NCBI GenBank assembly: GCA_034431195.1
Contig: DAOUDP010000016.1
Coordinates: forward strand, 1,839-65,838
Direction: 5' to 3'
From: Dehalococcoidia bacterium
GTDB lineage: Bacteria > Chloroflexota > Dehalococcoidia > GIF9 > AB-539-J10
DNA length: 64,000 nucleotides
Shown: piece after piece, positions 1-64,000 of the stretch
How the letters are laid out: each line of letters begins with the position of its first letter
Position numbering within the stretch: position 1 is the first letter of the stretch
Notes under the pieces: model-generated
Database searches by the model: none
What the model saw: the letters and a program-made list of their open reading frames with translations, nothing else
Told to the model about the DNA's origin: nothing
Program-made: the position numbers and the translations under genes

Positions 1-1031
1 AACCGCTGTTGCTCCCATGCTTTGTAATTCTCGGGGGGGTGTATTATCTCAACGCCAGGTCTCAACTTTAATTCCACCGCTTCGGTGGGACACCCAGTAA
101 CACAAAGACCACAACCAAGGCACTTTGTCAGATCAATTGTTGCTACATCGTCTACCGAGCAAGCGTTCACTTGGCACCGCTCTTCACATATTCCACACCC
201 ATTGCATTGTTCGAGGTCAACGACCGCATAGTAATTTGCCTTGGCAATTGAGTGTTCGATGCCGAATTGGGTGATTCCCCTTAGCATACCACAACAGCAC
301 CCGCAACAGTTGCACACATAAAAAACCCCTCTGGCGATATTGCTTACGCTGTGAACCAAGCCAATTTCTTCAACTTGGTCAAGCACCTTGAGAGCTTCCT
401 CCTGAGTGATACTGTGCGGTCCCACAGGTCTTTCTCTCACCGAGAAATTGAGGCAAACTTTCAGGGGGAAGTCGCATTTTCGGGTACCCACCAGGTCCTG
501 TTGTTTTCTACAGATGCAATCGCGTAATTCGAACGACTTGGCCTGCAGTATTAATTGTTTTACATCATCATAGGGGAGAATGAACTCAGTTTTAACCGCC
601 CGCTGTGCCGGGACAACACGGTGCAGCGCCGGCTCAGGACGCATTATTCCCTCCAACCCCCCCTCGAGCCAGTATTGCTCACAAAGATGGGCTAACTCAT
701 GGTCCATGACATCCCATTGTTCTTCATAAAAACCGACAACAAATGGAGCCAGCCGGAATCTCAATATTCCATCCTTTTTAGAGCCCCATATGATGCCCCT
801 GCTCAGCATTGCTTTGAGTCTTTCTTCAATTTCTCCCCTTGGTAGGTTGGCTCGCCCTGCTATCTCATCGACTGTCTCACTGGTGCCAGTCATATTGCTT
901 GCTACTAGCCCTTCCTCGGGCGAGAATATCTTCTTGAGGATTTGCAACTCAACACCTGACCTGGTTCGAGGGAAACCTCCGGGTAGGAGGTCTAGGACTC
1001 GGGCTAACTGTTCATAGGCATCTGCGTTCAT
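1..1031 (-). CDS. Cys-rich 4Fe-4S dicluster-domain protein, 3' end cut by the window edge
   Basis: Not in the ORF track. Manual minus-strand translation from ATG (1031-1029) is open to position 1: MNADAYEQLARVLDLL...CNCCGCCCGMLRG...CNGCGICEERC...CLGCGLCVTGCP (two CxxCxxCxxxCP ferredoxin motifs). Confidence 0.6.
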   Translation of the reverse strand, partial: MNADAYEQLARVLDLLPGGFPRTRSGVELQILKKIFSPEEGLVASNMTGTSETVDEIAGRANLPRGEIEERLKAMLSRGIIWGSKKDGILRFRLAPFVVGFYEEQWDVMDHELAHLCEQYWLEGGLEGIMRPEPALHRVVPAQRAVKTEFILPYDDVKQLILQAKSFELRDCICRKQQDLVGTRKCDFPLKVCLNFSVRERPVGPHSITQEEALKVLDQVEEIGLVHSVSNIARGVFYVCNCCGCCCGMLRGITQFGIEHSIAKANYYAVVDLEQCNGCGICEERCQVNACSVDDVATIDLTKCLGCGLCVTGCPTEAVELKLRPGVEIIHPPENYKAWEQQR

Positions 1032-1159
1032 TTCTATACCCCTTGTCTTGCTAGCTCAAAAGTACCTATAAGTAAATGGCTAGCACTTGCAAAATACAGT
1101 ATTTATTCAGGGGCTGTCAAGAACAAAAACAATAAGCTGCTCTCCCTCAGATAGAACAT

Positions 1160-1290
1160 TCCATCGTATTGTTTACTCCGGAATAGACCAGTGCTGCGAT
1201 TACCCTCTCTTTTGGCTGGTCATAGAGGTTGAATTACTTTGGCAGTCCAAATTCAGGGCAGGCCCTAAGATTTTAGTAGTAATAAAATCT
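1160..1290 (+). repeat. ~130-bp interspersed element with conserved ends, copy 1 (copy 2 at 5163-5290)
   Basis: ccatcgtattgtttactcc(g/a)ga(a/g)tag(a/c)cca(g/t)tgct…gattac at the 5' end and cctaa/ggattttagt/cttat at the 3' end in both copies, with a divergent middle. Confidence 0.45.
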
Positions 1291-1525
1291 TTCTCCCATT
1301 TACTTTTTTCCTTTAAAGGCTATATCATTGGTCTAGACTAAGGGAAATTTCGCATAAATTGGAGAATTTCTGAGAAGAATCTACATGTTATGAGAAAAAG
1401 TTATGAATAGACTATGAATCTGGAGGAATATTACGGAGCCGAAAGTCTTGAATATAAATAAAAGCTTAGAAATAATGCTGAGTGCATGAAGTCAGGTAAG
1501 AATACAAAATGTCAGGAGGAGAAAA

Positions 1526-1927
1526 ATGGCTGGTACTGTCAAGTATATGAGTCCAGAGTGGCGTGATGAGGCGGAAAAGCGTCTCAAATCCGAACTTACA
1601 CCAGAAAAGATGAAGCATATTACAACATCCATGTGCTGCATTTATCAGAATTGCCCTGACGGCAAGCAGCGGTACTATTTTGTTAAGACTGAGAATGGTA
1701 GCTTGGTTGAAATTTCGATAGGCGACCAGGAACCCCCCAAAGCCGAATTTATACTCACTGCCGATTACGAGACTTTTGCCAAGCTTACCCGTGGCGAGCT
1801 GAGTGGACGGGCTGCGTTGATGGGAAGAAAACTCACACTTAGTGGAAATCTAATAAAAGCTCTAAAGCTGTCGACAATTGCCGACCGTATGAACAAGGTC
1901 CTTTCAGCAATTCCTGCGGAGTACTAA
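1526..1927 (+). CDS. SCP2 sterol-binding domain protein
   Basis: 133 aa. C-terminal SCP2-like signature ...GRAALMGRKLTLSGNLIKALKL...; RBS aggagga upstream. Confidence 0.6.
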   Translation: MAGTVKYMSPEWRDEAEKRLKSELTPEKMKHITTSMCCIYQNCPDGKQRYYFVKTENGSLVEISIGDQEPPKAEFILTADYETFAKLTRGELSGRAALMGRKLTLSGNLIKALKLSTIADRMNKVLSAIPAEY

Positions 1928-1929
1928 AA

Positions 1930-3165
1930 GTGAATACTATGTTAAACCAAACCAATAAGACTGCTGATCCTTACTTTATTGATTTCCCAAAGCGAATTAA
2001 GAATATTCAGGAGATGATGCAAGGACAGGGAATTGATGTCTACCTTGGTTCTCGCCTGCGAACTATATCCTGGACAGTGGATGTTTTCTGTCCATGGCGC
2101 AGTTATATAGTCATCCCCCAAAAGGGGCTTCCCACGGCTTTTACCTTTCTTATTGACGCGGATAGGATAGGACATGAGTCGTGGCTTGATGAAGAGCATG
2201 TCCTGGGATACGGACCTGTGGGAGGTCAGGATCAGATTACCATACTATCTAATAAAATCCTGGAATATCTCAATAAGGGTGAGGGAAAGGTCGGTATCGA
2301 GTCTGGAATGTCAAATTACCTTCCCGAGGGCAACCTTACCCATTATGAATATGACAAGCTTGCAGAAGCTCTTCCTGACGTTGAGTTAGTAAACGCCCAT
2401 GACATTGTGGATGAGTTATCGATGATCAAGGATAAGGGGACTATGAACCGTTTTCGAGAGGCATCCAGAATTGTCGACATCGGTCATCAAGCTGTATACG
2501 AGGCTATTAAGGGTGGTGGGTGGAAAGGGATGACCGAAACGGAAATCGCTGGGCTGGCCGCTTATGCTATGCGGAAAGCTGGCAGTGAATTTGAATGGAG
2601 TTTTACTGGAGGAAACGAGATCGCCTCCGGGTACCGGACAGGATTAGCCCAGGGTGCCTGCACCCCCGCTAGCCGCAAAAAGCTGAAAGCAGGTGAACCT
2701 CTTATGGTCGATCTTCACGCCATGTTTAAACTTGGGTTGGGTGATCATACGCATAATTACCTGCTCAGTCCCGCAACTGAGCGACAGAAGTGGCACGCCC
2801 AGAACTTTGTGGCTTTGGTGAAGCTTGTCCTGAAAGCTTATGGCCCCGGGGCCACGCCATCATCATTGGCTGATAAGATGTTGGAATTTGCCGAGGACCA
2901 TGACTTCATCGAGTTTGTAGTCCCCGGTTGTGAGCATGGCATCGGAATGATGGGAGATGAGTGGCGCATCGGCATGAACGATGGCCCCTTTGAGTACTGG
3001 ACAAACCCTGACCATGTGTATCAAGCCGGTGAGATGGTGATATGCGCGATGCAGTATGCATGTCCCGAAGAAAATATTGGTTTCCGCTACGAAAATCCGA
3101 TTATAATAACGGATAGAGGCTGTGAGCCTTTATCAAAATTTCCACTGCGCATTGAAGAAATCTAG
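1930..3165 (+). CDS. M24 family metallopeptidase (Xaa-Pro aminopeptidase/creatinase-like)
   Basis: 411 aa with creatinase-N-like N-terminus and pita-bread C-terminal domain (…DIGHQAVYEAIKGG…HGIGMMGDEW…). Confidence 0.65.
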   Translation: MNTMLNQTNKTADPYFIDFPKRIKNIQEMMQGQGIDVYLGSRLRTISWTVDVFCPWRSYIVIPQKGLPTAFTFLIDADRIGHESWLDEEHVLGYGPVGGQDQITILSNKILEYLNKGEGKVGIESGMSNYLPEGNLTHYEYDKLAEALPDVELVNAHDIVDELSMIKDKGTMNRFREASRIVDIGHQAVYEAIKGGGWKGMTETEIAGLAAYAMRKAGSEFEWSFTGGNEIASGYRTGLAQGACTPASRKKLKAGEPLMVDLHAMFKLGLGDHTHNYLLSPATERQKWHAQNFVALVKLVLKAYGPGATPSSLADKMLEFAEDHDFIEFVVPGCEHGIGMMGDEWRIGMNDGPFEYWTNPDHVYQAGEMVICAMQYACPEENIGFRYENPIIITDRGCEPLSKFPLRIEEI

Positions 3166-3346
3166 GGTTGTCTAAGTTAAGGGACTGAGCCATATCAAAA
3201 ATCATTGCCTGCCAGGCTCCCCGCTTGAATGCCGATAGGCAAGAGATGGCCAGGCTAAGACCATATGCCTGCCCCCGTGCCCGAGAGAGCCAGGCAAAAT
3301 CTAGCACCTAACCTCGTTAATAGTGTCCATTGCAAGAAGCGGAAAT

Positions 3347-4597
3347 TCAGGATTCACCATCCTTTTTGAGTATATAGTCCCGGGCAATTTTGAGAGCTGC
3401 CTCGACCACCTCTGGTTCGATATATTTAGTCAGATCATTCGGGGTGTGATACACCAATCCTTCACTGAACTTACTGATATCGAAACTGATGCCGGCCATA
3501 TTGGTAGCCTCGACTCCAATTTTGCCAAATTCAGCAGCATCTGTGCTCCCGGCGCCAAAAGGCATACTGGAAATCTTGGCAACATAGCCCAATGATTTTG
3601 CAACATCGACGCACTCCTGTGCCATTTCATGGGAAAGTTTCACAGAATTATTCAGATCACGATGGGAAAAGTTGAGGTCTTTGACTTTGTAAAGTGTATC
3701 GATGTTCAAGACGTAAGTCTTCGTATGGAGTAATTCTGAGTCATGCTTTCTGCAAAAGGCGCGTGCCCCCCGGAGCCCGGCTTCTTCAGCATCGAAAGAT
3801 GCCATCATTAGCCGAGTATGCCGCAGCGGGTTCATACCTGCTTGCTTAGCATCGTGAAAAAGCTTTGCGGTCTCATTGGTAATTGCTACGGCAATCATGT
3901 TATCGCCTGCGGCTGGAGATACCTGCCGGGTTGTAAAGAATGCCAGGGGAAGGACAAAAATGGCACCCACTAGCAGCGCCAACGGTAGCCAGGGATGTGC
4001 CCACGCAGGAACAGAACCACGAAATACTACCAACGCGGTTTCTATCAAGGAAACAAGGAAACCAAGCAGTAGAAACGCTATCCCTGCAGTGATAAATCTA
4101 GCATAGTATTTTGGGGCGTGGGCAATAAGTTGAAACACGTAGGCGGCGTCATGATGTCCGCTGACGATGATTTGCTGCCTCACCTCGCCCTCTGGCTCAA
4201 TGGAGCCGAAAACGTTATGGCCGGTGGCTTTGGGAAAGAGTGGGTCAAATGTTTCCCAATAGCGCACGAATTGGCAATAGAATACAAGTATTCCTAATGA
4301 GTAACCGATGAGCGCAGGCAAAGGGAACTGGAGATATAATAGAATGGAGCAAATAAAATAAAGAACGACCAGTGCGGGGATATATTTTAGAAAGCTCTTC
4401 GGGTGGACGGTGAAATCTTCAATTCGCACGGAGGCCGCGTCACAATTTTTGGTGAATTCCTCTTTTATCCGGCTGGCAGCATTCCGGCAAGCCTCTGTAC
4501 CTGCCAGGCGGTTAGCATATTTTTCTACGACTTCGTTAGTAAAATCAAAGACGCGTTGCACATGACTTTTATTTATGTCTAAGATAGAGTTTGCCAT
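3347..4597 (-). CDS. M28 family Zn-peptidase with membrane-spanning insertion
   Basis: 416 aa. M28 motifs in order GHHDAAY (HxD), AAGDNMIAV, SFDAEEAGLRGA (EE), VYHTPNDLT (terminal His). About 5 hydrophobic helices flank and interrupt the catalytic motifs. Confidence 0.55.
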   Translation of the reverse strand: MANSILDINKSHVQRVFDFTNEVVEKYANRLAGTEACRNAASRIKEEFTKNCDAASVRIEDFTVHPKSFLKYIPALVVLYFICSILLYLQFPLPALIGYSLGILVFYCQFVRYWETFDPLFPKATGHNVFGSIEPEGEVRQQIIVSGHHDAAYVFQLIAHAPKYYARFITAGIAFLLLGFLVSLIETALVVFRGSVPAWAHPWLPLALLVGAIFVLPLAFFTTRQVSPAAGDNMIAVAITNETAKLFHDAKQAGMNPLRHTRLMMASFDAEEAGLRGARAFCRKHDSELLHTKTYVLNIDTLYKVKDLNFSHRDLNNSVKLSHEMAQECVDVAKSLGYVAKISSMPFGAGSTDAAEFGKIGVEATNMAGISFDISKFSEGLVYHTPNDLTKYIEPEVVEAALKIARDYILKKDGES

Positions 4598-4682
4598 ATC
4601 AGAACAGTATGCTCATGTTAAGGCTCTGCTCAGCAGGTGTCAAGGCGTTTAACGAACCGAAAACCAGCTGCTACCGCTTCAT

Positions 4683-5072
4683 TCAATGCCGGCGTTTCCT
4701 GTACTTCTTATCCTCGATGCTACGCAGAGTCCTCTCATCAATGCCAAAGTGATGAGCTATCTCGTGGCACACTACTTCAGTTATTTTCACGCCGATCTCC
4801 TCATTAGAGTGACACTGCCCCTCTATAGGCTTCCGGAAGATGCTTATCTTATCGGGCGGAACCAGCCCATATCCTCTGCCACGCTTAGTTTGGGGCACGC
4901 CCTCGTAAAGCCCCAATAATTGGCTGCGATGGCCAAGTTTCACTTTCTTAAGCTGTCCTGATGTTGGCCAGTCCTCTACAATCACATCAACATTTTCAAG
5001 CTTATTGCGAAACTCAAGAGGCAGATTATCAATGGCTTCCACCACGAGAGTCTCAAATTTCTCTCTGTCCAT
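4683..5072 (-). CDS. zincin-like metallopeptidase family protein (DUF1025-type)
   Basis: 129 aa; motif VVCHEIAHHFG (HExxH-like Zn site). Confidence 0.5.
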   Translation of the reverse strand: MDREKFETLVVEAIDNLPLEFRNKLENVDVIVEDWPTSGQLKKVKLGHRSQLLGLYEGVPQTKRGRGYGLVPPDKISIFRKPIEGQCHSNEEIGVKITEVVCHEIAHHFGIDERTLRSIEDKKYRKRRH

Positions 5073-5162
5073 ATCACCGCTACTAGACTATCTAGCTTCC
5101 ATTATTATAGCCCAATTTCTTGGGACTGTGTCTTTGTCCATGACATACTCAGGACACAATCC

Positions 5163-5290
5163 ATCGTATTGTTTACTCCAGAGTAGCCCATTGCTCTGAT
5201 TACTTTTCAGGACCGCACGATTTGAACTTACCCCAGCAGTCAGAACTCGAGCCAGAGCCTAGGATTTTACTTATCTCTTGCTAGAACTAC
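5163..5290 (+). repeat. ~130-bp interspersed element, copy 2
   Basis: See 1160-1290. Confidence 0.45.
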
Positions 5291-5546
5291 CTCTCTTTCC
5301 AAAGTTGTAATTACATTCCGCATGGGCAGAGATACATCACTGCAACTACCTTGACAACGCAACTTAGAATACCGGTGGCACAGGGATATTGTTTTTGGCT
5401 TCCCATTACCCAATGTAGCGGTTTGTTTGCTACTCATCAGGCAAAGGTGGAGCTCGCATAGTTATCGTATTGCAAACTCTGAAACTCGACGTTATTATAC
5501 GAGCCAGGGATGATGCGTCGCACAAGTAATCCCGGGCAAAGGAGGT

Positions 5547-6344
5547 ATGTTCTTGAAGGAATTCTCGCAGCAAAGACTAGCAGGTAGAATAGCGTTGGTG
5601 ACGGGGAGTGGTTCTGGGATCGGTAGGGCAATCAGTCTACGGTATGCCAGGGAAGGGGCTGATATTATAGTGGATGATATAAATCTGGAAGGGGCTAACG
5701 AGACAGCCAAGGGGATTGAGGAGTTGGGTAGAAAGGCTATGGTGATAAGGGCTGATGTCGGCGTATCGGCCGAGGTTGAAGCGATGCTTGAAAAAGCCTA
5801 CGGTGAGTGGGGAAGAATAGACATTATGGTAAACAACGCCGGGATCAGTGGTTTACCGTATGTTCTTATCGAGCAAACCGAGGAAGAATGGGATCGCGTT
5901 ATGAACACAAACCTCAAGGGTGTGTGGCTCTGTTCAAAGTTTGCTGCTATAAGGATGCTAAAGCAGGAAAGGAAGTTTGGTTCCCTGAGGGGGAAGATAA
6001 TAAACGTTGCCTCCATCGCTGGTAAGACGGCGACACCACACATAGGTGCCTATTCAGCGAGCAAATTCGGAGTGATAGCCGTAACTCAAGTGTTCGCTAA
6101 AGAGTTAGCTCCCGATATAACCGTAAACGCTATCTGCCCTGGTTTCCATGTTACCGGCATATATTTCAACAGTGAGGAGGTAGTGAGAGGCTCCATGAAG
6201 ACTTTCAAAGCTCCAGAAATTCTCCTCGAAAGGCTTGGGAGAGCCGAAGACGTTGCCCCCTTGGCTGCTTTCCTGGCATCGGAAGACAGCGACTACATGA
6301 CCGGTCAGGCCATAAACATTGACGGGGGAGTAGCGTTCCATTAG
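5547..6344 (+). CDS. SDR family oxidoreductase (3-oxoacyl-ACP reductase-like)
   Basis: 265 aa; TGSGSGIGRA Rossmann motif, NNAG, catalytic S…YSASK. Confidence 0.85.
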   Translation: MFLKEFSQQRLAGRIALVTGSGSGIGRAISLRYAREGADIIVDDINLEGANETAKGIEELGRKAMVIRADVGVSAEVEAMLEKAYGEWGRIDIMVNNAGISGLPYVLIEQTEEEWDRVMNTNLKGVWLCSKFAAIRMLKQERKFGSLRGKIINVASIAGKTATPHIGAYSASKFGVIAVTQVFAKELAPDITVNAICPGFHVTGIYFNSEEVVRGSMKTFKAPEILLERLGRAEDVAPLAAFLASEDSDYMTGQAINIDGGVAFH

Positions 6345-6397
6345 GTAGCTCCGCGCTAACCTTCATTTTGAATTAATATAAACGAGGTCAATCACAA

Positions 6398-6565
6398 TGA
6401 ATAAACGGAATGTGTCGCTGGTATTAGGCATTTTAATGTGTTTAATAGCAGCCATCATAATGGGAGGAAATTTCCTGGGAGAGAGGACTATACCAGCAGC
6501 AATCACTCTAGGGATAGTAGGAATAGTCATAATAGCCACTTCACGGAAAGCTGGGAAATCCTGAA
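6398..6565 (+). CDS. small two-helix membrane protein (hypothetical)
   Basis: Manual ORF (<60 aa, not in track): MNKRNVSLVLGILMCLIAAIIMGGNFLGERTIPAAITLGIVGIVIIATSRKAGKS. Weak support. Confidence 0.2.
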
Positions 6566-6591
6566 GGAAACTTGGCATCTGTTTCTAGAAT

Positions 6592-6835
6592 AGGCTGCCT
6601 TTCTCAAGCTTCTGGAGACTGGGGTCAATCAATGAGAGCTTTCAATTCTGGGGACATAATACCCGAGTTAAATCACCTCTACCTTGACGGGAGAGGATTA
6701 AGGTGAGGGTGTTAAACGCAGGTAGGTACTTGCCACGCCGACAAAGAAGTAGATCAAGTGCTGTACCAGTATTGGGGACATAATACTTGATTTGTAGTAG
6801 GCTTGGTTAGTATTGTGTTCCTGGAATTCATAGGA
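6592..6835 (+). repeat. Mosaic repeat R1: PPC-gene tail fragment (…LKLLETGVNQ*) + module b + module d; related to 7183-7590 and 14266-14830
   Basis: Direct comparison of the three loci: shared strings gtcaatcaatgagagctttcaattctggggacataatacccgagttaaatc.cctctaccttgacgggagaggattaaggtgagggtgtta and tgatttgtagtagg…tagtattg.gttcct. Confidence 0.7.
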
Positions 6836-6843
6836 GGTTAACA

Positions 6844-7296
6844 ATGAAAGCATGTGAAGGACGAATAGGCCGGGTTTTCGTGATACGGCTTGAGGATGGG
6901 GATGTGGTGCCCGAATGTATTGAGCGTTTTGCCGAGGGGAGCGGAGTATTTGTGGGACATGCTATCTTAGTGGGTGGAATTGGAGCTGGTGATGTTGTTG
7001 TTGGCCCGCGACGTTCAGAAGAAAGGCCGCCAACGCCAATGCTCTTGCCCATTGACGGAGCACATGAGGTGGTGGGAGTGGGCGTACTCGCTCCCGGTGA
7101 AGATGGCAAACCGGCTCTGCATATCCATGCTGCGCTGGGACGGGCAGGACAAACCATGACCGGATGCCTGCGGTATGGCGTCACGACATGGCTTATAGGG
7201 GAGGTTATCCTTTATGAAATCCTCGGCGCGGACGTGGCGCGTATCAAGGACGAGCAGAGTGGCTTCGAGCTTCTGGAGCCTGGGATCAATCAATGA
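6844..7296 (+). CDS. PPC (DUF296) domain protein
   Basis: 150 aa. Gly/Val-rich PPC-type core (…GHAILVGGIGAGDVVVGP…HIHAALG…). Its last ~37 codons are duplicated at 14493-14616. Confidence 0.55.
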   Translation: MKACEGRIGRVFVIRLEDGDVVPECIERFAEGSGVFVGHAILVGGIGAGDVVVGPRRSEERPPTPMLLPIDGAHEVVGVGVLAPGEDGKPALHIHAALGRAGQTMTGCLRYGVTTWLIGEVILYEILGADVARIKDEQSGFELLEPGINQ

Positions 7297-7590
7297 GAGC
7301 TTTTTATTCTAGGGAATGATAACGGATGTCATTGCGAGCCCCTTCTCCCTCTGTCATTGCGAGCCAAAGGCGTGGCAATCTAGGTGGCAGGGTATTCAAT
7401 GGCATTTGAGAAATGATACCTGATTTGTACTACGCCTAACTAGTATTGTGTCATCGGAAATCCTCCCCTTTCTTAAAGTCTCCAATCGTGGCCCTTCTAA
7501 GAAAGCCCGTTTGTTCCTTTCGTTTTGCAAATCCAACCAAGGTCTCGTGCGTATAGTTCTGGAAGAAATTTGGGAAATTGCTGCATTAAA
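7183..7590 (+). repeat. Repeat block R2: genuine PPC 3' end + module c x2 (tgtcattgcgagcc…) + module d + module e
   Basis: 7183-7296 is ~93 % identical to 14493-14616. Module c (gtcattgcgagcc.aaggcgtggcaatc.aggtggcagggtattcaatggcatttgagaaatgat) matches 14723-14788. Module e (7520-7590) matches 14266-14336. Confidence 0.7.
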
Positions 7591-7666
7591 ATGGCTGGTC
7601 CTTCAGCTTAACCTGCCGCGGGGACTGATTTTGGATGGCTGGAGTGAATGAGCCATGGTATAGTGT

Positions 7667-8446
7667 GTGTATCGATACGATATATGGCTGATGAAACAAC
7701 GGACTGTTACCAGAGGAAGGTTAGATGATGTTTTGGCCAGCCCCAATACTGTATCTAAAACAGATGTTATAACCATATATGCTAGCCCTGGTTCCTTTCC
7801 AGGTTATATTAACAGCATATCACCCGAGGCGATTTCCAGTGCATGTATTAATGAAATTAAACAGTCAGCTAATCTCGAGGTTGTTATCAAAAAAGCTGGG
7901 AGATACAAAACGGGAGCTGCTATATTCTGGGATGCACATGAAAATAAACATATAGTGTTGCCGCCATTCCCTATTGCTGAGGATAGAACTTTAATTAACC
8001 AGCTTGATACTTCACTCTTGTTTAAAGTATTGGATAGAAAATACACCATAGGTGTCATGCTGGTAACATGGGGTTCGTATGCTGTAGGAGTTTTCGACGG
8101 TGGCAATCTCATACAATCAAAAGTGGGCACTGGATATATACATAAGGAGCATAAGAAGGGAGGCAGAAGTCAAAAGAGATTTGCCAGGAGAACCGAAGAG
8201 CAAAAGAAGGATTTTCTGAGGAAAGTTGGTAACAGAATCGATGAGATATTCGCGCAATGTACCTTAGACCATATCTTCTTTGGTGGAAATAGGTTAATTC
8301 TTAAGCCACTATTGCCAGAGTGTCGATATCTAGAATCAAAAACTGAGAAAATCTCAAGAAGGATTTTAGATGTAAGACGTGCTGACAGGGAAGTCTTGAA
8401 TAATAGTCTATCGGAGATAATGAAATCGGTAGTCTTTAGTTTTTGA
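7667..8446 (+). CDS. bacterial eRF1/Vms1-like release-factor family protein (baeRF1; likely acVLRF1-type peptidyl-tRNA hydrolase)
   Basis: 259 aa. HKKGGRSQKRFARRTEEQKKDFLRKVGNRIDEIF matches the eRF1 catalytic loop [28 protein letters not shown], with GGQ altered to GG-R-SQ. Low GC relative to neighbours. Confidence 0.6.
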   Translation: MYRYDIWLMKQRTVTRGRLDDVLASPNTVSKTDVITIYASPGSFPGYINSISPEAISSACINEIKQSANLEVVIKKAGRYKTGAAIFWDAHENKHIVLPPFPIAEDRTLINQLDTSLLFKVLDRKYTIGVMLVTWGSYAVGVFDGGNLIQSKVGTGYIHKEHKKGGRSQKRFARRTEEQKKDFLRKVGNRIDEIFAQCTLDHIFFGGNRLILKPLLPECRYLESKTEKISRRILDVRRADREVLNNSLSEIMKSVVFSF

Positions 8447-8597
8447 GGCACTGCTACAGCGCAATTGCTCTCGTCGTGTGGCACTGATGAGAGCTTTAGA
8501 CGGAACGTCATATTTTCCTGAATGGCTACAAGATAATAGTAGACCTAAAACCGTTCTCATCCAGGCAAAGCAATCACGATTAATGAACCTGTCTCCG

Positions 8598-9044
8598 CTA
8601 CTTTTTAGGAGTCCAGTGTAATCTTGAAATAAACATCCCAACGTTACTCTTGTACTCACAATATTCCTGCCCAAATCGATGTTCTAGCTCCCTTTCTTCC
8701 CATAGTACTATCTGCAGGTAAACTATGGCTAACACCGCAATGGTCGCTATCAGACCAGTAATAGACTTAAAGCCCATAGCTACACTAAACGATAAGACTG
8801 CGCAGGATAAGCAAACCGAATGCCTGATGTAAGAATAAATGCCTTTTGTAACTAGCATGGATTTATCGCGGCCAATCAGGATCTTTGGTGGGCAGGCTTT
8901 CAGTCCCAGAGCCAGGAGCGACATGCCCAGGATGGCAAGAAAAGCACATGCCAAATAACTTGCCCAATCCGCCAGTGGCAATAAAGGCCAACCGAATTTA
9001 TTAGTAAAGAAACATACACCGAATACCACTATAACCCAGGGCAC
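8598..9044 (-). CDS. isoprenylcysteine carboxyl methyltransferase (ICMT/PEMT)-family membrane methyltransferase
   Basis: 148 aa, 4 predicted TM helices. C-terminal …VTKGIYSYIRHSVCLS…EERELEHRFGQEY is typical of ICMT-family SAM-binding tails. Confidence 0.55.
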   Translation of the reverse strand: MPWVIVVFGVCFFTNKFGWPLLPLADWASYLACAFLAILGMSLLALGLKACPPKILIGRDKSMLVTKGIYSYIRHSVCLSCAVLSFSVAMGFKSITGLIATIAVLAIVYLQIVLWEERELEHRFGQEYCEYKSNVGMFISRLHWTPKK

Positions 9045-9509
9045 CTTATGCCTCCCGCTTACTTAATCGCTGTAAATCGATTATTGAAAGCAGTTTCGCC
9101 AGTTCTCTATTCCTTGTGAAACTCTCTTTCCAGTTTCATATCCGTATTCGAATCTCAGCCTCTGTAATTCATTTTGATAACTACAGCTATGGCGAGAAGA
9201 TTTGTTGTCTGATGATGCAAATTAGCTTTTTGTTCTACCTGTGTTAAACCCTTCCTTGTTGTTGCATTATAGTACAATTGTCTTCTGAAGAGAGGAACTC
9301 CGTTATTCAGAAGCTCGCTTGGACTGTGAAGCACAGATGTTTGATGCTTTGTAAACAAAGTCGCATGAATAGTTCTGGCGTGCTTGGTAACTCCAGGGTC
9401 GCCATCACTTGGGTTATATGACACGTTATCTGTGGCCGACTTCACTGGCTGAAATGTCCATGAGAAGGCTGGACAAAAACGCAGAATATCAGTATCATCG
9501 AAAGGCATA

Positions 9510-10526
9510 ATGATAGCGGAGATGAGAAAGGGCGCCACTACAGCGCAGGTAAATGCGGTGGTGCGGCGTGCCAAGTCGCTGGGACTGAGTGTCCAGTTGA
9601 ACTTGGGCACGGAAAAAACGGTGGTGGCCATGCTGGGGAGTGATACAGGGAAGCTGTCCACAGATATCTTCGCCGTGCTTCCTGGGGTGGAGAGTGTGAC
9701 CCGGATTATGAAACCCTATAAGCTTGCCTCCCGGGAATTCAAGGCAGAGGACAGCCTGGTTTCCATTAATGGAATCGAGTTTGGGGGCAGGCGCATTGTA
9801 GTGATGGCAGGGCCCTGTGCTGTGGAGAGCGAGGAGCAGCTTATGAGAGCGGTCAGGGCTGTGAAGAACTCCGGCGCCTCTATTGTCCGTGGTGGAGTGT
9901 TCAAACCACGTACCTCTCCCTTTAGCTTTCAGGGCCTGGAGAAGGCTGGCCTGGAGTTGCTGGCGCTGGTCAGGCAGCGGTTCAGCATACCCGTAGTCAC
10001 CGAAGTGGTAGACCCTCACGATGTTGATGAGGTATCCAAGTATGTTGATATCCTTCAAGTCGGGGCCCGAAATATGCAAAACTTCGCCTTACTGACCGAG
10101 ATCGGAAAGAGCAAGCGCCCTGTTCTGCTGAAGCGGGGGTTCTCGTGCACTGTTGCTGAGTGGCTTACAGCAGCCGATTACCTGCTCTCGGGGGGGAATG
10201 ACCAGGTTATCCTGTGTGAGAGGGGTATCAGGACCTTTGAGGACAGCACTCGCTTTTCCCTTGATGTCTGCTCTATACCCGTGGTCAAGAAATTCAGCCA
10301 CTTGCCTGTAGTCGTCGATCCCAGTCATGCTGCGGGCCACTACTCCTTTGTCCCGGCTATAGCCAAGGCCGCGGTTGCTGCTGGGGCCGACGGGCTCCTC
10401 ATCGAAGTTCACCCCAACCCCAAGCAGGCCCTAATGGATGGCCTCCAGTCCCTCACTCCATCGGATTTCGCCAGGTTGATGAAAGAGCTCAGGCTAGTTG
10501 CCAAATCGGTAGGCCGATCTATCTAG
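9510..10526 (+). CDS. 3-deoxy-7-phosphoheptulonate (DAHP) synthase, type I-beta with N-terminal ferredoxin-like regulatory domain
   Basis: 338 aa. …INGIEFGGRRIVVMAGPCAVESEEQLM…KPRTSPFSFQGLG… matches the KDO8PS/DAHPS I-beta family. The start may lie a few codons downstream. Confidence 0.8.
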   Translation: MIAEMRKGATTAQVNAVVRRAKSLGLSVQLNLGTEKTVVAMLGSDTGKLSTDIFAVLPGVESVTRIMKPYKLASREFKAEDSLVSINGIEFGGRRIVVMAGPCAVESEEQLMRAVRAVKNSGASIVRGGVFKPRTSPFSFQGLEKAGLELLALVRQRFSIPVVTEVVDPHDVDEVSKYVDILQVGARNMQNFALLTEIGKSKRPVLLKRGFSCTVAEWLTAADYLLSGGNDQVILCERGIRTFEDSTRFSLDVCSIPVVKKFSHLPVVVDPSHAAGHYSFVPAIAKAAVAAGADGLLIEVHPNPKQALMDGLQSLTPSDFARLMKELRLVAKSVGRSI

Positions 10527-10894
10527 TGTAGGGCATAGGCGTACCTCAACAGCGGCAGCGGCATCACCTGTTAAGAGGAGTTGGCTCATTTGACCCAGCT
10601 ATCTGTTGGCCGAATACCGCATGGCTTGGCTTAGGTTCTTGATGGTTGGCTCGTGTTAAGGCTTAGAAACGGATTGGACATTCCTCCCGTACGTGAGCAA
10701 AAGATAGAGGAGCTCAAAGTCTCATAGGTGGGCGGCTGAGTTTTCGCCTGTTTCATGGACAGGCCTAATGGGGGCTTGCCGGGCTGCATTTGAGGGCCCT
10801 TATCGGGGTGGGAAACAATCCTGGATGGCAAGAGGCAACCTAGTTTTTAATCGTTCCCAATCCACATCGCAGCAGGCACATAAGGATTGAGATC

Positions 10895-13348
10895 CTACTC
10901 TGACCAGTCTTTGGTTGCAGTGGGGAGACTCATACGGGAGACCTGCCTGATGGCAGGTATCTGGGAAACAAGGAGGATGACCAGCGCGGACACACAGGCG
11001 ATAATATAAGACCTGGGGAAGATAATTGCAGTCATGCTGAAAATATCCATCTCAACCTGGGCCATGAAGTAATTGGCAATATAACATCCCAGCGGAATAC
11101 CGATAGCAACCCCCAGGCAGCCTATGAGCAGGTTCTCCAGGGTGAGGATGATGACTAGCCGGGACTGGCTCATGCCCACGGCGCGCATAATGGCAATCTC
11201 CCGCCTCCGCTCAAGCACATTCACCGTCACTCCGTTGAAGATAATTGCCATTCCCAGGGCGAAGCCCATGGCTAGCATCACGCCGATGAAAGCCCAGAAG
11301 AAGCCCATCAGTTCATCTACGAAGCGCTTTGCCTCGCCGGAGAACTCTATTGAGGCGGTCTTGGGAAGCCTGTAAAGCCTTTCCATGAGCGCTGCCGATG
11401 GCTCACCGTCGAAGCGTAGCAGCACCCCGGTGGCTGCCCCGGGCGACCGTAGAAGCTCTTGCGCCTCCTCAAGCGGCATGAAAGCCCTGCCGCCCAGTGG
11501 CTCATTGATGAACCCTGCCAGCGTCTTTTCCGTTTCCCCAACCGAGCCTACAACAGGTTCCAGGTGAATCTCATCGCCGGGTTCAGCACCCAGCTTGTTT
11601 TTCAAAGGGATGGAGAGCAGTATACCGTCTTCGACGACGGTGGTGGGATGACCCTCCGGCGTCAAGAGGGTGTACATAGATGACCCTTTCGGCAGTCCCA
11701 GAATGCTGCTATCGGCTACCTGGTCTCCGCTCTGAAGGCGGTAGGGCAGCTCAAGCACAGGCTCGGCTTCCTGTATTCCCTGGAGGTGCTCGATGTAAGA
11801 GGCGGTTGTCGCTGCTCCCTGACCCTGGAAATGGAGCTTGGCATCATAGTTCTGAATGACTTCGAACTGGGTATACATGAGAGACTCCGTGGCGTCCACG
11901 AACGACAAAGAGACCAGGATCAGGGCAATAGCTGAAGCTACTCCCATGGCCATAAAAAAACTCCGCCGCAGGTTGCGGAAGAAATTCCGGAGAGGCAATT
12001 TCAGGACGCTGGGAAGCAGGGAAACAAAGGGCAGCAGGACTTCGAGCAGGGTGTGGTGGCCGGCACGCGGTACAGGAGGGCGCATTGCCTCCGCAGGGCA
12101 CATTCTGGCTGTCGCCCATGCGGGAAGGAGTCCCGCAGTCAGCGGGACGATAATCCCGATAAGCGCGCCTAGACCTACTATATACCAGTGTGGCTCCACC
12201 ACGACGAACGGCAGCTTGAGCTGGGCGGCATAAACGCTGGTGAGAAAGCTGGCTATGGTGTGACCGAGCAGTGCCCCAAGCACTGAACCGATTACTCCCA
12301 CCACCAGGGCAAATCCCATGTAGTGAAACATAATCTGGAGGGCGCGGTAGCCGAGGGCTCGCATCAGACCAATCTGCGCACGCTGTGACTCCACCAGGCG
12401 GTTCAGGAGAACGTAGATGGCAAGTGCAGCCATGGAAAGGAAGAGCAGCGGAAACAGCACGGCTAGCTGTCTGAATCCATCCACATCCTGCTTCAGGAGG
12501 CTGTTGCTGGGCTGGTCTTCTCTCGCAATCATGTAAGCTGTGCGAACGCCCTGGATGATATCTATCTTCCTGGTGCTGATGGCAATGGGCTCGTCCTTGG
12601 ATGTTAGTCTCATTATGCTATAGCGTCGAAGGACACGGCTGACCTCGCTGAGAGCCTGGGTGGGGTCTGTTCCCGCTTCGAGGAGCAGGTTGACTTCGTT
12701 CACACTGCCCTTCAAGCTGAAGAGGTCCTCAGCTCTTTCCCGGGGCATGAAGATAACGCCGAAGGTACGCGCCGTGGTGAATAACTCCTGGGCACTTTTG
12801 GTCACCCAGATATATTCAGGGCTGACCACTGTGCCTGCTATTCTGAAGCGTACCTTGCTGCTGTCTCTCTCAATGGTGAGCCAGTCGCCAGGATATAGCT
12901 GGTGATATTCGGCAAAGCGCTTCTCCAGTAGTATCTCGCGCTGGGCGCCGGGAGACAGGTAACTGCCGCTCTCTATGCGCACATCATTTATTTCGGGATG
13001 CTCACCTGATGGTAGTGAGATGACCCTTCCCGATACCTTCTCACCAGTCTCCAGCTGCAGGTCGATGGTTACATCTCCCACAATGCGACCCTGTGCCACT
13101 ACGCCGGAAACATCATTCATTTCTGTGATAGCCCTGAGGGGCAGATAATCCACCGATATCCAGTAGTCTGCCATGCGCAACTGCTCATAGGAGCCTTCAT
13201 AAGAGCTGTCCAGGTTCTGGTATGCTTCGTAGGAGCCCACGAAGGTAGCTATGCCAACAATGATGATGAGTACCACGGCGCCAAACTGTGCTCTGGCTGA
13301 GGTTAGATCGCGGAGCAGCTTACGATGTAGCTTGGGCAGAGCTACCAT
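10895..13348 (-). CDS. ABC transporter permease, MacB-like with two FtsX domains and large extracytoplasmic domains
   Basis: 817 aa, 2 x (TM + large loop + 3 TM) topology. Start overlaps the ATPase gene (13342-13348). Confidence 0.8.
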   Translation of the reverse strand: MVALPKLHRKLLRDLTSARAQFGAVVLIIIVGIATFVGSYEAYQNLDSSYEGSYEQLRMADYWISVDYLPLRAITEMNDVSGVVAQGRIVGDVTIDLQLETGEKVSGRVISLPSGEHPEINDVRIESGSYLSPGAQREILLEKRFAEYHQLYPGDWLTIERDSSKVRFRIAGTVVSPEYIWVTKSAQELFTTARTFGVIFMPRERAEDLFSLKGSVNEVNLLLEAGTDPTQALSEVSRVLRRYSIMRLTSKDEPIAISTRKIDIIQGVRTAYMIAREDQPSNSLLKQDVDGFRQLAVLFPLLFLSMAALAIYVLLNRLVESQRAQIGLMRALGYRALQIMFHYMGFALVVGVIGSVLGALLGHTIASFLTSVYAAQLKLPFVVVEPHWYIVGLGALIGIIVPLTAGLLPAWATARMCPAEAMRPPVPRAGHHTLLEVLLPFVSLLPSVLKLPLRNFFRNLRRSFFMAMGVASAIALILVSLSFVDATESLMYTQFEVIQNYDAKLHFQGQGAATTASYIEHLQGIQEAEPVLELPYRLQSGDQVADSSILGLPKGSSMYTLLTPEGHPTTVVEDGILLSIPLKNKLGAEPGDEIHLEPVVGSVGETEKTLAGFINEPLGGRAFMPLEEAQELLRSPGAATGVLLRFDGEPSAALMERLYRLPKTASIEFSGEAKRFVDELMGFFWAFIGVMLAMGFALGMAIIFNGVTVNVLERRREIAIMRAVGMSQSRLVIILTLENLLIGCLGVAIGIPLGCYIANYFMAQVEMDIFSMTAIIFPRSYIIACVSALVILLVSQIPAIRQVSRMSLPTATKDWSE

Positions 13349-14088
13349 TTGAGATCCTCAGGGTCCATTGGCTGGTTGTTGTGGATTGTCCCGGCAATCT
13401 GGCCGTCGCGCAGGCGCACCACACGGTCGGCAATGGCGCCTATAGCGGAATTGTGAGTGACTACCACTACGACCTTTCCCTTCGTTTCGTTGAGCATCCT
13501 CAGCAGCTTGTAAATGCGTTTGCCTGTCTCGAAGTCCAGGGTGCCTGTGGGTTCATCACAGAGGAGAATCGGCGGGTCAGTGGCCAGGGCCCTGGCTATG
13601 GCCACTCGCTGGTTCTCGCCGCCCGACAGCTCGCTTGGGAAATGCTTCATGCGCTCTTCCAAGCCTACCTCGTGTAGTATCTCTTCAGCAGACCTGTGAT
13701 GCTTCACCAACTCAGCGGCGAACTCGACATTTTCCGTGGCGGTGAGGGTTGGAATCAGATTGAAGAACTGGAAGATGAAGCCGATTTGCGTGCGTCGAAA
13801 ATTGGTGAGCTGGGACTGGCTCAGTTTCGTGATGTCGGTGTCGTTGACTATAATGCGGCCTGAGGTGGGAGAGTCCAGGCCTCCAATCAGGTTGAGCAGC
13901 GTGGTCTTTCCAGAACCACTGGGCCCTAAGAAGACGATGAATTCTCCTGCCATCACCTCGAAGGTGACGTCTCTTAGCGCCGGTACGAGAATCTTGCCCA
14001 TCTGGTAGTTCCTGGAAACCTTTTCTAATTTGATTGCTGGTTTCCTGGAATTTTGCTTGGCTGTTACCAGTTCCGAGGCATCGGCCAT
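13342..14088 (-). CDS. ABC transporter ATP-binding protein (MacB/LolD-like)
   Basis: 248 aa; Walker [10 protein letters not shown], signature [15 protein letters not shown], Walker B LLCDEPTG. Confidence 0.85.
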
Positions 14089-14265
14089 CGACTGCTTTCC
14101 TTTGCTGTGCTATGTAGCCAGCGCATGCTGCTGGGTCATCGGATTGACATGATTGGCTCGCGCCACTTGCCTCTCCTTGTGCGGACACGGGAGATTTTCC
14201 TCCCAGCTCATCGGGCTATGTTAACGCCGTTGCTCTCAAGCTGTCAACGCTAGGTACGGGGCATT

Positions 14266-14830
14266 TCGTTCTGCAATTTCAACCAACGTCTCGTGCGTAT
14301 AGTTCTGGAAGAAACTTGGGAAATTGCTGCATTTCCTCTTTATTATGCTTGCGTAAAGCGCTGCGATAGAGCCGAGGCGTCTTTGCTGGGAGTCGAAATG
14401 TCGAGCGCATCTGCGTTCCGTAGGATTCCTCCTGATACTCGTGAACAAGCCAGGCGATGGGCACGTCGTCCTGACCGAGGATACTGGCTGCCACGACATG
14501 GCTTGTAGGGGAGGTTATCCTCTATGAAATCCTCGGCGCGGACATGGCGCGTATCAAGGACGAGCAGAGTGGCTTCGAGCTTCTGGAGCCTCGGGTCAAT
14601 CAATGAGAGCTTTCAATTCTGGGGACATAATACCCGAGTTAAATCTCCTCTACCTTGACGGGAGAGGATTAAGGTGAGGGTGTTAGATGCAGATGGACAC
14701 GTGTCGCAATAATATGGTTGGGTGTCATTGCGAGCCGAAGGCGTGGCAATCCAGGTGGCAGGGTATTCAATGGCATTTGAGAAATGATGCTTGATTTGTA
14801 GTAGGTCTGATTAGTATTGCGTTCCTAACC
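14266..14830 (+). repeat. Repeat block R3: module e + duplicated PPC 3' fragment + modules b, c, d
   Basis: 14266-14336 matches 7520-7590; 14493-14616 matches 7183-7296; 14617-14692 matches 6640-6716; 14723-14830 matches 7351-7458 and 6770-6835. Confidence 0.7.
14493..14616 (+). pseudogene. duplicated 3' fragment of the PPC/DUF296 gene (TTWLVGEVILYEILGADMARIKDEQSGFELLEPRVNQ*)
   Basis: In-frame copy of the last ~37 codons of gene 6844-7296 with about 8 substitutions; no upstream coding continuation. Confidence 0.6.
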
Positions 14831-14833
14831 ACA

Positions 14834-14870
14834 CGAGATTGCTTCGTCGCCTACGCTCCTCGCAATGACA
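14834..14870 (+). repeat. copy of the gagattgcttcg…ctcgcaatgaca hairpin repeat family
   Basis: Shares termini with 24926-24955, 27424-27485, 59261-59415 and the tgtcattgcgag copies in R2/R3. Confidence 0.6.
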
Positions 14871-14929
14871 GAAGGAGGCACGCGGCCTTTTGAGAAAGCC
14901 CATTTCTTGCTACAATTGAGCGCCGGGCA

Positions 14930-15158
14930 AATGAGGTACTTTCTAGGCGTCGATATCGGCTCTGTCAACGCCAAGCTGTCCCTCATCGATGAGGATGGCA
15001 GGGTTGTTCAGTTTGACGCTGAGAAAGTAAGCTCCAGCTCCAGGGCCACAGTCACTTCACTCATCGCTAGGCTAGGCGAGATATTCAATCTGGAACAGAT
15101 TGTCGCCGCAACCAATGAATTCAAGACTCCTCGGCCGGAGTCCCCCACCACTTCTTGA
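14930..15158 (+). pseudogene. N-terminal fragment of a BadF/BadG/BcrA/BcrD-type activase ATPase gene
   Basis: MRYFLGVDIGSVNAKLSLIDEDGRVV… parallels the N-terminus of gene 35153-36124 (MKGYLGVDVGSVTTKLALLDEHEQLI…). The frame collapses after ~60 aa and runs into rarA. Confidence 0.45.
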
Positions 15159-16464
15159 GCCTGGCGGCGATCTCCTTTTCATAACCCTGGTCGCCGGGGA
15201 GATAGTAGCGCTTTCCGTGAAGGGATGAGGGCAGGTTTTGCTGCTTGACAAAATGGCCAGGATAATCGTGGGCATATTTATAGCCCTTGCCATGTCCCAT
15301 CTGGCGCATCAAGCCAGTTACCGGGTTACGCAAATGCAGCGGCACTGGCTCGTTTCGGCCATGCTGTATATCTTCCTGAACCCGAGAATAAGCCTGGTAC
15401 AACGAGTTGCTTTTGGGAGCAGTTGCCAGATAGACCACGGCTTCAGCTAAAGCTAGATTGCCTTCAGGCAAACCCACAAAGTGCACTGCTTGCTGGGCAG
15501 TTACCGCTATTGTCAGGGCTTGTGGGTCAGCCATGCCCACATCCTCAGAGGCGAAGCGCACGAGCCGGCGGGCGATGTAGAGAGAGTCCTCACCGGCTTC
15601 AAGCATACGCCCCAACCAATACAAAGCAGCGTCTGGATCCGAGCCACGCAAGGACTTGTGGAGGGCCGAAATCAGGTCATAGTGCTGGTCGCCACTTTTG
15701 TCATACAGTAAAGCACGGTGCTGCAGCGCCTCCTCAATGGCCGGCAGGCCTATCGGGCGCCGCCCCTCGCTGTCAGGCAAAGTAGCAAATGTCGCCATCT
15801 CCAGGGCATTCAACGCTACCCGAGCATCTCCATTGGACATAGCCACCAGGTGTTTCACAGCCTCCTCAGCTATATCAACTTTGAACTCCCCCAGTCCCCT
15901 TTCCTCATCCTTAACAGCCCGCTCCACGATGACCTTGATTTCCTGGTCACTCAGCAGATTCAGCCAGAAGGTACGGCACCGAGAAAGGAGCGGCGCAATA
16001 ACCTCGAAGGAGGGATTTTCTGTGGTGGCCCCAATTAAAGTTACCGTGCCGTTTTCCACGAAAGGCAGTACAGCATCCTGCTGCGCCTTATTAAAGCGGT
16101 GAATCTCGTCAACAAAAAGAATTGTCCTCTGCCCCGATACCCTTAACCGTTTCCTGGCTTCACCGATAACATGTCGTAAATCGGCTACCCCAGCACTTAC
16201 CGCACTAAGAGGACTGAAGTAAGCCTTGGTGACACTGGCAATAATCTGGGCCAGAGTCGTTTTGCCACTGCCCGGCGGCCCCCACAAAATTATGGAGGGC
16301 AACTGGTCTGCTTCGATGCATTTGCGGAGCACGCGCCCTTCAGCAACTAAATGCTCCTGTCCCACAAACTCAGCAAAAGTCCGCGGGCGCACCCTTGCCG
16401 CCAGAGGCATGCTGCGAGGCAGATCATCTCCCTCAGGTAGATCAAAAAGAGGTAAATTCTCCAT
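15121..16464 (-). CDS. rarA: replication-associated recombination protein A (AAA+ ATPase)
   Basis: 447 aa; Walker A GPPGSGKTT, MgsA/RarA C-terminal domain. Confidence 0.85.
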   Translation of the reverse strand: MENLPLFDLPEGDDLPRSMPLAARVRPRTFAEFVGQEHLVAEGRVLRKCIEADQLPSIILWGPPGSGKTTLAQIIASVTKAYFSPLSAVSAGVADLRHVIGEARKRLRVSGQRTILFVDEIHRFNKAQQDAVLPFVENGTVTLIGATTENPSFEVIAPLLSRCRTFWLNLLSDQEIKVIVERAVKDEERGLGEFKVDIAEEAVKHLVAMSNGDARVALNALEMATFATLPDSEGRRPIGLPAIEEALQHRALLYDKSGDQHYDLISALHKSLRGSDPDAALYWLGRMLEAGEDSLYIARRLVRFASEDVGMADPQALTIAVTAQQAVHFVGLPEGNLALAEAVVYLATAPKSNSLYQAYSRVQEDIQHGRNEPVPLHLRNPVTGLMRQMGHGKGYKYAHDYPGHFVKQQNLPSSLHGKRYYLPGDQGYEKEIAARLKKWWGTPAEES

Positions 16465-16768
16465 TACTTACCCTTCCAGGCGAGTTAACATAATTATACC
16501 AACGGCCAGCCAATGACGCACATATGGCAAAGCGGTGTATTATATCAGAGAAGTATAGCTTTAACTCTAAGCTTCAATACGCTCCTACTAGCCTATTTCA
16601 ACAGGCTATCCACCAAAACTGAGCACCTACCCAATATTTTGCAGGCCGTTGTTGACTTTTCAGAGCGATTAGAGTACTTTTCTCGTCACTCACGTAAGAC
16701 ATAACTCACATACATAAAACTATCTCCTGAGTTACAATTAGTTTAAATAGACCAGGAGGAGGTGTAGT

Positions 16769-17272
16769 ATGCGCAATACCAAAGATAATTTGCAGTCTGC
16801 TTTTGCTGGAGAAAGCCAGGCTAACCGTAAGTATCTATTCTTTGCCGAAAAAGCCGAACAGGAAGGGTACAAACAGATACCAAAGTTGTTTCGTGCCGCA
16901 GCCGATGCCGAGACGGTGCACGCCAAAAATCACCTGAAGGTTATGCAAGGGATAAAGTCAACCAAAGAAAATCTGCTAGCTGCGAAGGGTGGCGAGAATT
17001 ATGAGTTTGTTGAAATGTATCCCGCATTCATAAAGCAGGCTGAGGTCGAAGGTGAAGACAAAGCCAGAGACAGCTTTGACCTGGCAAATAAGGTCGAGCG
17101 GATTCATCATGGTTTGTTTGAAACTGCCCTGAGTAAGATTGAGAAGGGTGAGGCCATTGAGGAAAAACCAATTTACGTCTGCCAGTATTGTGGCAACACG
17201 GTTGAGGGGGAAGCCCCCGAAAAATGTCCCATTTGCGGAGCGCCCAAGAAAATGTTCAAGCTCGTAGAGTAA
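16769..17272 (+). CDS. rbr: rubrerythrin
   Basis: 167 aa; ferritin-like diiron ExxH motifs plus C-terminal rubredoxin-like CQYCG…CPICG; RBS aggagg. Confidence 0.9.
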   Translation: MRNTKDNLQSAFAGESQANRKYLFFAEKAEQEGYKQIPKLFRAAADAETVHAKNHLKVMQGIKSTKENLLAAKGGENYEFVEMYPAFIKQAEVEGEDKARDSFDLANKVERIHHGLFETALSKIEKGEAIEEKPIYVCQYCGNTVEGEAPEKCPICGAPKKMFKLVE

Positions 17273-17385
17273 ACTAGCTCGACGAAATCCCGGTGTATGA
17301 CAGGAATGTGGCTGGTGGATTGGACGGTAAACGAAGGATACCAGAATGGTCCAGTGACACGTTGGGTTGGTGCAGGAGGGCAAGA

Positions 17386-17646
17386 ATGGAGCGAATATAC
17401 GAAAATGAAAGAATAAGGGTAATTTGGGATCCCGACAAATGCATGCATTCCGGTATTTGTACTGAAGGCCTTCCACAGGTCTTCGATATATACAAACGCC
17501 CCTGGGTAGACACAAATGCTGCGGCCGTTGAAGATATGAAGCGCGTTATTGACGCTTGCCCCTCTGGAGCACTGAGATACGAAGTGCCCAACGAACCTGA
17601 CCATGCAAGAAGTGGTGGGGATAGAGACGTCACCAAAACTGAGTAA
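17386..17646 (+). CDS. divergent 4Fe-4S mono-cluster protein (Fer4_19-like)
   Basis: Track ORF 17293-17646 trimmed to the internal ATG at 17386 (RBS aggaggg, 5-nt spacing). IRVIWDPDKCMHSGICTEGLPQVFD…IDACPSGALRY is a single-cluster ferredoxin fold. Confidence 0.5.
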   Translation: MERIYENERIRVIWDPDKCMHSGICTEGLPQVFDIYKRPWVDTNAAAVEDMKRVIDACPSGALRYEVPNEPDHARSGGDRDVTKTE

Positions 17647-17725
17647 AACGACGGAGGTGGAATAATTCTTCACATTTCTTCATAATTACACCACTACCTG
17701 TAAGCTTATAGGGAGGTGATGCGAA

Positions 17726-17947
17726 ATGGCCGAGATAAAGGTGGATTGCACAAGTGAAACTTGCCCCGTTCCTTTAGTTGAAACCCGCAAGGCTTTAAGG
17801 AAAGCGAAAGAAGGCGATGTTGTGGAGGTTATCGGCACCCATCTCGCTTCCAAGAAAGAGATACCAATGGCCGTCAAGGCTTTGGGACTGGAACTCATTG
17901 ATGTGCAAGAGGAAGGCGGGGTGTGGAGAATAAGAATACGCAGGTAG
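17726..17947 (+). CDS. tusA: TusA-like sulfurtransferase (SirA/YedF/YeeD family)
   Basis: 73 aa with CPxP motif (DCTSETCPVPLVETRKAL). Confidence 0.7.
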   Translation: MAEIKVDCTSETCPVPLVETRKALRKAKEGDVVEVIGTHLASKKEIPMAVKALGLELIDVQEEGGVWRIRIRR

Positions 17948-17962
17948 CAGGAGGAAATAACT

Positions 17963-18382
17963 ATGGCTGGTAAAGCTACCATAATAGTTCATAGCGGCGA
18001 TATGGATAAGGTGTACAGTGCCCTTATTGTAGCCAATGGGGCGCTTGCAATGGGGATGGAAGCATCACTTTTCTTCACCTTCTGGGGCCTACAGCGTCTC
18101 AAGAAAGGCGGGCTGGAAAAGGGGCCTCTATCGAAGATGAACATGCTTGGCCTCGGCAAATGGATGGTGAAACGGAGGATGAAAAAAGCCGGGGCGGCCT
18201 CTCTGGAGAGGCTCCTTCAAGACTTTAAGGAGCTTGGCGGCAAGATCCTCGCCTGTGACATGACAATGGAGATAATGGAAATAAAGAAGGAAGACCTTCG
18301 TGATGATTTGATATCAGACTACTGTGCAGTCGGTACCTACATAAATGAGGCTAGAGAGTCAACAATAACTCTCTTCATATGA
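17963..18382 (+). CDS. DsrE/DsrF-like sulfur-relay family protein
   Basis: 139 aa; N-terminus KATIIVHSGDMDKVYSALIVANGALAMGMEASLFFTFWGL matches the DsrE/YchN fold. Confidence 0.55.
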   Translation: MAGKATIIVHSGDMDKVYSALIVANGALAMGMEASLFFTFWGLQRLKKGGLEKGPLSKMNMLGLGKWMVKRRMKKAGAASLERLLQDFKELGGKILACDMTMEIMEIKKEDLRDDLISDYCAVGTYINEARESTITLFI

Positions 18383-18394
18383 TGGGAGGAGGAA

Positions 18395-19579
18395 ATGTTA
18401 GGCAGAGTTGTTTACCTGGACAACGCTGCAGCCACCCGTTTGGATGAGCGGGTGCTGGAGGCGATGAGGCCGTATTTCTTCGATACATACGCGGTTGCCA
18501 CCTCGGAGTTTGGCTATTCCCAGGGGATAGAAGCCCGAGAAGTACTGGACGGGGCCAGAGAGGCTATTGCCAGTGCTTTAGGTGCTGCCCCTGAAGAGTT
18601 CATTTTCACCTCGGGAAGTACCGAATCGTCTAACATTGCCCTCAAAGGAGTAGCACTGGCCCTTGGTAAGAAGAAAGACAAACACATAATTGTGTCAAAA
18701 ATCGAGGATTTTCCGGTACTTCACAGCTCACAAGCTCTGGAGAAACAGGGCTTCCAGGTGACCTATCTGGATGTCGATGGCGATGGCTTTGTGGGCCTTG
18801 ACAAGCTCAGAGATTCCATGACAAATGAGACCATTCTGGTTTCCATCCAGCATGCCAACCAGGAAATAGGCACCATCCAGGACATCGAAGGTATCGGTCA
18901 TATCTGTCGTGAGAAGGGGGTGCTTTTTCATACCGATGCCACACATACCTTCCCTTGGGTACCCCTCGACGTGAAGAGGATACCTGTGGATTTGGTAACT
19001 GTATCTGCCCACACCATCCACGGTCCAAAGGGCATAGGAGGCCTGTACATCCGTCAAGGAACACAGATAGCTAAGTGGGTAGACGGTGGATTTCAGGAAT
19101 TCAACCTTCGGGCAGGGCTGGAAAACATAGCCGGTGCAGTAGGATTCGCCAAAGCGGTAGAACTGATCACCCCTGAAGAAACCAAGCGACTGCAAGAAAT
19201 GCGTGATCGCCTCATTGACCGTATACTTGCCGAGATACCAAACAGTACACTGAATGGGCATCGCTGGAGGAGACTCCCACAGAATGCTAATATTACCTTC
19301 CACTTTGTGGAGGGCGAATCTATGACCCTGCATCTTGATATGCGTGGCTTTGCCGTGAGCACTGGCTCGGCCTGTTTCAGCCGCTCTCTGGAGGGCAGCC
19401 ACGTTATCTTTGGGATAGGCGGTGACCATGAAAGGACGCATGGCTCGATACGCTTTACCTTCGGGCGTTACAACACTATGGAAGACGTGGGTGCTGTGAT
19501 CCAGGCATTGGCTGAAATAGTGAAGGAGCTGAGAAGTATCAGCCCCTTGGGCAAAAATAAGGAAAAGGAGGAGGGTTAG
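18395..19579 (+). CDS. nifS: cysteine desulfurase (NifS/IscS family)
   Basis: 394 aa; PLP-fold class V with …SAHTIHGPKGIGGLYIR… and active-site STGSACFS. Confidence 0.85.
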   Translation: MLGRVVYLDNAAATRLDERVLEAMRPYFFDTYAVATSEFGYSQGIEAREVLDGAREAIASALGAAPEEFIFTSGSTESSNIALKGVALALGKKKDKHIIVSKIEDFPVLHSSQALEKQGFQVTYLDVDGDGFVGLDKLRDSMTNETILVSIQHANQEIGTIQDIEGIGHICREKGVLFHTDATHTFPWVPLDVKRIPVDLVTVSAHTIHGPKGIGGLYIRQGTQIAKWVDGGFQEFNLRAGLENIAGAVGFAKAVELITPEETKRLQEMRDRLIDRILAEIPNSTLNGHRWRRLPQNANITFHFVEGESMTLHLDMRGFAVSTGSACFSRSLEGSHVIFGIGGDHERTHGSIRFTFGRYNTMEDVGAVIQALAEIVKELRSISPLGKNKEKEEG

Positions 19580-19581
19580 AG

Positions 19582-20217
19582 ATGAGATTTCCATATAGCG
19601 AAACAGTACTTGAACACTTTCGACACCCCCGCAACGTGGGTAAGATTGAGAATCCTGACGGTAAGGCAACAGAAGGCAGCCCAGCCTGCGGGGACATGGT
19701 TGCTGTCTACATAAAAGTTGACCCAAAGACGAATACCATCGCAGACATCAAGTTTGAGTCTTACGGCTGTGCTTCCAACATAGCTACCGGCTCCATAATT
19801 ACGGAACTAGCCAAGGGAAAGACGTTGGATGAAGCAAAGAACATTAGCTGGAAAGAAGCTTCAGAAGCTCTGGGAGGGCTTCCCAAAATCAAAGTCCACT
19901 GCTCGGTGCTCGCTGTGGAAGGCTTACGCTCGGCCATACAAAACTATGAAGAGCGTCACGGTCTGGTCAGGGAACAAAAGCCGACCACTGTAGAGGTGGT
20001 TCGTCAGCGCCTCAAGAAGGTTATAAACCCTCTGACTGGTTTAAACGTGGTGCGTACAAACTTGGTCAAAGATATTGAGATAAAGGATGGAACAGTCCGG
20101 GTGCTTGTTGATGTACCTCAAGATCACCAGTTTGCTCACGCCATAAAGGAAGACATAACGGAGAGGATAGAGCCCCTGTGGGACGTTAAGAAACTAGTGG
20201 TTGAATTCACGGAATAG
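19582..20217 (+). CDS. nifU: Fe-S scaffold NifU/IscU N-domain fused to a DUF59 (MIP18/SufT-like) domain
   Basis: IscU cysteines in PACGDMV, YGCASNIA and HCSVLA; C-terminal ~90 aa (VRQRLKKVINPLTGLNVVRTNLV…) is DUF59-like. Confidence 0.75.
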   Translation: MRFPYSETVLEHFRHPRNVGKIENPDGKATEGSPACGDMVAVYIKVDPKTNTIADIKFESYGCASNIATGSIITELAKGKTLDEAKNISWKEASEALGGLPKIKVHCSVLAVEGLRSAIQNYEERHGLVREQKPTTVEVVRQRLKKVINPLTGLNVVRTNLVKDIEIKDGTVRVLVDVPQDHQFAHAIKEDITERIEPLWDVKKLVVEFTE

Positions 20218-20317
20218 GACCCTAGCTGGAATACAGGGCTCCTGTTACGTGTTGCTTATGAAGTCATGAATCGGTTAGCCAGGTTATTTGGAAAACGCAT
20301 TTCGTTACCTCACCCAG

Positions 20318-20782
20318 TCAAAGGTCTCTCACCATTTTTATATGTTTGATACCAGCTTCCCGGAAAGGTGAGCCTGATTCGTTAAAGCCGCAAGCCCTGT
20401 AGAATTCTATAACTCCGAACTGGGCATGAAGAACCACCTTTTCAACTTGCTTATTCTTTAATTCCTGAGCCAGAAAGGACATCAGCTTCCTTCCTATTCC
20501 TATATGGCGAAACGGCTCTAACACAGCCATCCTTTCCAGCTTAACCTGTTTGGTATCTAAAAATCGAACTCTAGCGGTTCCTATCGGCTTCTCTCTGTCT
20601 TTAACTACCACATGCATTGCCTGGCCTTCACAGCCATCGAATACCACATCTTCCTGAACGCCCTGTTCATCAACAAATACCTGCCTTCTCACCTCAAAGG
20701 CGTCCGTTAACTCATCGTCGTTTTCCACAAGTTTATATATGAATCCCTTCATAGCGGTAACATCGAATATTGCTTGAACCAC
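20318..20782 (-). CDS. GNAT family N-acetyltransferase
   Basis: 154 aa; acetyl-CoA-binding motif RHIGIGRKLMSFLAQELK. Confidence 0.7.
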   Translation of the reverse strand: MVQAIFDVTAMKGFIYKLVENDDELTDAFEVRRQVFVDEQGVQEDVVFDGCEGQAMHVVVKDREKPIGTARVRFLDTKQVKLERMAVLEPFRHIGIGRKLMSFLAQELKNKQVEKVVLHAQFGVIEFYRACGFNESGSPFREAGIKHIKMVRDL

Positions 20783-20931
20783 TTAATATTATAAGTGAAT
20801 ATTGCGCAAATGGGTTATTATAATAAGAAAACAAGTAGGGAGAATCTGGTGGGGAGATGAGCGAGTTTTGCAAGACATAGTTCAGCCTCAGGGGAGGAGA
20901 GAAGCACTTCCTATTTGCTACAATTAGTTAA

Positions 20932-21540
20932 ATGGAATCAGGTAACAGGAGAAAAACAATAAGGAGGATATCCAAGTATCTTTTAGTTGTAGTGGTTGCT
21001 TTGGCCTTGGGAGTTGGTTCTGCGTTATTGGGACTTGGCTTTATGACTGAAAAGGACTTAATTAGAAATGGGGAATGGTATACCGGCCTTACCTACGGCA
21101 GTGAGCAAGCTGGGATGTATACCAGGGCTGCAGTTGCTATTGTGGCCCTTTTTGCACTTGACAGGTCCGAGGTGATTTATTACACGGCAGATACCGACGA
21201 TGCTGGACAGCTACTGCAGTCGAGTTGTGACTACAGAATTGAAGGTAGCAGTCTTGATCCGTATGCCTCCTGGTGGAGCATCACGGTATATGGCGGTGAT
21301 AATTTTTTGATCCCCAATGAGCAAAACCGCTACTCCTACACTAATAAGAATATCGAGTATGATGCGGATGGGAACTTTACTATCTTTTTGTCCTCAACTC
21401 CCAAAACGGGCAACTGGCTCCCTACGGGTAATCAAAACAAAATCATTCTTATGCTGCGTATGTATAATCCAGCACCATCTGTTTGTGAAAACCTCGATAC
21501 TATTGAACTGCCCCATATTACGAAAGAGGAATGTGAGTGA
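20932..21540 (+). CDS. DUF1214 domain membrane-anchored protein
   Basis: 202 aa with N-terminal TM; RAAVAIVAL…PYASWWSITVYGGDNF…NRYSYT…NWLP matches the DUF1214 consensus (FWSLTxY…NRYS…NWLP). Confidence 0.6.
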   Translation: MESGNRRKTIRRISKYLLVVVVALALGVGSALLGLGFMTEKDLIRNGEWYTGLTYGSEQAGMYTRAAVAIVALFALDRSEVIYYTADTDDAGQLLQSSCDYRIEGSSLDPYASWWSITVYGGDNFLIPNEQNRYSYTNKNIEYDADGNFTIFLSSTPKTGNWLPTGNQNKIILMLRMYNPAPSVCENLDTIELPHITKEECE

Positions 21541-22073
21541 AAAACTGGATAAAATTGGTGGTGATAACGCTTCTATTAGCTGCGGTAATTCATGTAGCTA
21601 CAGTCGCAGTGTTACCGTATGGGATTACACTTCGTACCTTGGCAGGTATGAAGCAAAAGACACCTGACGGCCAGATGAACATGATATATCAGGCGCCTCC
21701 GATAACAGCCGATAGCCGAGATGTGGTTAGACCCTCCCCTGACCTTCTATACTCCATTTGCGTTTATGAAGTGAGTGATAAGCCGCTTAATATCGTCGCT
21801 CCAATACCTGATGACACTTATTGGTCAATGTCCTTTTACGCAATTAACACAGACAATTTCTTTGTTATGAATGACCGAACCGCTAAATCAAACCCAGCTG
21901 ATATACTTCTGGTCGGGGAAGACATGCCTTACCACGATACCGGAGATTCAGAGGTGGTCATTGCCCCAAGCAACATGGGTGTTATCCTCTTTCGCATTCT
22001 CGTCACCGATAAAAGCGAATTAAATAACCTGATGCAAGTTCAGGAACAGGCATACTGCAGCTTGGTTGATTGA
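21537..22073 (+). CDS. DUF1254 domain membrane-anchored protein
   Basis: 178 aa with N-terminal TM; PSPDLLYSICVYEVSDKPLNIVAPIPDDTYWSMSFY is DUF1254-like. Overlaps the previous gene by 4 nt. Confidence 0.6.
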   Translation: MKNWIKLVVITLLLAAVIHVATVAVLPYGITLRTLAGMKQKTPDGQMNMIYQAPPITADSRDVVRPSPDLLYSICVYEVSDKPLNIVAPIPDDTYWSMSFYAINTDNFFVMNDRTAKSNPADILLVGEDMPYHDTGDSEVVIAPSNMGVILFRILVTDKSELNNLMQVQEQAYCSLVD

Positions 22074-22102
22074 AAAAAGGGCAAACAGAAGGAGGCAACT
22101 AA

Positions 22103-22603
22103 ATGGAGGTATTAGAAGCAATCAAGACTAGAAGAAGCATAAGGAAATACAAGAAGGACCCTGTCCCACAGGAAAAATTAGAGAAGATCCTGGACGCGGG
22201 AAGATGGGCACCATCTGCAAGCAATTTACAGCCATGGAAGTTCATAGTCCTAAGCGACTTCGAGGTAAAGGAAAGGGTGGCGAAATTGCTTGCTTGGGGA
22301 AGATTTCTGGATGAAGCACCCATGGGCATTGCTGTAGTGGCAGACCCCAGGGCATCAAACCATCCTGTAGAGGATGGCTCAATAGCAGCATATAGCATGC
22401 TTCTTGCTGCCCATGCGGTTGGTCTTGGCGCGTGTTGGCTCAATCCTTCCGCTAGTGAGGAGGAGGTGAAGGAAATACTTGGCATTCCCAAGGAGGAGAG
22501 GTTAATTTCCGTAATATCAATTGGATATCCCGCCGAAGCTCCCTCCACGACCAGGAAGGAATTAAAGGACATTACTTTTGCTAATAGGTACGGAAGCAAA
22601 TAA
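22103..22603 (+). CDS. nitroreductase family protein
   Basis: 166 aa; N-terminal AIKTRRSIRKY…PSASNLQPWKFIV signature. Confidence 0.8.
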   Translation: MEVLEAIKTRRSIRKYKKDPVPQEKLEKILDAGRWAPSASNLQPWKFIVLSDFEVKERVAKLLAWGRFLDEAPMGIAVVADPRASNHPVEDGSIAAYSMLLAAHAVGLGACWLNPSASEEEVKEILGIPKEERLISVISIGYPAEAPSTTRKELKDITFANRYGSK

Positions 22604-22707
22604 AGGCTGCAAAACCGAGCACCGCAATTTTGGCAAAGGGAAGTAGAACAGCTACCGGGGAAAAGCTTGAGAGCATCAGCCTTTCAGATTTGGCTAGGAA
22701 GCTGCAG

Positions 22708-22728
22708 GTGTAAGATGCTGTTTTACAC
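22708..22728 (+). promoter_or_regulatory. inverted repeat GTGTAA-N9-TTACAC upstream of acyl-CoA dehydrogenase gene (candidate operator)
   Basis: Seen directly: gtgtaagatgctgttttacac, about 50 nt upstream of ATG 22776. Confidence 0.3.
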
Positions 22729-22775
22729 AGAGTGCGCATAGATTTTTAAAATTTAAAAAGGAAGGTAAGTGAAAC

Positions 22776-24011
22776 ATGGAAATTATAGGAAGGAAATATT
22801 TGGATGTGTTAATACCAGAGGAAGCTGCGTTCATGCAGCAAGCGCTACATGCCTTTGTTGACAATGAGATTATGCCGGTTCGCCAACAGATTGACTATGA
22901 CGACGAACATAAGCTGGTTGATAGCATTCGCCAGGGCTTGACAGACCTTGGTATTCAGAAGGCTATGTTTCCTGAGAAGTATGGCGGCATGGGCATAACG
23001 TCAATGATCCTCTCTTTCATAGCTTTTGAAGAGATCGCTCGTGGGGATGTGGCAATAGCCATCGCTACAGGCTGTACTCCCTGGTGCTTTGCACCCGCCA
23101 TACTTGCTTCAAACGAAGCGGTCCTGGACAGATTTGCACCTCAATTCTGTGGCGATGAGCTCCAGACAGGCTGTTTTGCGGTGACTGAACCAGCTAGTGG
23201 CTGTGATATTGAAAACCCTGAGATGCATGGACGCACAATAAAGACTATAGCAAAACTCGATGGCGATGAATGGGTAATCAACGGTAACAAATGCCTGGCA
23301 AGCAACTCTGGGGTCTCCCAAGCCTACTGTATAGTCTGCACCACGGATCCCAATTTGGGAGATGAAGGGATTGCCCTCATGTACGTGCCATATCCCGTTG
23401 AGGGCATGTCATTTGGTAAGTTCGAGGATAAAGCAGGGATGCGAGCAGACAGGAATTGCGATATCTTCTTGGATAACGTGCGGATTCCCAAGGAATATCG
23501 CGCCGCCGGGCCAGGAAAGAACGCAGAGCTTTTTACGTTTAATGTTATTATGGGCAGAGGTGGTGCCGCTGGATTCTCTATAGGGGCTGCTCAAGGCGCC
23601 TTTGAAAAGGTCTTGGAGTATACTACGGATAGAATCGTAGCTGGCAAACCGATAAGAGAGCATTCAGTATGTGCTTGTATGTTAGCCGATATGGTCATCG
23701 GCATCGAGACCGCCAGAGCTTACTATATGAACCTTGCCTATATGATAGATGAGTCCAGGATCGTTGACACAATCGGCAGTAAAGGATTGGATCCGCAGCT
23801 TGCAAGTTTCTTCCTGTCGAGGGCAAGCCTGGCCAAAGTCTATGCTGATGATGTAGCTGTTATGGTTACAAACAAAGCTATGGAGCTTATGGGCTCTTAC
23901 GGTTATCTTCACGATTATGATGTGGAGAAGTATTGGCGAGATTCTAAGGAATGCCAGCTATATGAGGGAGGAGCCCAGCTAGGCCGGCTTGACATAATAA
24001 GAAATTACTGA
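22776..24011 (+). CDS. acyl-CoA dehydrogenase family protein
   Basis: 411 aa ACAD fold; C-terminal catalytic region …YEGGAQLGRLDIIRNY. Confidence 0.8.
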   Translation: MEIIGRKYLDVLIPEEAAFMQQALHAFVDNEIMPVRQQIDYDDEHKLVDSIRQGLTDLGIQKAMFPEKYGGMGITSMILSFIAFEEIARGDVAIAIATGCTPWCFAPAILASNEAVLDRFAPQFCGDELQTGCFAVTEPASGCDIENPEMHGRTIKTIAKLDGDEWVINGNKCLASNSGVSQAYCIVCTTDPNLGDEGIALMYVPYPVEGMSFGKFEDKAGMRADRNCDIFLDNVRIPKEYRAAGPGKNAELFTFNVIMGRGGAAGFSIGAAQGAFEKVLEYTTDRIVAGKPIREHSVCACMLADMVIGIETARAYYMNLAYMIDESRIVDTIGSKGLDPQLASFFLSRASLAKVYADDVAVMVTNKAMELMGSYGYLHDYDVEKYWRDSKECQLYEGGAQLGRLDIIRNY

Positions 24012-24022
24012 GCACAGCTTTA

Positions 24023-24430
24023 CTATCTCAGCCAGTCGATTTCTATTAAGTGCTCTACCTTGGTGAAGTCAGTGTCCCCGGTGACAAGAGTGGCATCATA
24101 TTTTATGGCAGTGGCAACAGCTAAGGCATCAGCATAGGCGATGGGAAATTGGACTTTGATTTTTGCTGCCTCTATGACATCAGAAAAGGAGTTAGGAATT
24201 ACCGTTATGGCAAGAGCCTGGAGAATATCATGCAGGAAGTATTCTGCGGCATCGAGTGACCGCTCTCGAGCAAGGATATAGTAGACCTCTCCCACATTGA
24301 TTTCGTTCATCAAAAGGTCTTCTTCACCTTCCTGATGGGAGGCAAGGATGTGTTTGACCTTCTGATAGCTCTTTTCTTTCTTCAGGTATGTCAAGAAGGC
24401 AAAGGAGTCAAGCAGTCTTGCTTTCTTCAC
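24023..24430 (-). CDS. vapC: PIN-domain ribonuclease toxin (VapC-like)
   Basis: 135 aa; PIN acidic residues (LLDSFAF…, …TGDTDF…). Confidence 0.65.
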   Translation of the reverse strand: MKKARLLDSFAFLTYLKKEKSYQKVKHILASHQEGEEDLLMNEINVGEVYYILARERSLDAAEYFLHDILQALAITVIPNSFSDVIEAAKIKVQFPIAYADALAVATAIKYDATLVTGDTDFTKVEHLIEIDWLR

Positions 24431-24659
24431 GTATTAGTTCCTGCCTACGGGCTTTGAGCAAAGCATCGGTAAGTGAAGCACCTTCTTGGAATACCCCGCA
24501 GAAGGCTTCCACTGGCTCTGTGGGAATGGCGGTGAGCTCTACTTTCTGGTCACCAACTAGTCTCAGGCTTACCTTCTGTCCCCCCTTTAATCCTAGCTTC
24601 TTGCGTATTTCCTTGGGTATCAGAATCTGTCCCTTTGCCGATGTTTTTACAATTGCCAT
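24408..24659 (-). CDS. vapB: AbrB/MazE/SpoVT-type antitoxin (VapB-like)
   Basis: 83 aa; MAIVKTSAKGQILIPKEIRKKLGL swapped-hairpin motif. 23-nt overlap with the PIN gene. Confidence 0.65.
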   Translation of the reverse strand: MAIVKTSAKGQILIPKEIRKKLGLKGGQKVSLRLVGDQKVELTAIPTEPVEAFCGVFQEGASLTDALLKARRQELIREESKTA

Positions 24660-24759
24660 TTTGTCCTACATTTCTCCTAAAGTTTAACTATTCAAACTAA
24701 GTATAACCAATTTAGGGTAAGTTGTCAAAATGGTAGACTGGTTAGCTAACCGGGGAAAA

Positions 24760-24833
<74 letters not shown>

Positions 24834-24900
24834 TTGCCCATCTTATTATAAGGTGGTTTAATTACCAGAGCAAATGAAATATTGTGGTTGTTTATTTATC

Positions 24901-24965
24901 ACCCTGAGCGATAACGAAGGGTCTCGAGATTGCTTCGCTTCGCTCGCAATGACAGGGGAAGGGCT
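24901..24965 (+). repeat. hairpin repeat (…gagattgcttcgcttcgctcgcaatgacag…), source of a spurious 'LRFARNDR' N-terminal extension
   Basis: Same family as 14834-14870, 27421-27490 and 59261-59415. Its translation gives the MLRFARNDRGRAQNG prefix of track ORF 24930. Confidence 0.65.
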
Positions 24966-24998
24966 CAGAATGGCAGGCAAGAGTTGCTAAATGCTCCG

Positions 24999-26183
24999 AT
25001 GAAATATTGCGTTGTGGTAATTGATGGAGCAGCAGGCTGGTCTCTACCCCAGCGTGGCGGGAAGACTTGTCTGGAGCTGGCGAGGACTCCAAATCTGGAT
25101 GCTATGGCCAGTGAAGCTACCATCGGGCTTGTTCGCACGGTGCCACCAGGGATGGAGCCCAGCAGTGCCTGTGCCTGTATGTCGCTACTGGGTTATGACC
25201 CTAAGGTGTATTACCGAGGCAGAAGTGCTATCGAAGCTAGAAGCATGGGTATTCCCATTGAAAGGGATGAGGTCGTTTTCCGATGTAATCTGGTTGCTGT
25301 GCGTGATGGGAAGATGTGGAGTTATAGCTCAGGACATATCAGCACAGAGGAAGCGAAACAGCTTATCGCTAGTTTAGATGAAAATCTTGGCAGTGATGAA
25401 GTGCATTTCTATCCCGGTGTGAGCTACCGGCACATATGTAAGATAAGAGGGCATAAGAATACACTTACGGCTGCCTGTACTCCCCCGCATGATATTCCTG
25501 ATAAGCCTGTTGCTGAATTTCTTCCTCACGGGGCAGGGAGTAGCTTTTTGAAAGGCCTCATGGAGAGATCAAAGTCTATGCTTGTAGGGCATCCGGTAAA
25601 TGAAGCACGCAGGTCTCGTGGCGATATACCATCTACGATGATATGGCTTTTCTGGGGTAGTGAGAGAATACCTGATATGCCTCCTTTCAAGGAGGTTTAT
25701 GGGCTTGATGCTACCCTGACCTCAGGTGTTGACCTTTTGCAGGGATTAGCCAAAATGGTGAGAATGGACGTGTTAAACATCCCTGGTGTGACCGATGGAC
25801 TGGATAATGACTATGCTGCTCAGGCAAAAGGTGCTTTAGAAGCACTTAAAGAATGCGACCTGGTGGTTATTCACGTAGAAGCGCCGGATGAGGCTGCCCA
25901 TGCTGGTGCCATAGATGATAAAATGGAGGCCATCCAGGAGGTGGATGGGAAAATCGTCAGCCGAATTTGCCAGTGGGATAAGGATGCTATTCGTGTTTTG
26001 GTCATGCCTGACCACGCAACGCCTATTGAAGTTCGGACTCATACCGGCGAGCCGGTTCCATTTATGCTGTGGGGCAAGGGATTTAAGGCTAACAGGGCAA
26101 AGAGGTTCACCGAGGCTGAGGCTAAAGGGACAGGCTTTTTCATTGAGGAAGGATATAATATTATGGAGAAATTGATACGGTGA
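24999..26183 (+). CDS. apgM: 2,3-bisphosphoglycerate-independent phosphoglycerate mutase, archaeal-type (ApgM family)
   Basis: Trimmed from 24930 to the ATG at 24999 ([15 protein letters not shown]…); metalloenzyme superfamily. Confidence 0.75.
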
Positions 26184-26191
26184 GGAGTAAC

Positions 26192-27418
26192 GTGGCGTTA
26201 GTGGTTCAAAAGTATGGTGGTAGCTCAATTGCTGATGGGGAGAGAATTAGGAGCGTGGCTCGAAGGGTAGCCAAGGCCAGGGATGAGGGAAATGAAGTGG
26301 TGGTTGTTGTCTCAGCGATGGGGGATACCACTGATGAGTTGATCAAATTAGCTCACCAGGTTAGTGCACAACCCAGTGATAGAGAGCTTGATTTGTTGCT
26401 TTCTACAGGTGAGGTAGTTTCCAGCACTCTTCTGGCGATGGCTCTGGAAACTCTGGGCTATAGGGCGGTCAGCCTTAGCGGTGCTCAAGCGGGCATCGAG
26501 ACTGATTCCAGGTATAGCAGGGCTCGGATTCTTCGTGTTGATCCGAAGCGGATCGTCGATGAGTTGGCGAGAGGGAATATCGTCATCGTGGCCGGATTTC
26601 AGGGTATGACCCGGGAGATGGATATTGCCACTTTAGGTCGGGGTGGCTCTGATACCACCGCGGTTGCCCTGGCTGCCACCCTGGAGGCTAAGGAATGTCA
26701 AATCTACACCGATGTCGAAGGAGTTTATACTGCTGACCCTCGTATTGTGCCCGAGGCAACTAAGTTAAAGAAAGTTGGCTATGAGGAGATGCTTGAATTA
26801 GCTAGCTATGGAGCGAAGGTGATACATCCCCGGGCAGTAGAATTGGGCGGTTTACATAATGTGCCAATACTGGTAGCTTCTAGCTTTGTTGATCGCCCAG
26901 GCACTATTATTTGTAAGGAGGCATCTATGGAGGTAAGAGAGGTAGGAAATAAGGTGAGCGGCATTGTCCACGATACTAATGTAGCCAAAGTCACGGTCAT
27001 TGGGGTTCCTGATCACCCTGGCATCGCTTCAGCTATATTTGAGCCTTTAGCCAATGCTGATATAAGTGTGGACACCATTGTTCAGAATGCCAGCATCGAA
27101 AAGATTGCTGACCTTACCTTCACGGTGACGCGAAGTGATCTATCCAGGGCGATGTCTATTGTGGAGACTGTGGCTAAGACTATAGAGGCAAAACGATGTG
27201 TTGCTGATTCTAAATTAGCCAAGGTCAGTATTGTTGGAACGGGTATGTTAAACACACCTGGCTATGCTGCTAAGATGTTCCGCACACTTTACGAACAGGG
27301 CATCAATATCCAGTTAATCACCACTTCGGAAATAAGGATAACCTGTATTGTTTCTGAGGATAGGGTTGAGGATGCTGTCCAGGCTTTGCATAGAGCTTTT
27401 GAGCTTGAAAAAGAATAA
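26192..27418 (+). CDS. lysC: aspartate kinase with C-terminal ACT domains
   Basis: VVQKYGGSS… kinase N-terminus and two ACT repeats. Likely GTG start at 26192 with RBS gaggag; the track start 26180 overlaps apgM. Confidence 0.85.
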
Positions 27419-27420
27419 CC

Positions 27421-27490
27421 TGGGATTGCTTCGTCCCCTTCGCTTCGCTCTGGGCTGCGGCTCACAGCGCTTCTCGCAATGACAAAGAGG
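27421..27490 (+). repeat. hairpin repeat copy (gattgcttcg…ctcgcaatgaca) immediately downstream of lysC; possible terminator
   Basis: Shares termini with the other family copies; sits just after the lysC stop. Confidence 0.55.
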
Positions 27491-27610
27491 AACGCACCCG
27501 GCAATGAGAGAAAGTGAGTGCCTCACGATGACATAGGAGGTGCAGGTATTGAATTCTCACCTTAGAATGGGGTATCTTTACAAAGTTTTGGCTGTTCTTG
27601 GTCAGGAGGC

Positions 27611-28057
27611 TTGGTGATGAAGAAGAATGTTAAGGACTTTGTATCGAGCAAGTTTGTTAAAGTGGCAGAGGAAGACCAAATTTCACAGGTAGTAGTCAAG
27701 ATAGCTGAAGATAAAGAGACTATGCTTGCCTGTGTGCTGGACGAAGAAGGTAGACTCAAGGGGATAATAACGCCCAAAGAGGTTCTAAGGGCAGTAGAGA
27801 TACGAGAATTTGGCACTATCAGGCGTCCTTTTTTTGAAGGTCCAGAAATCTTGCGTGTCTTAAGCTCAAAATATGCTAAAGATATAATGAGCTTCCCGGT
27901 AAGCGTAAAGCCAGAAGATAGTGTAGACAAGGCAATCGACATAATGCTTGATAAAGGATTTTATGAAGTGCCCGTAGTTGATGAGCAAGGGAAAATGGTC
28001 GGAGTGATAAATTATTTCAGCGTAATCACCAGTTCGGTGGAATATCTTAAACCATAG
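27611..28057 (+). CDS. CBS domain pair protein
   Basis: 148 aa, two CBS motifs. Confidence 0.65.
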   Translation: MVMKKNVKDFVSSKFVKVAEEDQISQVVVKIAEDKETMLACVLDEEGRLKGIITPKEVLRAVEIREFGTIRRPFFEGPEILRVLSSKYAKDIMSFPVSVKPEDSVDKAIDIMLDKGFYEVPVVDEQGKMVGVINYFSVITSSVEYLKP

Positions 28058-29346
28058 TGGAAGCTGTATATTTCAAGTTCATACTGAGTCTGGGCTTAGT
28101 TCTAATATTTGCCAGGATATTTGGAGAGCTTTCAGAGCGTTATTTCAAGCAGCCAGCCGTTCTCGGAGAGTTAGTGGCTGGCATTATTATCTCGCCTTTC
28201 CTTCTCGGCGGGCTCGTTTTCCATGACCCTATAATCTTGAACTTTGCCACTGTTCATAATCCGTTCGGGCTTCAAGGGGACTTCGACATAATGTACATCA
28301 TAGCTAACATTGCCGTTATCATATTGCTCTTTCAGGCTGGGGTGGAGACTGATATTCGGTTGTTTCTCAAGCAGGCTCCCACTGGCCTGGCAGTTGCTTT
28401 TGGCGGCGTTATCCTACCCTTCATTGGTGGTTATTTCGTCACCAAGGCACTCTGTCCCGATGTTGGCATGGGTGGCTGGTTATTCATGGGAGCGGTACTC
28501 ACAGCTACCAGCATTGGAGTTACGGTGAGGATATTGATGGATATGGGGAGGTTAAATACTCGGGAGGGGAGTACCATCTTAGTGGGAGCTGTGATTGACG
28601 ATATAATCGGACTGATCATTTTATCCATAGTCATCGAACTGGCTCAAACAGGGGAGTTTGAGATTCTTGAGGCGGTAAAAATTGGTGCCATTGGCTTTGC
28701 AGTATGGTTTGGTTTACTCATGATTGGAGTCAAGCTTCATAAGTATATCTCCAGATATTTGTTAAATCCCTTCAAGAGGTCAGGCACTGCGCCCATTGTT
28801 GCCCTTATCTTTGGTTTCATTGTGGCTTATCTGGTTACCCTGGTCGGTCTGCATCCTGTAGTTGGAGCTTATGTGGCGGGATTGATGTTCAGCGCTTGTC
28901 AGGAAAAAGAGGAGATAGTAGAAAAGGGGAGACCGATAATGCTTTTTGCCGCCCCGTTTTTCTTTGCCTATCTGGGGATGATGGTTAACTTGAGGCTCTT
29001 TGGTGCTCCGGGGGTGGCGGTGTTAGCTGTTCTATTGATAGTGGCAGCTATAGCAGGGAAGGTGATAGGTTGTTACATACCGGCACGGTTTCCTGGCAAG
29101 CTTTCTCACAATGCTGGCATGATAGTAGGAGTGGGTATGGTGCCTAGAGCTGAGGTAGGTCTTATTGTTGCTGCTGCAGGATATATAGCTGGAGCTATAA
29201 GCTTAGGCTTGTATGGCGCAGCGGTAGCAGTAAGTGTCATAACCACGCTGGTAACACCCGCAATGCTCAAGCCTTTCTTTAAGAGGCAACTAGTGCAAGT
29301 CTCCCAGCCAGTGTCTGATAATTCTGAATCTAGCGATAGTACTTAA
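28057..29346 (+). CDS. cation:proton antiporter (CPA/Na+-H+ exchanger family)
   Basis: 429 aa, 11-12 TM helices. Translationally coupled to the CBS gene. Confidence 0.75.
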   Translation: MEAVYFKFILSLGLVLIFARIFGELSERYFKQPAVLGELVAGIIISPFLLGGLVFHDPIILNFATVHNPFGLQGDFDIMYIIANIAVIILLFQAGVETDIRLFLKQAPTGLAVAFGGVILPFIGGYFVTKALCPDVGMGGWLFMGAVLTATSIGVTVRILMDMGRLNTREGSTILVGAVIDDIIGLIILSIVIELAQTGEFEILEAVKIGAIGFAVWFGLLMIGVKLHKYISRYLLNPFKRSGTAPIVALIFGFIVAYLVTLVGLHPVVGAYVAGLMFSACQEKEEIVEKGRPIMLFAAPFFFAYLGMMVNLRLFGAPGVAVLAVLLIVAAIAGKVIGCYIPARFPGKLSHNAGMIVGVGMVPRAEVGLIVAAAGYIAGAISLGLYGAAVAVSVITTLVTPAMLKPFFKRQLVQVSQPVSDNSESSDST

Positions 29347-29351
29347 TCTGG

Positions 29352-29612
29352 CTATTCGTCTTTTATTCCATGGTCGCGAAGATAGTCAATGGCATTCTGA
29401 ACAGTCTTGATATTTTCGGCATCTTCATCAGGTATTTCCAGCCTGTTTGTAGGAGTGTTGAATTCCTCTTCCACTGCGGTAATAAGTTCGATTAGGTCCA
29501 GAGAGTCGGCATTCAGGTCCTCTGTGAAGGAAACTTCCGGGGTTACGTCGTTTTCATCAACCCCCAGTTGTTCTACAATGATTTCCTTTAATTTTTCAAA
29601 GATGGTTGGCAT
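29352..29612 (-). CDS. acpP: acyl carrier protein
   Basis: 86 aa; phosphopantetheine attachment site [20 protein letters not shown]. Confidence 0.8.
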
Positions 29613-30049
29613 TTTCCCTCCTTTCGTCGCTCATGGCTTGCTTTGCCATATTTGGTGACTATTGACCCTAATACGCCATTAATCAGACGTGGTGAAGAGT
29701 CACTGCCGAAAGTTTTAGCTAACTCTATTGCTTCGTTTATGGCTACCTTAACGGGTGTATTATTATCCATCAAAATTTCGAAGATGGCAACACGCAGGAT
29801 ATTCCTATCAATGACAGACATTTGCGCCACAGGAAAGGATGGAGCAAAACGCCCAATAACTTTATCAATCTTTGACTTATTTTTTAGCACACCTTGTACA
29901 AGTTTCTCAGTGAAGCTGATTGCTTCTTGAGACAGTGACTGTTCTGTTGTTGAGTGAATCACAGCATCTTCAGCTTTATGTTCAGTACAGTCAATTTCAT
30001 AAAGTGTTTGGAGAGCAGCGATTCTTGCCTTTCGTCTCAAGCTAGCCAT
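29588..30049 (-). CDS. nusB: transcription antitermination factor NusB
   Basis: 153 aa; [16 protein letters not shown] signature. Confidence 0.8.
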
Positions 30050-30050
30050 G

Positions 30051-30998
30051 TTATTCTGTTATTAAGTGGTTTGCCTTTAGCCGTGAGATTTCTTCAGTGC
30101 TCGATATGTTCAATGTTCGTAGCTCGGGATTAATCCGCTTAATCAATCCACTGAGTACCTTCCCTGGTCCTATTTCGTAGAATGTGGTTACTTTTTCTTG
30201 AGCCATGTATTCCACGGAATGTTGCCATCGGATGCAATTGGAAAGCTGGTTCAAAAGCTCTTCCCTTATATCAGCTACATTATCCAGTGGTTGGGCGGTT
30301 ACATTTGCTACTATAGGAGTTGTTGGTTGCTGAAATGTGGTGTTGGAGACAATCTCGCCGAATTCGTCAACAGCTGATCGCATCAAACTGGAGTGGAAAG
30401 CGCCACTAACCCTTAGTGGGATCTGACGAATACGCTTTGCCTTGGCTAGGTTGTTAGCTTTGTCTAAATTGTCTGTGCCGCCGCTGATCACAATTTGTCC
30501 CGGGCAGTTGATATTTGCAATGGTACATCCACTGTGGAGACATAAATCTTCAACGTCTTCCTTGCTAGCTCCCAGTATTGCTATCATCCCTCCTGGTTTC
30601 TTTTGTCCCGCCTGGTGCATCAATCTTCCTCTGTGCTGGACTAGCCGAACGGCATCAGTGATACTGAGCACGTCGGCAGCCACCAGGGCGGTATATTCTC
30701 CTAAGCTATGTCCGGCAACGAAGGCAGGGGAAGGAAGATGGTCATTGGCTGTTTCCTGAGCTGCCTTAAGGCAAGCAACGCTGGTTATCAATATAGCTGG
30801 CTGGACGTTGTCTGTTCTGGTTAATTCGTCATCTGGTCCTTCAAAGCATAGGCGCGAAAGGGGGAGACCTAAAGCATCGTCGGCTTCCTCAAAAATCTCC
30901 CTAGCCAAGGAGTAGCTATGATACAGGTCTTGCCCCATACCCACTTTCTGCGAGCCTTGGCCGGGGAAAATATAGGCTATCTTGAATGGTTCGGTCAC
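30051..30998 (-). CDS. fabD: malonyl CoA-ACP transacylase
   Basis: 315 aa; FPGQGSQKVGMG and active site GHSLGEY. Confidence 0.9.
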   Translation of the reverse strand: MTEPFKIAYIFPGQGSQKVGMGQDLYHSYSLAREIFEEADDALGLPLSRLCFEGPDDELTRTDNVQPAILITSVACLKAAQETANDHLPSPAFVAGHSLGEYTALVAADVLSITDAVRLVQHRGRLMHQAGQKKPGGMIAILGASKEDVEDLCLHSGCTIANINCPGQIVISGGTDNLDKANNLAKAKRIRQIPLRVSGAFHSSLMRSAVDEFGEIVSNTTFQQPTTPIVANVTAQPLDNVADIREELLNQLSNCIRWQHSVEYMAQEKVTTFYEIGPGKVLSGLIKRINPELRTLNISSTEEISRLKANHLITE

Positions 30999-31005
30999 GC
31001 GTTAG

Positions 31006-31200
31006 TTAACCTTTTGCTTTAGGTGCTTTGATTTCAATAACTTGCATATCACCATAACTACCGCAGGTGGGACAAACGTGATGAGCTAGCTTTGGGTTGT
31101 GACATTGCGGACAAATATCCAAGGTTGGTAAAGCTAGCTTAATATGGCTTCGCCGCTTACCCCTACGCGCCTTGGCATATTTGCTCTTAGGTAGAGCCAT
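31006..31200 (-). CDS. rpmF: 50S ribosomal protein L32
   Basis: 64 aa; MALPKSKYAKARRGKRRSH… with CxxC…CxxC zinc ribbon. Confidence 0.85.
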   Translation of the reverse strand: MALPKSKYAKARRGKRRSHIKLALPTLDICPQCHNPKLAHHVCPTCGSYGDMQVIEIKAPKAKG

Positions 31201-31669
31201 ATAATTTCATCTCCTTTATTCCAGCACAATCAGGCTGGCATAATGCTTTCATCGGTAGATTTAGCAAGATATATTGGCGTATCAACTCTCCTAAGTCAAG
31301 TACATGATTTTCATCGATAATCAAGCCTTCTGATTCTTGGCACAAATCGAGTGGCAAACCACTGGATATATCAATGGCGGGACGGACTTCCTCTTCAATG
31401 GCAAAATTTATGGGGTAAGGAAAGGCTTTTAGACAGCGGCTGCAAACAAGTTCCACTTGAACGTTTAAGTTACCACGAACTAAAATCCCTTGGCCAGTGC
31501 GAATTAGCGTTACTTTGCCCTTGATAGAACCTTCAGGTTGCTCTGCAATTATGGTGTCAATTTCATAGTTGCGGCTAGAGCCAACGGGGTCTTTCAGCAA
31601 TTGAGCTACGTTAATTGCTCCAGGCAAATGCCTTTCGTTGAGGTCTTCGACTTTCATCATTGTTATCAC
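31187..31669 (-). CDS. yceD: YceD/DUF177 family protein (large-subunit rRNA accumulation protein)
   Basis: 160 aa, conserved yceD-rpmF arrangement; CxxC…C near the middle. Confidence 0.65.
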   Translation of the reverse strand: MITMMKVEDLNERHLPGAINVAQLLKDPVGSSRNYEIDTIIAEQPEGSIKGKVTLIRTGQGILVRGNLNVQVELVCSRCLKAFPYPINFAIEEEVRPAIDISSGLPLDLCQESEGLIIDENHVLDLGELIRQYILLNLPMKALCQPDCAGIKEMKLYGST

Positions 31670-31700
31670 AACTTGTAGTGTAAATTAAAGGTAAAGTATA

Positions 31701-32897
31701 ATGACTAACTTAAGGAAGTTTCAAGCGGTGGAAGGGAAAGAATTAAAGGAGAAATTAAGGGCTGAACTAGAGATACGGCGCAGTGAATTAGTGCGACTGA
31801 GCCTGGATATTCATGATAATCCTGAGTTAGGCTTTCAGGAGGTAAAGGCGGCATCCTGGCTTAGCGATTACCTGAAGAGCAATGGGTTTTGCGTTGAACC
31901 GAATATTGCAGGGCTATCTACAGCCTTTCGAGCAGTATATGGTGAAGGGAAACCAAAAATTGTTGTGCTTGCTGAATATGACGCCTTGCCGGGAATCGGG
32001 CATGGTTGTGGACATAATATCATAGCAGCGTCGGCGGTTGGTGCTGGCATAGCTAGCAAGATTGTTGTAGATAATCTAGGAGGAAGCATCATAGTATTAG
32101 GCACGCCTGGTGAGGAGGATTTTGGTAGCAAAATAGATATGGTCAAGGCTGGCATTTTCGACGATGTGGATGTGGCTATGATGGTGCATCCCTCGATGCT
32201 AAACATGGCAATTTATCGGACGCTTGCCTGCCTATCGCTTGAGGTGGAATTTTTTGGCAAAGCAGTCCATGCTGCTGCTCAGCCAGCCGAGGGCGTAAAT
32301 GCTCTTGAGGCTATTATTCTCGCGTTTAACTCTGTAAATTCGCTGCGCCAGCACATAAAAGAACAGGCGCGCATTCATGGCATAATAACCGATGGTGGTG
32401 AGGCGCCCAATGTAGTGCCTGCCCATAGCGCTGCTAAGTTTATAATCCGTGCCCCTGACTATGCTTACCTAGAGGAGTTGCAAGGCAAAGTGCTAAACTG
32501 TTTTAAGGGCGCCTCTTTAGCCAGTGGCGCCAGACTAGAATATCGCTGGGGTGATAAAGTTTATGCTCCTATAAAGAATAATGTTGCTCTAGCTCAGCTA
32601 TTTAGCAATAATCTTGAATTAATGGGACGTCGTTTGGATGTTTTTGATCTACAAATTCCTTTTGGTAGTTCGGATATGGGAAATGTTAGCCAGGTGGTTC
32701 CTAGCATGCATCCCGTGGTCGCTATTGTCTCTCCCAAAGTTTCCTTACATTCGGCAGAATTTGCTTCCGCTGCTGCTTCTGAGGCTGGACACCAGGGGTT
32801 ATTAGATGCTGCTAAAGCAATGGCGATGACCATGGTTGATGTCATTGGACGCCCTGAGGTGTTGGAGAAGATTAAGCAAGAATTTCGTAGCTCTTAG
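31701..32897 (+). CDS. M20D family amidohydrolase (aminoacylase/hippurate hydrolase-like)
   Basis: 398 aa; metal ligands GHGCGHN, EEDFGSK, MVHP. Confidence 0.8.
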   Translation: MTNLRKFQAVEGKELKEKLRAELEIRRSELVRLSLDIHDNPELGFQEVKAASWLSDYLKSNGFCVEPNIAGLSTAFRAVYGEGKPKIVVLAEYDALPGIGHGCGHNIIAASAVGAGIASKIVVDNLGGSIIVLGTPGEEDFGSKIDMVKAGIFDDVDVAMMVHPSMLNMAIYRTLACLSLEVEFFGKAVHAAAQPAEGVNALEAIILAFNSVNSLRQHIKEQARIHGIITDGGEAPNVVPAHSAAKFIIRAPDYAYLEELQGKVLNCFKGASLASGARLEYRWGDKVYAPIKNNVALAQLFSNNLELMGRRLDVFDLQIPFGSSDMGNVSQVVPSMHPVVAIVSPKVSLHSAEFASAAASEAGHQGLLDAAKAMAMTMVDVIGRPEVLEKIKQEFRSS

Positions 32898-32900
32898 GCA

Positions 32901-33863
32901 ATGGTTACGGTAGGAATTCCACGGGCTTTACTTTATTACCAGTATTATCCCATGTGGAAGGTTTTCTTGGAGAAGCTGGGTGCGGAAGTAGTGGTATCAT
33001 CGCCAACCAACAAAAGCATATTAAACTTGGGCGTTACGCGAGGTGTTCAAGATACCTGCTTGCCGGTAAAGGTCTTCTTCGGACATGTCGTTTCTCTAGC
33101 CGATAAATGTGACTTTATGTTTGTCCCCGCTGTTACCAGTTTGGGTAAGAAGAGTTATAATTGCTCCAAGCTTATCGGTTTGCCCAATATGGCAAGAGCT
33201 TTAATTCCAGAATGTCCCCCTATTCTTGACCCGGAAATAAACTACGAGAGAGGACGCTATAATCTATACCGAAATATTTATGAGGTAGGACGCCATTTTA
33301 CCTGCAATCCATTCAAGCTTAAGAAGGCAGTGGAAGAAGCTTGGGCAAGCAATTTGGATTACCGAAATAAAATGTCTGATGAAGGGATTACACATTTTCA
33401 GGCTATTGATTGTAAGCCGCCTCCTGATGTGAAATCTTCTTCATTGACTATCGCTGTTATTGGGCATCCCTATATTATCTATGATGAATATGTTAGTCAT
33501 CGGCTCATTTCATGGCTGCAGAAGATGGAGGTCAAAGTTGTTACCCCGGAGATGGTATCTCAGGAGGAACTTGATGCTGCTACAAGAAGACTGGTGGGTG
33601 TTCCCCATTGGTCATTTGAATCTGAAATAATCGGCGCTGGAGAATATTACTTGGAAACGGGGGTAGATGGTATAATTATTGTCGCTGCTTTCGGATGTGG
33701 TCCTGACTCAATGATGCTAGGCATGGTGCAACATCGGACAAAAGAGTTTGAGATTCCTCTTTTACCGCTTAGTCTGGATGAGCATAGTAGTGAAGGAGGG
33801 TTGCTTACTCGATTAGAGGCTTTTCTAGATATGGTTAGGCGGAGGAAAAGAGTATGCGTATAG
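32901..33863 (+). CDS. acyl-CoA dehydratase activase-related protein (DUF2229 domain), component 1
   Basis: VGIPRALLYYQYYPMWKVFLEKLGAEVVVSSPTNKSIL…TCLPVKVFFGHV matches DUF2229 (CoA-enzyme-activase uncharacterised domain); CGPDSMM motif. Confidence 0.6.
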   Translation: MVTVGIPRALLYYQYYPMWKVFLEKLGAEVVVSSPTNKSILNLGVTRGVQDTCLPVKVFFGHVVSLADKCDFMFVPAVTSLGKKSYNCSKLIGLPNMARALIPECPPILDPEINYERGRYNLYRNIYEVGRHFTCNPFKLKKAVEEAWASNLDYRNKMSDEGITHFQAIDCKPPPDVKSSSLTIAVIGHPYIIYDEYVSHRLISWLQKMEVKVVTPEMVSQEELDAATRRLVGVPHWSFESEIIGAGEYYLETGVDGIIIVAAFGCGPDSMMLGMVQHRTKEFEIPLLPLSLDEHSSEGGLLTRLEAFLDMVRRRKRVCV

Positions 33864-34957
33864 GATTTCCTCATTTTGGTAACGTTTATATTGCACTAAA
33901 GGCTGTAGCAAGAAGACTCGAATCTCCTGGGGATGCGCTAATAACTCCACCCCCGATGACTCAACACACATTGGACCTTGGAGTTAAATACTCACCAGCG
34001 GAGGCTTGTTTACCCTATAAGCTTACTTTAGGTAGTCTGATTGAAGCTTGCGAGCTGGGGGCAGACAGTCTAATTCAAGCCAGGGGGACTGGGATTTGCC
34101 GTTTAGGTTATTATGCCAAAGGTCAGGAACAAATGCTTCGTGACTTGAACTATGCTGCTCATTTTTTGACCGTTGATATATCTCACCACAAGCTTATAGG
34201 CATTATGCGACTTATGAGGGATGTAACTCATAATCGCACTTGGCATGAAATTATTTCATCATTTTTCTTTGCTATCGGTAAGTTATCTGCGTTAGATAGA
34301 ATAGAAAAAGTGGTTCACAAAATACGGGCAGTGGAGCTTGAGAAAGGAACAGCTAGCCGAATTTACCGCAAGGCTATCACCTCTATCGATGAGGCAATGA
34401 CTGGTAAAGAAGTCAAGGAATTAACTAAAGAATATATCGAGAAATTAAACCGAGTGCCTAAAGACATCACTGCTGAGCCACTCAAAGTAGGCATTGTCGG
34501 GGAGATTTATGTTGTTATAGAGCCTTTCGCTAATATGGATATAGAAATAGAATTGGGCAAATTAGGAATAGAGGTAGAGCGGACCTTGACTCTTTCTCGG
34601 TGGGTTAAATATAGTCTGTTTCTTAACTACCTTGGTCTAGACGAATGGAGAAAAGTTCATAAATTAGCTCATGCTTATCTCGACCATGATATTGGTGGTG
34701 ATGGTTGGGAATCAGTAGGGGAGAAAGTGCTTTATGCTCGCAACGGATTTGATGGCATAATCCATCTAGCCCCTTTCACCTGTATGCCAGAGATAGTAGC
34801 TGAGAATATCATGCCATCGACAAAGGAAGATATACCCATGCTTGCTGTTACTTGCGATGAGCAGCAGAGCAAACAAGGGATGTTAACCAGACTTGAGGCT
34901 TTTACAGACTTAATAAGCTTTAGAAGGCGAAGAAGGGAGCATGGGAGAAGAATTTGA
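33854..34957 (+). CDS. DUF2229-type protein, component 2 (paralogue of preceding gene)
   Basis: IGFPHFGNVYIALKAV…ACLPYKLTLGSL parallels the N-terminus of gene 32901; C-terminal …LAPFTCMPEIV. Confidence 0.55.
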   Translation: MRIGFPHFGNVYIALKAVARRLESPGDALITPPPMTQHTLDLGVKYSPAEACLPYKLTLGSLIEACELGADSLIQARGTGICRLGYYAKGQEQMLRDLNYAAHFLTVDISHHKLIGIMRLMRDVTHNRTWHEIISSFFFAIGKLSALDRIEKVVHKIRAVELEKGTASRIYRKAITSIDEAMTGKEVKELTKEYIEKLNRVPKDITAEPLKVGIVGEIYVVIEPFANMDIEIELGKLGIEVERTLTLSRWVKYSLFLNYLGLDEWRKVHKLAHAYLDHDIGGDGWESVGEKVLYARNGFDGIIHLAPFTCMPEIVAENIMPSTKEDIPMLAVTCDEQQSKQGMLTRLEAFTDLISFRRRRREHGRRI

Positions 34958-35150
34958 GATATTAGACAAGCTTGTCAAAAGTAAACAGATGATAGTATTC
35001 TTTATTTTTATGAGCATCATTTCAATTTTATTTCACCCTCTGCTAAAGTTAAGACAAAGAAAAGCGTTAGAACTCGAAGAGAGCATAAGAGCTTTCAATC
35101 GGAGTAAACTAGAAAGCTTTGGAGGGACTTCTCTTAAAAAGGTAGACTAG
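34941..35150 (+). CDS. small hydrophobic protein (hypothetical)
   Basis: 69-aa track ORF with one TM helix, between the DUF2229 genes and the activase. Weak support. Confidence 0.2.
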   Translation: MGEEFEILDKLVKSKQMIVFFIFMSIISILFHPLLKLRQRKALELEESIRAFNRSKLESFGGTSLKKVD

Positions 35151-35152
35151 AT

Positions 35153-36124
35153 ATGAAGGGCTATCTTGGCGTTGATGTTGGTTCAGTCACCACAAAATTA
35201 GCTTTGCTTGATGAGCATGAGCAGCTTATAGCTTCTATTTATTTGCGAACTCGAGGTAATCCGGTAGACATGGTGAAACAGGGGTTGAGGGAAATACAGA
35301 AGCAAATATCGCCTGAAGTCGAGGTTAGCGGGGTAGCCACTACTGGAAGTGGTCGTTATCTAGCTGGCGTGCTTGTTGGTGCTGATTTGGTAAAGAATGA
35401 GATCACCACTCATGCTGTTGCTGCCACACAACAGATACCTGATGTGCGAACAATTTTTGAAATAGGCGGACAGGATAGCAAGATTATCATAATTCATGAT
35501 GGTGTGGTCATTGATTTTGGCATGAACTCGGTGTGTGCTGCTGGGACGGGGAGTTTCTTGGAACATCAAGCGGAAAGGTTGAATGTGAAGATTGAGGATT
35601 TTGGGGGGCATGCTTTGAGGAGTAAGAATCCAGCGCGTATTGCTGGGCGGTGCACTGTTTTTGCTGAATCAGATATGATTCATAAGCAGCAACTGGGATA
35701 TCCTCTCGATGATATTATCTATGGTTTATGTCAATCCTTAATACGCAATTATCTTAACAATGTTGCTTTAGGCAAGGAAATTCAGCCTAGATTGGTGTTT
35801 CAGGGGGGTGTCGCTTTCAATAAAGGGATAATCAGGGCATTTAACGAGGTTTTCGACTCCGAAGTTTATGTACCGCCTCACAATGAGCTTATGGGCGCTA
35901 TAGGAGCTGCTATTCTGGTGCATGAGGAAATGGAAATTAAGCAAAATCATCATAAGAGTAAGTTTAAGGGATTCGGTGTCAGCGACATAGAATTCAAGAC
36001 TTCTTCTTTCATATGCAAGGCTTGCCCGAATTTATGTGAAGTTTCCCAAATTTCTGCTGATGGTAAAGTTTTGGCCAGGTGGGGAGGGCGTTGTGATATG
36101 TGGGAGAGAGTTCCAGAAAGCTAG
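35153..36124 (+). CDS. BadF/BadG/BcrA/BcrD-type ATPase (CoA-substrate-specific enzyme activase, HgdC-like) with Cys-rich C-terminal extension
   Basis: 323 aa; LGVDVGSVTTKLALLD and IGGQDSKII actin-fold ATPase motifs; C-terminal CKACPNLCEVSQ…GGRCDMWE. Confidence 0.75.
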   Translation: MKGYLGVDVGSVTTKLALLDEHEQLIASIYLRTRGNPVDMVKQGLREIQKQISPEVEVSGVATTGSGRYLAGVLVGADLVKNEITTHAVAATQQIPDVRTIFEIGGQDSKIIIIHDGVVIDFGMNSVCAAGTGSFLEHQAERLNVKIEDFGGHALRSKNPARIAGRCTVFAESDMIHKQQLGYPLDDIIYGLCQSLIRNYLNNVALGKEIQPRLVFQGGVAFNKGIIRAFNEVFDSEVYVPPHNELMGAIGAAILVHEEMEIKQNHHKSKFKGFGVSDIEFKTSSFICKACPNLCEVSQISADGKVLARWGGRCDMWERVPES

Positions 36125-36136
36125 TCTCCTTCGTGT

Positions 36137-37057
36137 ATGGCTAAGAAGTATCAATTGATCGTCGTTGGTGGTGGTCCTGCAGGGCTTACTGCGGGGTTTT
36201 ACAGCGCCAGAGCGGGATTCACGGTGTTGCTCATCGAAAAGGAAGTAATCGGTGGGCAAATTGCCAATGCTGAGCGGGTAGACAACTATCCTGGTTTCCC
36301 CAAAGGTATTTCTGGATTTGAGTTAGTACAGCTTATCCAGCAGCAAGCTATGAATCATGGATTGGAAACTATGTCGGGTGAAGTTACTGGATTAACATCC
36401 GGTTATGGTAACAACATGGTTATCACCACTGAAGGTGATTTTATAGCTCAAGCGGTGATCATCGCTGGGGGATTGCAATTTCGTAAATTGGAAGTGCTTG
36501 GTGAAAATGAATTTATGGGCAGGGGAGTTTCTTATTGTGCTACTTGTGATGGTCCTTTATTTCGAGACAAAACAGTGGCGGTAATTGGGGGCGGCGATAC
36601 CGCTCTTACTGATGCTCTTTCTTTGAGCAAATTTGCTTCTTTGGTTAAGGTTATCCATCGCCGTAATCAATTGCGAGCAGGCAAGGTATTACAGAGAAAA
36701 GCACAAGCTGATCCCAAAATAGAGTTTATATGGGACAGTGTGGTGACCGAAGTAAAAGGAGAAAAAAAAGTCACCGATTTAGTGCTTAAAAATACCCAAA
36801 ATGGTACAATATCACTGTTAGCCGTAGATGGTGTTTTTGTTGCCATTGGACTAATTCCTAATACCGAATATCTGCGTGGAGTTTTGCCTCTGGATGAGTG
36901 GGGGTACATAGTCACTACCGAGCTGATGGAGACAACAGTGCCTGGTATATTTGCGGCGGGTGATATTCGCCATAACTCGGTGAAGCAAGCGATAGCTGCT
37001 GCTGGAGATGGTGCTGTTGCTGCGTTATCAGCAGAGAAGTTCGTTGGTTCGCTATGA
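36137..37057 (+). CDS. trxB: thioredoxin-disulfide reductase
   Basis: 306 aa; GGGPAG FAD motif and redox-active CATCDG. Confidence 0.9.
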
Positions 37058-37506
37058 AAGTTATCTTCTTAACGGACGTTCCCTCAAAAGGGCAGGCAGG
37101 GGAGATAAAGGTGGTAAGCGATGGGTATGCACGAAACTTCCTTTTCCCCAGAGGACTGGCTCAAGTAGCAACACCTGAGGTAATAAAACGAGCCGAAATC
37201 GGTCTCCGGAAGAAAATGACTGAAGAAAGCTCGAGCAAGGAAGAGATGGCCAAGTTGGCTAAGCAAATTGAAGGAATTCAGATCTGCTTCAAGGCTCGTG
37301 TAGGCGCTGAAGACCGTCTCTTCGGTTCTATCACTGAGGCTAATATTGCTGAAGAACTCAGCAGAATTGTAGATGCTCCTATCGATAAGAGGCAAGTGGT
37401 TTTGGATAATGCATTACGGCAAATAGGTGAATATGAGATAGCTATTAGATTGGCTACAGATTCGGTAGCGCGAATCAAGGTAGTTATCGAGCCTGAAAAA
37501 GCTTGA
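37054..37506 (+). CDS. rplI: 50S ribosomal protein L9
   Basis: 150 aa; [36 protein letters not shown]. Confidence 0.85.
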
Positions 37507-38894
37507 AAATGATAGAAGAAAAGTTACCCCCTCATGATATTGAGGCAGAAGAAGCAGTAATTGGCTCCTTGGTTGTTGACCCTGATGCTATATTTAAGAT
37601 AGCGACCTTCCTTGTTCCTGAGGACTTTTTTGATGAAACTAACCAAGTAATTTATCAGGCATGTCTATCCGTTCACCAACGCAATGAAGTTGTAGACCAG
37701 ATTACAGTAGCTCATGAGTTAATGCGACAAAACAGGTTAGAGCAAATTGGTGGAGCTGCTTATTTGAGCCATTTAATATCCATTACACCTACACCGCTCT
37801 ATGTTGAGCATTATGCTCGGATAGTATCCAATGCAGCAGCAATGAGACGATTAATTGCTGCTGCGGGACAGATTGCTGCTATCGGATATGAGGCGGGTGC
37901 TGATGTTGAGTCCACTCTCAATAAAGCTATAGACATCCTCTTTCAAGTAGGAAGTAAGGGGGCACCAACGAATTTAGTCTTGGTTCGTGATATCCTGAGC
38001 AAGTATTTTGAGGAAGTGGGGCAACCTCCACTAGGGGGGAAGCAAATACCCCATATTTTAACTGGCTTTGCTGGGTTGGACGGATTATTAGGTGGCTTGC
38101 AAAGGTCGGATTTAGTCATTTTGGCTGCAAGGCCAGCAGTTGGAAAAACGAGTTTAGCCTTGAATATCGTTAGAAATACTGCTATCGAGCAGAAGGCTTG
38201 TGTTGCCCTTTTTAGCCTGGAGATGTCTCGGGATACAATTGTTCAGCGTCTTTTGTCCTCTGAAGCGAGGGTGGATTCGAAGGATGTTCGTTTAGGGCAT
38301 TTTACTGAGAGAGAAGAAAGAAGGATTATGGATGCTAGTGGAGTTTTGTCAGAGGCACCAATTTATATTGATGATAGCCCTCAGCAACGTGTTGTGGATA
38401 TAGGAAGTAAGGCAAGACGTCTTCATCGTGAGCGTAACATCGACTTGATTGTTATTGATTATCTGCAATTGATGCGAGGTGATGGTAAGAATGAACCCCG
38501 AGTTCAAGAGATAGGCAACATAACCCGTTCCTTAAAAGGGTTGGCTAGGGAATTGAATGTACCTGTGCTCACAGTGTCTCAACTTAGCCGTGCCGTGGAG
38601 TGGCGTGCCTCTCATAAACCTCAGCTCTTCGACCTGCGAGAGAGCGGTAGTATTGAGCAAGATGCTGATGTTGTATTTTTTATCCACAGAGAATCTATGT
38701 ATTGCGAAGAGGAAGAATGGTATAGAACACACGATGTGGAGAAAGAGCCCTATCCTCGCAATGAGGCCGATATTCTTGTTGAAAAGCATCGAAATGGTCC
38801 TCTGGGTATAGTGAAATTGCGTTTTCTCCCATGGTTCTCTCGATTTGATAATGTAGAAGTAGTGCCAGCCCCTAGTTCTGAGGAGTTATTGTAA
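37503..38894 (+). CDS. dnaB: replicative DNA helicase
   Basis: 463 aa; Walker [10 protein letters not shown] and Walker B IDYLQLM. Confidence 0.9.
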
Positions 38895-38895
38895 C

Positions 38896-39543
38896 ATGAC
38901 AAGAAAACCTTTTCCTGCCTCTCCAGAGGAGCAATTTGTCCTTCTGCCCGAATCGTTTTTCACTCAGGGGATACCTGAAATAGACGATATAGCCGAGCTG
39001 AAGGTGAGTCTCTGTTTTTTCTATTTACTCCATCATAAGCAAGGACATCATGAGTTTATCACCCATGGGGAATTGTTGTCTTATTGTATTCCAGTTATGG
39101 GGAAACAAGGGTTCGACAGCGGCTTAAGGTCAGCTGTGGAAAGGGGGGTCATTTTATCGGTTAGTAAAGAGGTTAACGGGAGGCGGGAAAACGTTTACTT
39201 TGCTAACAAGGAGGCTATGGACAGGGCGAGCCATGGGATAATTCCTAAACAAGCAACACAGCCGCTCAATATCTTTGCTCTTTATGAGCAGAATATAGGT
39301 TTGATAACCCCATTGGTTGCTGAGGAGCTTAAAGAGGCGGTGAAAGTTTATCCAGCGCAGTGGATAGAGGAAGCTTTCAGGGAAGCGGTTAATATGAATA
39401 AGCGTAGTTGGAAATATATCTCTCGTATTCTTGAGAGATGGGCTAGCGAAGGTAAAGATAGTGGAGAGTATAGACAAGGTATTAAGAAGGGCAGTGCCAA
39501 TAAGTACATTAAGGGCAGATACGGGCATCTCGTCAAAAGATAA
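38896..39543 (+). CDS. DnaD-domain protein (helicase-loading/primosomal accessory)
   Basis: C-terminal …LVAEELKEAVKVYPAQWIEEAFREAVNMNKRSWKYISRILERWASEG matches the DnaD/DnaB C-terminal (DDBH2) domain consensus. Confidence 0.55.
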   Translation: MTRKPFPASPEEQFVLLPESFFTQGIPEIDDIAELKVSLCFFYLLHHKQGHHEFITHGELLSYCIPVMGKQGFDSGLRSAVERGVILSVSKEVNGRRENVYFANKEAMDRASHGIIPKQATQPLNIFALYEQNIGLITPLVAEELKEAVKVYPAQWIEEAFREAVNMNKRSWKYISRILERWASEGKDSGEYRQGIKKGSANKYIKGRYGHLVKR

Positions 39544-40297
39544 CCAGGGTGGCGAGGAAGTCTGTCCTATTTGCAAAGGTGCTGGGCTTGTTCATCCCCT
39601 TCTAGCTTCGGGACAACCTGATTTCAGCAGAGTAATTCCCTGTGAGTGCCAGAAAGAAGAACTGGAGAAGAAGAAACTACAATATCTCCAAGAATATAGC
39701 AATCTTAGCTCGTTATTGCGGAAGATGACCTTCGATGATTTTGACTACAAGAGGCTGAATCTCTCCTTGGAGCAGCGTCAAAATTTGCGAAAGGCCTTTG
39801 ATGTAGCAAAGGACTTTGCATGTTCTCCAGAGGGTTGGTTGGTATTTCAAGGCGTCAATGGCTGTGGCAAAACCCATTTAGCAGCAGCTATTGCTAATCA
39901 TCGATTGGGGCAGGGCAAGCCAGTTTTATTCATAGTAGCTCCTGACCTCCTTGACCATCTGCGCTCCACCTTTAACCCGGACAGTAAGATATCATATGAC
40001 GATTTTTTTGAAACGGTAAAGCAGTGTCCTTTGCTACTACTTGACGACTTTGGCGAGCAATCTGCTACTCCTTGGGCTCAGGAGAAGCTATATCAACTGA
40101 TTAATTATCGTTATAATGCCAGATTACCGATGGTGGTTACCACTTGCCTTACTCTAGACGAGATTGAGTCCAGAATCAGCTCACGAATGGTAGATCCAAA
40201 ATTAAGTTTGGTATTCAACATCATTGCTCCTGATTATCGTGGTGATATAGAACCCGTTCGGCAAGCCGGGCGCTCATCACGAAAACGCTATTCCTAG
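39431..40297 (+). CDS. DnaC/DnaI/IstB-like AAA+ helicase-loader ATPase
   Basis: Zn-finger-like CPICKGAG…CEC N-region, Walker A GVNGCGKTHLAAAIAN, Walker B LLLDDFG. Start uncertain because the track ORF overlaps the previous gene by 113 nt. Confidence 0.65.
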   Translation: MRDGLAKVKIVESIDKVLRRAVPISTLRADTGISSKDNQGGEEVCPICKGAGLVHPLLASGQPDFSRVIPCECQKEELEKKKLQYLQEYSNLSSLLRKMTFDDFDYKRLNLSLEQRQNLRKAFDVAKDFACSPEGWLVFQGVNGCGKTHLAAAIANHRLGQGKPVLFIVAPDLLDHLRSTFNPDSKISYDDFFETVKQCPLLLLDDFGEQSATPWAQEKLYQLINYRYNARLPMVVTTCLTLDEIESRISSRMVDPKLSLVFNIIAPDYRGDIEPVRQAGRSSRKRYS

Positions 40298-40350
40298 GAA
40301 CCATTCTATTGCAATAAGCAAACATCGCTGTTAGAATAACCCGACGTTAT

Positions 40351-40869
40351 ATGCGGGATTCAGAAGTAGTAAATTTGCCGGTTCTGGTTCTTAATCAAAG
40401 CTGTGAGCCATTGAATTTGTGTCGTGTGCGCCGAGCCATAATTCTGACCCTTTATGGTAAAGCTGAAGTGTTAGAAAACAGCAGAGGAGAGATTCATTCC
40501 GCAAGGCAGGTTTTTCAAATACCCTCAGTAATACGTCTTGCCTATTTTATTAGACGTCCTTATCGGGAAAGAAAGTTAACCAAGGTCGAGGTATTCATCC
40601 GTGACCAATATACTTGCCAATATTGTGGCAAGCAAACCAGGGAGCTTACTTTGGACCATGTAATTCCAAGACAGCGTGGTGGGGAGCATGCTTGGAAGAA
40701 CGTGGTTAGTGCTTGTAAAGTGTGCAACCGCCGTAAGGGTGGGCGAACACCTGAAGAGGCAGGAATGAGCTTGCTACGCTCTCCACGCATCCCTCACCAC
40801 AATGGGTTCTATATTCCTTATCATTATCTCAATAGCCATAACGAGTGGCGAAAGTATATTCCTGAATAA
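40351..40869 (+). CDS. HNH endonuclease
   Basis: 172 aa; CQYCG…LDHVIPRQRGG…NVVSACKVCNRRKG is a canonical HNH/zinc-finger motif. Confidence 0.75.
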   Translation: MRDSEVVNLPVLVLNQSCEPLNLCRVRRAIILTLYGKAEVLENSRGEIHSARQVFQIPSVIRLAYFIRRPYRERKLTKVEVFIRDQYTCQYCGKQTRELTLDHVIPRQRGGEHAWKNVVSACKVCNRRKGGRTPEEAGMSLLRSPRIPHHNGFYIPYHYLNSHNEWRKYIPE

Positions 40870-40885
40870 ATACGACTTGCCTTGT

Positions 40886-41668
40886 TCAGGTTAGCTCATC
40901 GAGGGATAGTTCTCTAACAGTCTGGTCATTGAGCTTTATTGTCACTGTTTCTTTTAAGGGATTGGTGCTAACCACTTTGCCTTCCCCAAAAGGTGTTGAG
41001 ACCTCCTGATTTACTCGAGGCATTTTCTCCTTCATAGCGGCATATTGCTTGCTTTCATAGCTGAGGCAGCACAGGAGTCGCCCACAAATTCCGGAGATTT
41101 TCATGGGATTTAAGGATAACCCTTGCTCTTTAGCAATTCTGATGGATACTGGTGTAAATTCGGTGAGAAAGTTCTGGCAGCATAGTGGACGGCCACATTT
41201 CCCCAGGCCCCCGATCAATCTGGCTTCATCTCTAGGGCTTACTTGTCTCAACTCCACTCTTGTTTTGAGTCTCTGGCTTAGTTTTCGAACTAGCTCTCTG
41301 AAGTCGATTCTTGTTTGGGCACTGAAGTATATAGTTAAGTGCTTACCATCGAGGTTATAGTGAGCCACAAGGGGTTTCATTGCTAAATCAAGCTCACTAA
41401 CGAATTCCTTACACCTATTGAGCGCTTCACTTTCTTTGTGGTGATTCTGCTCAGCTTTCTGTAAATCTTCCGGTTGTGCCAGGCGCATTATTTTGGCTAA
41501 TCGTTTTGGGGGATGTTTTGCCTGCTGAGCCTCCGCAATAACCACTTTAGCTAGGTCTGCTCCGTGCTCTGTGCCCAATACTATGTAATCATTAAGTTCT
41601 ACTTTGATTTCAGCGGTATCGCAATAGATTACCTTGCTTCTAGGTTGAAGATAAACTCCGACTATCAT
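40886..41668 (-). CDS. ricT: PSP1 C-terminal domain protein RicT/YaaT
   Basis: 260 aa; GKCGRPLCCQNFL and ICGRLLCCLSYE cysteine motifs. Follows holB as in Firmicutes. Confidence 0.75.
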   Translation of the reverse strand: MIVGVYLQPRSKVIYCDTAEIKVELNDYIVLGTEHGADLAKVVIAEAQQAKHPPKRLAKIMRLAQPEDLQKAEQNHHKESEALNRCKEFVSELDLAMKPLVAHYNLDGKHLTIYFSAQTRIDFRELVRKLSQRLKTRVELRQVSPRDEARLIGGLGKCGRPLCCQNFLTEFTPVSIRIAKEQGLSLNPMKISGICGRLLCCLSYESKQYAAMKEKMPRVNQEVSTPFGEGKVVSTNPLKETVTIKLNDQTVRELSLDELT

Positions 41669-41671
41669 AGG

Positions 41672-42661
41672 CTAGCATTCCACCTTTGGCATGTTAAGCA
41701 TCACCCATTCCAATAATAAGCGTACATTTATGTTTTTGCTTAGTTGCTCTTTTAGCAAACATAAATCTGCAATGAAGCCATTGATTTCGCGCATGGTCAA
41801 ATTGCTTGCCTTTCGTTGCAAAGTAGCTTTATAGTCTGTATTGGTGATAAGTTCCTCGCAGCTACCCCGAATAAGCATCAAGTCACGCCACCAATCAATC
41901 CAGTCTTCTATAATTTCTATCACGGATCTCCGCTGTCGATTGAATTGAATAGCCCACTCTTGGGCACAGGCAAAGCGCTGTTCTAAATTAGCAGTAAGTA
42001 GCGAGACAAATTTATTAATATTTTGAGTTCGCTGAGAAAGTAAATTATCATCTTTCACGGCTGATATTGCCCAGCCGAGGCAACCGTGGCTCAGTCGGGC
42101 TAAAAGATTTGCTTTGTTGGGAGCAATGTCATACTGGTCTACAAGTATTTTTTTTATCTGCTTCATAGGCAGAGGCTTGAATTCGAGCCTTTGACATCGG
42201 GAGATAACCGTGGGTGGAAGGCGATTTTCCTCACTCGCTAGCAACAACCAAATGACTTTGGGTGGTGGTTCTTCCAAAATTTTGAGTAAACAGTTTGCTG
42301 CTTCAATGGATAAGTATTCGGCATCATTAATGATGAATACTTTATATTTACCTTCGTATGGTGGCAGGTTAACTAAATGCTGAAGATCTCGAATGGTATC
42401 GATGCTGATTTCGGCACTTGAGTTCAGGTGCGTGAAGATGACATCGGCATGCTTTTCTTGGGCAATTCTGAAACAAGAATGGCATTGACCGCAGGGTGGT
42501 TCACTTGCATCGCAATTCACCGCCTGTGCTATGTTAACAGCCAGAGTTCCTTTCCCTATGTGCCGTGGCCCTGTTAGGAGATAGGCATGTGCGATGTTAC
42601 GTTCTTTAAGATTTTGTTTCAACAAAGATAGAAGTCTGTCTTGTCCAATTACTTGCCACAT
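41672..42661 (-). CDS. holB: DNA polymerase III subunit delta'
   Basis: 329 aa; AHAYLLTGPRHIGKGT Walker-type motif and clamp-loader C-terminal domain. Confidence 0.8.
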   Translation of the reverse strand: MWQVIGQDRLLSLLKQNLKERNIAHAYLLTGPRHIGKGTLAVNIAQAVNCDASEPPCGQCHSCFRIAQEKHADVIFTHLNSSAEISIDTIRDLQHLVNLPPYEGKYKVFIINDAEYLSIEAANCLLKILEEPPPKVIWLLLASEENRLPPTVISRCQRLEFKPLPMKQIKKILVDQYDIAPNKANLLARLSHGCLGWAISAVKDDNLLSQRTQNINKFVSLLTANLEQRFACAQEWAIQFNRQRRSVIEIIEDWIDWWRDLMLIRGSCEELITNTDYKATLQRKASNLTMREINGFIADLCLLKEQLSKNINVRLLLEWVMLNMPKVEC

Positions 42662-42662
42662 G

Positions 42663-43988
42663 TCAAATTGTATCTAAGCTCATTAAATCTTGATAGGTTT
42701 CGCGGCGACGGATAAGAGTTGCTTTGCCTTCATTCACCATAGTTATGGCTGGTCTGGGCAAGGCATTATAATTACTCCACATCGGGATGGAATAAGCGCC
42801 GCAACCCGGGACAGCTATAATATCATCTGGAAAAACCGAAGCCAGATTAGTGTCGCTCACTAGAATATCCCCTGATTCGCAAAGCTTACCAGTAATGGTA
42901 ACGATTTCTCTCTCTTCCTGTAAAACTTTGTTGGCTACCAGAGCTTCATGTTTAGCTCCGTAAAGGGCAGGACGGATGTTATCACTCATTCCACCATCGA
43001 TACATATGTATTTTCTTATGCCAGGTATCTCCTTTATCGCTCCAACCTTATATAATGCTACTCCAGCTTGGGCGACAATGCGTCTTCCTGGCTCGATGAT
43101 AAGTTTGGGATGGTCTAGTTCAAATTGGGGAATAAGCTCGTTCAGCTTACCCGCTATAGCTTGAGCATATTCAGCTACATCAGGCGCTTTAGAATCCAAG
43201 GAATATCGGACAGCAAAACCTCCCCCAACGCCAAATTCATCGAATTGAAAGCTGTACTTTCGCTTCATTTGGCGAATGAAGCTGAGGACGAGCTCTATAG
43301 CTAGGCGGTAGGGTTCCAGCTCAAATATAGGGGAACCAAGGTGAAAATGAAACCCTACCAGATTAATGTTGGAAGCTGATGTAGCTTGGCTTACAGCTTC
43401 CTCAGCTTGTTCTGTGGCCAAGGGGAACCCAAATTTGCTGTCTAATGTTCCTGTAGTGGTATATTTGTGGGTATGGGGATCAACTCCAGGAGTAATGCGG
43501 AGTAAGATATCTTGCTTGATACCTTTCTCATAAGCTAGTTTATCAAGCAACTCAAGTTCGTAAAGATTATCTACTACAACTCGTCCAATGTTCCAATCGA
43601 GAGCTAGTTCCAGCTCTTCCAATGTCTTGTTATTACCGTGGAAATAAACCTTGCTTAGCGGGAAGTCTACAGAATGAGCAATGGTAAGCTCTCCACCAGA
43701 AACAACATCAAGTCCAAGCCCTTCTTGGTCGATGAGGGCGGCTAATGCTCTATTAAGGAATGCCTTGGAGGCGTAAATGACTAATGTGTTTGGATAGTAT
43801 TTGTGGAATTCAGCGGTAAATTGACGGCATTTATGACGAATGGTGAACTCGTCGAAGACATAGAGGGGTGTGCTGAGTTCCTCGGCTAAATCAACGGTAT
43901 CGCAGCCGCCAATACAAAGATGCCCTTGATTATTTACTTCAGCAGTAAGCGGGAAAAGGGAAAGTTTAGGCGAAATTTTTGTATTCAA
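42663..43988 (-). CDS. lysA: diaminopimelate decarboxylase
   Basis: 441 aa; Orn/DAP/Arg decarboxylase family 2 (PLP-binding …YASKAF…, C-terminal …GAYS…). Confidence 0.85.
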   Translation of the reverse strand: MNTKISPKLSLFPLTAEVNNQGHLCIGGCDTVDLAEELSTPLYVFDEFTIRHKCRQFTAEFHKYYPNTLVIYASKAFLNRALAALIDQEGLGLDVVSGGELTIAHSVDFPLSKVYFHGNNKTLEELELALDWNIGRVVVDNLYELELLDKLAYEKGIKQDILLRITPGVDPHTHKYTTTGTLDSKFGFPLATEQAEEAVSQATSASNINLVGFHFHLGSPIFELEPYRLAIELVLSFIRQMKRKYSFQFDEFGVGGGFAVRYSLDSKAPDVAEYAQAIAGKLNELIPQFELDHPKLIIEPGRRIVAQAGVALYKVGAIKEIPGIRKYICIDGGMSDNIRPALYGAKHEALVANKVLQEEREIVTITGKLCESGDILVSDTNLASVFPDDIIAVPGCGAYSIPMWSNYNALPRPAITMVNEGKATLIRRRETYQDLMSLDTI

Positions 43989-44941
43989 TTTGACTCTAGA
44001 ATGTTACCATAAATTTTTCTATTCAATCTATTTGCCAGTTCCATTATATCCTTCTTTCTGGCAATTTGCTCACCCCAGTCTTTGGGTATATTTTCGTAGC
44101 CATAGTATATTCCTGCTAGCCCTCCAGTAACTGCGCCCGTTGTATCAGTATCACCTCCAAGGTTTACTGCGTTGAGCACTGTTTCAGCGTACGAATTGTT
44201 GTTGAGAAGACACCACAGACTAGCCTCAAGCGTATCTATGACATAGCCGCTTGACTTTATTTCGTCCTCAATGAGCTTTGAAATGTCGGCTTGTAAAATT
44301 CTGGCGAAATTATTTACTCCCACGCAGTATGGGTCTTTTCGATAGAAATCCACGATAGTTGCTTTCATGCTCTGGTATGCTAATTTTGGCTCATCTCCTT
44401 TAAGGAGGTTAATTGCTAGCTGGATATAGATGCCACAAGCCATTTGTGACCTTGGATGAGCATGGGTAATAGAGGATACCTGATGGATTATTTCAAATTT
44501 TTTGGGAGTCTCGGCATTTTCGAGATAATATACTAATGGCAAAATTCTCATCAGTGAGCCATTTCCATTGTCATATTCGCTTTTACCACCGGCTTCTTCG
44601 GGGTTTACACTTTTTCTGAGGCGGAAAATAGCCTGTCGAGTTGTGTTTCCGACACCAAAGGTTTTCCCATATGGAGTCCAATAACCTTCATAAAGCCATT
44701 TACAAAATTTACGGGCAATATCATGCAGATTAAAGCCTTGACACAAGCTATCTGCTAAGCAGAAAGTAAGCGAACTATCATCCGACCACGTTCCCGCCGG
44801 CTGATTGTAAACGCCATAGCCAACCATGGTGGTTACCGGATTTCTCTTCAATTCATCTCTGGAGCAGGACTCGAAAGGAACACCAAGCGCATCGGCAATA
44901 CATAGTCCGGACAAACCACCAAGCACTTTATTTCTTTTCAT
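43985..44941 (-). CDS. ADP-ribosylglycohydrolase family protein
   Basis: Trimmed from track start 45058 to the internal ATG at 44941 (MKRNKVLGGLSGLCIADALGVPFE…). This removes the 34-nt overlap with the divergent M16 gene. Confidence 0.7.
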   Translation of the reverse strand: MKRNKVLGGLSGLCIADALGVPFESCSRDELKRNPVTTMVGYGVYNQPAGTWSDDSSLTFCLADSLCQGFNLHDIARKFCKWLYEGYWTPYGKTFGVGNTTRQAIFRLRKSVNPEEAGGKSEYDNGNGSLMRILPLVYYLENAETPKKFEIIHQVSSITHAHPRSQMACGIYIQLAINLLKGDEPKLAYQSMKATIVDFYRKDPYCVGVNNFARILQADISKLIEDEIKSSGYVIDTLEASLWCLLNNNSYAETVLNAVNLGGDTDTTGAVTGGLAGIYYGYENIPKDWGEQIARKKDIMELANRLNRKIYGNILESN

Positions 44942-45023
44942 CTTTGGAAGCACCGCCCAGTATTGTATCAAATGGGTCTTACAGCGTCTTTTTGTTGACG
45001 GAGGAGATAGATGAACGTAGAAT

Positions 45024-46295
45024 TTGAGGCAAATGTATACCAAAACTGTTTTTGACAACGGATTAAGGGTTATTACCAGTGCTATGCCTCATACTCGTTC
45101 AGTATGCCTCGCTTTTCTTATTGGTGCCGGCTCTTGTTATGAGAATGAGAGGGAAGCAGGCATTTCTCATTTTGCTGAGCATATGTATTTCAAAGGCACA
45201 AAGCGGAGGCCCACAGCTAAAGAGATAAGTCAGGATGTTGAAGGAGTAGGTGGCATAATCAATGCTGGCACGGATAAGGAAATGGCCGTTTTTTGGTGCA
45301 AAGTGGCGGATGCCCATTTTCCTGTAGCTTTGGATGTGCTATCCGATTTGCTGTGCAATTCTCGTTTCGATTCCAATGATATAGAACAAGAACGCCGAGT
45401 CATCATTGAAGAAATAAATATGCACATGGATATTCCTCAACAGCGAGTGAATATGCTTATTGATGAGCTTTTATGGCCTGACCAGCCTTTGGGGCGTGAA
45501 ATCATCGGCAGTAAGGAAACTGTAGCTTCGATAACCAGAGAACGGATGTTAAGATACATCGCTCATCGATATTTGCCCAATGATACCGTGATTAGTATTG
45601 CCGGCAATATACAGTCTGATGAAGCATTAGCTCGCATTGAGGCGCTGTTTCATGACTGGTCTGCGGGCCAGGTATCGGAGGGGTATGTGACGAATAGTGG
45701 GCAAGACACACCGAGGTTACGTATCGAGCACAAGAACAGTGAACAAGTGCATCTTTGTTTAGGTGTCCATGGGTTCTCTCGTTTCCATCCACGACGTTTT
45801 GCTCTTGACCTGCTGAACACAGCGTTTGGAGTGGGAATGAGCAGTCGCTTATTCACTGAGATCCGAGAGAAGAAAGGGTTGGCATATGACATACATAGCT
45901 ATGTGGAGCATTTCCTTAATTCAGGGTCATTTGTTATCTACGCCGGTGTGGACACAAATAAGGCAGAAACTGCCATTGCCACCGTAGTTGAGGAAATAGC
46001 CAAGTTAAGGCAAGGAATCACTGCAGATGAGCTTCGCAGAGCCAAGGAGCTATCAAAGGGCAGGTTGCAACTTCGGCTTGAGGACAGTCAAAACATGGCT
46101 TTATGGCTGGGTGTCCAGGAGTTATTGAGGCGGGAGATTCTCGACATAGATGAGGTTATCTCTATAATTGAGGCTATCACCGAGGGTGAGCTAAAACAGA
46201 TAGCCCAAGAAATCCTGATTGATAATGGGCTCAACTTAGCTGTAGTAGGATCGGTAAAAAAGGAAGAACCTTTGCTAAATTTGCTCAAGCTATGA
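45024..46295 (+). CDS. M16 family (insulinase/pitrilysin-like) zinc peptidase
   Basis: 423 aa; inverted zinc motif HFAEHMYFKGT (HxxEH) and downstream E. Confidence 0.75.
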   Translation: MRQMYTKTVFDNGLRVITSAMPHTRSVCLAFLIGAGSCYENEREAGISHFAEHMYFKGTKRRPTAKEISQDVEGVGGIINAGTDKEMAVFWCKVADAHFPVALDVLSDLLCNSRFDSNDIEQERRVIIEEINMHMDIPQQRVNMLIDELLWPDQPLGREIIGSKETVASITRERMLRYIAHRYLPNDTVISIAGNIQSDEALARIEALFHDWSAGQVSEGYVTNSGQDTPRLRIEHKNSEQVHLCLGVHGFSRFHPRRFALDLLNTAFGVGMSSRLFTEIREKKGLAYDIHSYVEHFLNSGSFVIYAGVDTNKAETAIATVVEEIAKLRQGITADELRRAKELSKGRLQLRLEDSQNMALWLGVQELLRREILDIDEVISIIEAITEGELKQIAQEILIDNGLNLAVVGSVKKEEPLLNLLKL

Positions 46296-46342
46296 AAAGG
46301 AGCTGCCTGGTGAGCAGCTCCTCTTAATGATGGTGCTTGTTA

Positions 46343-47959
46343 TCAATACTCAGGATACCCACCGGGTGGCATGGGCATTTTTTCCTTTTCAGGGATATCG
46401 GTTACCAAGGATTCGGTGGTGAGAATCATATTGGCGATGCTGGCGCCATTTTGCAATGCAGCCTTGGTGACCTTAAGCGGGTCAACAATACCTCTTTTCA
46501 CCATGTCGACATCCAATTCATCCCTAAGGGCATCATAGCCTACACCTGCTGAGCTTTCTTTTACTTTATTTATTATTACCGAGCCCTCTCTTCCGCTATT
46601 GACGGCGATACAACGAATAGGCTCTTCCAAGGCTCGTTTAAGTATAGCAACGCCAGTAGCTTCATCTCCCTTGACCTTTAGCTTGTCCAGGGCAGGTATT
46701 GCGTTGAGAAGGGCAATGCCACCGCCAGGCAAAATGCCCTCTTCTACAGCGGCCCTTGTAGCCGAGAGAGCATCCTCGACACGGTGTTTCTTCTCCTTTA
46801 AATCTAGCTCAGTGGCGGCACCTACCTTTATTACCGCCACGCCACCGGCTAACTTCGCCAGTCTTTCCTGGAGCTTTTCCTTGTCGTAATCGGATGTGGT
46901 TACGTCAATTTGGGACCTGATTTGCTTGATTCTCGCTTCGATATCTTTGGTTGCCCCTTTTCCTTCCACGATGGTAGTATCATCTTTGTCAGCGATAACC
47001 TTTCGTGCTCGCCCCAGGTCTTCTATGGTTACTGAATCCAGCTTTCTGCCAACTTCCTCAGATATGACCTTACCGCCAGTGAGAACAGCTATATCCTGAA
47101 GCATTTCCTTTCGTCTGTCCCCGAATCCTGGTGCTTTAACTGCCAGAGGGCTTAAAGTTCCCCTCAGCTTATTGACCACCAAGGTAGCTAAGGGTTCACC
47201 GTCCATATCCTCAGCAATGAGAACGATATTCTTGGAGGTCTGGACTATCTTTTCCAAGGCGGGAAGGATATCATTCAAGGCGGATATTTTCTTATCGGTA
47301 ATTAGAATGTGTGGGTCTTCTAGTTCGCATCTCATCTGTTCGGCATTAGTGATGAAGTAGGGGCTGATATAGCCACGATCGAATTTCATACCCTCAACAT
47401 ACTCGGTTTCAAATTCAAGTCCTTTGCCTTCCTCGACAGTGATGACACCATCCTTGCCCACCTTTTCCATTACATCGGCGATTAAGTCGCCAATTTCTTG
47501 ATCCACCGCTGATATAGCAGCCACCTGAGCGACTTGTTCTTTACCAGCCACGGGGATAGCCATTTTTTTAAGTTTTTCCACGACAGCGTCAACTCCCTTT
47601 TCAATGCCGCGTTTTAGAGCCATGGAATCAGCACCAGCGGCGATATTTTTGAAACCTTCGCTAATGATACCTTGTGCTAGAATAACTGATGTGCTAGTTC
47701 CATCACCACATTGGTCATTAGTTCTAGTTGCTGCCTCTTTTACTAATTGAACTCCCATGTTCTCAAATGGATCGGGCAGTTCCACATCCTTGGCAATGGA
47801 AACACCGTCGTTAAGAACCGAAGGAGCGCCAAATTTCTTGTCCAGTGCCACCGGACGCCCACGAGGCCCTAAGGTTACTCTAATTGCAGCTGTTAGAGTG
47901 TCTATGCCTGTTTTGAGTGACTTTCTTGCTTCTTCACCGAAAAGAAGTTGCTTTGCCAT
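46343..47959 (-). CDS. groL: chaperonin GroEL
   Basis: 538 aa; [15 protein letters not shown]… and C-terminal GGM-type tail (…PPGGYPEY). Confidence 0.95.
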
Positions 47960-47976
47960 TTCAATTTACCTCCTCT

Positions 47977-48273
47977 TTATGAACTTCGCTTAGCTAAAAT
48001 ATCGCTCTCACGCAGAATAATCAGTTCTTCCTCGTCGAGTTTAAACTCTGTCCCGGCATATTTGGAATAAATCACTTTATCCCCCACTTTCACTTCCATA
48101 GCGATGCGCTTGCCATCTTCAGATAGCTTGCCTGGACCTATGGCGACGATTTTGCCTTCTTGCGGCTTTTCCTTGGCTGTATCCGGCAAGACAATGCCCC
48201 CTTTGCTTACTTCTTCTTGGGGGGTGGGTTTAATCACTACCCTGTCTCCTAAAGGCTTAATTTTAGTTGCCAT
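47977..48273 (-). CDS. groS: co-chaperonin GroES
   Basis: 98 aa; [16 protein letters not shown]…. Confidence 0.9.
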
Positions 48274-48300
48274 AACACCTCCTTTTTCAAAGTTTGCTGT

Positions 48301-48327
48301 TTAGCACTCTATGAACTAGACTGCTAA
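48301..48327 (+). promoter_or_regulatory. CIRCE operator (HrcA binding site) for groES-groEL
   Basis: TTAGCACTC-tatgaacta-GACTGCTAA versus the consensus TTAGCACTC-N9-GAGTGCTAA, 27 nt upstream of the groES start. Confidence 0.8.
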
Positions 48328-48329
48328 AG

Positions 48330-48357
48330 ATTATAACACAAGAATTTTTGAATGCAA
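48330..48357 (-). promoter_or_regulatory. sigma-70-type promoter of groES (minus strand: TTGCAT-16-TATAAT)
   Basis: Minus-strand ttgcattcaaaaattcttgtgttataat, immediately upstream of the CIRCE element. Confidence 0.55.
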
Positions 48358-48427
48358 CCCCTGCTTATTTATTGACGAAACACAAAATTTTATATTAGAA
48401 TCCTAAGTTCGATGTACTTAACGAATA

Positions 48428-48471
48428 AAGGATGCCCAGCGTTCAATTTGGGCATCCTTATTTTTATATTT
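48428..48471 (+). terminator. GC-rich 10-bp stem hairpin followed by T-run, in the hppA 5' leader
   Basis: aaggatgccc-agcgttcaattt-gggcatcctt then atttttatattt; 25 nt upstream of the hppA GTG start. Confidence 0.45.
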
Positions 48472-48496
48472 AGATTAGGAAAGGAGACACCCTATC

Positions 48497-50593
48497 GTGT
48501 TTGATTTAGTTTGGATATGTGTAGTTGTGGGGCTTATCGGTGCTGGTGTAGTTGCTTACTTTGTGCGCTATGTTTTAAGGCAGGACCAAGGCTCAGAGAG
48601 GATTAGAGAGATTTCTGGTGCCATTAAAGAAGGGGGGCTTGCTTTTATTCATCGAGAATACCGAACGTTGGGCATTGTGGTAGCGGTAATAGCGATTATT
48701 CTCGTATTTGTTCCTGACCTGGGTTGGAGAGTATCTGTGGCTTTTATCTTCGGTGCGCTATGCTCTATAGGTGCTGGATACGCTGGCATGAATATGGCAC
48801 TCAGGTCTAACGGTAGGACGTGTGCCGCAGCACAAAAAGGCTTGAATCGAGGATTGAGAGTTGCCTTCAGAGGTGGGGCAGTAATGGGGCTAACGGTAGT
48901 TAGCATTGGCATCATCGGCTTAGCTGTTCTTTATTTTGCTTGGCACGGCCTTCCTCCGCGGGAGTTCTTGGCTATAATTCCAGCCTATGGCGTCGGGGCT
49001 TCATTAGTAGCTCTTTTTGCCAGAGTGGGTGGTGGTATCTTCACCAAGGGTGCTGATGCCGGCTCAGATTTAGTGGGTAAAGTAGAGGCAGGAATACCGG
49101 AAGATGATCCCAGAAATGCTGCTGTTATAGCTGACAACGTTGGTGATAATGTCGGCGATGTGTGCGGCATGGGTGCTGACCTCCTTGAGTCTTATGTCGA
49201 AACCGTTATTGCTACTATGACACTCTGTATTGTTGGTGGTGTGGTAGCACCATGGGTAACTGGAAAGTTGTTTCCTACGCTCTCAGCTGATGCTGCTCTG
49301 CAAGCTGCTTGGTGGTTACCAATGTTAATCATGGCTGGAGGCCTTGTAGCCTCTGTGATTGGCTGTTTTTTGGTTAGAGTAGGAGAGAAAGTGGAGATGG
49401 GTGCTCTTTTAGGAGCATTGCGTCGTGGCACGCTCAGCGCCACAATATTGACGGCAATATTTGGTTTTCTAATAATTTATTTTCTACATGCTAGCTTAGG
49501 CGTCTTCTGGGCGATGTTTGCCGGTCTTGTTGCTGGTGCGCTTATGGGTGAAAGCACAAATTACTTTACCTCTTATGCCTATAAGCCAACGCTGGAAATT
49601 TCTGAGGCCTCTACCTCTGGTGCTGGTGCTACTATAGTTCGTGGCTTTGCTAATGGCATGATGAGCACCTGGCCATCGGTAATTTTGATAGCTATAGCGA
49701 TTGGCGTAGCCTTTCACTTCGCTAGCTTCTACGGCGTAGCCTTAGCTGCTGTTGGCATGTTGTCCACTCTGGGCGTGACATTGGCTACTGATGCTTATGG
49801 ACCGGTAGCTGACAATGCTGGCGGCATTACCACTCAAGCGGGGCTACCACCTGAGGTGCGTGAAAGAACTGATGCTTTAGATTCTCTGGGTAATACCACT
49901 GCAGCTACAGGCAAAGGATTTGCCATTGGTGCTGCTGCTATGAATTCCTTGGGGTTGATTCTCGCCTTCGCTATGGCTGTGGGTATAGTGACAGTCTCAT
50001 CCACAGGCACACTAACTGCTGGATTAAGCTTACTAGATGTGCATGTTATCATTGGTGTAATTCTAGGTGCCCTTATGCCCGCTATCTTTTGTGCTATGAC
50101 AATGAAATCTGTGGGTGTAACTACATCAGCTATTATAGAAGAAGTTCGCCGACAATGGCGTGAGATAAAGGGTATTATGGAAGGCACAGCCAGGCCGGAG
50201 TACGGTAAATGCGTAGATATTGCCACTGGAATAGCACTGAAGGAGATGATGGCTCCTTCAATAATGACCATAGTTATGCCCATACTTGTGGGGATAATCC
50301 TTGGCGTATATGCCCTGGCTGGTTTCCTTATTGGTGCCTTAGCTACAGGCTTTATCTTTGCCGTTATGTTAAACAATGCTGGTGGTGCATGGGATAATGC
50401 TAAGAAGTGGATTGAGGCAGGACATTTTGGCGGTAAAGGCTCGGAGGCTCATAAGGCAGGAGTGGTGGGAGATACTGTTGGTGACCCTATGAAGGATACT
50501 GCTGGCCCATCATTGAATATAATGCTCAAGCTAATGTCGGTGATCTCATTACTATTAGCGCCGGTGTTAATGCATTTTGGTGGTCTGATTTAA
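48497..50593 (+). CDS. hppA: membrane-bound H+/Na+-translocating pyrophosphatase
   Basis: 698 aa, ~16 TM helices; GGG…DNVGDNVGD motif. Confidence 0.9.
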   Translation: MFDLVWICVVVGLIGAGVVAYFVRYVLRQDQGSERIREISGAIKEGGLAFIHREYRTLGIVVAVIAIILVFVPDLGWRVSVAFIFGALCSIGAGYAGMNMALRSNGRTCAAAQKGLNRGLRVAFRGGAVMGLTVVSIGIIGLAVLYFAWHGLPPREFLAIIPAYGVGASLVALFARVGGGIFTKGADAGSDLVGKVEAGIPEDDPRNAAVIADNVGDNVGDVCGMGADLLESYVETVIATMTLCIVGGVVAPWVTGKLFPTLSADAALQAAWWLPMLIMAGGLVASVIGCFLVRVGEKVEMGALLGALRRGTLSATILTAIFGFLIIYFLHASLGVFWAMFAGLVAGALMGESTNYFTSYAYKPTLEISEASTSGAGATIVRGFANGMMSTWPSVILIAIAIGVAFHFASFYGVALAAVGMLSTLGVTLATDAYGPVADNAGGITTQAGLPPEVRERTDALDSLGNTTAATGKGFAIGAAAMNSLGLILAFAMAVGIVTVSSTGTLTAGLSLLDVHVIIGVILGALMPAIFCAMTMKSVGVTTSAIIEEVRRQWREIKGIMEGTARPEYGKCVDIATGIALKEMMAPSIMTIVMPILVGIILGVYALAGFLIGALATGFIFAVMLNNAGGAWDNAKKWIEAGHFGGKGSEAHKAGVVGDTVGDPMKDTAGPSLNIMLKLMSVISLLLAPVLMHFGGLI

Positions 50594-50616
50594 CCGCCAT
50601 TTTTTGATTTCAGATC

Positions 50617-50646
50617 TTGACAAAGCGTGAAATGGATAGTTATAAT
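50617..50646 (+). promoter_or_regulatory. near-consensus sigma-70 promoter (TTGACA-18-TATAAT) of the DtxR-family gene
   Basis: ttgacaaagcgtgaaatggatagttataat. Confidence 0.55.
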
Positions 50647-50650
50647 TTTT

Positions 50651-50666
50651 GTTAGACTTACCTAAC
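50651..50666 (+). promoter_or_regulatory. candidate DtxR-family operator GTTAGAC-ttac-CTAAC (autoregulatory position)
   Basis: Palindrome directly downstream of the -10. The same GTTAGAC-N4-CTAAC occurs upstream of feoA at 51194-51209. Confidence 0.5.
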
Positions 50667-50695
50667 ATTTCTGGGTTATAATGTTGATGGAGAAA

Positions 50696-51175
50696 ATGGC
50701 AAAGAAATATAGCGCAAGTGTAGAAGATTATCTTGAGGCAATAGCTAATCTGCATAAAGGTGAGAAAACTGTGAAGGTCAAGCAGCTTAGTCGCATGCTG
50801 AATGTGAAAATGCCCAGCGTTACTGCAGCGCTGCAAAAGCTTTCTGAAGAAGGCCTTGTAGTGCATGAGAAGTATGGCCATATAGAGCTTACTCCTGAAG
50901 GTAATGAGGCTGCTGACGATGTAATTCGCCGTCACAAGGCACTAAGCCGCTTTCTTGCTCAAGCTTTGGGTATTGACCAGAAAACGGCTGAAGAAGATGC
51001 CTGCAAGATTGAACATGTCATTAGCCCCCTTACCTTGGAAAGAATGATTAAATTTATGGAGTTTGTAGAAGTATGCCCGCTGGGAGAGGCTAAGTTCCCC
51101 CAAAGATATAGATACTATCTGGAGCACGGAGAACTCCCTCCGGAATGCTTGGAGAGAAGATCGGGAGAAGGATAA
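50696..51175 (+). CDS. DtxR/MntR-family metal-dependent transcriptional regulator
   Basis: Start at ATG 50696 (MAKKYSASVEDYLEAI…) with RBS ggag. Winged-HTH plus metal-binding/dimerisation domain, no SH3-like C-terminal domain. Confidence 0.75.
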   Translation: MAKKYSASVEDYLEAIANLHKGEKTVKVKQLSRMLNVKMPSVTAALQKLSEEGLVVHEKYGHIELTPEGNEAADDVIRRHKALSRFLAQALGIDQKTAEEDACKIEHVISPLTLERMIKFMEFVEVCPLGEAKFPQRYRYYLEHGELPPECLERRSGEG

Positions 51176-51193
51176 AAAATTTTGCCGTGGCAA

Positions 51194-51209
51194 GTTAGAC
51201 ATGGCTAAC
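51194..51209 (+). promoter_or_regulatory. candidate DtxR-family operator GTTAGAC-atgg-CTAAC upstream of feoA
   Basis: Identical half-sites to 50651-50666; 45 nt upstream of the feoA ATG. Confidence 0.5.
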
Positions 51210-51254
51210 AAAGTTATCAATTGTTGATGGCAAGATACAGGAGCAAATCTGAAC

Positions 51255-51503
51255 ATGACCTTTAATAGACAGACGACGGTTGCCCAGATGCGAACGGGCG
51301 AAAGGGGTAGAATCATCGAGATTGCTGGGGGATATGGCCTGACGCGTCGGCTTGAAGCCATGGGGATCAGACCGGGGAAGAGAATAACCAAGGTTAGTTC
51401 CATGCTCATGCGCGGGCCGGTGACGATCCAAGTGGATGGTGTTCAGCTTGCCATTGGCTTCGGCATGGCCCGGAGAATCCTGGTTGAGCTAGAGAGCGAG
51501 TGA
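51255..51503 (+). CDS. feoA: ferrous iron transport protein A
   Basis: 82 aa SH3-like FeoA (…GERGRIIEI…LEAMGIRPG…). Confidence 0.8.
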   Translation: MTFNRQTTVAQMRTGERGRIIEIAGGYGLTRRLEAMGIRPGKRITKVSSMLMRGPVTIQVDGVQLAIGFGMARRILVELESE

Positions 51504-53206
51504 AGATACTTTTGATGGGCAACCCCAATGTGGGGAAGAGCGCCTTTTTCTCGCGCCTCACTGGGGTCAGGGTTATCATCTCCAATTATCCGGGCACTAC
51601 AGTAGAGTTCACCAAGGGGTATCTCAAACTGGGAGAGGAAATGGCTGAGGTGATAGATGTGCCTGGCACTTATACCTTGGAGCCTACTTCCAAGGCAGAA
51701 GAGGTGGCTACAGAGATGCTCAAGGACGGTGATCTAGTCATTGATGTCGTCGATGCTACCAATCTGGAGAGAAACCTATTTCTAACCATGCAATTGCTAG
51801 AAAGAGACATTCCCGTAATAGTGGCGCTGAATGTGTGGGATGATACCAAGCATAGAGGAATACACATCGATGTCAAGAAGCTGGAGCAACTTTTGGGAGT
51901 ACCTGTCGTGCCCACAGTAGCAGTGACAGGGGAGGGAATGAAGGAATTGGTGAGTCGCATCCATGAAGCAGCATCTCCACCTGTATCTCATCGAACGCGT
52001 GATGAGCGGTGGGCAGCCGTGGGCAGAATTGTAGAGCAGGTGCAAACAGTAACTCATCGGCACCACACCTGGCTGGAACACCTAGGCGATGCTTCGGTCA
52101 AGCCTTTCCCAGGAATCCCTATCGCTGTTTTGGCGATTCTCGTCTCATTTGTGATAATTCGCTTCATCGGTGAGAGCCTCATCGGATATATATCCGAGCC
52201 GCTGTTTAACAACCTCTGGGCTCCTCTAATGATGCGGCTAAGCGATGCCCTGGGGTCGGGTGGCCTCCTGCACGATATCCTGATAGGCAAGCTTATCAGC
52301 GGAGAGATAGACTTTACCCAGTCCTTTGGCATCCTGACGACGGGGCTATTCATACCCTTTGGGGCTGTCCTACCTTATGTTCTCGCTTTCTACTTGGTGT
52401 TAGGTTTTCTAGAAGATCTAGGATACTTGCCTCGCGTGGCAGTGCTTCTTGACACTCTGATGCACCGTCTGGGAATGCACGGATACGCCATTATACCCAC
52501 GCTCCTTGGCTTGGGATGCAATGTTCCCGGAATCCTGGCCACCCGAATTTTGGAAAGCAAGAGGGAGAGATTCATCGTTGCTACCCTCATATCCATCGGA
52601 GTTCCTTGCGCCGCCCTTCAGGCCATGGTCATCGGATTGGTTGGGGGAGAGGGTTGGCACTATGTAGCTATAGTGTATGGCACGCTTTTCGTGGTTTGGG
52701 TCATCCTGGGATTGATCTTAAACCTAACGGTGAAAGGGTTGAGCCCTGAACTCCTAATTGAGATTCCGCCATACCGCCTACCCTCAGCTCGCATTCTGGC
52801 TGTGAAGCTCTGGATGAGAATCTTAGGCTTCCTTAAAGAAGCAATCCCTATAGTTATGTTAGGCATCTTCGTCATCACCATTCTCTATGCCCTGAATGTA
52901 TTTGACTACATCGCCAACTTTGCAGCGCCGGTGGTGAGTGGACTTTTGGGGTTGCCCAGGGAGGCAACTGCGGCGCTGGTCATCGGCTTTTTGCGTAAGG
53001 ACATGGCCGTGGGTATGCTCGGCGTCCTAAGTCTGAGTGCCAACCAGCTGGTCGTCGGCAGCGTGGTTCTGGCTATGTTCTTCCCGTGTATCGCCAGTTT
53101 TGTGGTGCTGGCTCGGGAGTTGAAACTCAAGGGCATGCTTGCTGCTACCGGGATAATGATAGCTGCTTCCTTGGTTGTGGGCAGCCTGCTGAATCTGATT
53201 CTGTAA
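51500..53206 (+). CDS. feoB: ferrous iron transport protein B
   Basis: 568 aa; N-terminal G-domain GNPNVGKS…DVPG and polytopic C-terminal permease. Confidence 0.9.
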   Translation: MKILLMGNPNVGKSAFFSRLTGVRVIISNYPGTTVEFTKGYLKLGEEMAEVIDVPGTYTLEPTSKAEEVATEMLKDGDLVIDVVDATNLERNLFLTMQLLERDIPVIVALNVWDDTKHRGIHIDVKKLEQLLGVPVVPTVAVTGEGMKELVSRIHEAASPPVSHRTRDERWAAVGRIVEQVQTVTHRHHTWLEHLGDASVKPFPGIPIAVLAILVSFVIIRFIGESLIGYISEPLFNNLWAPLMMRLSDALGSGGLLHDILIGKLISGEIDFTQSFGILTTGLFIPFGAVLPYVLAFYLVLGFLEDLGYLPRVAVLLDTLMHRLGMHGYAIIPTLLGLGCNVPGILATRILESKRERFIVATLISIGVPCAALQAMVIGLVGGEGWHYVAIVYGTLFVVWVILGLILNLTVKGLSPELLIEIPPYRLPSARILAVKLWMRILGFLKEAIPIVMLGIFVITILYALNVFDYIANFAAPVVSGLLGLPREATAALVIGFLRKDMAVGMLGVLSLSANQLVVGSVVLAMFFPCIASFVVLARELKLKGMLAATGIMIAASLVVGSLLNLIL

Positions 53207-53247
53207 GCGATTGAAACTGGCCTTGGATATATTTGGCACGTTTCAAT

Positions 53248-54432
53248 CTAGCAGCATCTTGAACGCCGCGCCAGGCCTTCTAGAAGCTCTGACATGACCG
53301 TTGTCTTGTCTATTATGCGGGGTAGCACTTCAAGCACTCGCTCTATATCACTTTCGGTAGTTTCTCGACCTAAGGTAAACCTGAGCGAGCTGCGGGCTTG
53401 TTCCAGTGAGAGTCCTAGTGCCAGAAGCACATGCGAAGGTTCGGGATTCGATGAGCTACAAGCTGAGCCGCTAGAAGCGTAAATCCACTCTGTTTCGAGG
53501 TTTAGAAGCACTAAATCCGCCCTAGCAGAGTCAATGGTCACATTGACATTGTTGGGTAGCCTTTTTGTGGGATGACCATTCAGCTGAATCTGTTCAATTT
53601 GCTCTGGTAGACCTTTAATGAATTTGTCACGAAGATGGCTGAGTCTCGTTCTCTCCTTAGTCATTTCCTCCATGGCAATTTCTACTGCCTTACCAAAGCC
53701 TATAATGCCTGGGGTATTCTCAGTGCCTGCTCGCTGTCCCTTCTCCTGTTCGCCACCATGGATGAATGGAGCCAGGTTCGTGCCTTTCCTGATATACAGT
53801 GCTCCTATTCCCTTTGGTCCGTAAAACTTGTGGGCTGAGATAGAGAGTAAATCCACCCCCAGTTTGTCTACATCCACGGGGATATGTCCCACAGTTTGAA
53901 CCGCATCCGTGTGGAAAATTATTCCTCGTTCGTTAGCAATCTTGCCTATCGCGCTTATTGGTTCTACGGTGCCTACCTCATTGTTGGCATGCATTATTGA
54001 AATAAGTATGGTTTTATCGGTGATAGCGTTCTTGATATCCTGAGGGTCAACCAGTCCATACCTGTCCAGGGGAAGATATGTGACTGTGAATTCCCTTTTC
54101 TCCAGAAACTTACACGGCTCTATCACAGCGTGGTGCTCAATTGGGGTGGTAATGATGTGATTTCCTTTATGTTCATTGGCGTAAGCAACACCCTTTATAG
54201 CGAAATTGTCTGCCTCTGTCCCTCCACTGGTAAAAACGATTTCCTCACTCTGAGCATTAATCAGGCTGGCAATCTTGTTCCTTGCTTCCTCAACGGCTTT
54301 CCTTGCTTCCTGCCCGTAAGAATAGAGAGTTGAGGGATTGCCGAAGGCATCGCTGAAATATGGCAGCATCGCTTTTACCACCTCAGGATGTGTCGGCGTG
54401 GTGGCGGCGTGATCAAGATATATCCTGTTCAT
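53248..54432 (-). CDS. iscS: cysteine desulfurase (IscS/NifS family), second copy
   Basis: 394 aa; …SAHKFYGPKGIGALYIRKG…SSGSACSS. Confidence 0.85.
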   Translation of the reverse strand: MNRIYLDHAATTPTHPEVVKAMLPYFSDAFGNPSTLYSYGQEARKAVEEARNKIASLINAQSEEIVFTSGGTEADNFAIKGVAYANEHKGNHIITTPIEHHAVIEPCKFLEKREFTVTYLPLDRYGLVDPQDIKNAITDKTILISIMHANNEVGTVEPISAIGKIANERGIIFHTDAVQTVGHIPVDVDKLGVDLLSISAHKFYGPKGIGALYIRKGTNLAPFIHGGEQEKGQRAGTENTPGIIGFGKAVEIAMEEMTKERTRLSHLRDKFIKGLPEQIEQIQLNGHPTKRLPNNVNVTIDSARADLVLLNLETEWIYASSGSACSSSNPEPSHVLLALGLSLEQARSSLRFTLGRETTESDIERVLEVLPRIIDKTTVMSELLEGLARRSRCC

Positions 54433-54556
54433 CGAAGTAGCGTGTTATTAAAACAAATATGGCTGGAAATGGGCAAGGTCACCGCGTTATTGACAGTTTT
54501 GCTTTTCTTGGTATAGCCTTATGCTTTGGAAGTTATCTAATGAGGAGGTGAGAAAA

Positions 54557-55168
54557 ATGGCTGTATTTCCATCAAAAGAGTGGGTGGAGGCGGTATTACA
54601 AGCCGCGGAGAAAAGCGAGAAGTACAAGGAAGCAGCAAAGGATTGGGAAGGCGATTTTCTAAGCATAATCGAGGGCGACGAAGAATTTGTGAGGGACCTG
54701 AGCAGAAGAGAAGTCATGGAAGGTTTCATAAGCTTCTTGGATATGATGCCATCGGAGGCTCGAAAGAAGTATAGCGGCACTCCTATGGGCGATATTTTCG
54801 AAAAGAAATTGGGTGTTCCGTTAGATACCCCTGTTGACAAATTCAGTATAAATGAAATGACGAGCATGGTCTCAAAATTATCTGCAGAGGACATAAAGGG
54901 TGCATGCACGTATTTCTGGTCAGATTTCTGGCATGGCAGCGTCAGAGCCATGAAACCGGTGGCTCCAGGTGAACACGAAGATGCAACTTTCAAACTTTCT
55001 GGGAAATATAGCGCCTGGAAACTGATGGTTTCAGGCAAACAGGATACCATTAGATTGGTGATGAGCAACAAATTGAAGCTTGAAGGCGATATGTCGTATG
55101 TAATGAAACACATGAAAGCAGTGGTGGCGCTTACGAAGGAAGTATTCGCCGGGGTTCCCATCGATTAG
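54557..55168 (+). CDS. SCP2 sterol-binding domain protein
   Basis: Start at ATG 54557 (RBS gaggaggtg); MAVFPSKEWVEAVLQAAEKSEKYKEAAKDWEGDF… and C-terminal …KLKLEGDMSYVMKHMKAV SCP2 signature. Confidence 0.55.
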   Translation: MAVFPSKEWVEAVLQAAEKSEKYKEAAKDWEGDFLSIIEGDEEFVRDLSRREVMEGFISFLDMMPSEARKKYSGTPMGDIFEKKLGVPLDTPVDKFSINEMTSMVSKLSAEDIKGACTYFWSDFWHGSVRAMKPVAPGEHEDATFKLSGKYSAWKLMVSGKQDTIRLVMSNKLKLEGDMSYVMKHMKAVVALTKEVFAGVPID

Positions 55169-55212
55169 TAGCGGGATATAAAAGCTTGGTATGAACATTA
55201 GTAGGAGACTTC

Positions 55213-56478
55213 ATGTACTTTGAAATTGACCCAAAGATTGGAGAAGACAAGGGATTATCATTACTAAGAGAAGAAACACACAGGTTTGCTGAAGAAGTAA
55301 TAAGACCTGCTGCACGAGAACTAGACCGGATGTCCGATCCAGAGCAGGTAATAGCGAAAGATTCACCATATTGGGATGTGTTAAAACAAATGAAGAAGCT
55401 GGGATATCATAGGATCTTTATAGACCCAGATTATGGTGGATTAGGTGTGAATGCAACGGAAGCACACATAATTTTAGAAGAGCTTGGCTGGGGAAGTGTG
55501 GGGCTAACAACGGCGATAGGCGTCGACCAAATAGCGCCTGCAGTGGCTTCCCTGTTTGCTATGGGAGATGTTATTGAGAAGATAGTAAAACCCTGGGTGG
55601 AGGATACAGAAGCTAAATATCATGGCTGTTGGGGGGTGACTGAGCCTGATTGTGGCTCAGATTACATTCTGGTTTGTGAAGAAAGTTTTCTTCCCCATGT
55701 AAAAGAGCTCCACCCCGGTGAGGTAAGGGCTGATGAAGATGGTGATGGGTGGGTCATCAATGGGCCTAAATCTAGCTGGATATCTTCTGCACCCACAGCT
55801 ACACATGTTGGTCTCCATGTTACCCTGCCACCTCATGATAGTTTAGCGAACGGGGCATTTTGTATTGTCCCGCTGGATCAAGAAGGTGTAGCGAAAGGAA
55901 AGCCGGTTGACAAGCTCGGGTTAAGGGACGACCCTCAAGGGGACATCTCTTTTGACAATGTGCATATCCCGGATGATTACATGCTTATCAGGCCCCCTTT
56001 TTATGAATTGCGCATAGGTCAGATAATTTGCGTGACGAGCTGTTTTATGGGGACTATATTTACAGGTCTAGCTCGGGCAGCTTTTGAGGAGGCTCTGGAG
56101 TATTCCAAAAACAGAGTTCAAGGAGGTAAGCCACTGTGTGAACATCAGTTAGTTAAACAAAAGCTCTACAAAATGTTCGAAAAAGTAGAGAGTTCAAGAT
56201 ATTATACCAGGAAGATAATGGAGCATGTCTGGGAAAGGATCTATACAGAAAGAACCTTTGATGCTTCTTCAAGACATGCTCTTTCCGCACAAATTTACGG
56301 CAAAAGGTCAGCATTTGAAGTGGCTTATGAAGCACTGCAGATCTTTGGGGGATACGGGCTTACCAAGGACTTTCTCATTGAAAAACTCTTCAGGGATGCG
56401 CGGGCTGGATTGATTGAGGACGGGACAACTGAGGTTCTGGGACTTGCAGCAGCATACAACATTGTCCAAGAGTGTTAG
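55213..56478 (+). CDS. acyl-CoA dehydrogenase family protein (second copy)
   Basis: 421 aa ACAD fold; C-terminal …LQIFGGYGLTKDFLIEKLFRDAR. Confidence 0.75.
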   Translation: MYFEIDPKIGEDKGLSLLREETHRFAEEVIRPAARELDRMSDPEQVIAKDSPYWDVLKQMKKLGYHRIFIDPDYGGLGVNATEAHIILEELGWGSVGLTTAIGVDQIAPAVASLFAMGDVIEKIVKPWVEDTEAKYHGCWGVTEPDCGSDYILVCEESFLPHVKELHPGEVRADEDGDGWVINGPKSSWISSAPTATHVGLHVTLPPHDSLANGAFCIVPLDQEGVAKGKPVDKLGLRDDPQGDISFDNVHIPDDYMLIRPPFYELRIGQIICVTSCFMGTIFTGLARAAFEEALEYSKNRVQGGKPLCEHQLVKQKLYKMFEKVESSRYYTRKIMEHVWERIYTERTFDASSRHALSAQIYGKRSAFEVAYEALQIFGGYGLTKDFLIEKLFRDARAGLIEDGTTEVLGLAAAYNIVQEC

Positions 56479-56526
56479 AGAAAATTTACCAGCGATATAA
56501 CAATTTAGCATATAAGGAGGTGTAGG

Positions 56527-57297
56527 ATGGTTTTAAAAGGTGGAGATAAAGGTGAGTCTATTCCTTTCGATGCCCCACTCTATGATATTAATCGCGAAAG
56601 GGGAATAGAGTACCGAAACTGCGATGCGCTTGCAGTCGTATTTATGATCACGGGAGATATAAATGAAATCCTGCCCGAAGGACTTGAACCATTCAGCGAC
56701 CCTCCCCAAGGGGCAATCTGGATATCCAGATACTCTTACAGCACCTTGGGACAATACAATGAACAGATTTCGCTTATCATGGTGAAAGATATACACGGAG
56801 AGATGGGATATTATATTCCCTACATTTATGTGACAAATGACGCTGCGATGGCTGCCGGGAGAGAACTTGCCGGAGCGCCCAAGAAATTGGCAGATATAGA
56901 TATTAAGAACAAACTTGACTTCCTGGAAGGGACTTTAGAGAGACCAGCGGGTAAAAGGCTAATTACTTTCACCTTTAAACCTGTGGAGAGAGCAATGGGT
57001 AGTGTAGTAGAGGCATATTTCCCGTACCCAACTCCTTTACTCTCTGTTAGACATCTTCCCTGGGTTAAAGAGCCTGGTGATGGTCTTACACAATTGATAA
57101 GTTGGTATGCGGAGATAGACTTCCATAAAGATCCCAAGGGCGAAAGCACAATATGGATGGGACCAGCATCCATTACCTATGATTCACCTTCTGAGCTTGA
57201 TCCGGTCTACAAACTCAAGTTTGATGAGGTATTAGCTGCCCTCTACTTCCAGTTTGACATGAAGCTGAACGTCAAAGAGGTGCAGAAAGAGTACTAA
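56527..57297 (+). CDS. acetoacetate decarboxylase (ADC)-family protein
   Basis: 256 aa; …IYVTNDAAMAAGRELAGAPKKLADI… resembles ADC/MppR-like family cores. Assignment from motif memory only. Confidence 0.45.
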   Translation: MVLKGGDKGESIPFDAPLYDINRERGIEYRNCDALAVVFMITGDINEILPEGLEPFSDPPQGAIWISRYSYSTLGQYNEQISLIMVKDIHGEMGYYIPYIYVTNDAAMAAGRELAGAPKKLADIDIKNKLDFLEGTLERPAGKRLITFTFKPVERAMGSVVEAYFPYPTPLLSVRHLPWVKEPGDGLTQLISWYAEIDFHKDPKGESTIWMGPASITYDSPSELDPVYKLKFDEVLAALYFQFDMKLNVKEVQKEY

Positions 57298-57346
57298 CAA
57301 AGCTTTGCCACCTGTGGCTAGCAGCCATTGGCTTCAAACCTATTTA

Positions 57347-57393
57347 CTATACAGTATAGAAGTTGTTGACAAATTTGGTTTTTTTAATATAAT
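57347..57393 (+). promoter_or_regulatory. 13-bp perfect palindrome CTATAC-A-GTATAG abutting a TTGACA-16-TATAAT promoter upstream of etfB
   Basis: tactatacagtatagaagttgttgacaaatttggtttttttaatataat. Confidence 0.45.
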
Positions 57394-57428
57394 CTTATAG
57401 ATTCGCAATTATTTAAGGAGGTTGGACA

Positions 57429-58229
57429 ATGCCAATTAACATGATTGTCTGTTGTAAACAAGTTCCTGATCCTGAGGCTCCCCCAGCTTCATTCAAGGTA
57501 GCTGGGGACAAGATGACTGTGCCGCCAGATGTAAAGCCAGTGGTTAGTCCCTATGATGAAAATGCTGTGGAGGCTGCGTTAAGGATTAAAGACACGATAG
57601 GCGGCAAAATCACGGTGATTAGTTTGGGAAACAATCTGACGCGTGATGTGATTAAGAAACCGCTGTCTGTGGGTGGTGATGAGCTTATCCTTCTTGAAGA
57701 CGCGGCTTTTGAAGAGGGTGATAGTTGGGCAACAGCCAATGCACTGGCTGCGGCGATTAAGAAGGTGGGGGAATATGACCTTATTCTCTGTGGGCGGCAA
57801 TCTGCTGACTGGAATGCTGGGCAGGTTGGTTTAGGCATCGCGGAAATTTTAGGGATTCCTGCGGTGAGTGTGGTCAGGAAGGTGGAGGTCGTTGATGGAA
57901 AGGCAAAAGTAGAACGAGCTGTTCGCGATGGCTATGAAGTTGTGGAGGTTGAGCTTCCTGCCTTGCTCACAATAACCAGTGAGTTGGGTGATTTACGCTA
58001 TGCCGCTCTTAAGGGGATTATGGCAGCGGCGAAAAAGCAGCCCATCGTATGGAAGCCAGCAGACATTGGGCTTGAACCCTCCCAGGTTGGTGCTGCCGGA
58101 AGATGTGTTAAGCTGGCTAAACTCTTTCAGCCAGTGAGGGAGACTAAGTGTGACATAATCGAAGCAGATACTCCAGCGGAAGCCGGCGCTAACCTGGCTG
58201 TAAAGCTTAGAGAAGCAAAAATACTCTAA
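57429..58229 (+). CDS. etfB: electron transfer flavoprotein beta subunit
   Basis: 266 aa; MINMIVCCKQVPD… typical EtfB N-terminus. Confidence 0.85.
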   Translation: MPINMIVCCKQVPDPEAPPASFKVAGDKMTVPPDVKPVVSPYDENAVEAALRIKDTIGGKITVISLGNNLTRDVIKKPLSVGGDELILLEDAAFEEGDSWATANALAAAIKKVGEYDLILCGRQSADWNAGQVGLGIAEILGIPAVSVVRKVEVVDGKAKVERAVRDGYEVVEVELPALLTITSELGDLRYAALKGIMAAAKKQPIVWKPADIGLEPSQVGAAGRCVKLAKLFQPVRETKCDIIEADTPAEAGANLAVKLREAKIL

Positions 58230-58244
58230 TTCAAGGAGGAAACG

Positions 58245-59246
58245 ATGGCTGAAAATAAAGGTATCTTAGTTTTCGCAGAAATAGCGGAAGGCGAATTCCC
58301 TTCTATCACCACTGAACTGCTGGGATGTGGTAGGAAACTTGCTGACGAATTAAAGGAAGATTTATCCTGTTTACTGGCCAGCGATGCGGTTGGTGACCTC
58401 TCCAAGGCGGCAATTGCTTTTGGAGCGGACAAAGTTTATACCGTAGAAGACTCAACGTTAAAGCGATACGAAGCAGACTGTTATATACAGGTTGCTGACC
58501 AGGTTATCGGACAGGTTTCACCTCGTGCTATCCTGCTGGGTAACACGCCCATGGGTGCCGACCTGGCTCCTCGGCTTGCTTTTAGACTTCAGGTTGGCTT
58601 GTCCACAGATTGCCTTGAGTTGAGCATAGACCCGGGGACAAAACAGCTTACGCAGACGAGTTCGGTGTATGGAGGCAATGCCCAGGCGATATTTACATCT
58701 GAGGCGCTGCCCCAGATAGCTACTATTAGAGTGAAGGCGATGTCACCCATAGAGCGTGATGAGTCCCGAAAAGGGGAGGTCATTCCTGCTAAGGTCACCG
58801 TGGATACGTCTAAGGTGAAGACGAAGGTGGTGGAGACTATAAAGGAGGAAGTAACTGGCGTCAAGATTGAGGATGCCCCGGCGATAGTCTGTGGAGGTAG
58901 AGGTTGTGGTGGACCTGAACCCTACGATTCTACCTTGAAAGAGCTTGCCGCTGTGCTCAAGGGCGCAGTAGGGGCTTCCCGACCGCCATGTGATAATGGA
59001 TGGGTGCCTGAGGCGATGCATATCGGTCTCACTGGTAAAATTGTCGCTCCCGATATTTATTTTGCTATCGCGATATCAGGAGCCAGCCAGCATATGTCTG
59101 GTTGCAGTGGCTCGAAGACCATCATCGCCATTAACAAGGATCCTGAGGCGAACATATTCAAGCAAGCTCACTTTGGAGTGGTGGGCAAATTTGAAGATGT
59201 TGTGCCTGCCCTTACTGCTAAGCTGAAGGAATTGCTGGCTGGGTAA
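58245..59246 (+). CDS. etfA: electron transfer flavoprotein alpha subunit
   Basis: 333 aa; FAD-binding C-terminal domain with …[25 protein letters not shown]. Confidence 0.85.
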
Positions 59247-59260
59247 ATAGACCTCCTTTC

Positions 59261-59415
59261 CTGTCATTGCCAGGCATACCCCCTTTTTGTCATTGCGAGG
59301 CATACCCCCTTTTGTCATTGCGAGGAGTGTTAGCGACGAAGCAATCTCTGGGAAGGGGCGAGATTGCCAGTCCTTCGTTTCATGTCATTCTGAGCGTAGC
59401 GAAGAATCTCCTCGT
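59261..59415 (+). repeat. cluster of three tgtcattgc(g/c)agg copies plus agcgacgaagcaatctc and a degenerate gtcattctgagcgtagcgaagaatctc copy (hairpin repeat family)
   Basis: Direct reading; same family as 24901-24965 and the other copies. Lies between the convergent etfA and dockerin-like genes, so likely terminator-like. Confidence 0.65.
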
Positions 59416-59507
59416 GCTTAGATAAGTTCCACTAGGCAATCTTGGCCTCCAGCACTTTGTTCGGGGTGACATAAGGCAAGGTGAAGGTCTTCGTTAGATC
59501 CTAATTA

Positions 59508-60830
59508 TCAAACTAAGTCTCCATGTTGATCCCAGTTAGCATACATTAGTGACCTGTCCTCAAGAGTAATCCATCCATCGCGATTGAAGTCACAATGAGG
59601 ATTCCAATTAGGGTCACCTTCGTGGGAGTCCCAGGCTGCATAGAGCAGAGACCTGTCTTCAAGGGTAACCCAATCATCGTTATTGGCATCGCCCTCACGA
59701 GTGGTGCCAAAGTCAACCATCGCCTCACCACGCAAGTCCACCCCAGTCTCCAGCTCGCTGAGACATGTCCAGTTCTTAATTCCGATGTCATAGGTGCCAG
59801 GAGTAAGGTCAGTAATGTTGAAAACCCCGGTCTCGTTGGTGGTGGCAGTCCCTTCCCACAGCACGTTGTCGAGATTACCGGGCTCGAATAACTTCACCTC
59901 AAAGGGCTCTATCCACCTATCATCGGGAGGGTCACCCCGTCCTGCGAAACTAACGACTCCCTTCAAGATACCAGCGTGGTAAGGTTTGAACACCGTGTCG
60001 CTCACGACTCCGCTCCCACTCCATAGTTGCGAGTCGTCTAGGATAGTTGTGCCGGTATATTTCCAGCACACCCAGTCATCGAAGGAATACGCTTTGTTCA
60101 CGCCGTCATAGGTTGAAGTACCAACTCTCCATCCTTGGTATGTCCAGGTTATGTAAGCAGTGTCCATGTGGCACACCCGCCCCTCAGCATAACGCCAATC
60201 AGTACCATCGTAATAACAAGCATGGGCGTTTAGTTCTTGCCAGTTTGTTGTCGTAATGGCTTGTTGACTCTCCACTCCAAATTGAAAATGCTTATACCAA
60301 TTACCACCATGTGACTGCCTCCCAACCAGGAAATTGCTGTCGCTGGTTGGGTGATTCCACAAATAGACATCGGTTGGCTCGTCGTTGTTATAAGCGGTGG
60401 AATCCTGATATACATAAAGAGTGTAGATTACCTTGCCGTAGGCAATATCCATCCTTTCGTAGTAAAAGAGGTAGTAGCCTCTGCCAACATCCCGAATAGG
60501 TCCAGCATATTTCTGGCTGTTTTCATGCCATCCCTGAGGTTGCCATTTTACATAATTGTTCCTCATCAGACCCACAACATTCTGGTATGTCCATCCTGAG
60601 GGTGAAAGTCCACTGCCACCGGCTACGCTCGAAACGCCCATCAAATGTGTGAAATATGGAATCTGGTCAGCCTGCGTCCCGGCATAATTAACAGTGACCA
60701 ACACTCTGTCTGTAATATTAGCGTTTTCCTTCAGATATCCACCCATGTAAGGTCCCGCTTCGACTTGCACAGGGACCAGGACGAGAAGGAAAGCCAGGAC
60801 GATTAGAGTGGCAAGGATTCCCTTAGTCAC
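59508..60830 (-). CDS. secreted protein with Trp/Tyr-rich N-domain, CarD/prealbumin-like beta-sandwich and C-terminal dockerin-like EF-hand pair
   Basis: Signal peptide MTKGILATLIVLAFLLVLVPVQVEA; duplicated Ca-loop segments DANNDDWVTLEDRSLLYAAW and DFNRDGWITLEDRSLMYANW. GTG start overlaps the upstream gene stop. Confidence 0.5.
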   Translation of the reverse strand: MTKGILATLIVLAFLLVLVPVQVEAGPYMGGYLKENANITDRVLVTVNYAGTQADQIPYFTHLMGVSSVAGGSGLSPSGWTYQNVVGLMRNNYVKWQPQGWHENSQKYAGPIRDVGRGYYLFYYERMDIAYGKVIYTLYVYQDSTAYNNDEPTDVYLWNHPTSDSNFLVGRQSHGGNWYKHFQFGVESQQAITTTNWQELNAHACYYDGTDWRYAEGRVCHMDTAYITWTYQGWRVGTSTYDGVNKAYSFDDWVCWKYTGTTILDDSQLWSGSGVVSDTVFKPYHAGILKGVVSFAGRGDPPDDRWIEPFEVKLFEPGNLDNVLWEGTATTNETGVFNITDLTPGTYDIGIKNWTCLSELETGVDLRGEAMVDFGTTREGDANNDDWVTLEDRSLLYAAWDSHEGDPNWNPHCDFNRDGWITLEDRSLMYANWDQHGDLV

Positions 60831-61440
60831 GAGTCTTCACCACTATATATCCCTCAGGACCTCCCCAAACCCTTTCACCCATTAAAATTCCCTCATTGGG
60901 ACCTAAAGAAATCGTCTGGACCCCGGGAGGAAAATCCTCGGGCACGTGAATGACCAGCGTGATGGGCAGAATTTCATTCGCCTTTATTTCCACCGTTCCA
61001 TTGGGAATATAGCTTATGAGGTCATTGACGCAAAAATAGCCATCCCTGCCACTGTAATGTTCGAGATGAATGGCATTCGTCGGGTCGTGCGGGGCTATTT
61101 TTATGTTTGCTTGTGTAAAATTAGGGAGAAAGGAAATTAAGTGGACCAAGACAGTTATGTTCACATCCTCGCCTCTGTCAGCATAGATGACTTCAGGAGT
61201 ATCCTCACTTACGTTAATGAAAACGTATCCATAGTAGCCCCACTTCAGACTATATTCAGCGTCAGGCACCGGCATTATAGCACCTATGCCCCCATCCCCT
61301 TCGGGCTCACTCTCATTTGCATTAGGTGCTGAGGCAGGCCCACTTCCCCCTCCTGTCAGCCCTGTCTGGCTGCACGAGAGGGGAACAACCGCCAGAGCAA
61401 GCAGCAGGACCATTATTCCTAACATCAAATTCCTTCTCAT
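60823..61440 (-). CDS. secreted/lipoprotein of unknown function (paralogue of 63522-64000)
   Basis: 205 aa; signal peptide MRRNLMLGIMVLLLALAVVPLSCS; shares …ISYIPNGTVEIKANEILPITLVIHVPEDFPPG with the paralogue. Confidence 0.4.
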   Translation of the reverse strand: MRRNLMLGIMVLLLALAVVPLSCSQTGLTGGGSGPASAPNANESEPEGDGGIGAIMPVPDAEYSLKWGYYGYVFINVSEDTPEVIYADRGEDVNITVLVHLISFLPNFTQANIKIAPHDPTNAIHLEHYSGRDGYFCVNDLISYIPNGTVEIKANEILPITLVIHVPEDFPPGVQTISLGPNEGILMGERVWGGPEGYIVVKTRD

Positions 61441-61473
61441 CGCCCTTTTCCTCCTGTTAGGTCAATTTTACCA

Positions 61474-61700
61474 CCTGGGGGGCGGTTTGTAAATCTTATG
61501 CGACCTCCACTTGCGCTATCTCTTTAGCCAGCTCCATATCGCTTTCAGCGGAGGCATTGCCAGCAAGAGCAGGACTTATTGGCAGCAGAAGCATGGCTAA
61601 TACGATGCCTAGAACCAATTTCACATTCTTTCTTTTCATTGCTTCCGTCCTAACTTAAAACCGGCTTACTCAGGATAAACCTGCACGCCTTCGTCACCCC
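61474..61700 (+). repeat. ~227-bp direct repeat, copy 1 (second copy 63110-63335): 3' end of blade-repeat gene + small-peptide ORF
   Basis: About 90 % identity by eye over the whole length. Confidence 0.7.
61496..61639 (-). CDS. small secreted peptide ORF (47 aa: signal peptide + 21-aa acidic tail)
   Basis: Manual ORF MKRKNVKLVLGIVLAMLLLPISPALAGNASAESDMELAKEIAQVEVA. N-terminus resembles the signal peptide of the adjacent lipoprotein, so it may be a gene remnant. Confidence 0.3.
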   Translation of the reverse strand: MKRKNVKLVLGIVLAMLLLPISPALAGNASAESDMELAKEIAQVEVA

Positions 61701-62985
61701 ACAGCACCTTGCCCTGGGAGTCTATCCTTTGAGCGTAGAGCGTATCCCGATAACAAACGTACTTGCCTGTCTCTGTAACGAGGATAGCACCGCCGGAACT
61801 ATCGCTTACCACCGAGTACACAAACTCGGGAAAATCAGCCTGCCGCCCAGTGAATAGCTGCACTCCTCCCTCTCCCCACATTGGCTCACCATCAGGATTA
61901 ATCCTTTGGGCGCGAGGTGATGGTCCATACTCTTTAGGAGGTCTCCCAGCAACGATAGCTCCGCCGGAACCATCATCAGTAATGCTACGCATGTCAATAG
62001 AAAGATTCATCGGCTCTGCCCATTGAAGCTCCCCTTCTGAATTCACCCTCTGCGCCTGTCGGTACCAGACTACGATGGCTCCTCCAGCGTTATCTGGTGT
62101 TATCGCAACGCTGGGAGAAGGGGCTGTTATGGGTAAGGCACCGAGTTGTATTCCTTCTTTTTCCCACAGGAGTTTCCCATCAGGGCTTAATCTCTGAACG
62201 CAAGCTTGAGGATAGTCAAAACGTGGCCCTAGCCAGGCTACAATGGCGCCATCGGAGCCATCGCTCACAATCTGAGGAGTGGTCTGAGCATGCTGTGGAG
62301 CGCATACCGGAATGCCACCCTCCGGCCACAAAATTTCACCCTCCGGGCTTATTCTCTGAGCGTAGATGTCATACTGCCCACTAGCAGCACGATTATCTGG
62401 CCAGACTACGATAGCACCACCTGAGCCGTCAGCTAATATACGAGGCTTATTATCACTACCAGGTGTCAGTGTAGTGCATATTGTAATTCCCTCCTTCGAC
62501 CACATCACCTTACCTTCATGGTCTATCCTTTGCATCTTGCCTCCTGAGGCTATGATGACCCCTCCATAGCCATCGGGCACCATATCACATACGCAACCAA
62601 CCCCGGACACTGGTTTTCCTCCTTGCCCCCAGAGGAATTCGCCCTCGGAATTAATTCTTTGAGCACAAACGCCTCTCTCAGCTTCGCCCCAGACAACGAT
62701 AGCACCGCCGGAGCCATCCCTAATCACATGAAGCGGGCACCACAGCCGAGTAGTGTTCAGTACCAACCCTTCTCCCCAGCGGAGATTGCCTTCAGAGTCT
62801 ATTCGCTGGGCGTATGCTACATTTTCATCTTCCCAGCTAACGAAGACGCCTCCTGAGCCATCGGGAGTGACATCATGGTAGAGACATTTGTAACGAGGGG
62901 GCCATTCAATGTCAATACAGCCACTGAACAATACTGCTACAGCTGTCATCAAAGCTAAGGCCATCAATGCCCATTTCTTGCTCAT
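61666..62985 (-). CDS. lipoprotein with eight tandem ~48-aa repeats (putative beta-propeller)
   Basis: Lipobox LFSGC; repeats of the form DGSGGAIVVW…YAQRI..EGE.LW.EGG. Confidence 0.5.
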   Translation of the reverse strand: MSKKWALMALALMTAVAVLFSGCIDIEWPPRYKCLYHDVTPDGSGGVFVSWEDENVAYAQRIDSEGNLRWGEGLVLNTTRLWCPLHVIRDGSGGAIVVWGEAERGVCAQRINSEGEFLWGQGGKPVSGVGCVCDMVPDGYGGVIIASGGKMQRIDHEGKVMWSKEGITICTTLTPGSDNKPRILADGSGGAIVVWPDNRAASGQYDIYAQRISPEGEILWPEGGIPVCAPQHAQTTPQIVSDGSDGAIVAWLGPRFDYPQACVQRLSPDGKLLWEKEGIQLGALPITAPSPSVAITPDNAGGAIVVWYRQAQRVNSEGELQWAEPMNLSIDMRSITDDGSGGAIVAGRPPKEYGPSPRAQRINPDGEPMWGEGGVQLFTGRQADFPEFVYSVVSDSSGGAILVTETGKYVCYRDTLYAQRIDSQGKVLWGDEGVQVYPE

Positions 62986-63109
62986 TTTTTTCTCACCTCC
63001 ATCTCGCTGTCCGATAATGCAGCAATCGATAAAAGCAATAAAATCATGATTCCTAATGTGAATTCCCCCTTCATTGCACCTTCCGGTTCTTTCAAAGCAA
63101 CTTTATCCT

Positions 63110-63335
63110 CCTGGGGGGCGGTTTGTCAATCTTATGCGACCTCCACTTGTGATATCTCTTTAGCCAGCTCGATATCGCTTTCAGCGGAGGCATCTCCAGC
63201 AAGAGCAGGACTTATTGGCAGCAGAAGCACGGCTAATACGATGCCTAAAATTGCTACGCTTTTCCTTTTCACTGTTGCCCCCCTAACTTAAAACCGGCTT
63301 ACTCAGGATAAACCTGCACGCCTTCGTCACCCCCC
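63110..63335 (+). repeat. ~227-bp direct repeat, copy 2
   Basis: Matches 61474-61700. Confidence 0.7.
63132..63272 (-). CDS. small secreted peptide ORF, copy 2 (GTG start)
   Basis: (V)KRKSVAILGIVLAVLLLPISPALAGDASAESDIELAKEISQVEVA; the start codon is ATG in copy 1 and GTG here. Confidence 0.25.
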   Translation of the reverse strand: MKRKSVAILGIVLAVLLLPISPALAGDASAESDIELAKEISQVEVA

Positions 63336-63529
63336 AGCCACCTGCCACTGGGAATTTGGCTAGCTTGTGTCTCTTGATAGTTGACATCAAACAACACCAT
63401 GTTTGAGGTCACAACACTGCGTTTTAGATATCCACCCATGTAGGGCTGCTCTGCGTTGGCCTGCAATGGAGCAAGAACGAGTAGCGCAGCTATGATGAGT
63501 GCAAAGGCAAGGACTCTCTTCTTAATCAG
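63299..63529 (-). pseudogene. chimeric remnant: signal-peptide/N-terminus of a dockerin-protein paralogue fused to the last 11 codons of the blade-repeat gene
   Basis: Frame gives (FL)IKKRVLAFALIIAALLVLAPLQANAEQPYMGGYLKRSVVTSNMVLFDVNYQETQASQIPSGRWLGGDEGVQVYPE*. The GTG start of the intact paralogue is CTG here. Confidence 0.45.
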
Positions 63530-64000
63530 GAATCATCACCTCCAATTTGCTTATCTCACTAAGCACAGGAACATCTGTCGTAATTCCCACAGCACCTAGC
63601 CGAAAAGATGATGGCATAATCCCTTCAGGGAGATCAGCAGGCACACGGATAGCCATCGTAAGGGGTAAGGTTTGATTTGCCTCCATCGTGATGGTTCCAT
63701 TCGGGCTATAGCTCATAAGCTCATTGATGTTAATAACGCCTCTTTCAATGATATCGCCCTCAGCATCCTCAATAACGTAGTACTGCTCAATCTTACAATC
63801 ACTATCCTCGGGGTCTATATTTACCTCTACCTCAGTGAGCTCAGGAACATGGGAAACGAAATGGAGGAGGATAGTTATGGTTGCCGCTTCACCTCTCTTA
63901 ACATATAGTACCTCTGGAGACTCAGCGGATAAGTTGATGTCCAAATATCCACGGATGCCGTATTTCTGGGCAACTTCAGGGTCACGTATTTCCACATGTG
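63522..64000 (-). CDS. secreted/lipoprotein of unknown function, paralogue of 60823-61440; 5' end beyond window
   Basis: …MSYSPNGTITMEANQTLPLTMAIRVPADLPEG… is similar to the 60823 product. The track ATG at 63995 is probably internal. Confidence 0.4.
   Translation of the reverse strand, partial: HVEIRDPEVAQKYGIRGYLDINLSAESPEVLYVKRGEAATITILLHFVSHVPELTEVEVNIDPEDSDCKIEQYYVIEDAEGDIIERGVININELMSYSPNGTITMEANQTLPLTMAIRVPADLPEGIMPSSFRLGAVGITTDVPVLSEISKLEVMIPD

Follow-up and report, generated by a model that had tools for sequence, protein, structure and literature searches.

Rearrangement guided by microhomology, whether by tandem duplication with random loss or by template switching of the FoSTeS/MMBIR type, is an established process in genome evolution. 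Accessory and defence hotspots without an integrase, lying between conserved core genes, have been described for E. coli and Pseudomonas, and homology-facilitated illegitimate recombination during natural transformation has been described for Acinetobacter and Streptococcus. The latter term is used in PMC6382021. Within the class Dehalococcoidia, the ssrA islands of Dehalococcoides have a repeat fixed at 20 bp, insert at a defined point and carry a conserved integration module, in which the serine recombinases DsiB and DsiA are encoded beside attL (PMC3146451).

The locus considered here lies in a 64,000-nucleotide stretch of a Dehalococcoidia contig, referred to below as the window, where direct repeats of the 3′ end of a PPC/DUF296 gene bound a segment of several genes. 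A sequence-only reading had taken this structure for the classic scar of site-specific integration. We argue instead that the two PPC-tail copies are probably a by-product of homology- and microhomology-driven rearrangement in a chromosomal hotspot and not attachment sites, an ordinary kind of event that is well documented at the PPC locus.

The duplicated PPC tail and the enclosed genes

The intact PPC gene (6844–7296, forward strand) encodes a PCC domain (Pfam PF03479, E 4.7e-17), and its orthologues are 75–97% identical in 30 species-representative genomes. Its last 115 nt, together with 19 nt of flank, form the left copy (a1, 7182–7315, forward) of a 134-nt direct repeat whose right copy (a2, 14492–14625, forward) is a PPC 3′ fragment that lacks both a start codon and a long ORF. 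The copies are 94% identical (blastn E 5e-55), with the in-frame stop included in both. They differ at exactly 8 positions, 5 of them within the 115 coding nt (from a1 to a2: A>G, T>C, G>A, G>C, A>G, T>C, T>A, A>G), and the longest identical run is 47 nt (7235–7281). The recurrence of the tail with about eight substitutions had thus been read correctly from the sequence, as had the two peptides, TTWLIGEV...EPGINQ and TTWLVGEV...EPRVNQ, each closed by the stop, which came out identically on translation. A third, shorter copy upstream of the intact gene had been overlooked: 6604–6721 matches 14575–14692 at 112/118 nt, the tail part being 6604–6636 (forward; the last ~33 nt of PPC with its stop).

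The modules downstream of the tail are duplicated as well, as had been proposed, with 90/100 nt matching between 7352–7451 and 14723–14822. The left set (c1, 7324–7455, forward) consists of two TGTCATTGCGAGCC units, or cat units, and a promoter-like module, cP; the right set (c2, 14723–14826, forward) has one cat unit and cP. There are only three copies of cP in the 64-kb window, one of them directly 5′ of PPC (6771–6822, forward), and in relatives it stands after PPC, before the next gene or cargo. A small repeat, module b, is found at 6637–6732 and 14626–14703 (both forward), and its core occurs in both orientations at many related loci. The stretch at 14835–14878 (forward) carries the cat-unit motif in reverse complement (CTCGCAATGACA for TGTCATTGCGAG), with a related copy at 59305–59348 on the opposite strand. 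A 26-nt remnant of the leader upstream of BadF, here D8, lies at 7493–7518 (forward) and recurs at 14886–14911. There it opens a region (14886–15158, forward) with an N-terminal fragment of a BadF/BcrA-type gene, ~1380 aa long in relatives, which is truncated by the 3′ end of rarA (MgsA; 15121–16464, reverse), the first gene of a rarA..nifU block ending near 20296.

A nested repeat (7518–7587 against 14264–14333, 65/70 nt) had been suggested as a second possible route of excision. The repeat is real, but as an independent att site it is ruled out, being the minus-strand 3′ end of a DAPG-hydrolase remnant. The left copy (e1, 7518–7587, reverse) comprises the last ~23 codons of the DAPG-hydrolase-like gene, truncated at 7587, while the right copy (e2) belongs with the adjoining D′ to the 3′ part (71 codons) of a pseudogene whose 5′ part is missing (14264–14501, reverse; Pfam PF18089, C-terminal positions 199–223 of 223).

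Downstream of PPC/DUF296, Pfam assigns to the segment an acVLRF1/eRF1-like gene (7667–8446, forward; PF18859, E 2.4e-23), a PEMT/ICMT-like methyltransferase (8598–9044, reverse), a DAHP synthase (DAHPS; 9510–10526, forward), and a MacB-type permease with an ABC ATPase (10895–13348 and 13342–14088; together 10895–14088, reverse). A remnant of a HicB/HicA toxin–antitoxin pair lies between DAHPS and MacB (10620–10897, forward; tblastn with HicB and HicA of a related locus, L002, E 1.6e-11 and 6.3e-9). The described gene content without an integrase holds for these ORFs. The segment ORFs all have other assignments, and between a point ~10 kb upstream of PPC and an acyl-CoA dehydrogenase beyond nifU the called genes include no recombinase; the sister loci with Pfam-annotated genes (L139, L144/L145) show none either. 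The first two genes had been thought AT-rich, which is so for the eRF1-like gene (GC3 0.35, z −1.5) but not for the ICMT gene, whose GC3 (0.46) is average. The real outliers in composition are DAHPS (GC3 0.66), MacB and ABC (0.66–0.68), which rank first to third among the window's 51 ORFs (z +2.6 to +2.9), and from this atypical GC3 the block is likely to be of foreign origin at some earlier time. As a transposon or insertion sequence the block can be rejected: Pfam shows no transposase, and the best end-to-end alignments reveal no terminal inverted or direct repeats better than shuffles. An integron-like cassette array is rejected too, as single-stranded DNA folding of six cP copies gives no hairpin signal (z −1.6 to +1.2 against shuffles) and an integrase is absent from the loci with gene calls.

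Gene orders and joints in sister strains

The segment between the PPC repeats is a presence/absence polymorphism. In one relative (L059) the intact PPC, cP, D8, the BadF fragment and rarA follow in sequence; this is the empty site that had been predicted, with the promoter-like module and the BadF fragment preceding rarA, and it supports the earlier view of a variably present segment bounded by PPC 3′-end repeats. Such a site would equally arise by recombination between the repeats, and the 47-nt identical run is enough for RecA-mediated pop-out.

Two gene orders occur within the species. With B′ for the BadF fragment, R for the rarA..nifU block and D′ for the DAPG-hydrolase remnant, some strains have PPC, B′, R, ICMT-DAHPS-MacB-ABC, the last block standing after rarA..nifU and not before it, and the window lineage has PPC, (eRF1), ICMT-DAHPS-MacB-ABC, D′, PPC tail, B′, R. 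A copy of a head module (the last part of PPC, cP and D8) stands at the front of each block in both orders. The swapped order reads nifU, 47-nt PPC tail with cP and D8, ICMT, DAHPS, MacB in L144/L145, and rarA..nifU followed by the DAHPS flank in L060. The parental adjacencies are found in relatives: PPC-cP-B′-rarA (L059), nifU to ICMT-DAHPS-MacB (L144/L145), nifU to the DAHPS flank (L060), and PPC-cP-D8-e-D″ (L003/L004 and five metagenome contigs). The ICMT gene is contiguous with the DAHPS block in the window and in L144/L145; the eRF1-like gene is present in some variants (L107, L066, L039, L123, L096, L116) and absent from others (L120, L126, L089, L002, L139). The PPC-tail copies measure 33 nt (window, at 6604), 47 nt (after nifU in L144/L145), 124 nt plus flank (window, L120, L126) and ~170 nt (L005). 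Within the window, a1 resembles a2 (94%) and e1 resembles e2 (93%) more than any of them resembles its L003/L004 counterpart (89–92.5%), and the two L005 copies likewise have lineage-specific bases in common, which suggests duplication within the lineage.

The repeats, the joints with their overlaps and the alternative arrangements can all be read directly from the contigs. At the inner edge of the right repeat lie 10 nt of microhomology, CACGACATGG (14492–14501, forward), common to the PPC interior and the truncated DAPG-hydrolase pseudogene. The window at 14264–14501 is collinear with the remnant in L003 (753–990) and L004, at 87–89% identity, and there the remnant runs uninterrupted past the breakpoint; hence the border is an illegitimate joint and not an att border. 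The same D′/PPC joint occurs in two other metagenomes (L120, L126), whose D′ reads CAGGACATGG at this point, as it does in L003 and L004.

Where joining proceeds by short overlaps, a few to ~15 nt are shared with both parents, and the joints here share 7–14 nt. The overlap is 7–9 nt (TTTCGTT) between the ABC flank and e2, and 9 nt (GCTTCTGGA) between the nifU flank and PPC tail of L144. The 14-mer AGCTTTTTGTTCTA (9224–9237, forward) matches 7298–7311 at 13/14 positions and forms the fusion joint of PPC flank and DAHPS flank in L120, L126, L089 and L139, a joint absent from the window. L002 and L107 join two copies of the 10-nt GCATTTCGTT (14261–14270, forward, and 20297–20306) and lack 14271–20296. 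L139 is a deletion between two copies of CTGTCAACGC (14241–14250, forward, and 14962–14971; 10–12 nt at the joint), and is without e2, D′, a2, b and c2. Two variants that seem to be independent, L060 and the L107 group, both break at positions 9193–9195, a hint of something more specific.

The simplest route between the two orders would be a tandem duplication or template switch by microhomology-guided illegitimate recombination, which would swap or duplicate blocks, with redundant copies then lost by deletion. The novel joints would have formed at short overlaps, from the ABC flank to e/D′ and from D′ to the PPC interior at CACGACATGG. Re-entry into PPC would have occurred 115 nt before the stop codon and thereby duplicated the tail and the downstream module; a2 is a dead fragment. 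The 14-mer joint would represent a later deletion, other sister-strain variants would stem from later deletions between 10–14-nt repeats, and the low-GC eRF1-like gene would have been inserted there separately, as an accessory gene. RecA-mediated deletion can still use the repeats as substrates. We infer the order of events and the enzymology, in which there are several steps, and more than one order is compatible with the contigs at hand. The template of the D′ filler was not found elsewhere in the window, and the joint from rarA..nifU to GNAT at about 20274–20296 is left over by this model without an account.

In about 15 related genomes the left context of the gene is conserved (YchF, HolA), and PPC is followed by 0–3 unrelated genes, several of them defence-like, and then by a conserved radical-SAM or BadF-type gene. 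Among the defence genes are a Gabija-like OLD ATPase, a type II methyltransferase, and HEPN and PIN proteins; no recombinase was seen in these ~15 loci. The site downstream of PPC is a variable hotspot across Dehalococcoidia, often with defence genes.

Other possible origins of the repeat

The arrangement may have been imported from a close strain or may have arisen within the genome, and both fit. As a full alternative, entry of PPC and cargo from another strain by one-ended homologous recombination is possible, though on balance unlikely. After transformation or another route of entry, a homologous anchor in PPC or in the DUF1214/DUF1254 genes would be combined with an illegitimate joint at CACGACATGG, as in homology-facilitated illegitimate recombination, or a circle would integrate through one homologous crossover, and in both cases the anchor is duplicated. 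PPC is 82–97% identical at the nucleotide level across genomes with unrelated flanks and is thus a possible anchor, and the microhomology joint fits the mechanism, as does the atypical GC3 of DAHPS-MacB-ABC. The flank alleles differ, a1 lacking module b as in L003/L004 and a2 having it as in L002/L060; in L005, independently, the intact PPC and a displaced fragment differ in flank type, one having each, and a hybrid PPC tail in L002 shows allelic recombination inside the repeat. Against import, a1 is closest to a2 and e1 to e2 in the window lineage, and every block of the segment is found in other orders in sister strains of the same species, so that an outside donor is not required.

It is distinctly unlikely that the PPC tail with ~57-nt cP is a portable head that repeatedly fronts relocated or new blocks, making the locus a dedicated cassette-capture site across Dehalococcoidia. 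The blocks so headed could include PPC itself, BadF, ICMT-DAHPS and the defence cargo of other genomes. Five unrelated cargos all begin right after ...CTGGAATTC, and this start, the recurrent breakpoints and the PPC tails of four lengths are compatible with capture. It would proceed either through RecA, with cP as portable homology and excised cP-cargo circles re-entering in Campbell fashion, or through a putative recombinase acting in trans. If the promoter-like module were indeed an active capture site, it would constitute a new, integrase-free route of cassette exchange.

A decayed integrative island is disfavoured and seems to us quite improbable. An attP carrying the PPC 3′ end would have restored the gene on integration and displaced the old tail, the integrase being lost or acting in trans. 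Direct repeats of a target-gene 3′ end do flank a variably present segment with an empty counterpart, L005 too has an intact PPC and a displaced 3′ fragment ~5.6 kb downstream with different cargo, and accessory and defence genes gather downstream of PPC in many relatives. Fragments of the tRNA-fMet 3′ end in related loci show that integrative elements have visited the neighbourhood, and the ssrA islands set a precedent in the class (PMC3146451). Nevertheless, no recombinase lies in the segment, within ~10 kb or in the annotated sister loci, and the right border is the microhomology joint described above. Both ends of the supposed element (7297–7587 and 14264–14501) are not element-specific but ordinary chromosomal DNA that adjoins PPC in L003/L004, the window at 6778–7587 being collinear with L003 1–822. 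The cargo is a mosaic whose main block lies elsewhere in sister strains, and the repeats have no constant extent or border, that of the window being long and only 94% identical. On these points the claim of a classic integration scar is not supported.

An assembly chimera of co-existing strain variants is highly improbable. Many structural variants of the locus do co-exist in public metagenomes, and both flank alleles are in the window, but the 7–14 nt shared at the critical joints are too short for traversal of a de Bruijn graph to have made them. Three independent assemblies moreover contain the D′/a2 joint (the ENA scaffold of the window, Ga0209979_1003484 and Ga0114930_10006608), and a second contig with the same neighbours is on record. 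A diversity-generating retroelement, with the gene 3′ end as variable repeat and the distal copy as template, has a negligible chance despite the ~115-nt near-identical downstream copy with its handful of substitutions: it is refuted by the mismatch pattern, which has no adenine bias (A in the distal copy at 2/8 mismatches), and by the absence of a reverse transcriptase among the called genes, and the copy runs past the stop into the flank and is bordered by a joint with a pseudogene.

Comparison with described systems

In annotation, an integrative island should not be called merely from a gene tail that is duplicated around a segment of variable presence; here the sequences at the joints tell otherwise. 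In uncultured Dehalococcoidia, the locus records gene-order change by short-overlap joining and deletion at nucleotide resolution, in many natural variants, at a plasticity hotspot that holds defence genes in relatives.

As in the ssrA islands (PMC3146451), gene-3′-end direct repeats bound a variable segment, there are serial tail copies, and the site varies within the class Dehalococcoidia; unlike them, the PPC repeat is 134 nt long and imperfect, its border is a microhomology, its tail lengths vary and there is no recombinase. With homology-facilitated illegitimate recombination the locus shares a structure that a conserved anchor (PPC or DUF1214/1254) and a microhomology joint would yield, but its PPC repeat copies cluster within the lineage. 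Integrase-less hotspots resemble it in the conserved left context, the variable 0–3-gene slot and the lack of a visible recombinase, and differ in that copies of a ~57-nt promoter-like module, joined in some genomes by duplicated PPC tails, enclose the slot here. Two features set the locus apart from microhomology-mediated rearrangement: no full tandem-duplication intermediate is seen among the 146 loci retrieved, and the left breakpoints cluster in the PPC 3′ end, which random events would not usually do. In common with such rearrangement, the locus has joint overlaps of 7–14 nt, filler DNA from nearby sequence at the duplication joint, neighbouring blocks in swapped order and later deletions between short direct repeats.

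Duplicated PPC tails and gene fragments at the segment's ends

The segment at 7183-14830 was described in a sequence-only reading as an island-like scar of site-specific integration into the 3′ end of the PPC/DUF296 gene (6844-7296, plus strand). The duplication of this 3′ end is real, with 7182-7315 and 14492-14625 aligning over 134 nt as direct repeats, 94% identical (blastn E 5e-55), and translation gave exactly the two peptide tails written there. The tails (a1 and a2) differ by 8 mismatches, 5 of them within the 115 coding nt, and are identical over at most 47 consecutive nt. The downstream modules are doubled as well (7352-7451 and 14723-14822, 90/100 nt matching), as is a nested repeat (e1, 7518-7587, and e2, 14264-14333, 65/70 nt), and the gene content is as listed in that reading. 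A third, shorter PPC tail (a′) lies upstream of the gene, where 6604-6721 matches 14575-14692 at 112 of 118 nt, the tail proper occupying 6604-6636.

Module e represents the 3′-terminal part of a minus-strand, DAPG-hydrolase-like gene. Of Pfam PF18089, the 71-aa ORF at 14279-14494 matches no more than the final 25 positions. The ORF at 14865-15158 corresponds to the N-terminal part of a BadF/BcrA-type gene, ~1380 aa in relatives and here cut by the 3′ end of rarA. The right-hand site is therefore made of three gene fragments, namely the DAPG-hydrolase remnant (D′, minus strand), PPC tail a2 and the BadF fragment (B′), separated by the small repeats b, cat and cP.

The cat unit contains TGTCATTGCGAGCC and is found, with inverted partners, at 7324-7386, 14723-14757, 14835-14878 and 59305-59348 in the window, and in many related loci. 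The TGTCATTGCGAGCC...GGCAATC units, their inverted partners (...CTCGCAATGACA) and module b (CCTCTACCTTGACGGGAGAGG...GGTGAGGGTG) resemble small dispersed palindromic repeats, inserted directly after the first part of cP, a promoter-like module of ~57 nt. These repeats may help to make the PPC region fragile. An attC/integron-like reading of cP was rejected, its folding being unlike that of an attC site. A consensus promoter and terminator scan showed no enrichment and left cP unflagged, and Rfam gave zero matches over 5000-22000 with E values up to 0.1 allowed.

In two related loci, L003 and L004, PPC is followed by cP, a 26-nt piece of BadF leader (D8) and the DAPG-hydrolase remnant, an order that matches window positions 6778-7587 and then 14264-14501. 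At 14501 the window switches from the remnant to PPC, and the final 10 nt before the switch, CACGACATGG, fit both parents (the remnant reads CAGGACATGG in L003 and L004, and PPC reads CACGACATGG). This joint is also found in L120 and L126, which belong to two further JGI metagenomes and carry the remnant's G in it. The window itself belongs to a Dehalococcoidia metagenome scaffold (ENA ERZ23499022 scaffold_5). An assembly artefact is ruled out because the joint recurs in three independent assemblies and an overlap of 10 nt would not suffice for graph traversal. This joint is a signature of illegitimate joining at microhomology and not an att border.

Two other direct repeats occur in the window. 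One pair, at 61466-61713 and 63102-63346 (149 nt at 93% and 85 nt at 88%, spaced by ~1.63 kb), is part of tandem paralogous units comprising the 3′ end of a gene for a repeat-rich 439-aa protein and a small upstream ORF, and is unrelated to the PPC locus. The other, of 48 nt at 85% identity (1156-1203 and 5156-5203, 4 kb apart), lies upstream of the studied region.

Natural variants of the locus

More than 100 related loci were obtained from one species-representative genome scan and one metagenome scan, and the arrangements described here are 89-97% identical to the window. The window itself reads PPC, a1, c1 (cat plus cP), D8, e1, eRF1-like gene, ICMT, the DAHPS-MacB-ABC block (M), e2-D′, a2, b, c2, B′, rarA to nifU (R), GNAT and DUF1214/1254. 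L120 and L126 have PPC and a1 joined to M (from 9224), then e-D′, a2, c, B′, R and GNAT; their a1-M joint falls on the 14-mer AGCTTTTT(A/G)TTCTA (window 7298-7311 and 9224-9237). L139 is arranged as L120, but M (to 14252) is joined to 14962 within B′ at the repeat CTGTCAACGC, with a2 lost. Six loci (L107, L066, L039, L123, L096 and L116) read PPC, a, c′, eRF1-like gene and M, with a joint on each side of the eRF1-like gene; GNAT comes after M in L107, and none of the other five contigs extends to M's right end. L002 reads PPC, a, b, c′, M and GNAT, with a joint on each side of M. In both L107 and L002 the M-GNAT joint falls on GCATTTCGTT, of which the window has one copy at 14261-14270 and another at 20297-20306. 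The empty site predicted by the sequence-only reading was found in L059 (PPC, a, c, B′, rarA). L060 reads PPC, a, b, c, ~5 kb of defence-like cargo, c, B′, R, a tRNA-fMet 3′ fragment and M. In L144 and L145, nifU is joined on GCTTCTGGA to a 47-nt PPC tail, cat, cP and D8, and a further joint leads from D8 to ICMT, DAHPS and MacB. L003, L004 and five metagenome contigs read PPC, a, c, D8, a longer form of the remnant (e-D″) and DUF1214/1254.

Two block orders therefore exist in one species, {B′ R} before {ICMT M} and the reverse, and a module of PPC tail, cP and D8 heads each block. Differences from strain to strain are mostly deletions between 10-14-nt repeats.

The left breakpoint of the DAHPS block lies at the same nucleotide (window 9193-9195) in two apparently independent variants, L060 (after the tRNA fragment) and the L107 group (after the eRF1-like gene); the window and L144 run continuously across it. 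In the metagenome contig L081 (3-89 and 1870-2413), an intact PPC is accompanied by a second PPC 3′ end on the opposite strand, ~1.8 kb away at the contig edge, and this contig may be an inversion variant of the hotspot.

Cargo composition and the hotspot downstream of PPC

The suggestion that the first two cargo genes are AT-richer than their neighbours holds for the eRF1-like gene (GC3 0.35) but not for ICMT, whose GC3 is average. The eRF1-like gene occurs in some sister strains and is lacking in others, and is therefore an accessory insertion. In distant relatives an acVLRF1/eRF1-like gene adjoins a MutS2/Smr gene (L142, 9398-12595; L143, 9390-12587), a pairing suggestive of ribosome rescue; the window gene is unpaired, beside ICMT. 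DAHPS, MacB and ABC have the three highest GC3 values among window ORFs (z +2.6 to +2.9), and this block, common to all examined strains of the species whose contigs extend to it, may be of older foreign origin. A HicB/HicA toxin-antitoxin remnant lies between DAHPS and MacB (10620-10897), and L002 carries an intact pair elsewhere (12092-12557).

In ~15 more distant genomes, YchF, HolA and PPC are followed by 0-3 unrelated genes and then by a radical-SAM gene or a full-length BadF-type gene. Among the variable genes are a type II methyltransferase, a Swt1-like HEPN protein (HEPN_Swt1, PDC-M34B) with an AAA/TPR protein, a PIN protein (PIN_12), DUF4268 (PADLOC candidate PDC-S11) and, in L060, a GajA/OLD-type ATPase (reverse complement 3686-5464). 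Unrelated, often defence-like cargo between PPC and the radical-SAM gene was recorded in L006, L011-L013, L016, L019, L020 and L026. The cargo begins directly after ...CTGGAATTC, the terminal part of a cP copy. In three of five cargo-bearing loci (L011, L020 and L026) two diverged cP copies frame the slot, the second of them lying before the downstream core gene. Given these variable contents, the site downstream of PPC is a plasticity hotspot in the clade, of which the window is an unusually scrambled version.

tRNA-like 3′ fragments of 19-55 nt, opposite to PPC in orientation, occur in L060 (reverse strand 312-366), L076, L114, L124, L037, L007, L008, L009 and L065, and in several related genomes sit near PPC or just 5′ of BadF. 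They resemble the 3′ half of an initiator tRNA-fMet, a family assigned by comparison with the E. coli tRNA-fMet sequence. ARAGORN found no intact tRNA in the loci with these fragments. The fragments look like old scars, left at attachment sites by integrative elements that entered this neighbourhood; the window contains none.

Proposed recombinational scarring and its alternatives

Recombinational scarring, not integrase-mediated insertion, is the mechanism that we moderately favour. Tandem duplication followed by loss would exchange the order of neighbouring blocks, duplicate their heads and leave joints with short overlaps, and template-switching replication re-entering upstream of its exit point would have the same outcome. 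The tail and cP module would be duplicated because re-entry occurred 115 nt before the PPC stop codon, and D′ would be copied filler at the joint, with overlaps of 7-9 nt and 10 nt at its two ends. The order of rearrangement events is one that we infer. Taken alone, neither one tandem duplication of an L003-type flank nor one series of deletions starting from a single ancestor accounts both for the left-hand D8-e1 joint and for the unbroken passage from D8 into BadF on the right-hand side.

Import from a close relative via one-ended homologous and illegitimate recombination is rather unlikely, although the flank alleles differ between the two copies (a1 and a2) and L002 has a hybrid PPC tail. 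The a1/a2 and e1/e2 copies are nearer each other than to those of L003 and L004, and the two copies in L005, another related locus, also share lineage-specific bases. Such clustering within a lineage favours within-lineage events over ancient paralogy, and two anciently paralogous PPC genes were rejected since copies cluster by genome.

A site-specifically integrated island at the PPC 3′ end is improbable. What stands of that reading is the indel itself, genuine and flanked by PPC-tail repeats, together with the empty site, but not insertion by an integrase. The cargo had been noted to lack one, and no recombinase was found in the segment or roughly 30 kb around it. The PPC tails also differ in length (33, 47, 124 and ~170 nt), both supposed ends are chromosomal DNA in other genomes, and the main block is placed elsewhere in sister strains and is without terminal repeats. 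The sole tRNA in the window is tRNA-Pro (24760-24833), and a search of 40 related loci for intact tRNAs gave a syntenic tRNA-Pro in L002 and L004 only. A tRNA-anchored island at the PPC locus is thus unsupported, the searches having given tRNA-Pro only; tRNA-fMet 3′ fragments do occur in relatives.

Also dismissed were a DGR (by mismatch pattern and absence of reverse transcriptase), a transposon origin of the DAHPS-MacB-ABC block (terminal repeats were not found), the L133 PCC gene near ABC-MacB as ancestral adjacency (a distant paralogue, only 27% identical) and the L136 DAHPS near MacB-ABC (another paralogue, 46% identical).

In the ssrA islands of Dehalococcoides the repeat is fixed at 20 bp and a conserved serine-recombinase module adjoins attL (PMC3146451), whereas the PPC segment has tails of varying length and is without a recombinase. 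The scar at the PPC locus is a fresh example of an event type already known.

Follow-up and report, generated by a model that had tools for sequence, protein, structure and literature searches.

A two-domain acVLRF-1 family protein of Dehalococcoidia as a putative rescue factor for stalled ribosomes

A gene at positions 7691..8446 on the plus strand of a 64,000-nucleotide stretch of DNA from a Dehalococcoidia bacterium (hereafter the window) is, judged by its sequence, an ordinary two-domain protein of the acVLRF-1 family, which forms the Actinobacteria/Chloroflexi branch of the Vms1-like clade within the archaeo-eukaryotic release-factor superfamily. The encoded protein of 251 amino acids, followed by a stop codon, probably frees stalled ribosomes. 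The best joint explanation of the data is that the protein would serve as a codon-independent acVLRF-1 rescue factor that detaches nascent chains without the help of a GTPase, and that the gene was vertically inherited; we place this combined reading somewhat on the favourable side of even.

Identification of the gene

The open reading frame singled out by the first-pass annotation, 7667..8446 on the plus strand, appears in the ORF list with exactly these boundaries and runs for 259 amino acids from a GTG codon. Sequence comparison indicates that the true start is most likely the ATG at 7691 rather than the GTG at 7667, because the N termini of the homologues, which are about 250 residues long, align at this position; this length is found in nearly all of the best 120 homologues, with a query coverage of 97%. 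Residues are numbered here according to the 251-amino-acid product. The gene is under purifying selection, as shown by a dN/dS of 0.16 against its orthologue in L077, a relative from a metagenome whose protein is 94% identical.

The Pfam acVLRF1 profile (PF18859) matches the protein with E=2.4e-23 and 83.2 bits, against a gathering threshold of 27.1, over profile positions 2-124 of 130. Only acVLRF1, baeRF and eRF1_2 are matched among the Pfam models at E<=10, and the VLRF1 profile gives no match at this threshold. The corresponding NCBIfam model (NF041024) scores 95.3 bits, below its curated cutoff of 125, and the match extends over model positions 48-199 of 208, leaving the N-terminal part of the model unmatched. 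Two further models fall far from their cutoffs: the aRF1_eRF1 equivalog TIGR03676 reaches 49.7 compared with 234.7, and the Rv2629/Balon model NF052289 reaches 14.1 bits compared with 320. The close homologues P0094 and P0097 carry the NCBI name 'Vms1/Ankzf1 family peptidyl-tRNA hydrolase'. Together, the Pfam and HMMER results bear out the earlier proposal of a bacterial homologue of eRF1/Vms1-type factors and place it in acVLRF-1. This family was defined computationally by Burroughs & Aravind in 2019 (PMC6514570), in agreement with the earlier statement that an Actinobacteria/Chloroflexi clade had been predicted without experimental characterisation; a full-text literature search turned up no experiments on acVLRF-1 proteins, and the 2019 study alone treats the family. 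The gene adds one member to a known family, a plain Pfam scan identifies it, and the features originally flagged as odd are the family norm.

Domain architecture

Residues 105-251 (8003..8443, plus strand) form the eRF1 central (M, RNase H-like) domain, within which the Pfam acVLRF1 match covers approximately residues 119-243. Both in sequence and in structural comparison this domain is nearest to that of aRF1. The loop glycines are preceded by 156 residues, close to the roughly 150 claimed at first, and the loop is followed by 90 residues rather than the approximately 60 initially counted. The accompanying claim that domain 3 is absent nevertheless stands: the secondary structure of the 90 post-loop residues in the full-length AF2 model completes the RNase H-like domain, and neither eRF1_3 nor eRF1_1 is matched in the protein by the Pfam scan. 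The protein is without a C-terminal domain of the eRF1_3/Pelota type. In eRF1, Pelota and Balon it is the C-terminal domain that docks the delivering GTPase.

The N-terminal region, residues 1-104 (7691..8002, plus strand), appears to be a degenerate vestige of the codon-recognition (N) domain of aRF1/eRF1 and contains a conserved TGAAIFW...VLPPFPI hairpin. A profile-profile comparison of these ~100 residues with the aRF1 N domain using hhalign yields 94.9% (P=4.4e-8), compared with 1.4% for a reversed control; the aRF1 N domain is seen by this type of comparison only, and an HMM built from the N region alone retrieves nothing from the PDB at E<=10. The NIKS loop of aRF1 falls into an alignment gap, and the alignments contain no conserved YxCxxxF-type motif. 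AF2 modelling of the region in isolation is poor (pLDDT 51); within the full-length model its residues score pLDDT 72-93. By profile similarity, the region is detectably homologous to, and would represent a shrunken relic of, an aRF1-type N domain. The published account of acVLRF-1 describes a 'distinctive short extension' at the N terminus that replaces a lost codon-binding domain (PMC6514570); here, the region is detectably aRF1-N-homologous. The archaeal aVLRF-1 proteins share the GGxSQ motif and the combination of an N domain of the codon-binding type with a central domain, likewise without a C-terminal domain, but they are set apart, by their description in PMC6514570, by a long N-terminal coiled coil that is absent here.

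The catalytic loop and its variation across the family

The segment HKKGGRSQKRFARRTEEQKKDFLRKVGNRIDEIF, encoded at 8150-8251, contains the putative catalytic loop GGRSQ (G157 G158 R159 S160 Q161; 8159-8173, plus strand), which conforms to the family motif GGxSQ, and is continued by the conserved basic helix KRFARRTEEQKKDFLRKV (8174..8227, plus strand). A HMMER search against 177,635 PDB sequences retrieves aRF1 (3agk, E=1.2e-7) and S. pombe eRF1 (3e20, E=2.5e-3), and the alignment follows the eRF1/aRF1 GGQ loop and the helix after it residue by residue. The near residue-for-residue match that was claimed for the GGQ loop is reproduced in this way, and the resemblance is, on sequence grounds, far beyond chance. 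In aRF1 the loop sequence is GGQSQ, and its GGQ is the part aligned with GGR. The first-pass annotation had described a replacement of GGQ by GGRSQ with the glutamine shifted as in Vms1/ANKZF1 variants, and G158-R159-S160-Q161 does conform to G-x-tiny-Q, i.e. the GxuQ motif as defined in PMC6514570. That study assigns GxuQ to Vms1 and bVLRF-1 and GGxSQ to acVLRF-1 and archaeal aVLRF-1. Since GGxSQ is the form given for acVLRF-1, GGRSQ is best read as the family consensus and no peculiarity of this copy.

An overview of the family was obtained from 128 representatives of 50%-identity clusters collected by an exhaustive phmmer search. The two glycines are present in 100% of the representatives, Ser160 in 99%, and Arg163 and Arg166 of the basic helix in 98% each; the loop segment from K144 to R163 comprises 20 residues here and in all 122 representatives in which it is measurable. 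Position 159 is unconstrained: R, S, M or W occur in close homologues, and the L077 orthologue (94-95% identical) has a serine here. The loop glutamine is far more variable. It occupies loop position 5 in 69% of the representatives; in 16% (21/128), essentially a single clade, a glutamine stands directly before GG, as QGGSS[A/S], with no glutamine at GGxS-Q; about 2% have the GGQSA form; and 13% (17/128, two of which look truncated) have no glutamine at position -1, 3 or 5. Among the 120 closest Dehalococcoidia homologues, glutamate replaces the loop glutamine in at least 13; the protein encoded in the window has the canonical residue (Q161). All 10 loop variants tested, GGSSA and GGSSS forms included, have Pfam acVLRF1 as their top match. 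Glutamine at -1 is associated with loss of glutamine at +5 (Fisher p=1e-9); as independent covariation this was rejected, the association being largely due to one clade. Because the supposed catalytic glutamine is not invariant, the sequence comparison argues that strictly glutamine-dependent hydrolysis cannot be the mechanism of the whole family. Invariant GG-x-S and arginines together with a replaceable glutamine do not decide between glutamine-dependent release and CCA cleavage.

Genomic setting and distribution

The surroundings of the gene are core chromosome. It is preceded by genes for M24, M28 and zincin peptidases, an SDR, a 55-amino-acid membrane protein and a PCC-domain protein, and followed by a PEMT-like ORF on the opposite strand, DAHP synthase and an FtsX/ABC pair. 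Elsewhere in the window lie MgsA, rubrerythrin, IscS/NifU, phosphoglycerate mutase, aspartokinase, FabD, DnaB, GroEL, H+-pyrophosphatase, FeoB and one tRNA-Pro. The genes around acVLRF1 include no integrase or transposase, PADLOC reports no defence match for the gene or its neighbours, and the window holds no RqcH-like or other RQC gene, its 568-amino-acid ORF being FeoB. Scans for promoters and terminators near the gene gave results at chance level. Two ORFs of about 440 amino acids, at 59508-60830(-) and 61666-62985(-), have no Pfam match at E<=0.001.

Related loci, 75 in all, come from Dehalococcoidia/Chloroflexota MAGs with two exceptions: one carries the label Deltaproteobacteria, and the other is an unclassified 'bacterium'. 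Neighbour profiling across 69 of these loci revealed no operon partner conserved family-wide. In 17 of the 69, a rhomboid-family gene lies directly upstream on the same strand with a median gap of 16 nt (e.g. L001 7282-7899); this pair, absent here, may be an operon of a sub-lineage. HPF/RaiA-like genes are found upstream of acVLRF1 in three related loci; in eight, a leucyl-tRNA synthetase gene lies in divergent orientation. In the complete Chloroflexota chromosome CP070642.1 (L060), the homologue at 6001-6513 matches query residues 1-172 only and may be a truncated or frameshifted copy.

The earlier suggestion that the gene sits on a repeat-flanked low-GC island has to be separated into its parts. 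Low GC content is real: at 0.392 the gene has the lowest value of the 54 genes in the window (mean 0.470, z=-2.05). Homologues elsewhere are likewise GC-poorer than their neighbours, in 41 of 58 loci and by 1.9 GC points (0.019) on average (Wilcoxon p=3e-5), which points to a property of this gene family rather than a recent transfer. The repeats do not flank the gene. Two long pairs, 6604-6654 / 7265-7315 (88% identity; present in L077 too) and 6771-6829 / 7404-7462 (73% identity), bracket the GC-rich PCC-domain gene (6844-7296, GC ~0.58): upstream of that gene lies a second copy of its 3' end and of the spacer that follows it, which suggests an ancient tandem duplication around the PCC gene, of which these repeats would be a remnant. 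A short motif, TGTCATTGCGAGCC / TGTCATTGCGAG(CC), is dispersed over nine intergenic copies in the window (<=2 mismatches, 0.54 expected), namely 7327-7340, 7352-7365, 14723-14736, 14857-14870(-), 24941-24954(-), 27471-27484(-) and three within 59262-59326; it appears to be a REP-like element of this genome, and the region upstream of acVLRF1 that carries it folds no better than shuffled sequences (z=-0.11).

Compared with L077, the window has an extra intergenic segment of ~124 nt (about 6664-6787), bounded by a TGGGGACATAATAC direct repeat, a second one of ~175 nt (about 7423-7597), and the PEMT-like ORF at 8598-9044(-), with a spacing between acVLRF1 and DAHP synthase of 1064 nt as against 330 nt. 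These differences are small-scale indel polymorphisms.

Horizontal acquisition, which the first-pass annotation had put forward, finds no support. That the gene is cargo of a low-GC island flanked by repeats and gained by transfer, which might be a conflict or defence module, would be in keeping with its extreme GC value, the intergenic repeats and window-specific insertions just upstream of it, and a downstream PEMT-like ORF that the closest relative lacks. We nevertheless rate this reading as highly improbable: the long repeats bracket another gene and the short motif is scattered, the flanks are housekeeping genes with no integrase, transposase or defence match among them, the order SDR, small ORF, PCC gene, acVLRF1 and DAHP synthase is kept in the 94% relative, the GC deficit recurs in the homologues, and these occupy 75 related species-level genomes, nearly all of them Dehalococcoidia/Chloroflexota. 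The gene would instead be a vertically inherited, housekeeping-type component of a Dehalococcoidia-like Chloroflexota genome.

A model of ribosome rescue and its alternatives

The mechanism proposed here is drawn from homology with eRF1, ArfB and Vms1/ANKZF1 (reviews PMC7026593, PMC8012679). The protein would act alone, without a GTPase or stop-codon reading, and would enter an A site left vacant, either on a stalled 70S ribosome or on a 50S subunit with peptidyl-tRNA still in place. Its GGxSQ loop would be inserted beside the peptidyl-transferase centre, and the nascent chain would be detached either by hydrolysis of the peptidyl-tRNA ester, as by eRF1 and ArfB, or by removal of the tRNA 3'-CCA, as by ANKZF1/Vms1. 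Vms1/ANKZF1 has been reported both to act as a glutamine-dependent release factor and to cut off the tRNA 3'-CCA, with a 2',3'-cyclic phosphate left behind (PMC7026593).

Among known systems, the acVLRF-1 family (PF18859) scores best and resembles this protein in its GGxSQ loop and arginine-rich helix, in lacking a C-terminal domain, in being encoded by standalone genes and in a host range that includes Chloroflexi. Vms1/ANKZF1 differs in its Rei1 zinc finger, ankyrin repeats, VIM and Cdc48 partner, none of which the 251-residue protein here has, and it acts on 60S subunits in a multi-protein RQC pathway; unlike Vms1/ANKZF1, the acVLRF1 protein keeps the second glycine. In aRF1/eRF1 the GGQ is invariant, whereas this protein has GGR with the glutamine two residues further on; the NIKS loop and domain 3 of those factors are both missing, and without domain 3 no eRF3/aEF1alpha partner is expected. 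ArfB (YaeJ) is a functional analogue only, i.e. a small, standalone peptidyl-tRNA hydrolase for stalled ribosomes that is independent of GTPases and codons; its fold (the bacterial RF-PH domain) is unrelated, and its C-terminal helix, which senses the empty mRNA channel, has no counterpart in the acVLRF1 protein.

A more specific version of the rescue model would make Dehalococcoidia acVLRF-1 a minimal 'mini-eRF1' consisting of the relic N region and the catalytic domain, a bacterial counterpart of Vms1/ANKZF1 that would free the nascent chains of obstructed 50S subunits or of non-stop 70S ribosomes, perhaps through CCA cleavage instead of glutamine-directed hydrolysis. Such cleavage would account for the invariance of GG-x-S and the arginines alongside a glutamine that may be displaced or replaced by Glu, Ala or Ser; we treat this version as conceivable and rather doubtful. 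The main rival to catalysis of either kind, in our estimation unlikely, is a non-catalytic A-site binder, i.e. a hibernation, anti-association or splitting factor akin to Balon or Pelota. Such a role is hard to reconcile with a canonical GGxSQ that includes the glutamine, and with glycines, serine and loop length that are near-invariant, unlike the unconstrained loops of the inactive baeRF-1 families (PMC6514570). The traits of Balon, which has three domains, binds EF-Tu via domain 3 and has no GGQ (PMC10901736), are missing as well: domain 3 is lacking here, the GG loop is kept, and the Balon model barely scores (14 bits). It is more improbable still, to the point that we give it hardly any weight, that the protein is a class-I termination factor which reads stop codons and supplements or replaces RF1/RF2. 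Homology of the N region with the aRF1 codon-recognition domain, and a central domain nearest to aRF1 in sequence and structure, speak for such a factor. The elements of codon recognition are gone, however, with the NIKS loop in a gap and no conserved YxCxxxF-type motif; there is no domain 3, the equivalog score is far too low, Pfam eRF1_1 and eRF1_3 are undetected, and bacterial aeRF-1 homologues never displaced RF1/RF2 (PMC6514570).

Perspectives

The acVLRF-1 proteins are among the few bacterial relatives of the eukaryotic/archaeal release factor and prokaryotic cousins of the RQC factor Vms1/ANKZF1. The copy described here adds little beyond one more family member. The relic N domain and the invariant GG-x-S and arginines with a variable glutamine may guide mutagenesis, and if the minimal, CCA-cleaving version of the model were true, the protein would offer the simplest setting for deciding between hydrolase and nuclease in the Vms1 clade. 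At approximately 250 residues, a standalone acVLRF-1 protein is a simple system for the chemistry of the loop, ester hydrolysis versus tRNA cleavage, and could also show which stalled complexes Chloroflexi and Actinobacteria rescue.

What the first reader, a model, noticed from the sequence alone, without database searches (positions are those of the whole stretch)
31701..36124. Uncharacterised DUF2229 x2 + HgdC-like activase cluster downstream of an M20D amidohydrolase
Two paralogous DUF2229 proteins with overlapping starts/stops (32901-33863, 33854-34957) are followed by a tiny TM ORF and a single-domain BadF/BadG/BcrA/BcrD ATPase with an extra Cys-rich tail (CKACPNLCEVSQ…GGRCDMWE). In other bacteria these domains are fused into large 'CoA-substrate-specific enzyme activase' proteins whose substrate and chemistry are unknown. 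The split three-gene form here is tightly coupled to an M20D amidohydrolase upstream and thioredoxin reductase downstream. That hints at an ATP-driven reductive/dehydratase-type system acting on an amino-acid-derived substrate.
Basis: partly seen in the sequence, partly recalled or inferred. Interest (0 to 1): 0.55.

Follow-up and report, generated by a model that had tools for sequence, protein, structure and literature searches.

The report
Split three-gene plasmalogen-synthase-like enzyme
An uncultured Dehalococcoidia bacterium encodes, as three separate small genes, the same modules that other anaerobes fuse into the oxygen-sensitive enzyme that makes ether lipids (PlsA/PlsR, Ger); this split form is widespread and untested, and published ether-lipid gene screens would probably miss it.

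Summary
In detail: two paralogous DUF2229 proteins (A, B), a 69-aa membrane ORF and a single BcrAD_BadFG ATPase with a 4-Cys tail sit where stated. [quoted passage not shown] HMMs built from the split family map one-to-one onto those proteins: A = Red1, B = Red2/PlsR, ATPase plus tail = Act2. All cluster cysteines are invariant and shared. These are 3 in A, 3 in B, 2 bridging in the ATPase and 4 in the tail. The A-B-ATPase trio is an autonomous module in Chloroflexota, Actinomycetota and Clostridia. M20D and TrxB adjacency is confined to Dehalococcoidia and looks like synteny in a tightly packed housekeeping array. Lipid genes recur beside the trio in five arrangements (fabD/acpP, plsX, fabD/fabG, acpP, cardiolipin synthase). 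Most likely it is an ATP-driven, Fe-S radical reductase that converts glycerolipid esters to ether bonds. Identity to the fused proxy proteins is only about 25%, Bacillota are reported to carry both forms, and nothing has been tested, so the substrate remains inferred. It is a new variant of a known kind, of moderate interest.

The parts
32901..33863 (+). Subunit A (320 aa): DUF2229 plus a C-terminal HGD-D motif. It is the counterpart of the Red1 module (C-terminal part of PlsA). Predicted 3-Cys [4Fe-4S] site at C53, C88 and C266.
   Evidence: PF09989 4e-53. The three Cys are invariant in 82/82 family members and conserved in Listeria Red1. The A-family HMM hits Red1 of Listeria, Collinsella, Haliovirga and Fusobacterium PlsA at 118-133 bits over its full length. 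AF2 model pLDDT 93.9. Best PDB folds are HadB/C, DCCP, BzdNO and MbdON, at TM 0.5-0.6 and 10-15% identity.
33854..34957 (+). Subunit B (367 aa): a divergent DUF2229 paralogue. It is the counterpart of Red2/PlsR. Predicted 3-Cys [4Fe-4S] site at C52, C82 and C310.
   Evidence: PF09989 9e-10. The three Cys are invariant in 74/74 and conserved in Listeria Red2. The B-family HMM hits Red2 of the fused proteins and the separate Fusobacterium PlsR-like protein at 49-69 bits. BLAST to Fusobacterium PlsR gives 22% identity, E 2e-13. Natural A-B fusions of about 700 aa are common in Chloroflexota, and one models as a single compact unit with pTM 0.88.
34941..35150 (+). 69-aa ORF with one predicted transmembrane helix. 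It is a lineage-specific insert between B and the ATPase and may be a membrane anchor.
   Evidence: Hydrophobic stretch at residues 17-35; 58% identical homologues at the same position only in L004-L006 and L012. No comparable ORF in the other lineages. No family hit.
35153..36124 (+). Activator ATPase (323 aa): a single ASKHA BcrAD_BadFG domain that probably works as a homodimer. C128 and C167 are the predicted ligands of a bridging [4Fe-4S] cluster.
   Evidence: PF01869 2e-48 and TIGR00241 193 bits. PDB relatives: MbdQ 1e-38, HadI 7e-37, HgdC 7e-34. C128 aligns with HgdC Cys127. C128 and C167 are invariant in 63/63 and present in every Act domain of the fused proteins tested.
35918..36121 (+). 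C-terminal tail of the ATPase (residues about 256-323) with the motif C-x2-C-x3-C...C (C288, C291, C295, C314). This is a predicted extra metal or Fe-S site, and it is a signature of the Act2 domain of PlsA-type proteins.
   Evidence: The four Cys are invariant in 63/63 trio ATPases. They are present after Act2 of the Listeria fused protein but not after Act1. The ATPase-family HMM aligns through the tail (to HMM positions 314-321) with Act2 of Listeria, Collinsella, Haliovirga and Fusobacterium, but only to about position 260 with Act1. The matches to the solved activators HgdC, HadI and MbdQ (269-276 aa chains) end at query residues 259-266, before the tail.
31701..32897 (+). M20D amidohydrolase, a neighbour in the same gene array. 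Probably not part of the system.
   Evidence: TIGR01891 210 bits. Closest solved relatives are HmrA (3ram, 5e-80) and Xaa-Arg dipeptidase (7yh4, 7e-72). Adjacent to the trio only in Dehalococcoidia.
36137..37057 (+). Thioredoxin reductase TrxB, a neighbour. Probably housekeeping.
   Evidence: TIGR01292 362 bits, with a CATC motif. In 13 Dehalococcoidales loci plsX lies between it and the ATPase, often with thioredoxin as well; it is absent in others. It is followed by rplI and dnaB.
29352..31669 (-). Divergent acpP-nusB-fabD-rpmF-yceD block (fatty-acid/phospholipid synthesis neighbourhood).
   Evidence: ORFs. The same families (NusB, Acyl_transf_1, Ribosomal_L32p, YceD) are annotated in the syntenic loci L001-L005, and acpP is found in L012 and L014.

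Best explanation
The genes at 32901-36124 encode a fully split, three-subunit version of the DUF2229-type HAD/BCR-superfamily radical enzyme. [quoted passage not shown] Proposed mechanism: the stand-alone ATPase dimerises around a [4Fe-4S] cluster bridged by C128 and C167 of each monomer. It is reduced by ferredoxin or flavodoxin, possibly through the 4-Cys tail site. It then uses ATP hydrolysis to inject a low-potential electron into the A/B heterodimer, whose two subunits each hold a 3-Cys [4Fe-4S] cluster. There the carbonyl of a glycerolipid acyl ester is reduced through a ketyl-type radical, then dehydrated or further reduced, to give a vinyl-ether (plasmalogen) or alkyl-ether bond. The 69-aa membrane ORF may tether the complex to the membrane in this lineage. 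Shown here: module-by-module homology, the conserved cysteines, the autonomy of the trio, and the lipid-gene neighbourhoods. Inferred: cluster types, the electron donor, the ATPase homodimer, and above all the lipid substrate and the product.
For: Published function of the fused proteins: PMC13159169, PMC8788747, PMC9702350, PMC12838417. One-to-one module correspondence: ATPase = Act2 including the tail (215-257 bits), A = Red1 (118-133 bits), B = Red2/PlsR (49-69 bits) in Listeria, Collinsella, Haliovirga and the two-gene Fusobacterium locus. All 12 candidate ligand Cys are invariant in 63-82 orthologues and shared with the Listeria PlsA(R) orthologue. C128 aligns with HgdC Cys127. The C266 motif aligns with the conserved Cys motif of HadC and DCCP. 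A has the fold of HAD/BCR/DCCP catalytic subunits. A natural A-B fusion models as one compact unit, pTM 0.88. The trio is conserved as a unit in about 60 of 85 loci across Chloroflexota, Actinomycetota and Firmicutes. Lipid genes recur next to it in five different arrangements. (1) acpP-nusB-fabD-rpmF-yceD lie divergently upstream in the window's lineage. (2) plsX lies directly after the ATPase in 13 Dehalococcoidales loci (TIGR00182, 341 bits). (3) rpmF-fabD-fabG lie upstream in an Anaerolineae MAG. (4) acpP lies directly upstream in 6 Actinomycetota MAGs (TIGR00517). (5) Cardiolipin synthase lies directly upstream in 4 Clostridia (TIGR04265, 381-401 bits). The named cultured carriers are anaerobic genera, which fits an oxygen-sensitive enzyme.
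Against: Identity to the Red modules of the fused proxy proteins is only 22-25% (E 1e-10 to 1e-27). I could compare only with orthologue proxies, not with the experimentally tested C. perfringens, E. faecalis or T. maritima proteins. Bacillota are reported to carry fused PlsA/Ger plus additional homologues lacking the activation domain whose role the authors call unclear (PMC13274423). Coexistence suggests the functions are not identical. There is one ATPase domain where the fused enzymes have two. In 14 Firmicutes loci the trio follows spoIIA-spoVA, and in 5 it precedes spmA/spmB. Other contexts have no lipid genes at all (L095, L096, L007, L010, L016). No lipid data exist for Dehalococcoidia carrying it, and no cultured Dehalococcoides or Dehalogenimonas homologue appeared among the hits.
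Confidence: 0.55

Rival explanations
1. The trio is a paralogous DUF2229-type radical enzyme with the same machinery but a different, non-ether-lipid substrate, for example another ester, thioester or small molecule. In Firmicutes it may have a sporulation-linked role.
For: Only 22-25% identity to the Red1/Red2 modules. Coexistence with fused PlsA/Ger in Bacillota, with an 'unclear role' (PMC13274423). Placement after spoIIA-spoVA in 14 Firmicutes loci and before spmA/spmB in 5. Variable contexts elsewhere.
Against: Five distinct lipid-gene adjacencies in three phyla. Dehalococcoidia, Anaerolineae and Actinomycetota are not known to form spores (my own knowledge), so a sporulation function cannot be general. 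Signature features, namely the 4-Cys tail of Act2 and the Red1/Red2 pairing, are shared specifically with PlsA-type enzymes.
Confidence: 0.28
2. The enzyme acts earlier in lipid synthesis, on an acyl thioester or acyl phosphate (acyl-ACP, acyl-phosphate), and not on a finished phospholipid. It would supply a reduced acyl species for ether or other unusual lipids.
For: acpP lies immediately upstream of A/A-B in 6 Actinomycetota MAGs, and plsX (acyl-ACP to acyl-phosphate) immediately downstream of the ATPase in 13 Dehalococcoidales. The solved HAD/BCR relatives act on thioesters (CoA substrates in 3o3n and 8s02).
Against: No direct evidence. Cardiolipin synthase adjacency points to complete phospholipids. 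The characterised relatives convert diacyl lipids directly (PMC9702350).
Confidence: 0.1
3. One reading: a reductive/dehydratase system working with the M20D amidohydrolase and TrxB on an amino-acid-derived (2-hydroxyacyl-CoA-like) substrate.
For: Very tight spacing or overlap of M20D with A across 19 Dehalococcoidia loci. The activator is HgdC/HadI-like.
Against: M20D and TrxB adjacency is absent outside Dehalococcoidia. A and B are not HgdA/B-type: HGD-D matches only 64 residues of A and none of B. No CoA-transferase or 2-hydroxyacid dehydrogenase was found in the parts of the window and related loci that I annotated. The M20D protein is a dipeptidase type. The whole array continues into rplI and dnaB with equally tight spacing.
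Confidence: 0.05

Closest known systems
PlsA-PlsR anaerobic plasmalogen synthase (C. perfringens CPE1194/1195, Q8XL48/Q8XL47; single-gene fused forms in E. faecalis EF1327/Q835P9, Listeria, Lactococcus, Bifidobacterium)
   Same: The same four kinds of module with the same cysteines: a BcrAD_BadFG activator with two bridging Cys, the 4-Cys tail after Act2, Red1 (DUF2229 + HGD-D C-terminus, 3 Cys) and Red2/PlsR (3 Cys). The order Red1 then Red2 is kept.
   Different: All modules are separate genes. There is one ATPase domain where PlsA has Act1 + Act2, and it is encoded downstream and not N-terminally. Red-module identity is 22-25%. This lineage adds a 69-aa membrane ORF. The product has not been tested.
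Ger, glycerol ester reductase (T. maritima Tmari_0479/AGL49404; D. alkenivorans SHJ90043)
   Same: The same Pfam domain set, described as BBDHDDH (PMC13159169). It is active only anaerobically, which fits the anaerobic cultured carriers of the trio.
   Different: Ger is a single polypeptide with two activation domains and makes saturated alkyl ethers. The authors state that sequence alone cannot currently separate Ger from PlsA (PMC13274423), so it cannot do so for this trio either. I had no Ger sequence for a direct comparison.
2-Hydroxyacyl-CoA dehydratases with their activators (HadBC-HadI 3o3m/4eht; HgdAB-HgdC 1hux)
   Same: A three-protein layout: two paralogous catalytic subunits plus a separately encoded HgdC/HadI-type activator. 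Best structural matches for A (E 6e-9) and a strong sequence match for the ATPase core (7e-37 and 7e-34).
   Different: A and B are 10-15% identical to HadB/C at TM 0.5-0.6. HGD-D matches only the last 64 residues of A. No CoA-transferase or dehydrogenase partner genes were found. The ATPase carries an extra 4-Cys tail beyond the region that matches HgdC and HadI.
Double-cubane cluster protein DCCP with DCCP-R (6eno, 7yyl)
   Same: An ATPase-driven reductase of the same superfamily. The C-terminal Cys motif aligns (profile E 5e-7) and the fold matches.
   Different: NF040772 scores 13.7 bits against a cutoff of 350. A and B each have only 3 invariant Cys, which from my own knowledge of DCCP looks too few for a double-cubane [8Fe-9S] cluster.

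Membership tests
PlsA/PlsR/Ger (DUF2229-type HAD/BCR ether-lipid enzymes) | BcrAD_BadFG activation domain with the two cluster-bridging cysteines | tested here: met
   PF01869 2e-48. C128 and C167 are invariant in 63/63 and present in all Act domains of the fused proteins tested. C128 aligns with HgdC Cys127.
PlsA/PlsR/Ger (DUF2229-type HAD/BCR ether-lipid enzymes) | Red1 module: DUF2229 with a C-terminal HGD-D motif and three conserved Cys | tested here: met
   A: PF09989 4e-53 plus PF06050 31 bits. The A-family HMM hits Red1 of four PlsA-type proteins at 118-133 bits. C53, C88 and C266 are 82/82 and conserved in Listeria Red1.
PlsA/PlsR/Ger (DUF2229-type HAD/BCR ether-lipid enzymes) | Red2/PlsR module paired with Red1, with three conserved Cys | tested here: met
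   The B-family HMM hits Red2/PlsR at 49-69 bits. C52, C82 and C310 are 74/74 and conserved in Listeria Red2. A-B fusions exist and model as one unit.
PlsA/PlsR/Ger (DUF2229-type HAD/BCR ether-lipid enzymes) | 4-Cys segment following Act2 (my own observation on the proxies, not a published criterion) | tested here: met
   C288, C291, C295 and C314 are invariant in 63/63 and present after Listeria Act2. The HMM alignment runs through the tail in four PlsA-type proteins. Absent in the divergent Paraclostridium fused protein.
PlsA/PlsR/Ger (DUF2229-type HAD/BCR ether-lipid enzymes) | Two tandem activation domains fused N-terminally to Red1 (BBD... architecture conserved in confirmed alkyl-ether producers, PMC13159169) | tested here: not met
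   A single 323-aa ATPase encoded as a separate gene downstream of A and B. The same holds in about 60 related loci.
PlsA/PlsR/Ger (DUF2229-type HAD/BCR ether-lipid enzymes) | Homology thresholds used in published screens (E <= 1e-50 with >= 30% query coverage; or E <= 1e-30 and > 30% identity) | tested here: not met
   Against proxy orthologues (Listeria, Collinsella, Haliovirga, Fusobacterium): A 24-25% identity, E 1e-19 to 1e-24; B 22-24%, E 1e-10 to 1e-13. The ATPase is 33-37% identical at E about 1e-53 to 1e-58 but covers only about 22% of a fused protein. Not tested against the actual reference sequences, which were unavailable.
PlsA/PlsR/Ger (DUF2229-type HAD/BCR ether-lipid enzymes) | Converts an sn-1 acyl ester of a glycerolipid into a vinyl or alkyl ether | not testable with these tools
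   Needs anaerobic heterologous expression and lipid analysis. Only indirect support here, from the lipid-gene neighbourhoods.
2-Hydroxyacyl-CoA dehydratase (HgdAB/HadBC/FldBC/LcdAB) | Both catalytic subunits match the HGD-D model (PF06050) over most of their length | tested here: not met
   A matches only profile positions 277-341 of 342; B has no match. Foldseek identity to HadB/C is 13-14%.
2-Hydroxyacyl-CoA dehydratase (HgdAB/HadBC/FldBC/LcdAB) | Partner genes for substrate activation (CoA-transferase, 2-hydroxyacid dehydrogenase) in the cluster | tested here: not met
   None among the annotated ORFs of the window or of the related loci examined. Not every window ORF was scanned against Pfam.
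Class I benzoyl-CoA reductase (BcrABCD/BzdNOPQ/MbdNOPQ) | Two distinct ATPase subunits plus two catalytic subunits that reach the NCBIfam equivalog cutoffs | tested here: not met
   One ATPase gene. TIGR02259, TIGR03192 and TIGR02261 score 73-116 bits against cutoffs of 313-578. A is 10-13% identical to BzdNO/MbdON.
Double-cubane cluster protein (DCCP/DCCP-R) | NF040772 equivalog match, and enough Cys ligands for an [8Fe-9S] cluster | tested here: not met
   13.7 bits against a cutoff of 350. Only three invariant Cys per subunit.

The most novel reading that the evidence does not exclude
The split trio is not just a disassembled plasmalogen synthase but a distinct lipid-modifying enzyme. It could make a different ether bond (for example sn-2 or cardiolipin-specific) or reduce acyl-ACP/acyl-phosphate. 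It would be the sole ether-lipid route in Dehalococcoidia, Anaerolineae and uncultured Actinomycetota. Those abundant anoxic-sediment and euxinic-water bacteria would then be major, so far uncounted sources of non-isoprenoid ether lipids used as geochemical biomarkers.
Probability: 0.18. Interest if true: 0.7.

Novelty: new variant of a known kind. Interest (0 to 1): 0.45.

Why it matters
Bacterial ether lipids (plasmalogens, alkyl glycerol ethers, brGDGT precursors) are used as environmental and palaeoclimate biomarkers, yet many of their producers in anoxic settings are unknown. Published gene screens use the full-length fused Ger/PlsA as the query with coverage or identity thresholds. The Black Sea survey lists Ger homologues in many phyla but not in Chloroflexota, although Dehalococcoidia and Anaerolineae reach up to 30% of reads in the euxinic water. 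By the numbers, a split system at about 25% identity would fall below those thresholds. If the trio is active, Dehalococcoidia and several other uncultured anaerobic lineages join the list of candidate ether-lipid producers. The recently noted 'activation-domain-less PlsA homologues of unclear role' in Bacillota would also gain an explanation: their ATPase is a separate neighbouring gene. Three small separate subunits should also be a more tractable preparation for mechanistic work than a 1,400-aa fusion, including work on the undescribed 4-Cys tail.

Tried and rejected
1. Ordinary 2-hydroxyacyl-CoA dehydratase, class I benzoyl-CoA reductase and the double-cubane protein: rejected on model scores and Cys counts.

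2. Functional coupling to M20D and TrxB: rejected on phyletic distribution.

3. Promoter and terminator scans of 31000-39000 were at chance level (18 found against 15.1 expected; 9 against 6.6) and gave no operon boundaries.

4. An NJ tree of the Red modules failed: the first run timed out and the second saturated at this divergence. I replaced it with family-HMM scoring.

5. Jackson et al. 2021 (PMC7812594) is not held. The supplements of the Sci Adv paper are not held, and Table S7 of the Bacillota paper was not captured. I therefore could not get the reference PlsA/PlsR/Ger sequences or the published PlsA motifs. I used Listeria, Collinsella, Haliovirga and Fusobacterium orthologues found in mis-filed 'plasmid' records.

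8. A search for small membrane ORFs inside the operon in other lineages found none.

9. Neither plsX nor trx is in the window.

10. No paper links Dehalococcoidia to these genes, and none uses the NCBI product name. The only other mention of DUF2229 is a speculative assignment as an 'acyl-CoA reductase'.

Full report
**Observation**

A (32901-33863, 320 aa) matches PF09989/DUF2229 over the whole model (4e-53). It also matches PF06050/HGD-D, but only on its last 64 residues (31 bits). B (33854-34957, 367 aa) is a weak DUF2229 match (9e-10, best stretch N-terminal). The 323-aa protein at 35153-36124 is a single BcrAD_BadFG/TIGR00241 ATPase. The flanking genes are an M20D amidohydrolase (TIGR01891) and a bona fide TrxB (TIGR01292). 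A overlaps B by 10 nt, B overlaps the 69-aa ORF by 17 nt, and the other junctions are 2-12 nt. The same spacing continues through rplI, dnaB and the dnaD-like and dnaC-like genes. Tight packing is therefore the local norm. The rest of the window that I annotated is ordinary core chromosome: DAHP synthase, Fe-S assembly genes, aspartate kinase, GroEL, H+-PPase, FeoB and others. Named close relatives are Dehalococcoidia or Chloroflexota MAGs.

**What the fused proteins are**

Proteins with two BcrAD_BadFG domains followed by DUF2229/HGD-D modules are the anaerobic plasmalogen synthase PlsA, which works with PlsR or is fused to it. They also include the glycerol ester reductase Ger, which converts sn-1 ester bonds of membrane lipids to alkyl ethers. 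Both were shown by anaerobic expression in E. coli (PMC13159169; PMC8788747; PMC9702350; PMC12838417). The modules are called Act1, Act2, Red1 and Red2.

**Relation of the window's genes to those enzymes**

I could not obtain the reference sequences. However, a tblastn against annotated 'plasmid' records, some of which are mis-filed chromosomes, returned several useful proteins:
- the Listeria monocytogenes fused protein (1,475 aa); Listeria is cited as carrying plsA/plsR orthologues
- a Collinsella fused protein (1,479 aa, with a TetR gene beside it)
- a Haliovirga fused protein (1,449 aa)
- a two-gene Fusobacterium locus (975 aa + 404 aa)
- a divergent Paraclostridium protein (1,282 aa)

BLASTP and HMMs built only from the split family give a clean one-to-one map:

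| Window protein | Module in PlsA-type proteins | HMM score | Identity |
|---|---|---|---|
| ATPase, including its tail | Act2 | 215-257 bits | 33-37% |
| ATPase core only | Act1 | 108-161 bits | 28-34% |
| A | Red1 | 118-133 bits, full length | 24-25% |
| B | Red2 / PlsR | 49-69 bits | 22-24% |

**Cofactor sites**

In 63 trio ATPases, C128 and C167 are invariant and are shared by every Act domain tested. C128 aligns with Cys127 of HgdC; from my own knowledge, Cys127 and Cys166 are the ligands of the dimer-bridging cluster in HgdC.

It is also present after Act2 of the Listeria protein, but not after Act1. The matches to the solved activators HgdC, HadI and MbdQ end before it. It is thus a signature of PlsA-type Act2 domains and not a peculiarity of this organism. 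None of the papers I could read mentions it.

A has three invariant Cys (C53, C88, C266; 82/82) and B has three at equivalent positions (C52, C82, C310; 74/74). All six are conserved in Listeria Red1 and Red2. From my own knowledge, three Cys per subunit is the pattern of the HAD alpha/beta [4Fe-4S] clusters. The C266 motif aligns with the conserved Cys motif of HadC and DCCP.

**Structure**

An AlphaFold model of A is confident (pLDDT 93.9). It matches only catalytic subunits of the HAD/BCR/DCCP superfamily, at TM 0.5-0.6 and 10-15% identity. A-B fusions of about 700 aa are common in Chloroflexota MAGs. One of them models as a single compact two-module unit (pLDDT 88.3, pTM 0.88) with the same superfamily matches.

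**Distribution and neighbourhood**

The A family has 2,852 representatives at 50% clustering. The best 150 are almost all stand-alone proteins of 300-350 aa or A-B fusions of 700-770 aa. A scan of species genomes returned 80 loci. They come from Dehalococcoidia, Anaerolineae, Chloroflexia, uncultured Actinomycetota and many anaerobic Clostridia. Cultured species among them include Pelotomaculum propionicicum, Caloranaerobacter azorensis, Alkaliphilus peptidifermentans, Anaerovirgula multivorans and Caldanaerobacter subterraneus.

A-B-ATPase is the conserved unit, with B-A-ATPase order in some Chloroflexota.

M20D is upstream only in Dehalococcoidia (19 loci). It is an HmrA / Xaa-Arg-dipeptidase type M20D. 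TrxB is downstream only in Dehalococcoidia. In 13 Dehalococcoidales loci plsX lies between it and the ATPase, often with thioredoxin as well. I read both as lineage-specific synteny and not as functional coupling.

Lipid genes, by contrast, recur next to the trio in five different arrangements:
1. acpP-nusB-fabD-rpmF-yceD lie divergently upstream in the window and its closest relatives.
2. plsX (TIGR00182, 341 bits) lies directly after the ATPase in 13 Dehalococcoidales.
3. rpmF-fabD-fabG-asp23-nusB lie upstream in an Anaerolineae MAG.
4. A bona fide acpP lies directly upstream of A or A-B in six Actinomycetota MAGs.
5. Cardiolipin synthase (TIGR04265, 381-401 bits) lies about 60 nt upstream of A in four Clostridia.

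Several points count against a simple story. In 14 Firmicutes loci the trio follows spoIIA-spoVA, and in five it precedes spmA/spmB. Several loci have no lipid genes at all.

**Mechanism and confidence**

I am about 90% confident that this is a split, three-subunit homologue of the PlsA/PlsR/Ger machinery. In that reading, an ATPase dimer injects low-potential electrons into an A/B heterodimer with two 3-Cys clusters.

That its substrate is a glycerolipid ester and its product an ether bond is inferred from homology plus neighbourhood. I put the whole statement at 0.55. The main rival (0.28) is a paralogue with another substrate. It is supported by the 22-25% identity and by the report that Bacillota carry fused PlsA/Ger together with extra 'activation-domain-less' homologues of unclear role (PMC13274423). 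My data show that these homologues typically have their ATPase as the next gene. An acyl-ACP or acyl-phosphate substrate (0.10) is suggested by the acpP and plsX adjacency. The M20D-linked amino-acid reading is unlikely (0.05).

**Novelty and interest**

The kind of enzyme is known and NCBI already names the proteins 'acyl-CoA dehydratase activase(-related)'. The split single-ATPase architecture is uncharacterised. It fails the architecture and homology thresholds used in published Ger/PlsA screens. Consistent with this, Chloroflexota are not listed among Ger-bearing phyla in the Black Sea survey, although they are abundant there. I class it as a new variant of a known kind, with interest 0.45.

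Noticed in passing
L004 11258-12178 and L005 (same gene): The trxB orthologue downstream of the trio carries two in-frame TGA codons (codon 47, where the window protein has Arg, and codon 245). They are identical in contigs from two different samples. TGA also ends normal genes nearby. This is either a conserved pseudogene or local read-through/recoding.
   Followed up: partly
L039, L042, L045, L046, L054, L061, L075, L077, L082, L085, L087, L089, L090, L091 (upstream of A): In 14 Firmicutes genomes a ~510-aa GerXA-like (SpoVAF-type) gene lies directly upstream of the trio. In about 9-11 of them spoIIAB, sigF, spoVAD and spoVAC/AE-like genes lie further upstream. A TrpB-like PLP enzyme and lysA often follow. 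This hints at sporulation-linked expression.
   Followed up: partly
L007 8469-9421; L044, L060, L081, L086 (downstream of the ATPase): A pair of Gate-domain proteins of about 150 aa (SpmA/SpmB-like spore maturation proteins), followed by an HD-domain protein in four of the five, lies right after the trio in Tissierellia-like Clostridia.
   Followed up: partly
L007 3923-5293; L037 4467-5909; L081 4435-5922; L086 4178-5656: A conserved 456-495 aa, highly charged, apparently helical soluble protein lies immediately upstream of A in four Clostridia. It has no Pfam or NCBIfam match.
   Followed up: no
window 10001-16000: GC content is 53-56% against about 45% elsewhere. The stretch includes a MacB/FtsX-type ABC exporter (10895-13348 and 13342-14088, minus strand) and MgsA, and may have been acquired horizontally.
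   Followed up: no
L020 (JAUWGI010000006.1): The record is titled 'Deltaproteobacteria bacterium'. It nevertheless has the full Dehalococcoidales synteny (M20D-A-B-ATPase-plsX-trx-trxB-rplI-dnaB) at 53-66% identity. The MAG is probably mis-binned or mislabelled.
   Followed up: no
L016 5343-6008: A truncated TrpB-like gene (only the first ~180 residues align, 58% identical to the Pelotomaculum protein) overlaps the start of A in a Dehalococcoidia chromosome. The same TrpB-like gene lies just downstream of the trio in seven Firmicutes loci.
   Followed up: partly
L011 4192-8040 (Paraclostridium bifermentans): This is a 1,282-aa fused Act1-Act2-Red1 protein. Its Act2 lacks the 4-Cys tail, and its C-terminal region lacks the Red2 cysteines. 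It sits next to an ABC transporter and cupin genes, and is a divergent subfamily of unknown role.
   Followed up: no
window 31669-31701: The divergent yceD and M20D genes are separated by only 31 nt as called, against about 150-190 nt in related loci. Either the GTG start of yceD is over-extended or the promoters lie inside coding sequence.
   Followed up: no

Follow-up and report, generated by a model that had tools for sequence, protein, structure and literature searches.

Microhomology junctions, a direct repeat and gene remnants in a variable surface-gene slot of a Dehalococcoidia bacterium

What brought a chimeric gene, very small open reading frames and a long direct repeat together among intact genes for secreted proteins? 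In this study, we analysed a window of 64,000 nucleotides, at the end of which lies a variable cell-surface gene slot between the EF-G gene (just past the window end) and the convergent etfA, and compared it with a set of 36 related loci (L001-L036). The neighbours of the slot are EF-G, a cation-efflux gene, ETF genes, acyl-CoA dehydrogenase and similar genes. On the minus strand, lipoB is followed by the chimera, a dead peptidase-gene start, a promoter-like site, a dead lipoprotein leader and a beta-propeller gene; then come a second dead peptidase start, a second promoter-like site and the pair lipoA-dockA, both intact. An earlier note on this DNA had given this minus-strand gene order, which is borne out by the layout of the open reading frames, and had described a tandem cluster of paralogous secreted or surface genes, in agreement with identities of 39% between lipoA and lipoB and 51% between the 440-aa dockA and the N-terminal 60 residues of the chimera. 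The products would probably be displayed on the cell surface. Two related loci, L007 and L001, were 100% identical to the window; L007, from the same organism, comes from an independent Logan assembly of run SRR10836659 and has the order cation efflux, EF-G, lipoB (196 aa) and chimera.

Intact genes of the slot

The intact gene at 61666-62985 (minus strand) encodes a 439-aa lipoprotein with the lipobox LFSGC. Its AF2 model (pLDDT 87.7, pTM 0.86) was all-beta with repeated blades, and the best Foldseek matches were the 7-bladed propeller lectins PHL/PLL (E = 4e-8), with 355 PDB matches at E <= 1e-3. The predicted structure is a closed toroid of four-stranded blades, that is, a beta-propeller, so the earlier reading as a blade-repeat lipoprotein was justified. 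Pfam gave no family above threshold for this protein. The family has more than 6,800 matches; its native C-terminus is DEGVQV[WY]PE, and the close homologues all end in WxDEGVQVWPE. By inspection only, LFSGC fits the PROSITE-type lipobox pattern and is conserved in homologues.

The window holds the 3' 158 codons of lipoB (63522-64000, minus strand), a gene for a 196-aa probable lipoprotein that starts past the window end, and the whole of lipoA (60823-61440, minus strand), whose product, a probable lipoprotein of 205 aa, belongs to the same Ig-like sandwich family. LipoB is predicted to carry an Ig-like beta-sandwich: the AF2 model (pLDDT 84) matched PapD/ASH/MSP/CARDB-type sandwiches in Foldseek. 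Only 166 representative clusters among 1.84 billion belong to the lipoA family. On inspection, the conserved PLSC of lipoA and lipoB departs from the lipobox pattern by its Pro at -3, and three family members have no Cys.

An 8-nt overlap (GTGACTAA) links the lipoA stop to the GTG start of dockA (59508-60830, minus strand). In the 440-aa secreted product, an N-terminal domain of ~280 aa precedes a prealbumin-like X-module, which is followed by a duplicated segment of dockerin-like sequence. Pfam matches were sub-threshold, namely Dockerin_1 (PF00404), at 14.7 bits against a cut-off of 22.9, and CarboxypepD_reg; the paralogue-type C-terminus in L036 passes the Dockerin_1 cut-off with 25.8 bits. 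In the PDB, dockA matched the X-module-dockerin dyads 4wi0_B (E = 2e-4), 4u3s, 2b59 and 3kcp (to E = 0.05), and its two tandem ~22-residue calcium-binding loop-helix segments (DANNDDWVTLEDRSLLYAAW and DFNRDGWITLEDRSLMYANW) aligned to both segments of 4wi0_B. These matches to solved chains uphold the earlier term dockerin-like, and by its sequence dockA has both a dockerin and the X-module-dockerin dyad.

Junctions, gene remnants and the direct repeat

Two small open reading frames that had been listed as genes for small peptides turned out to be dead front ends, about 46 codons long, of a lost peptidase-like gene. Small peptide B (63132-63272, minus strand) is the first 46 codons, with a GTG start and a 3-nt deletion, of a Peptidase_C39_2-like, dockerin-tagged gene, and is 77% identical to residues 1-46 of a 553-aa L036 protein; small peptide A (61496-61639, minus strand) is the first 47 codons of the same gene type, and the 40 nt at its 5' end match the intact L036 peptidase genes with 94-97% identity. 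Intact 541/553-aa Peptidase_C39_2(+Dockerin_1) genes come after propeller genes in L034-L036. In the 553-aa protein, the Peptidase_C39_2 domain (PF13529, 37.2 bits against a cut-off of 24) lies at residues ~221-361; the window contains no intact copy of this domain, and since its open reading frames hold only codons 1-46/47, upstream of the domain, they are fragments and not members of the family. Both end at junction J1, where peptidase codon ~46 meets a point just upstream of the lipoprotein-gene promoter in the microhomology AGGTCGC (also given as AGGTTGC), at 63136-63142 (minus strand) in copy B and 61500-61506 in copy A. An alignment of 14 module copies with intact peptidase genes and native EF-G/lipoprotein intergenic regions placed J1 in 8/8 truncated peptidase copies, from 6 genomes.

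Right after J1 stand the region's two best minus-strand promoter matches, both fitting the consensus: TTGACA-18-TAAAGT in copy B (63100-63129, minus strand) and TTTACA-17-TAAAAT with TG in copy A (61465-61493, minus strand). They are homologous to the native upstream regions of lipoprotein genes in L006, L016 and L007. Transcription of the dead lipoprotein leader and of the propeller gene may start from the copy B site, and the copy A site is a candidate promoter for lipoA-dockA. The dead leader is the signal-peptide-only reading frame MKGEFTLGIMILLLLSIAALSDSEMEVRKK, a non-functional remnant from the 5' end of a lipoprotein gene; its existence had been noticed, but at 63001-63093, which is out of frame and off by 19 nt from its true place at 62982-63074 (minus strand). 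Its lipobox Cys codon is now GAC (63011-63009), and a comparison with real lipoprotein 5' ends gave 60-71% identity from promoter to lipobox and 12-24% beyond. Junction J2, at about 63003/63002, is followed by the ribosome-binding site GGAGGTGA at 63000-62993, and the TGA stop of the leader overlaps the propeller ATG. J2 was found in the window, L034 and L036 (three times), and the leader remnants are frameshifted in L034 and in the third unit of L036.

The chimeric pseudogene (63299-63529, minus strand) consists of dockB codons 1-67, which encode the signal peptide and ~40 residues, and of the final 9 codons of a propeller gene together with the stop (63327-63299), ending in DEGVQVYPE like the 439-aa propeller protein. 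Both parts had been recognised before, with the GG in front of DEGVQVYPE counted to the propeller part; SGRWLGG is native to the dock paralogue, and intact relatives read IPDGK[SW]LGGVASVAGG. When dockB (L010, L008) and the propeller 3' end were compared with the chimera nucleotide by nucleotide, junction J3 fell in the microhomology GGGGTG (63328-63333, minus strand), which closes a ~25-nt patch coding for G-K-x-L-x-G in both parents; in the intact propeller gene, J3 corresponds to 61695-61700. The deletion therefore did not join two former paralogues, as had been proposed, but fused a dock paralogue to a propeller gene, to which it is unrelated, at 6 nt of microhomology. The full-length dockB parent type is present in L010 and is 85% identical to the chimera N-terminus.

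Loss of the chimera's start to CTG, also reported previously, was confirmed, as this codon (63529-63527) aligns exactly with GTG in L014, L015, L030 and the window's dockA and with ATG in L010, L012, L009, L013 and L020; CTG occupies the start position only in the two genomes with truncated dockB. The frame itself is secure, because L007 matches 75/76 codons at 100% identity and crosses J3. With its Shine-Dalgarno sequence retained and its frame open, the chimera may be weakly expressed from CTG. The J3 fusion was found in the window, in L010 (once) and in L012 (twice); the first L012 chimera is frameshifted, the L010 chimera has no start, and the window and L010 copies differ by 9 synonymous and 9 nonsynonymous changes.

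The 227-bp direct repeat of the earlier note is real. Segments 61474-61700 and 63110-63335 align with 89.6% identity, well above 70%, over 230 columns with 7 gap positions and a longest exact run of 48 nt. A repeat search and BLAST extended the copies, given without strand, to 61466-61713 (copy A) and 63102-63346 (copy B) at ~88-89% identity (E = 5e-89); they align over their full length well above chance, as a segmental direct repeat, and no third copy occurs in the window. Each copy comprises the propeller tail, an intergenic spacer, the peptidase 5' fragment, J1 and the lipoprotein promoter. The repeat had been described as a gene 3' end plus a small open reading frame; the 3' end stands, the small frame is a dead fragment, and the promoter of the lipoprotein gene had been overlooked, so that the ~230-bp repeat is a composite of remnants and promoter and not a gene. 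An Rfam scan of the module returned only a chance-level RsmY match (E = 0.98), and its fold z-score of 0.25 indicated no unusually stable RNA structure. Identity between the copies is mosaic (93% / 55% / 95%); copy B clusters with L010 and L012, and the 5' part of copy A with intact peptidase genes.

Origin of the arrangement

Other populations carry different gene sets in the slot between EF-G and ETF genes: lipoA-dockA only in L006 and L029, lipoC-dockC only in L016 and L017, lipoB with a differently truncated dockB in L008, and an array of up to three propeller units in L036. The locus is thus dynamic, as had been suspected, with arrangements that differ among relatives and evident recombination. 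J1, J2 and J3 could each be traced to the nucleotide level, each with microhomology, and they recur with unchanged form in other populations (L008-L012, L034-L036), which makes them old inherited scars; unequal recombination copied them later, and they were homogenised in part. The earlier claim of decay and duplication is right about the direct repeat, the deletion fusion, the lost start and the decaying fragments, but the scars are neither private nor recent. In L012, the two modules are 95.8% identical and have 7 private variants in common, and their dock-derived flanks are 69% alike.

We consider it highly probable that old microhomology deletions and unequal recombination in a variable surface-protein slot explain the region. 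The starting material would have been two operon types, one in which a lipoprotein promoter precedes a small Ig-like lipoprotein gene and a gene for a dockerin-tagged secreted protein, and one in which a beta-propeller lipoprotein gene precedes that of a Peptidase_C39_2-like dockerin protein. Three old microhomology-mediated deletions would have fused pieces of both: J1 joined peptidase codon ~46 to just upstream of the lipoprotein promoter, J2 joined lipoprotein codon ~23 to the propeller-gene ribosome-binding site, and J3 joined dockB codon 67 to the last 9 propeller-gene codons. Together, J1 and J2 would create a unit that runs from the promoter through the dead lipoprotein leader and the propeller gene to the dead peptidase start and that unequal homologous recombination could duplicate or delete; in the order that we infer, J3 then destroyed one propeller copy along with dockB. 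The ~230-bp repeat would offer homology for further unequal crossover and might give a promoter to any gene placed downstream.

Three other explanations were weighed. That the contig joins co-existing strains across the ~230-bp repeats, so that the array exists in no single genome, seems quite unlikely. The source is a 183 kb metagenome-assembled contig, the segment order across both repeats rests on a single short-read MAG assembly, differently arranged related populations clearly co-occur in metagenomes, and one JGI contig (L011) is possibly itself a chimera. The k-mer-based Logan contigs of run SRR10836659 stop within the repeats, so the linkage from chimera to propeller gene to lipoA in this genome is backed, beyond the one assembly, only through analogy with L034-L036. 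However, copies that differ by ~10% with no exact run above 48 nt can be resolved by standard assemblers, J3 is crossed by the independent assembly, the succession of dead peptidase start, promoter, dead leader and propeller gene is also present in L034, L035 and L036, and that of dead peptidase start, promoter and lipoprotein gene in L009 and L010. The junction sequences recur with substitutions in six genomes and are therefore not assembly products. A useful function that would have preserved the 46/47-aa frames and the 76-aa chimera, as small secreted proteins or as precursor peptides cleaved, for instance, by a C39-type peptidase, is in our view very unlikely. C39-family peptidases are known for processing leader peptides, the frames have intact signal peptides and ribosome-binding sites, and the 3' part of the small ones is 88-96% identical among copies and genomes. 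Yet the homology of the small frames is to the peptidase-like protein's own N-terminus rather than to a substrate; they always terminate at the J1 deletion junction and had no Pfam or NCBIfam match. The copies in L010 and L034u are broken at codon 2, by a stop or the lack of a start. The variable sites show no third-position excess (13/5/11), with 99:46 nonsynonymous to synonymous codon differences; judged from these substitutions, the peptidase fragments evolve neutrally. The window and L010 share 95% identity in the 3' part of the fragment, above the 83-89% third-codon-position identity of the flanking EF-G and ETF genes; some constraint may account for this excess, instead of conversion or the shortness of the segment.

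Programmed variation, with the repeat modules as switching sites for surface-gene expression as in cassette-based antigenic variation, is likewise highly improbable. The many arrangements in one slot, the promoter-like site inside the repeat, the homogenised copies within the array and the far faster evolution of surface genes than of their flanks (lipoB 69% amino-acid identity between the window and L010, EF-G 96%) would suit it. Against this, no recombinase, invertase, reverse transcriptase or inverted repeat of note was found in or adjoining the locus; all repeats are direct, so that recombination can only delete or duplicate, irreversibly. In addition, the junctions are old and have persisted stably in lineages with 11-17% divergence at third codon positions, and the layout is not that of an expression site with silent cassettes. 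A further reading, that the module is kept as a portable promoter-and-homology cassette by which surface genes are added, dropped or re-wired at appreciable frequency within a population, is unlikely; if true, it would represent a simple recombinase-independent system for cell-surface variation.

Relation to known systems

Deletion and duplication, the explanation preferred here, make the locus an ordinary, well-resolved case and not a new molecular system. It agrees with the pseudogene remnants and gene fusions that microhomology deletion and unequal crossover form in clusters of paralogous genes during bacterial genome evolution in its junction microhomology, truncated 5' fragments, lost start, frameshifts and nonsense codons in relatives, and direct repeats flanking a copy-number-variable unit. 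There is no essential difference; here three junctions were fixed early and spread in a repeat unit with a captured promoter. Neisseria pilE/pilS and Borrelia vlsE are loci of cassette-based surface variation, which the slot resembles in its paralogous surface genes, non-functional fragments and signs of gene conversion. Unlike those loci, it has fragments that are 5' ends with promoters rather than promoterless donor cassettes, it is not organised around one expression site, and it shows no sign of switching that is programmed or frequent. The case gives a fully resolved view of how an uncultivated, streamlined Dehalococcoidia lineage changes its surface-protein repertoire: within one slot of the chromosome, DNA is deleted at microhomologies, promoters are captured and crossover is unequal, and populations vary from zero to three propeller genes and in their lipoprotein and dockerin-protein alleles. 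For the annotation of MAGs, it warns that small secreted peptides with a signal peptide, or a chimeric gene, may be dead 5' ends of neighbouring families.

As in the X-module-dockerin scaffoldins of cohesin-dockerin systems (PDB 4wi0, 4u3s, 2b59, 3kcp), the dockA C-terminus is a prealbumin-like X-module followed by a duplicated calcium-binding-type segment (DANNDDWVTLED / DFNRDGWITLED). In contrast to such systems, the locus has no cohesin (no profile match for any locus protein, and none among the Foldseek PDB matches of the lipoprotein model), and the adjacent lipoprotein has a PapD/CARDB-like sandwich. It also differs from cellulosomal cargo in having a ~280-aa domain without family and a C39-like peptidase, not glycoside hydrolases, and in its Dehalococcoidia-type host. 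Dockerin-like modules outside Firmicutes had been called noteworthy; descriptions of them go back to 2009 or earlier (Peer et al., FEMS Microbiol Lett 291:1, a survey of non-cellulosomal dockerin-like modules, cited in PMC6487960), and on that account they are not. The propeller protein resembles the beta-propeller lipoprotein family that JGI names "predicted lipoprotein with Yx(FWY)xxD motif" in its ~48-56-aa blades and the motif DGSGGAI..W / AQRI..G..LW, and its sequence identity to solved propellers is only 9-15%.

Gene order and proteins of the cluster

The locus at the end of the window is a clear but ordinary case of gene-cluster evolution. The earlier note had proposed that paralogous surface genes form a cluster here that recombines and bears the scar of a deletion; this core idea held up, while the parts themselves had to be re-identified. 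An ORF map combined with a repeat search bore out the proposed order on the minus strand: the incomplete lipoprotein gene lipoB (63998-63522), a chimeric short ORF (63529-63299), a 46-aa small ORF (63272-63132), the gene of a 439-aa repeat (propeller) protein (62985-61666), a 47-aa small ORF (61639-61496), the gene of a 205-aa lipoprotein, lipoA (61440-60823), and dockA, encoding a 440-aa protein (60830-59508). The direct repeat is likewise real: copy A (61474-61700) and copy B (63110-63335), between which the propeller gene lies, showed 89.6% identity over 230 columns with a longest exact run of 48 nt (BLAST, E = 5e-89), and BLAST found no third copy within the window. A signal-peptide-only ORF (MKGEFTLGIMILLLLSIAALSDSEMEVRKK, then a stop) also exists, at 62982-63074 rather than at the 63001-63093 first given.

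The 439-aa protein, whose family yielded more than 6,800 matches, was modeled as a beta-propeller (pLDDT 87.7, pTM 0.86), with propeller lectins as the top PDB matches (E = 4e-8). The lipoB product was modeled as an Ig-like/PapD-like sandwich (pLDDT 84), and cohesin was absent from the structural matches of this model; its family comprises 166 representative clusters among 1.84 billion, with occasional fusions to LRR, PKD or FN3-like domains. The C-terminus of dockA matched solved X-module-dockerin dyads (4wi0_B, E = 2e-4). Its N-terminal domain of ∼280 aa gave nothing significant in Pfam, NCBIfam or a PDB profile search, the best match being a GH43 C-terminal sandwich (E = 0.31). In the related locus L031 (4990-5850), a domain of this type (285 aa) stands alone without X-module and dockerin, and thus acts as a module in its own right. 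lipoA runs 8 nt into dockA, its stop overlapping the dockA start (60823-60830; GTGACTAA), and lipoB and the chimera are arranged alike (CTGATTAA), suggesting that the lipoprotein and dock genes are translationally coupled. Dockerin-like modules outside cellulosomes, which had been regarded as noteworthy, were surveyed already in 2009, according to a reference in PMC6487960.

Gene remnants and deletion junctions

The two window small ORFs shared 69–77% identity with residues 1–46 of a 553-aa protein of locus L036, which begins MKRKSVKLVPGVILAVLLLAISPALGDASAESDIELAKEIARVEVAKNAGDYPEW and scores 37.2 bits for Peptidase_C39_2 and 25.8 bits for Dockerin_1, both above the Pfam threshold. L036 carries three propeller genes, each with a dead lipoprotein leader before it and a small ORF after it, and the last unit is followed by the intact 553-aa gene. 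The homology and the Pfam matches therefore indicate that the native operon consists of a propeller lipoprotein gene followed by a C39-like dockerin gene, and that the supposed small peptides are dead 5′ ends of the latter; no intact peptidase gene occurs in the window. The possibility that the small ORFs encode genuine peptides was rejected on account of this N-terminal homology, a neutral substitution pattern and disrupted copies: variable sites in seven truncated copies were distributed 13/5/11 over the codon positions, nonsynonymous to synonymous codon differences were 99:46, and two truncated copies either stop at codon 2 or lack the start. Each of the three small ORFs is the remnant of a gene. 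The repeat was also considered as a structured RNA or a member of a known RNA family and rejected, having no Rfam match and a fold z of 0.25, with the module folding no better than shuffled sequence. It is a junction module made of a propeller 3′ end, a dead peptidase 5′ end and a putative lipoprotein promoter.

Three deletion junctions can be distinguished. The first (J1), between the peptidase gene and lipoprotein upstream sequence, was resolved by a 14-sequence DNA alignment. The sequence at this point is GTTGAGGTTGC/TAAAAATGC in intact peptidase genes, CAAGGTTGC/AGAAATCTGACAAACC in native EF-G/lipoprotein intergenic regions, and invariably GAGGTCGC/ATAAGATTGACAAACC in the truncated copies; 8/8 of these thus have one junction in common, at an AGGTTGC microhomology. 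Directly after J1 stand the two best promoter-like candidates on the minus strand of the region, TTGACA-18-TAAAGT in copy B (63129-63100) and TTTACA-17-TAAAAT in copy A (61493-61465), which are the native upstream sequence of the lipoprotein genes.

At the second junction (J2), between a lipoprotein leader and the propeller gene, the signal-peptide-only ORF retains 60–71% DNA identity to real lipoprotein 5′ ends from promoter through lipobox, where the Cys codon is now GAC. Past the lipobox, identity drops to 12–24%, and a ribosome-binding site (GGAGGTGA) and the propeller ATG come next. Frameshifts disrupt the copies of this ORF in L034 and the third unit of L036. At the third junction (J3), the chimera changes parent at GGGGTG (63333-63328), from dockB (GGTAAGTGGCTAGGGGGCG/TTGCC) to the propeller gene (GGCAAGGTGCTGTGGGGTG/ACGAAGG), and owes to the latter only DEGVQVYPE and the stop, a type of tail that is the native C-terminus across the whole propeller family. 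J3 was also found once in L010 and twice in L012, where one copy is frameshifted and sits on a dockC-type N-terminus. Codons of the chimera were compared between the window and L010 only, since copies with indels fell out of register and were left out. The chimera indeed has CTG at its start position, where dockA has GTG. This CTG was found at the dockB start of the window and L008 only, and dockB is truncated in both, at different points.

A variable slot with old scars

Window proteins were mapped onto 36 related loci, and the contents of the slot, with the same EF-G and ETF genes on either side, were compared. The slot holds only lipoA-dockA in five loci (L006, L029, L003, L004, and L033), a third allele pair, lipoC-dockC, in L016 and L017, lipoB with a dockB cut at a different point in L008, a chimera, a small ORF, a lipoB-type gene and a full-length dockB in L010, and two successive lipoprotein-chimera-small ORF units in L012. 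The propeller gene was present in none of the lipoprotein-anchored relatives among the 36 loci. Third-codon-position identity between the window and L010 was 83–89% in EF-G and ETF, and lipoB showed only 69% protein identity; the surface genes change much more rapidly than the genes beside them.

Further disruptions were observed among the relatives. The dockB of L010 (10650-11990) contains one internal nonsense codon (SHSGNW-stop-KHFQFG), and lipoA of L004 (246-859) is frameshifted (178-aa product P0003). In L011 (1-800), lipoA is followed by dockA codons 1–27 fused to EF-G codons 613–689 and then by a lipoB-type gene, while in L036 (7039-7449) remnants of the dockA C-terminus and of EF-G (codons 648–688) adjoin etfA. 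Such EF-G C-terminal fragments inside arrays point to earlier duplications that took in the 3′ end of EF-G, and the L011 arrangement could be an assembly chimera. A longer peptidase fragment ending G[KE]I[VL]GHGVP[IV]P before its stop, followed by a small ORF without its own 5′ part, is common to L009 (250-345) and L036 (1900-2000), and at least one further propagated scar therefore exists in the locus family.

A recent private duplication was considered as the origin of the repeats. On either side of a stretch formed by the first 41 ORF columns, copies A and B show identities of 93% and 95%. Within this stretch, they share only 55%: copy B is 93% identical to the L010 and L012 copies, with a GTG start and a 3-nt deletion in common, and copy A is 94–97% identical to intact peptidase genes. 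The duplication was rejected on this orthology, of copy B with the copies of L010/L012 and of the copy A 5′ part with intact peptidase genes, and the mosaic identity therefore indicates that the two copies belong to old lineages with patchy homogenization. The two L012 modules are 95.8% identical with seven private variants in common, although the dock-derived sequences flanking them agree at only 69%. Readings as a mobile element, as a DGR or as a system driven by a recombinase were rejected as well, since inspection of the flanks found no recombinase or reverse transcriptase genes near the locus. The scars are of old date, and they have been inherited and propagated.

The lipoA-dockA segment (59508-61440 against L029 9748-11680) and EF-G (L007 against L029) have diverged to discordant degrees: third-codon-position identity between the window genome and L029 was 64% for EF-G, 89% for lipoA, 84% for dockA and 80% for etfA. 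These values suggest that the lipoA-dockA cassette, or EF-G, was exchanged between lineages by recombination.

Assembly support and chromosomal setting

Pieces with 100% identity to the window are present in a Logan assembly of run SRR10836659. L007 carries a cation efflux gene, EF-G, the complete 196-aa lipoB and 75/76 chimera codons, L001 begins within copy A and extends through lipoA and dockA, and L002 terminates just beyond etfA; the array is therefore bounded by EF-G and a convergent etfA. The fusion junction of the chimera was thus recovered by a second assembler. The k-mer-based Logan contigs break within the repeats, and linkage of the segments across them, which rests on one short-read assembly, is the main uncertainty. 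The contig from which the window is taken, an NCBI/ENA record, is 183,422 bp long. The closest named relative is a contig of Dehalococcoidia bacterium CG2_30_46_19 (phylum Chloroflexota), with 91% DNA identity over lipoA-dockA.

The remainder of the window consists of ordinary chromosomal genes. Positions 10000-16000 have a G+C of 0.53–0.56 against ∼0.45, and the genes there, a MacB/FtsX-type ABC transporter pair and an MgsA-type AAA+ ATPase, are ordinary. The convergent etfA/dockA intergenic region (59254-59410), ∼90% conserved in relatives, contains a 26-nt tandem repeat in 2.5 copies (TGTCATTGCGAGGCATACCCCCTTTT) followed by two palindromic elements of the type GTCATTGCGAGG...CGAAGCAATC / GTCATTCTGAGCGTAGCGAAGAATC, and in L008 the truncated dockB is fused to this region.
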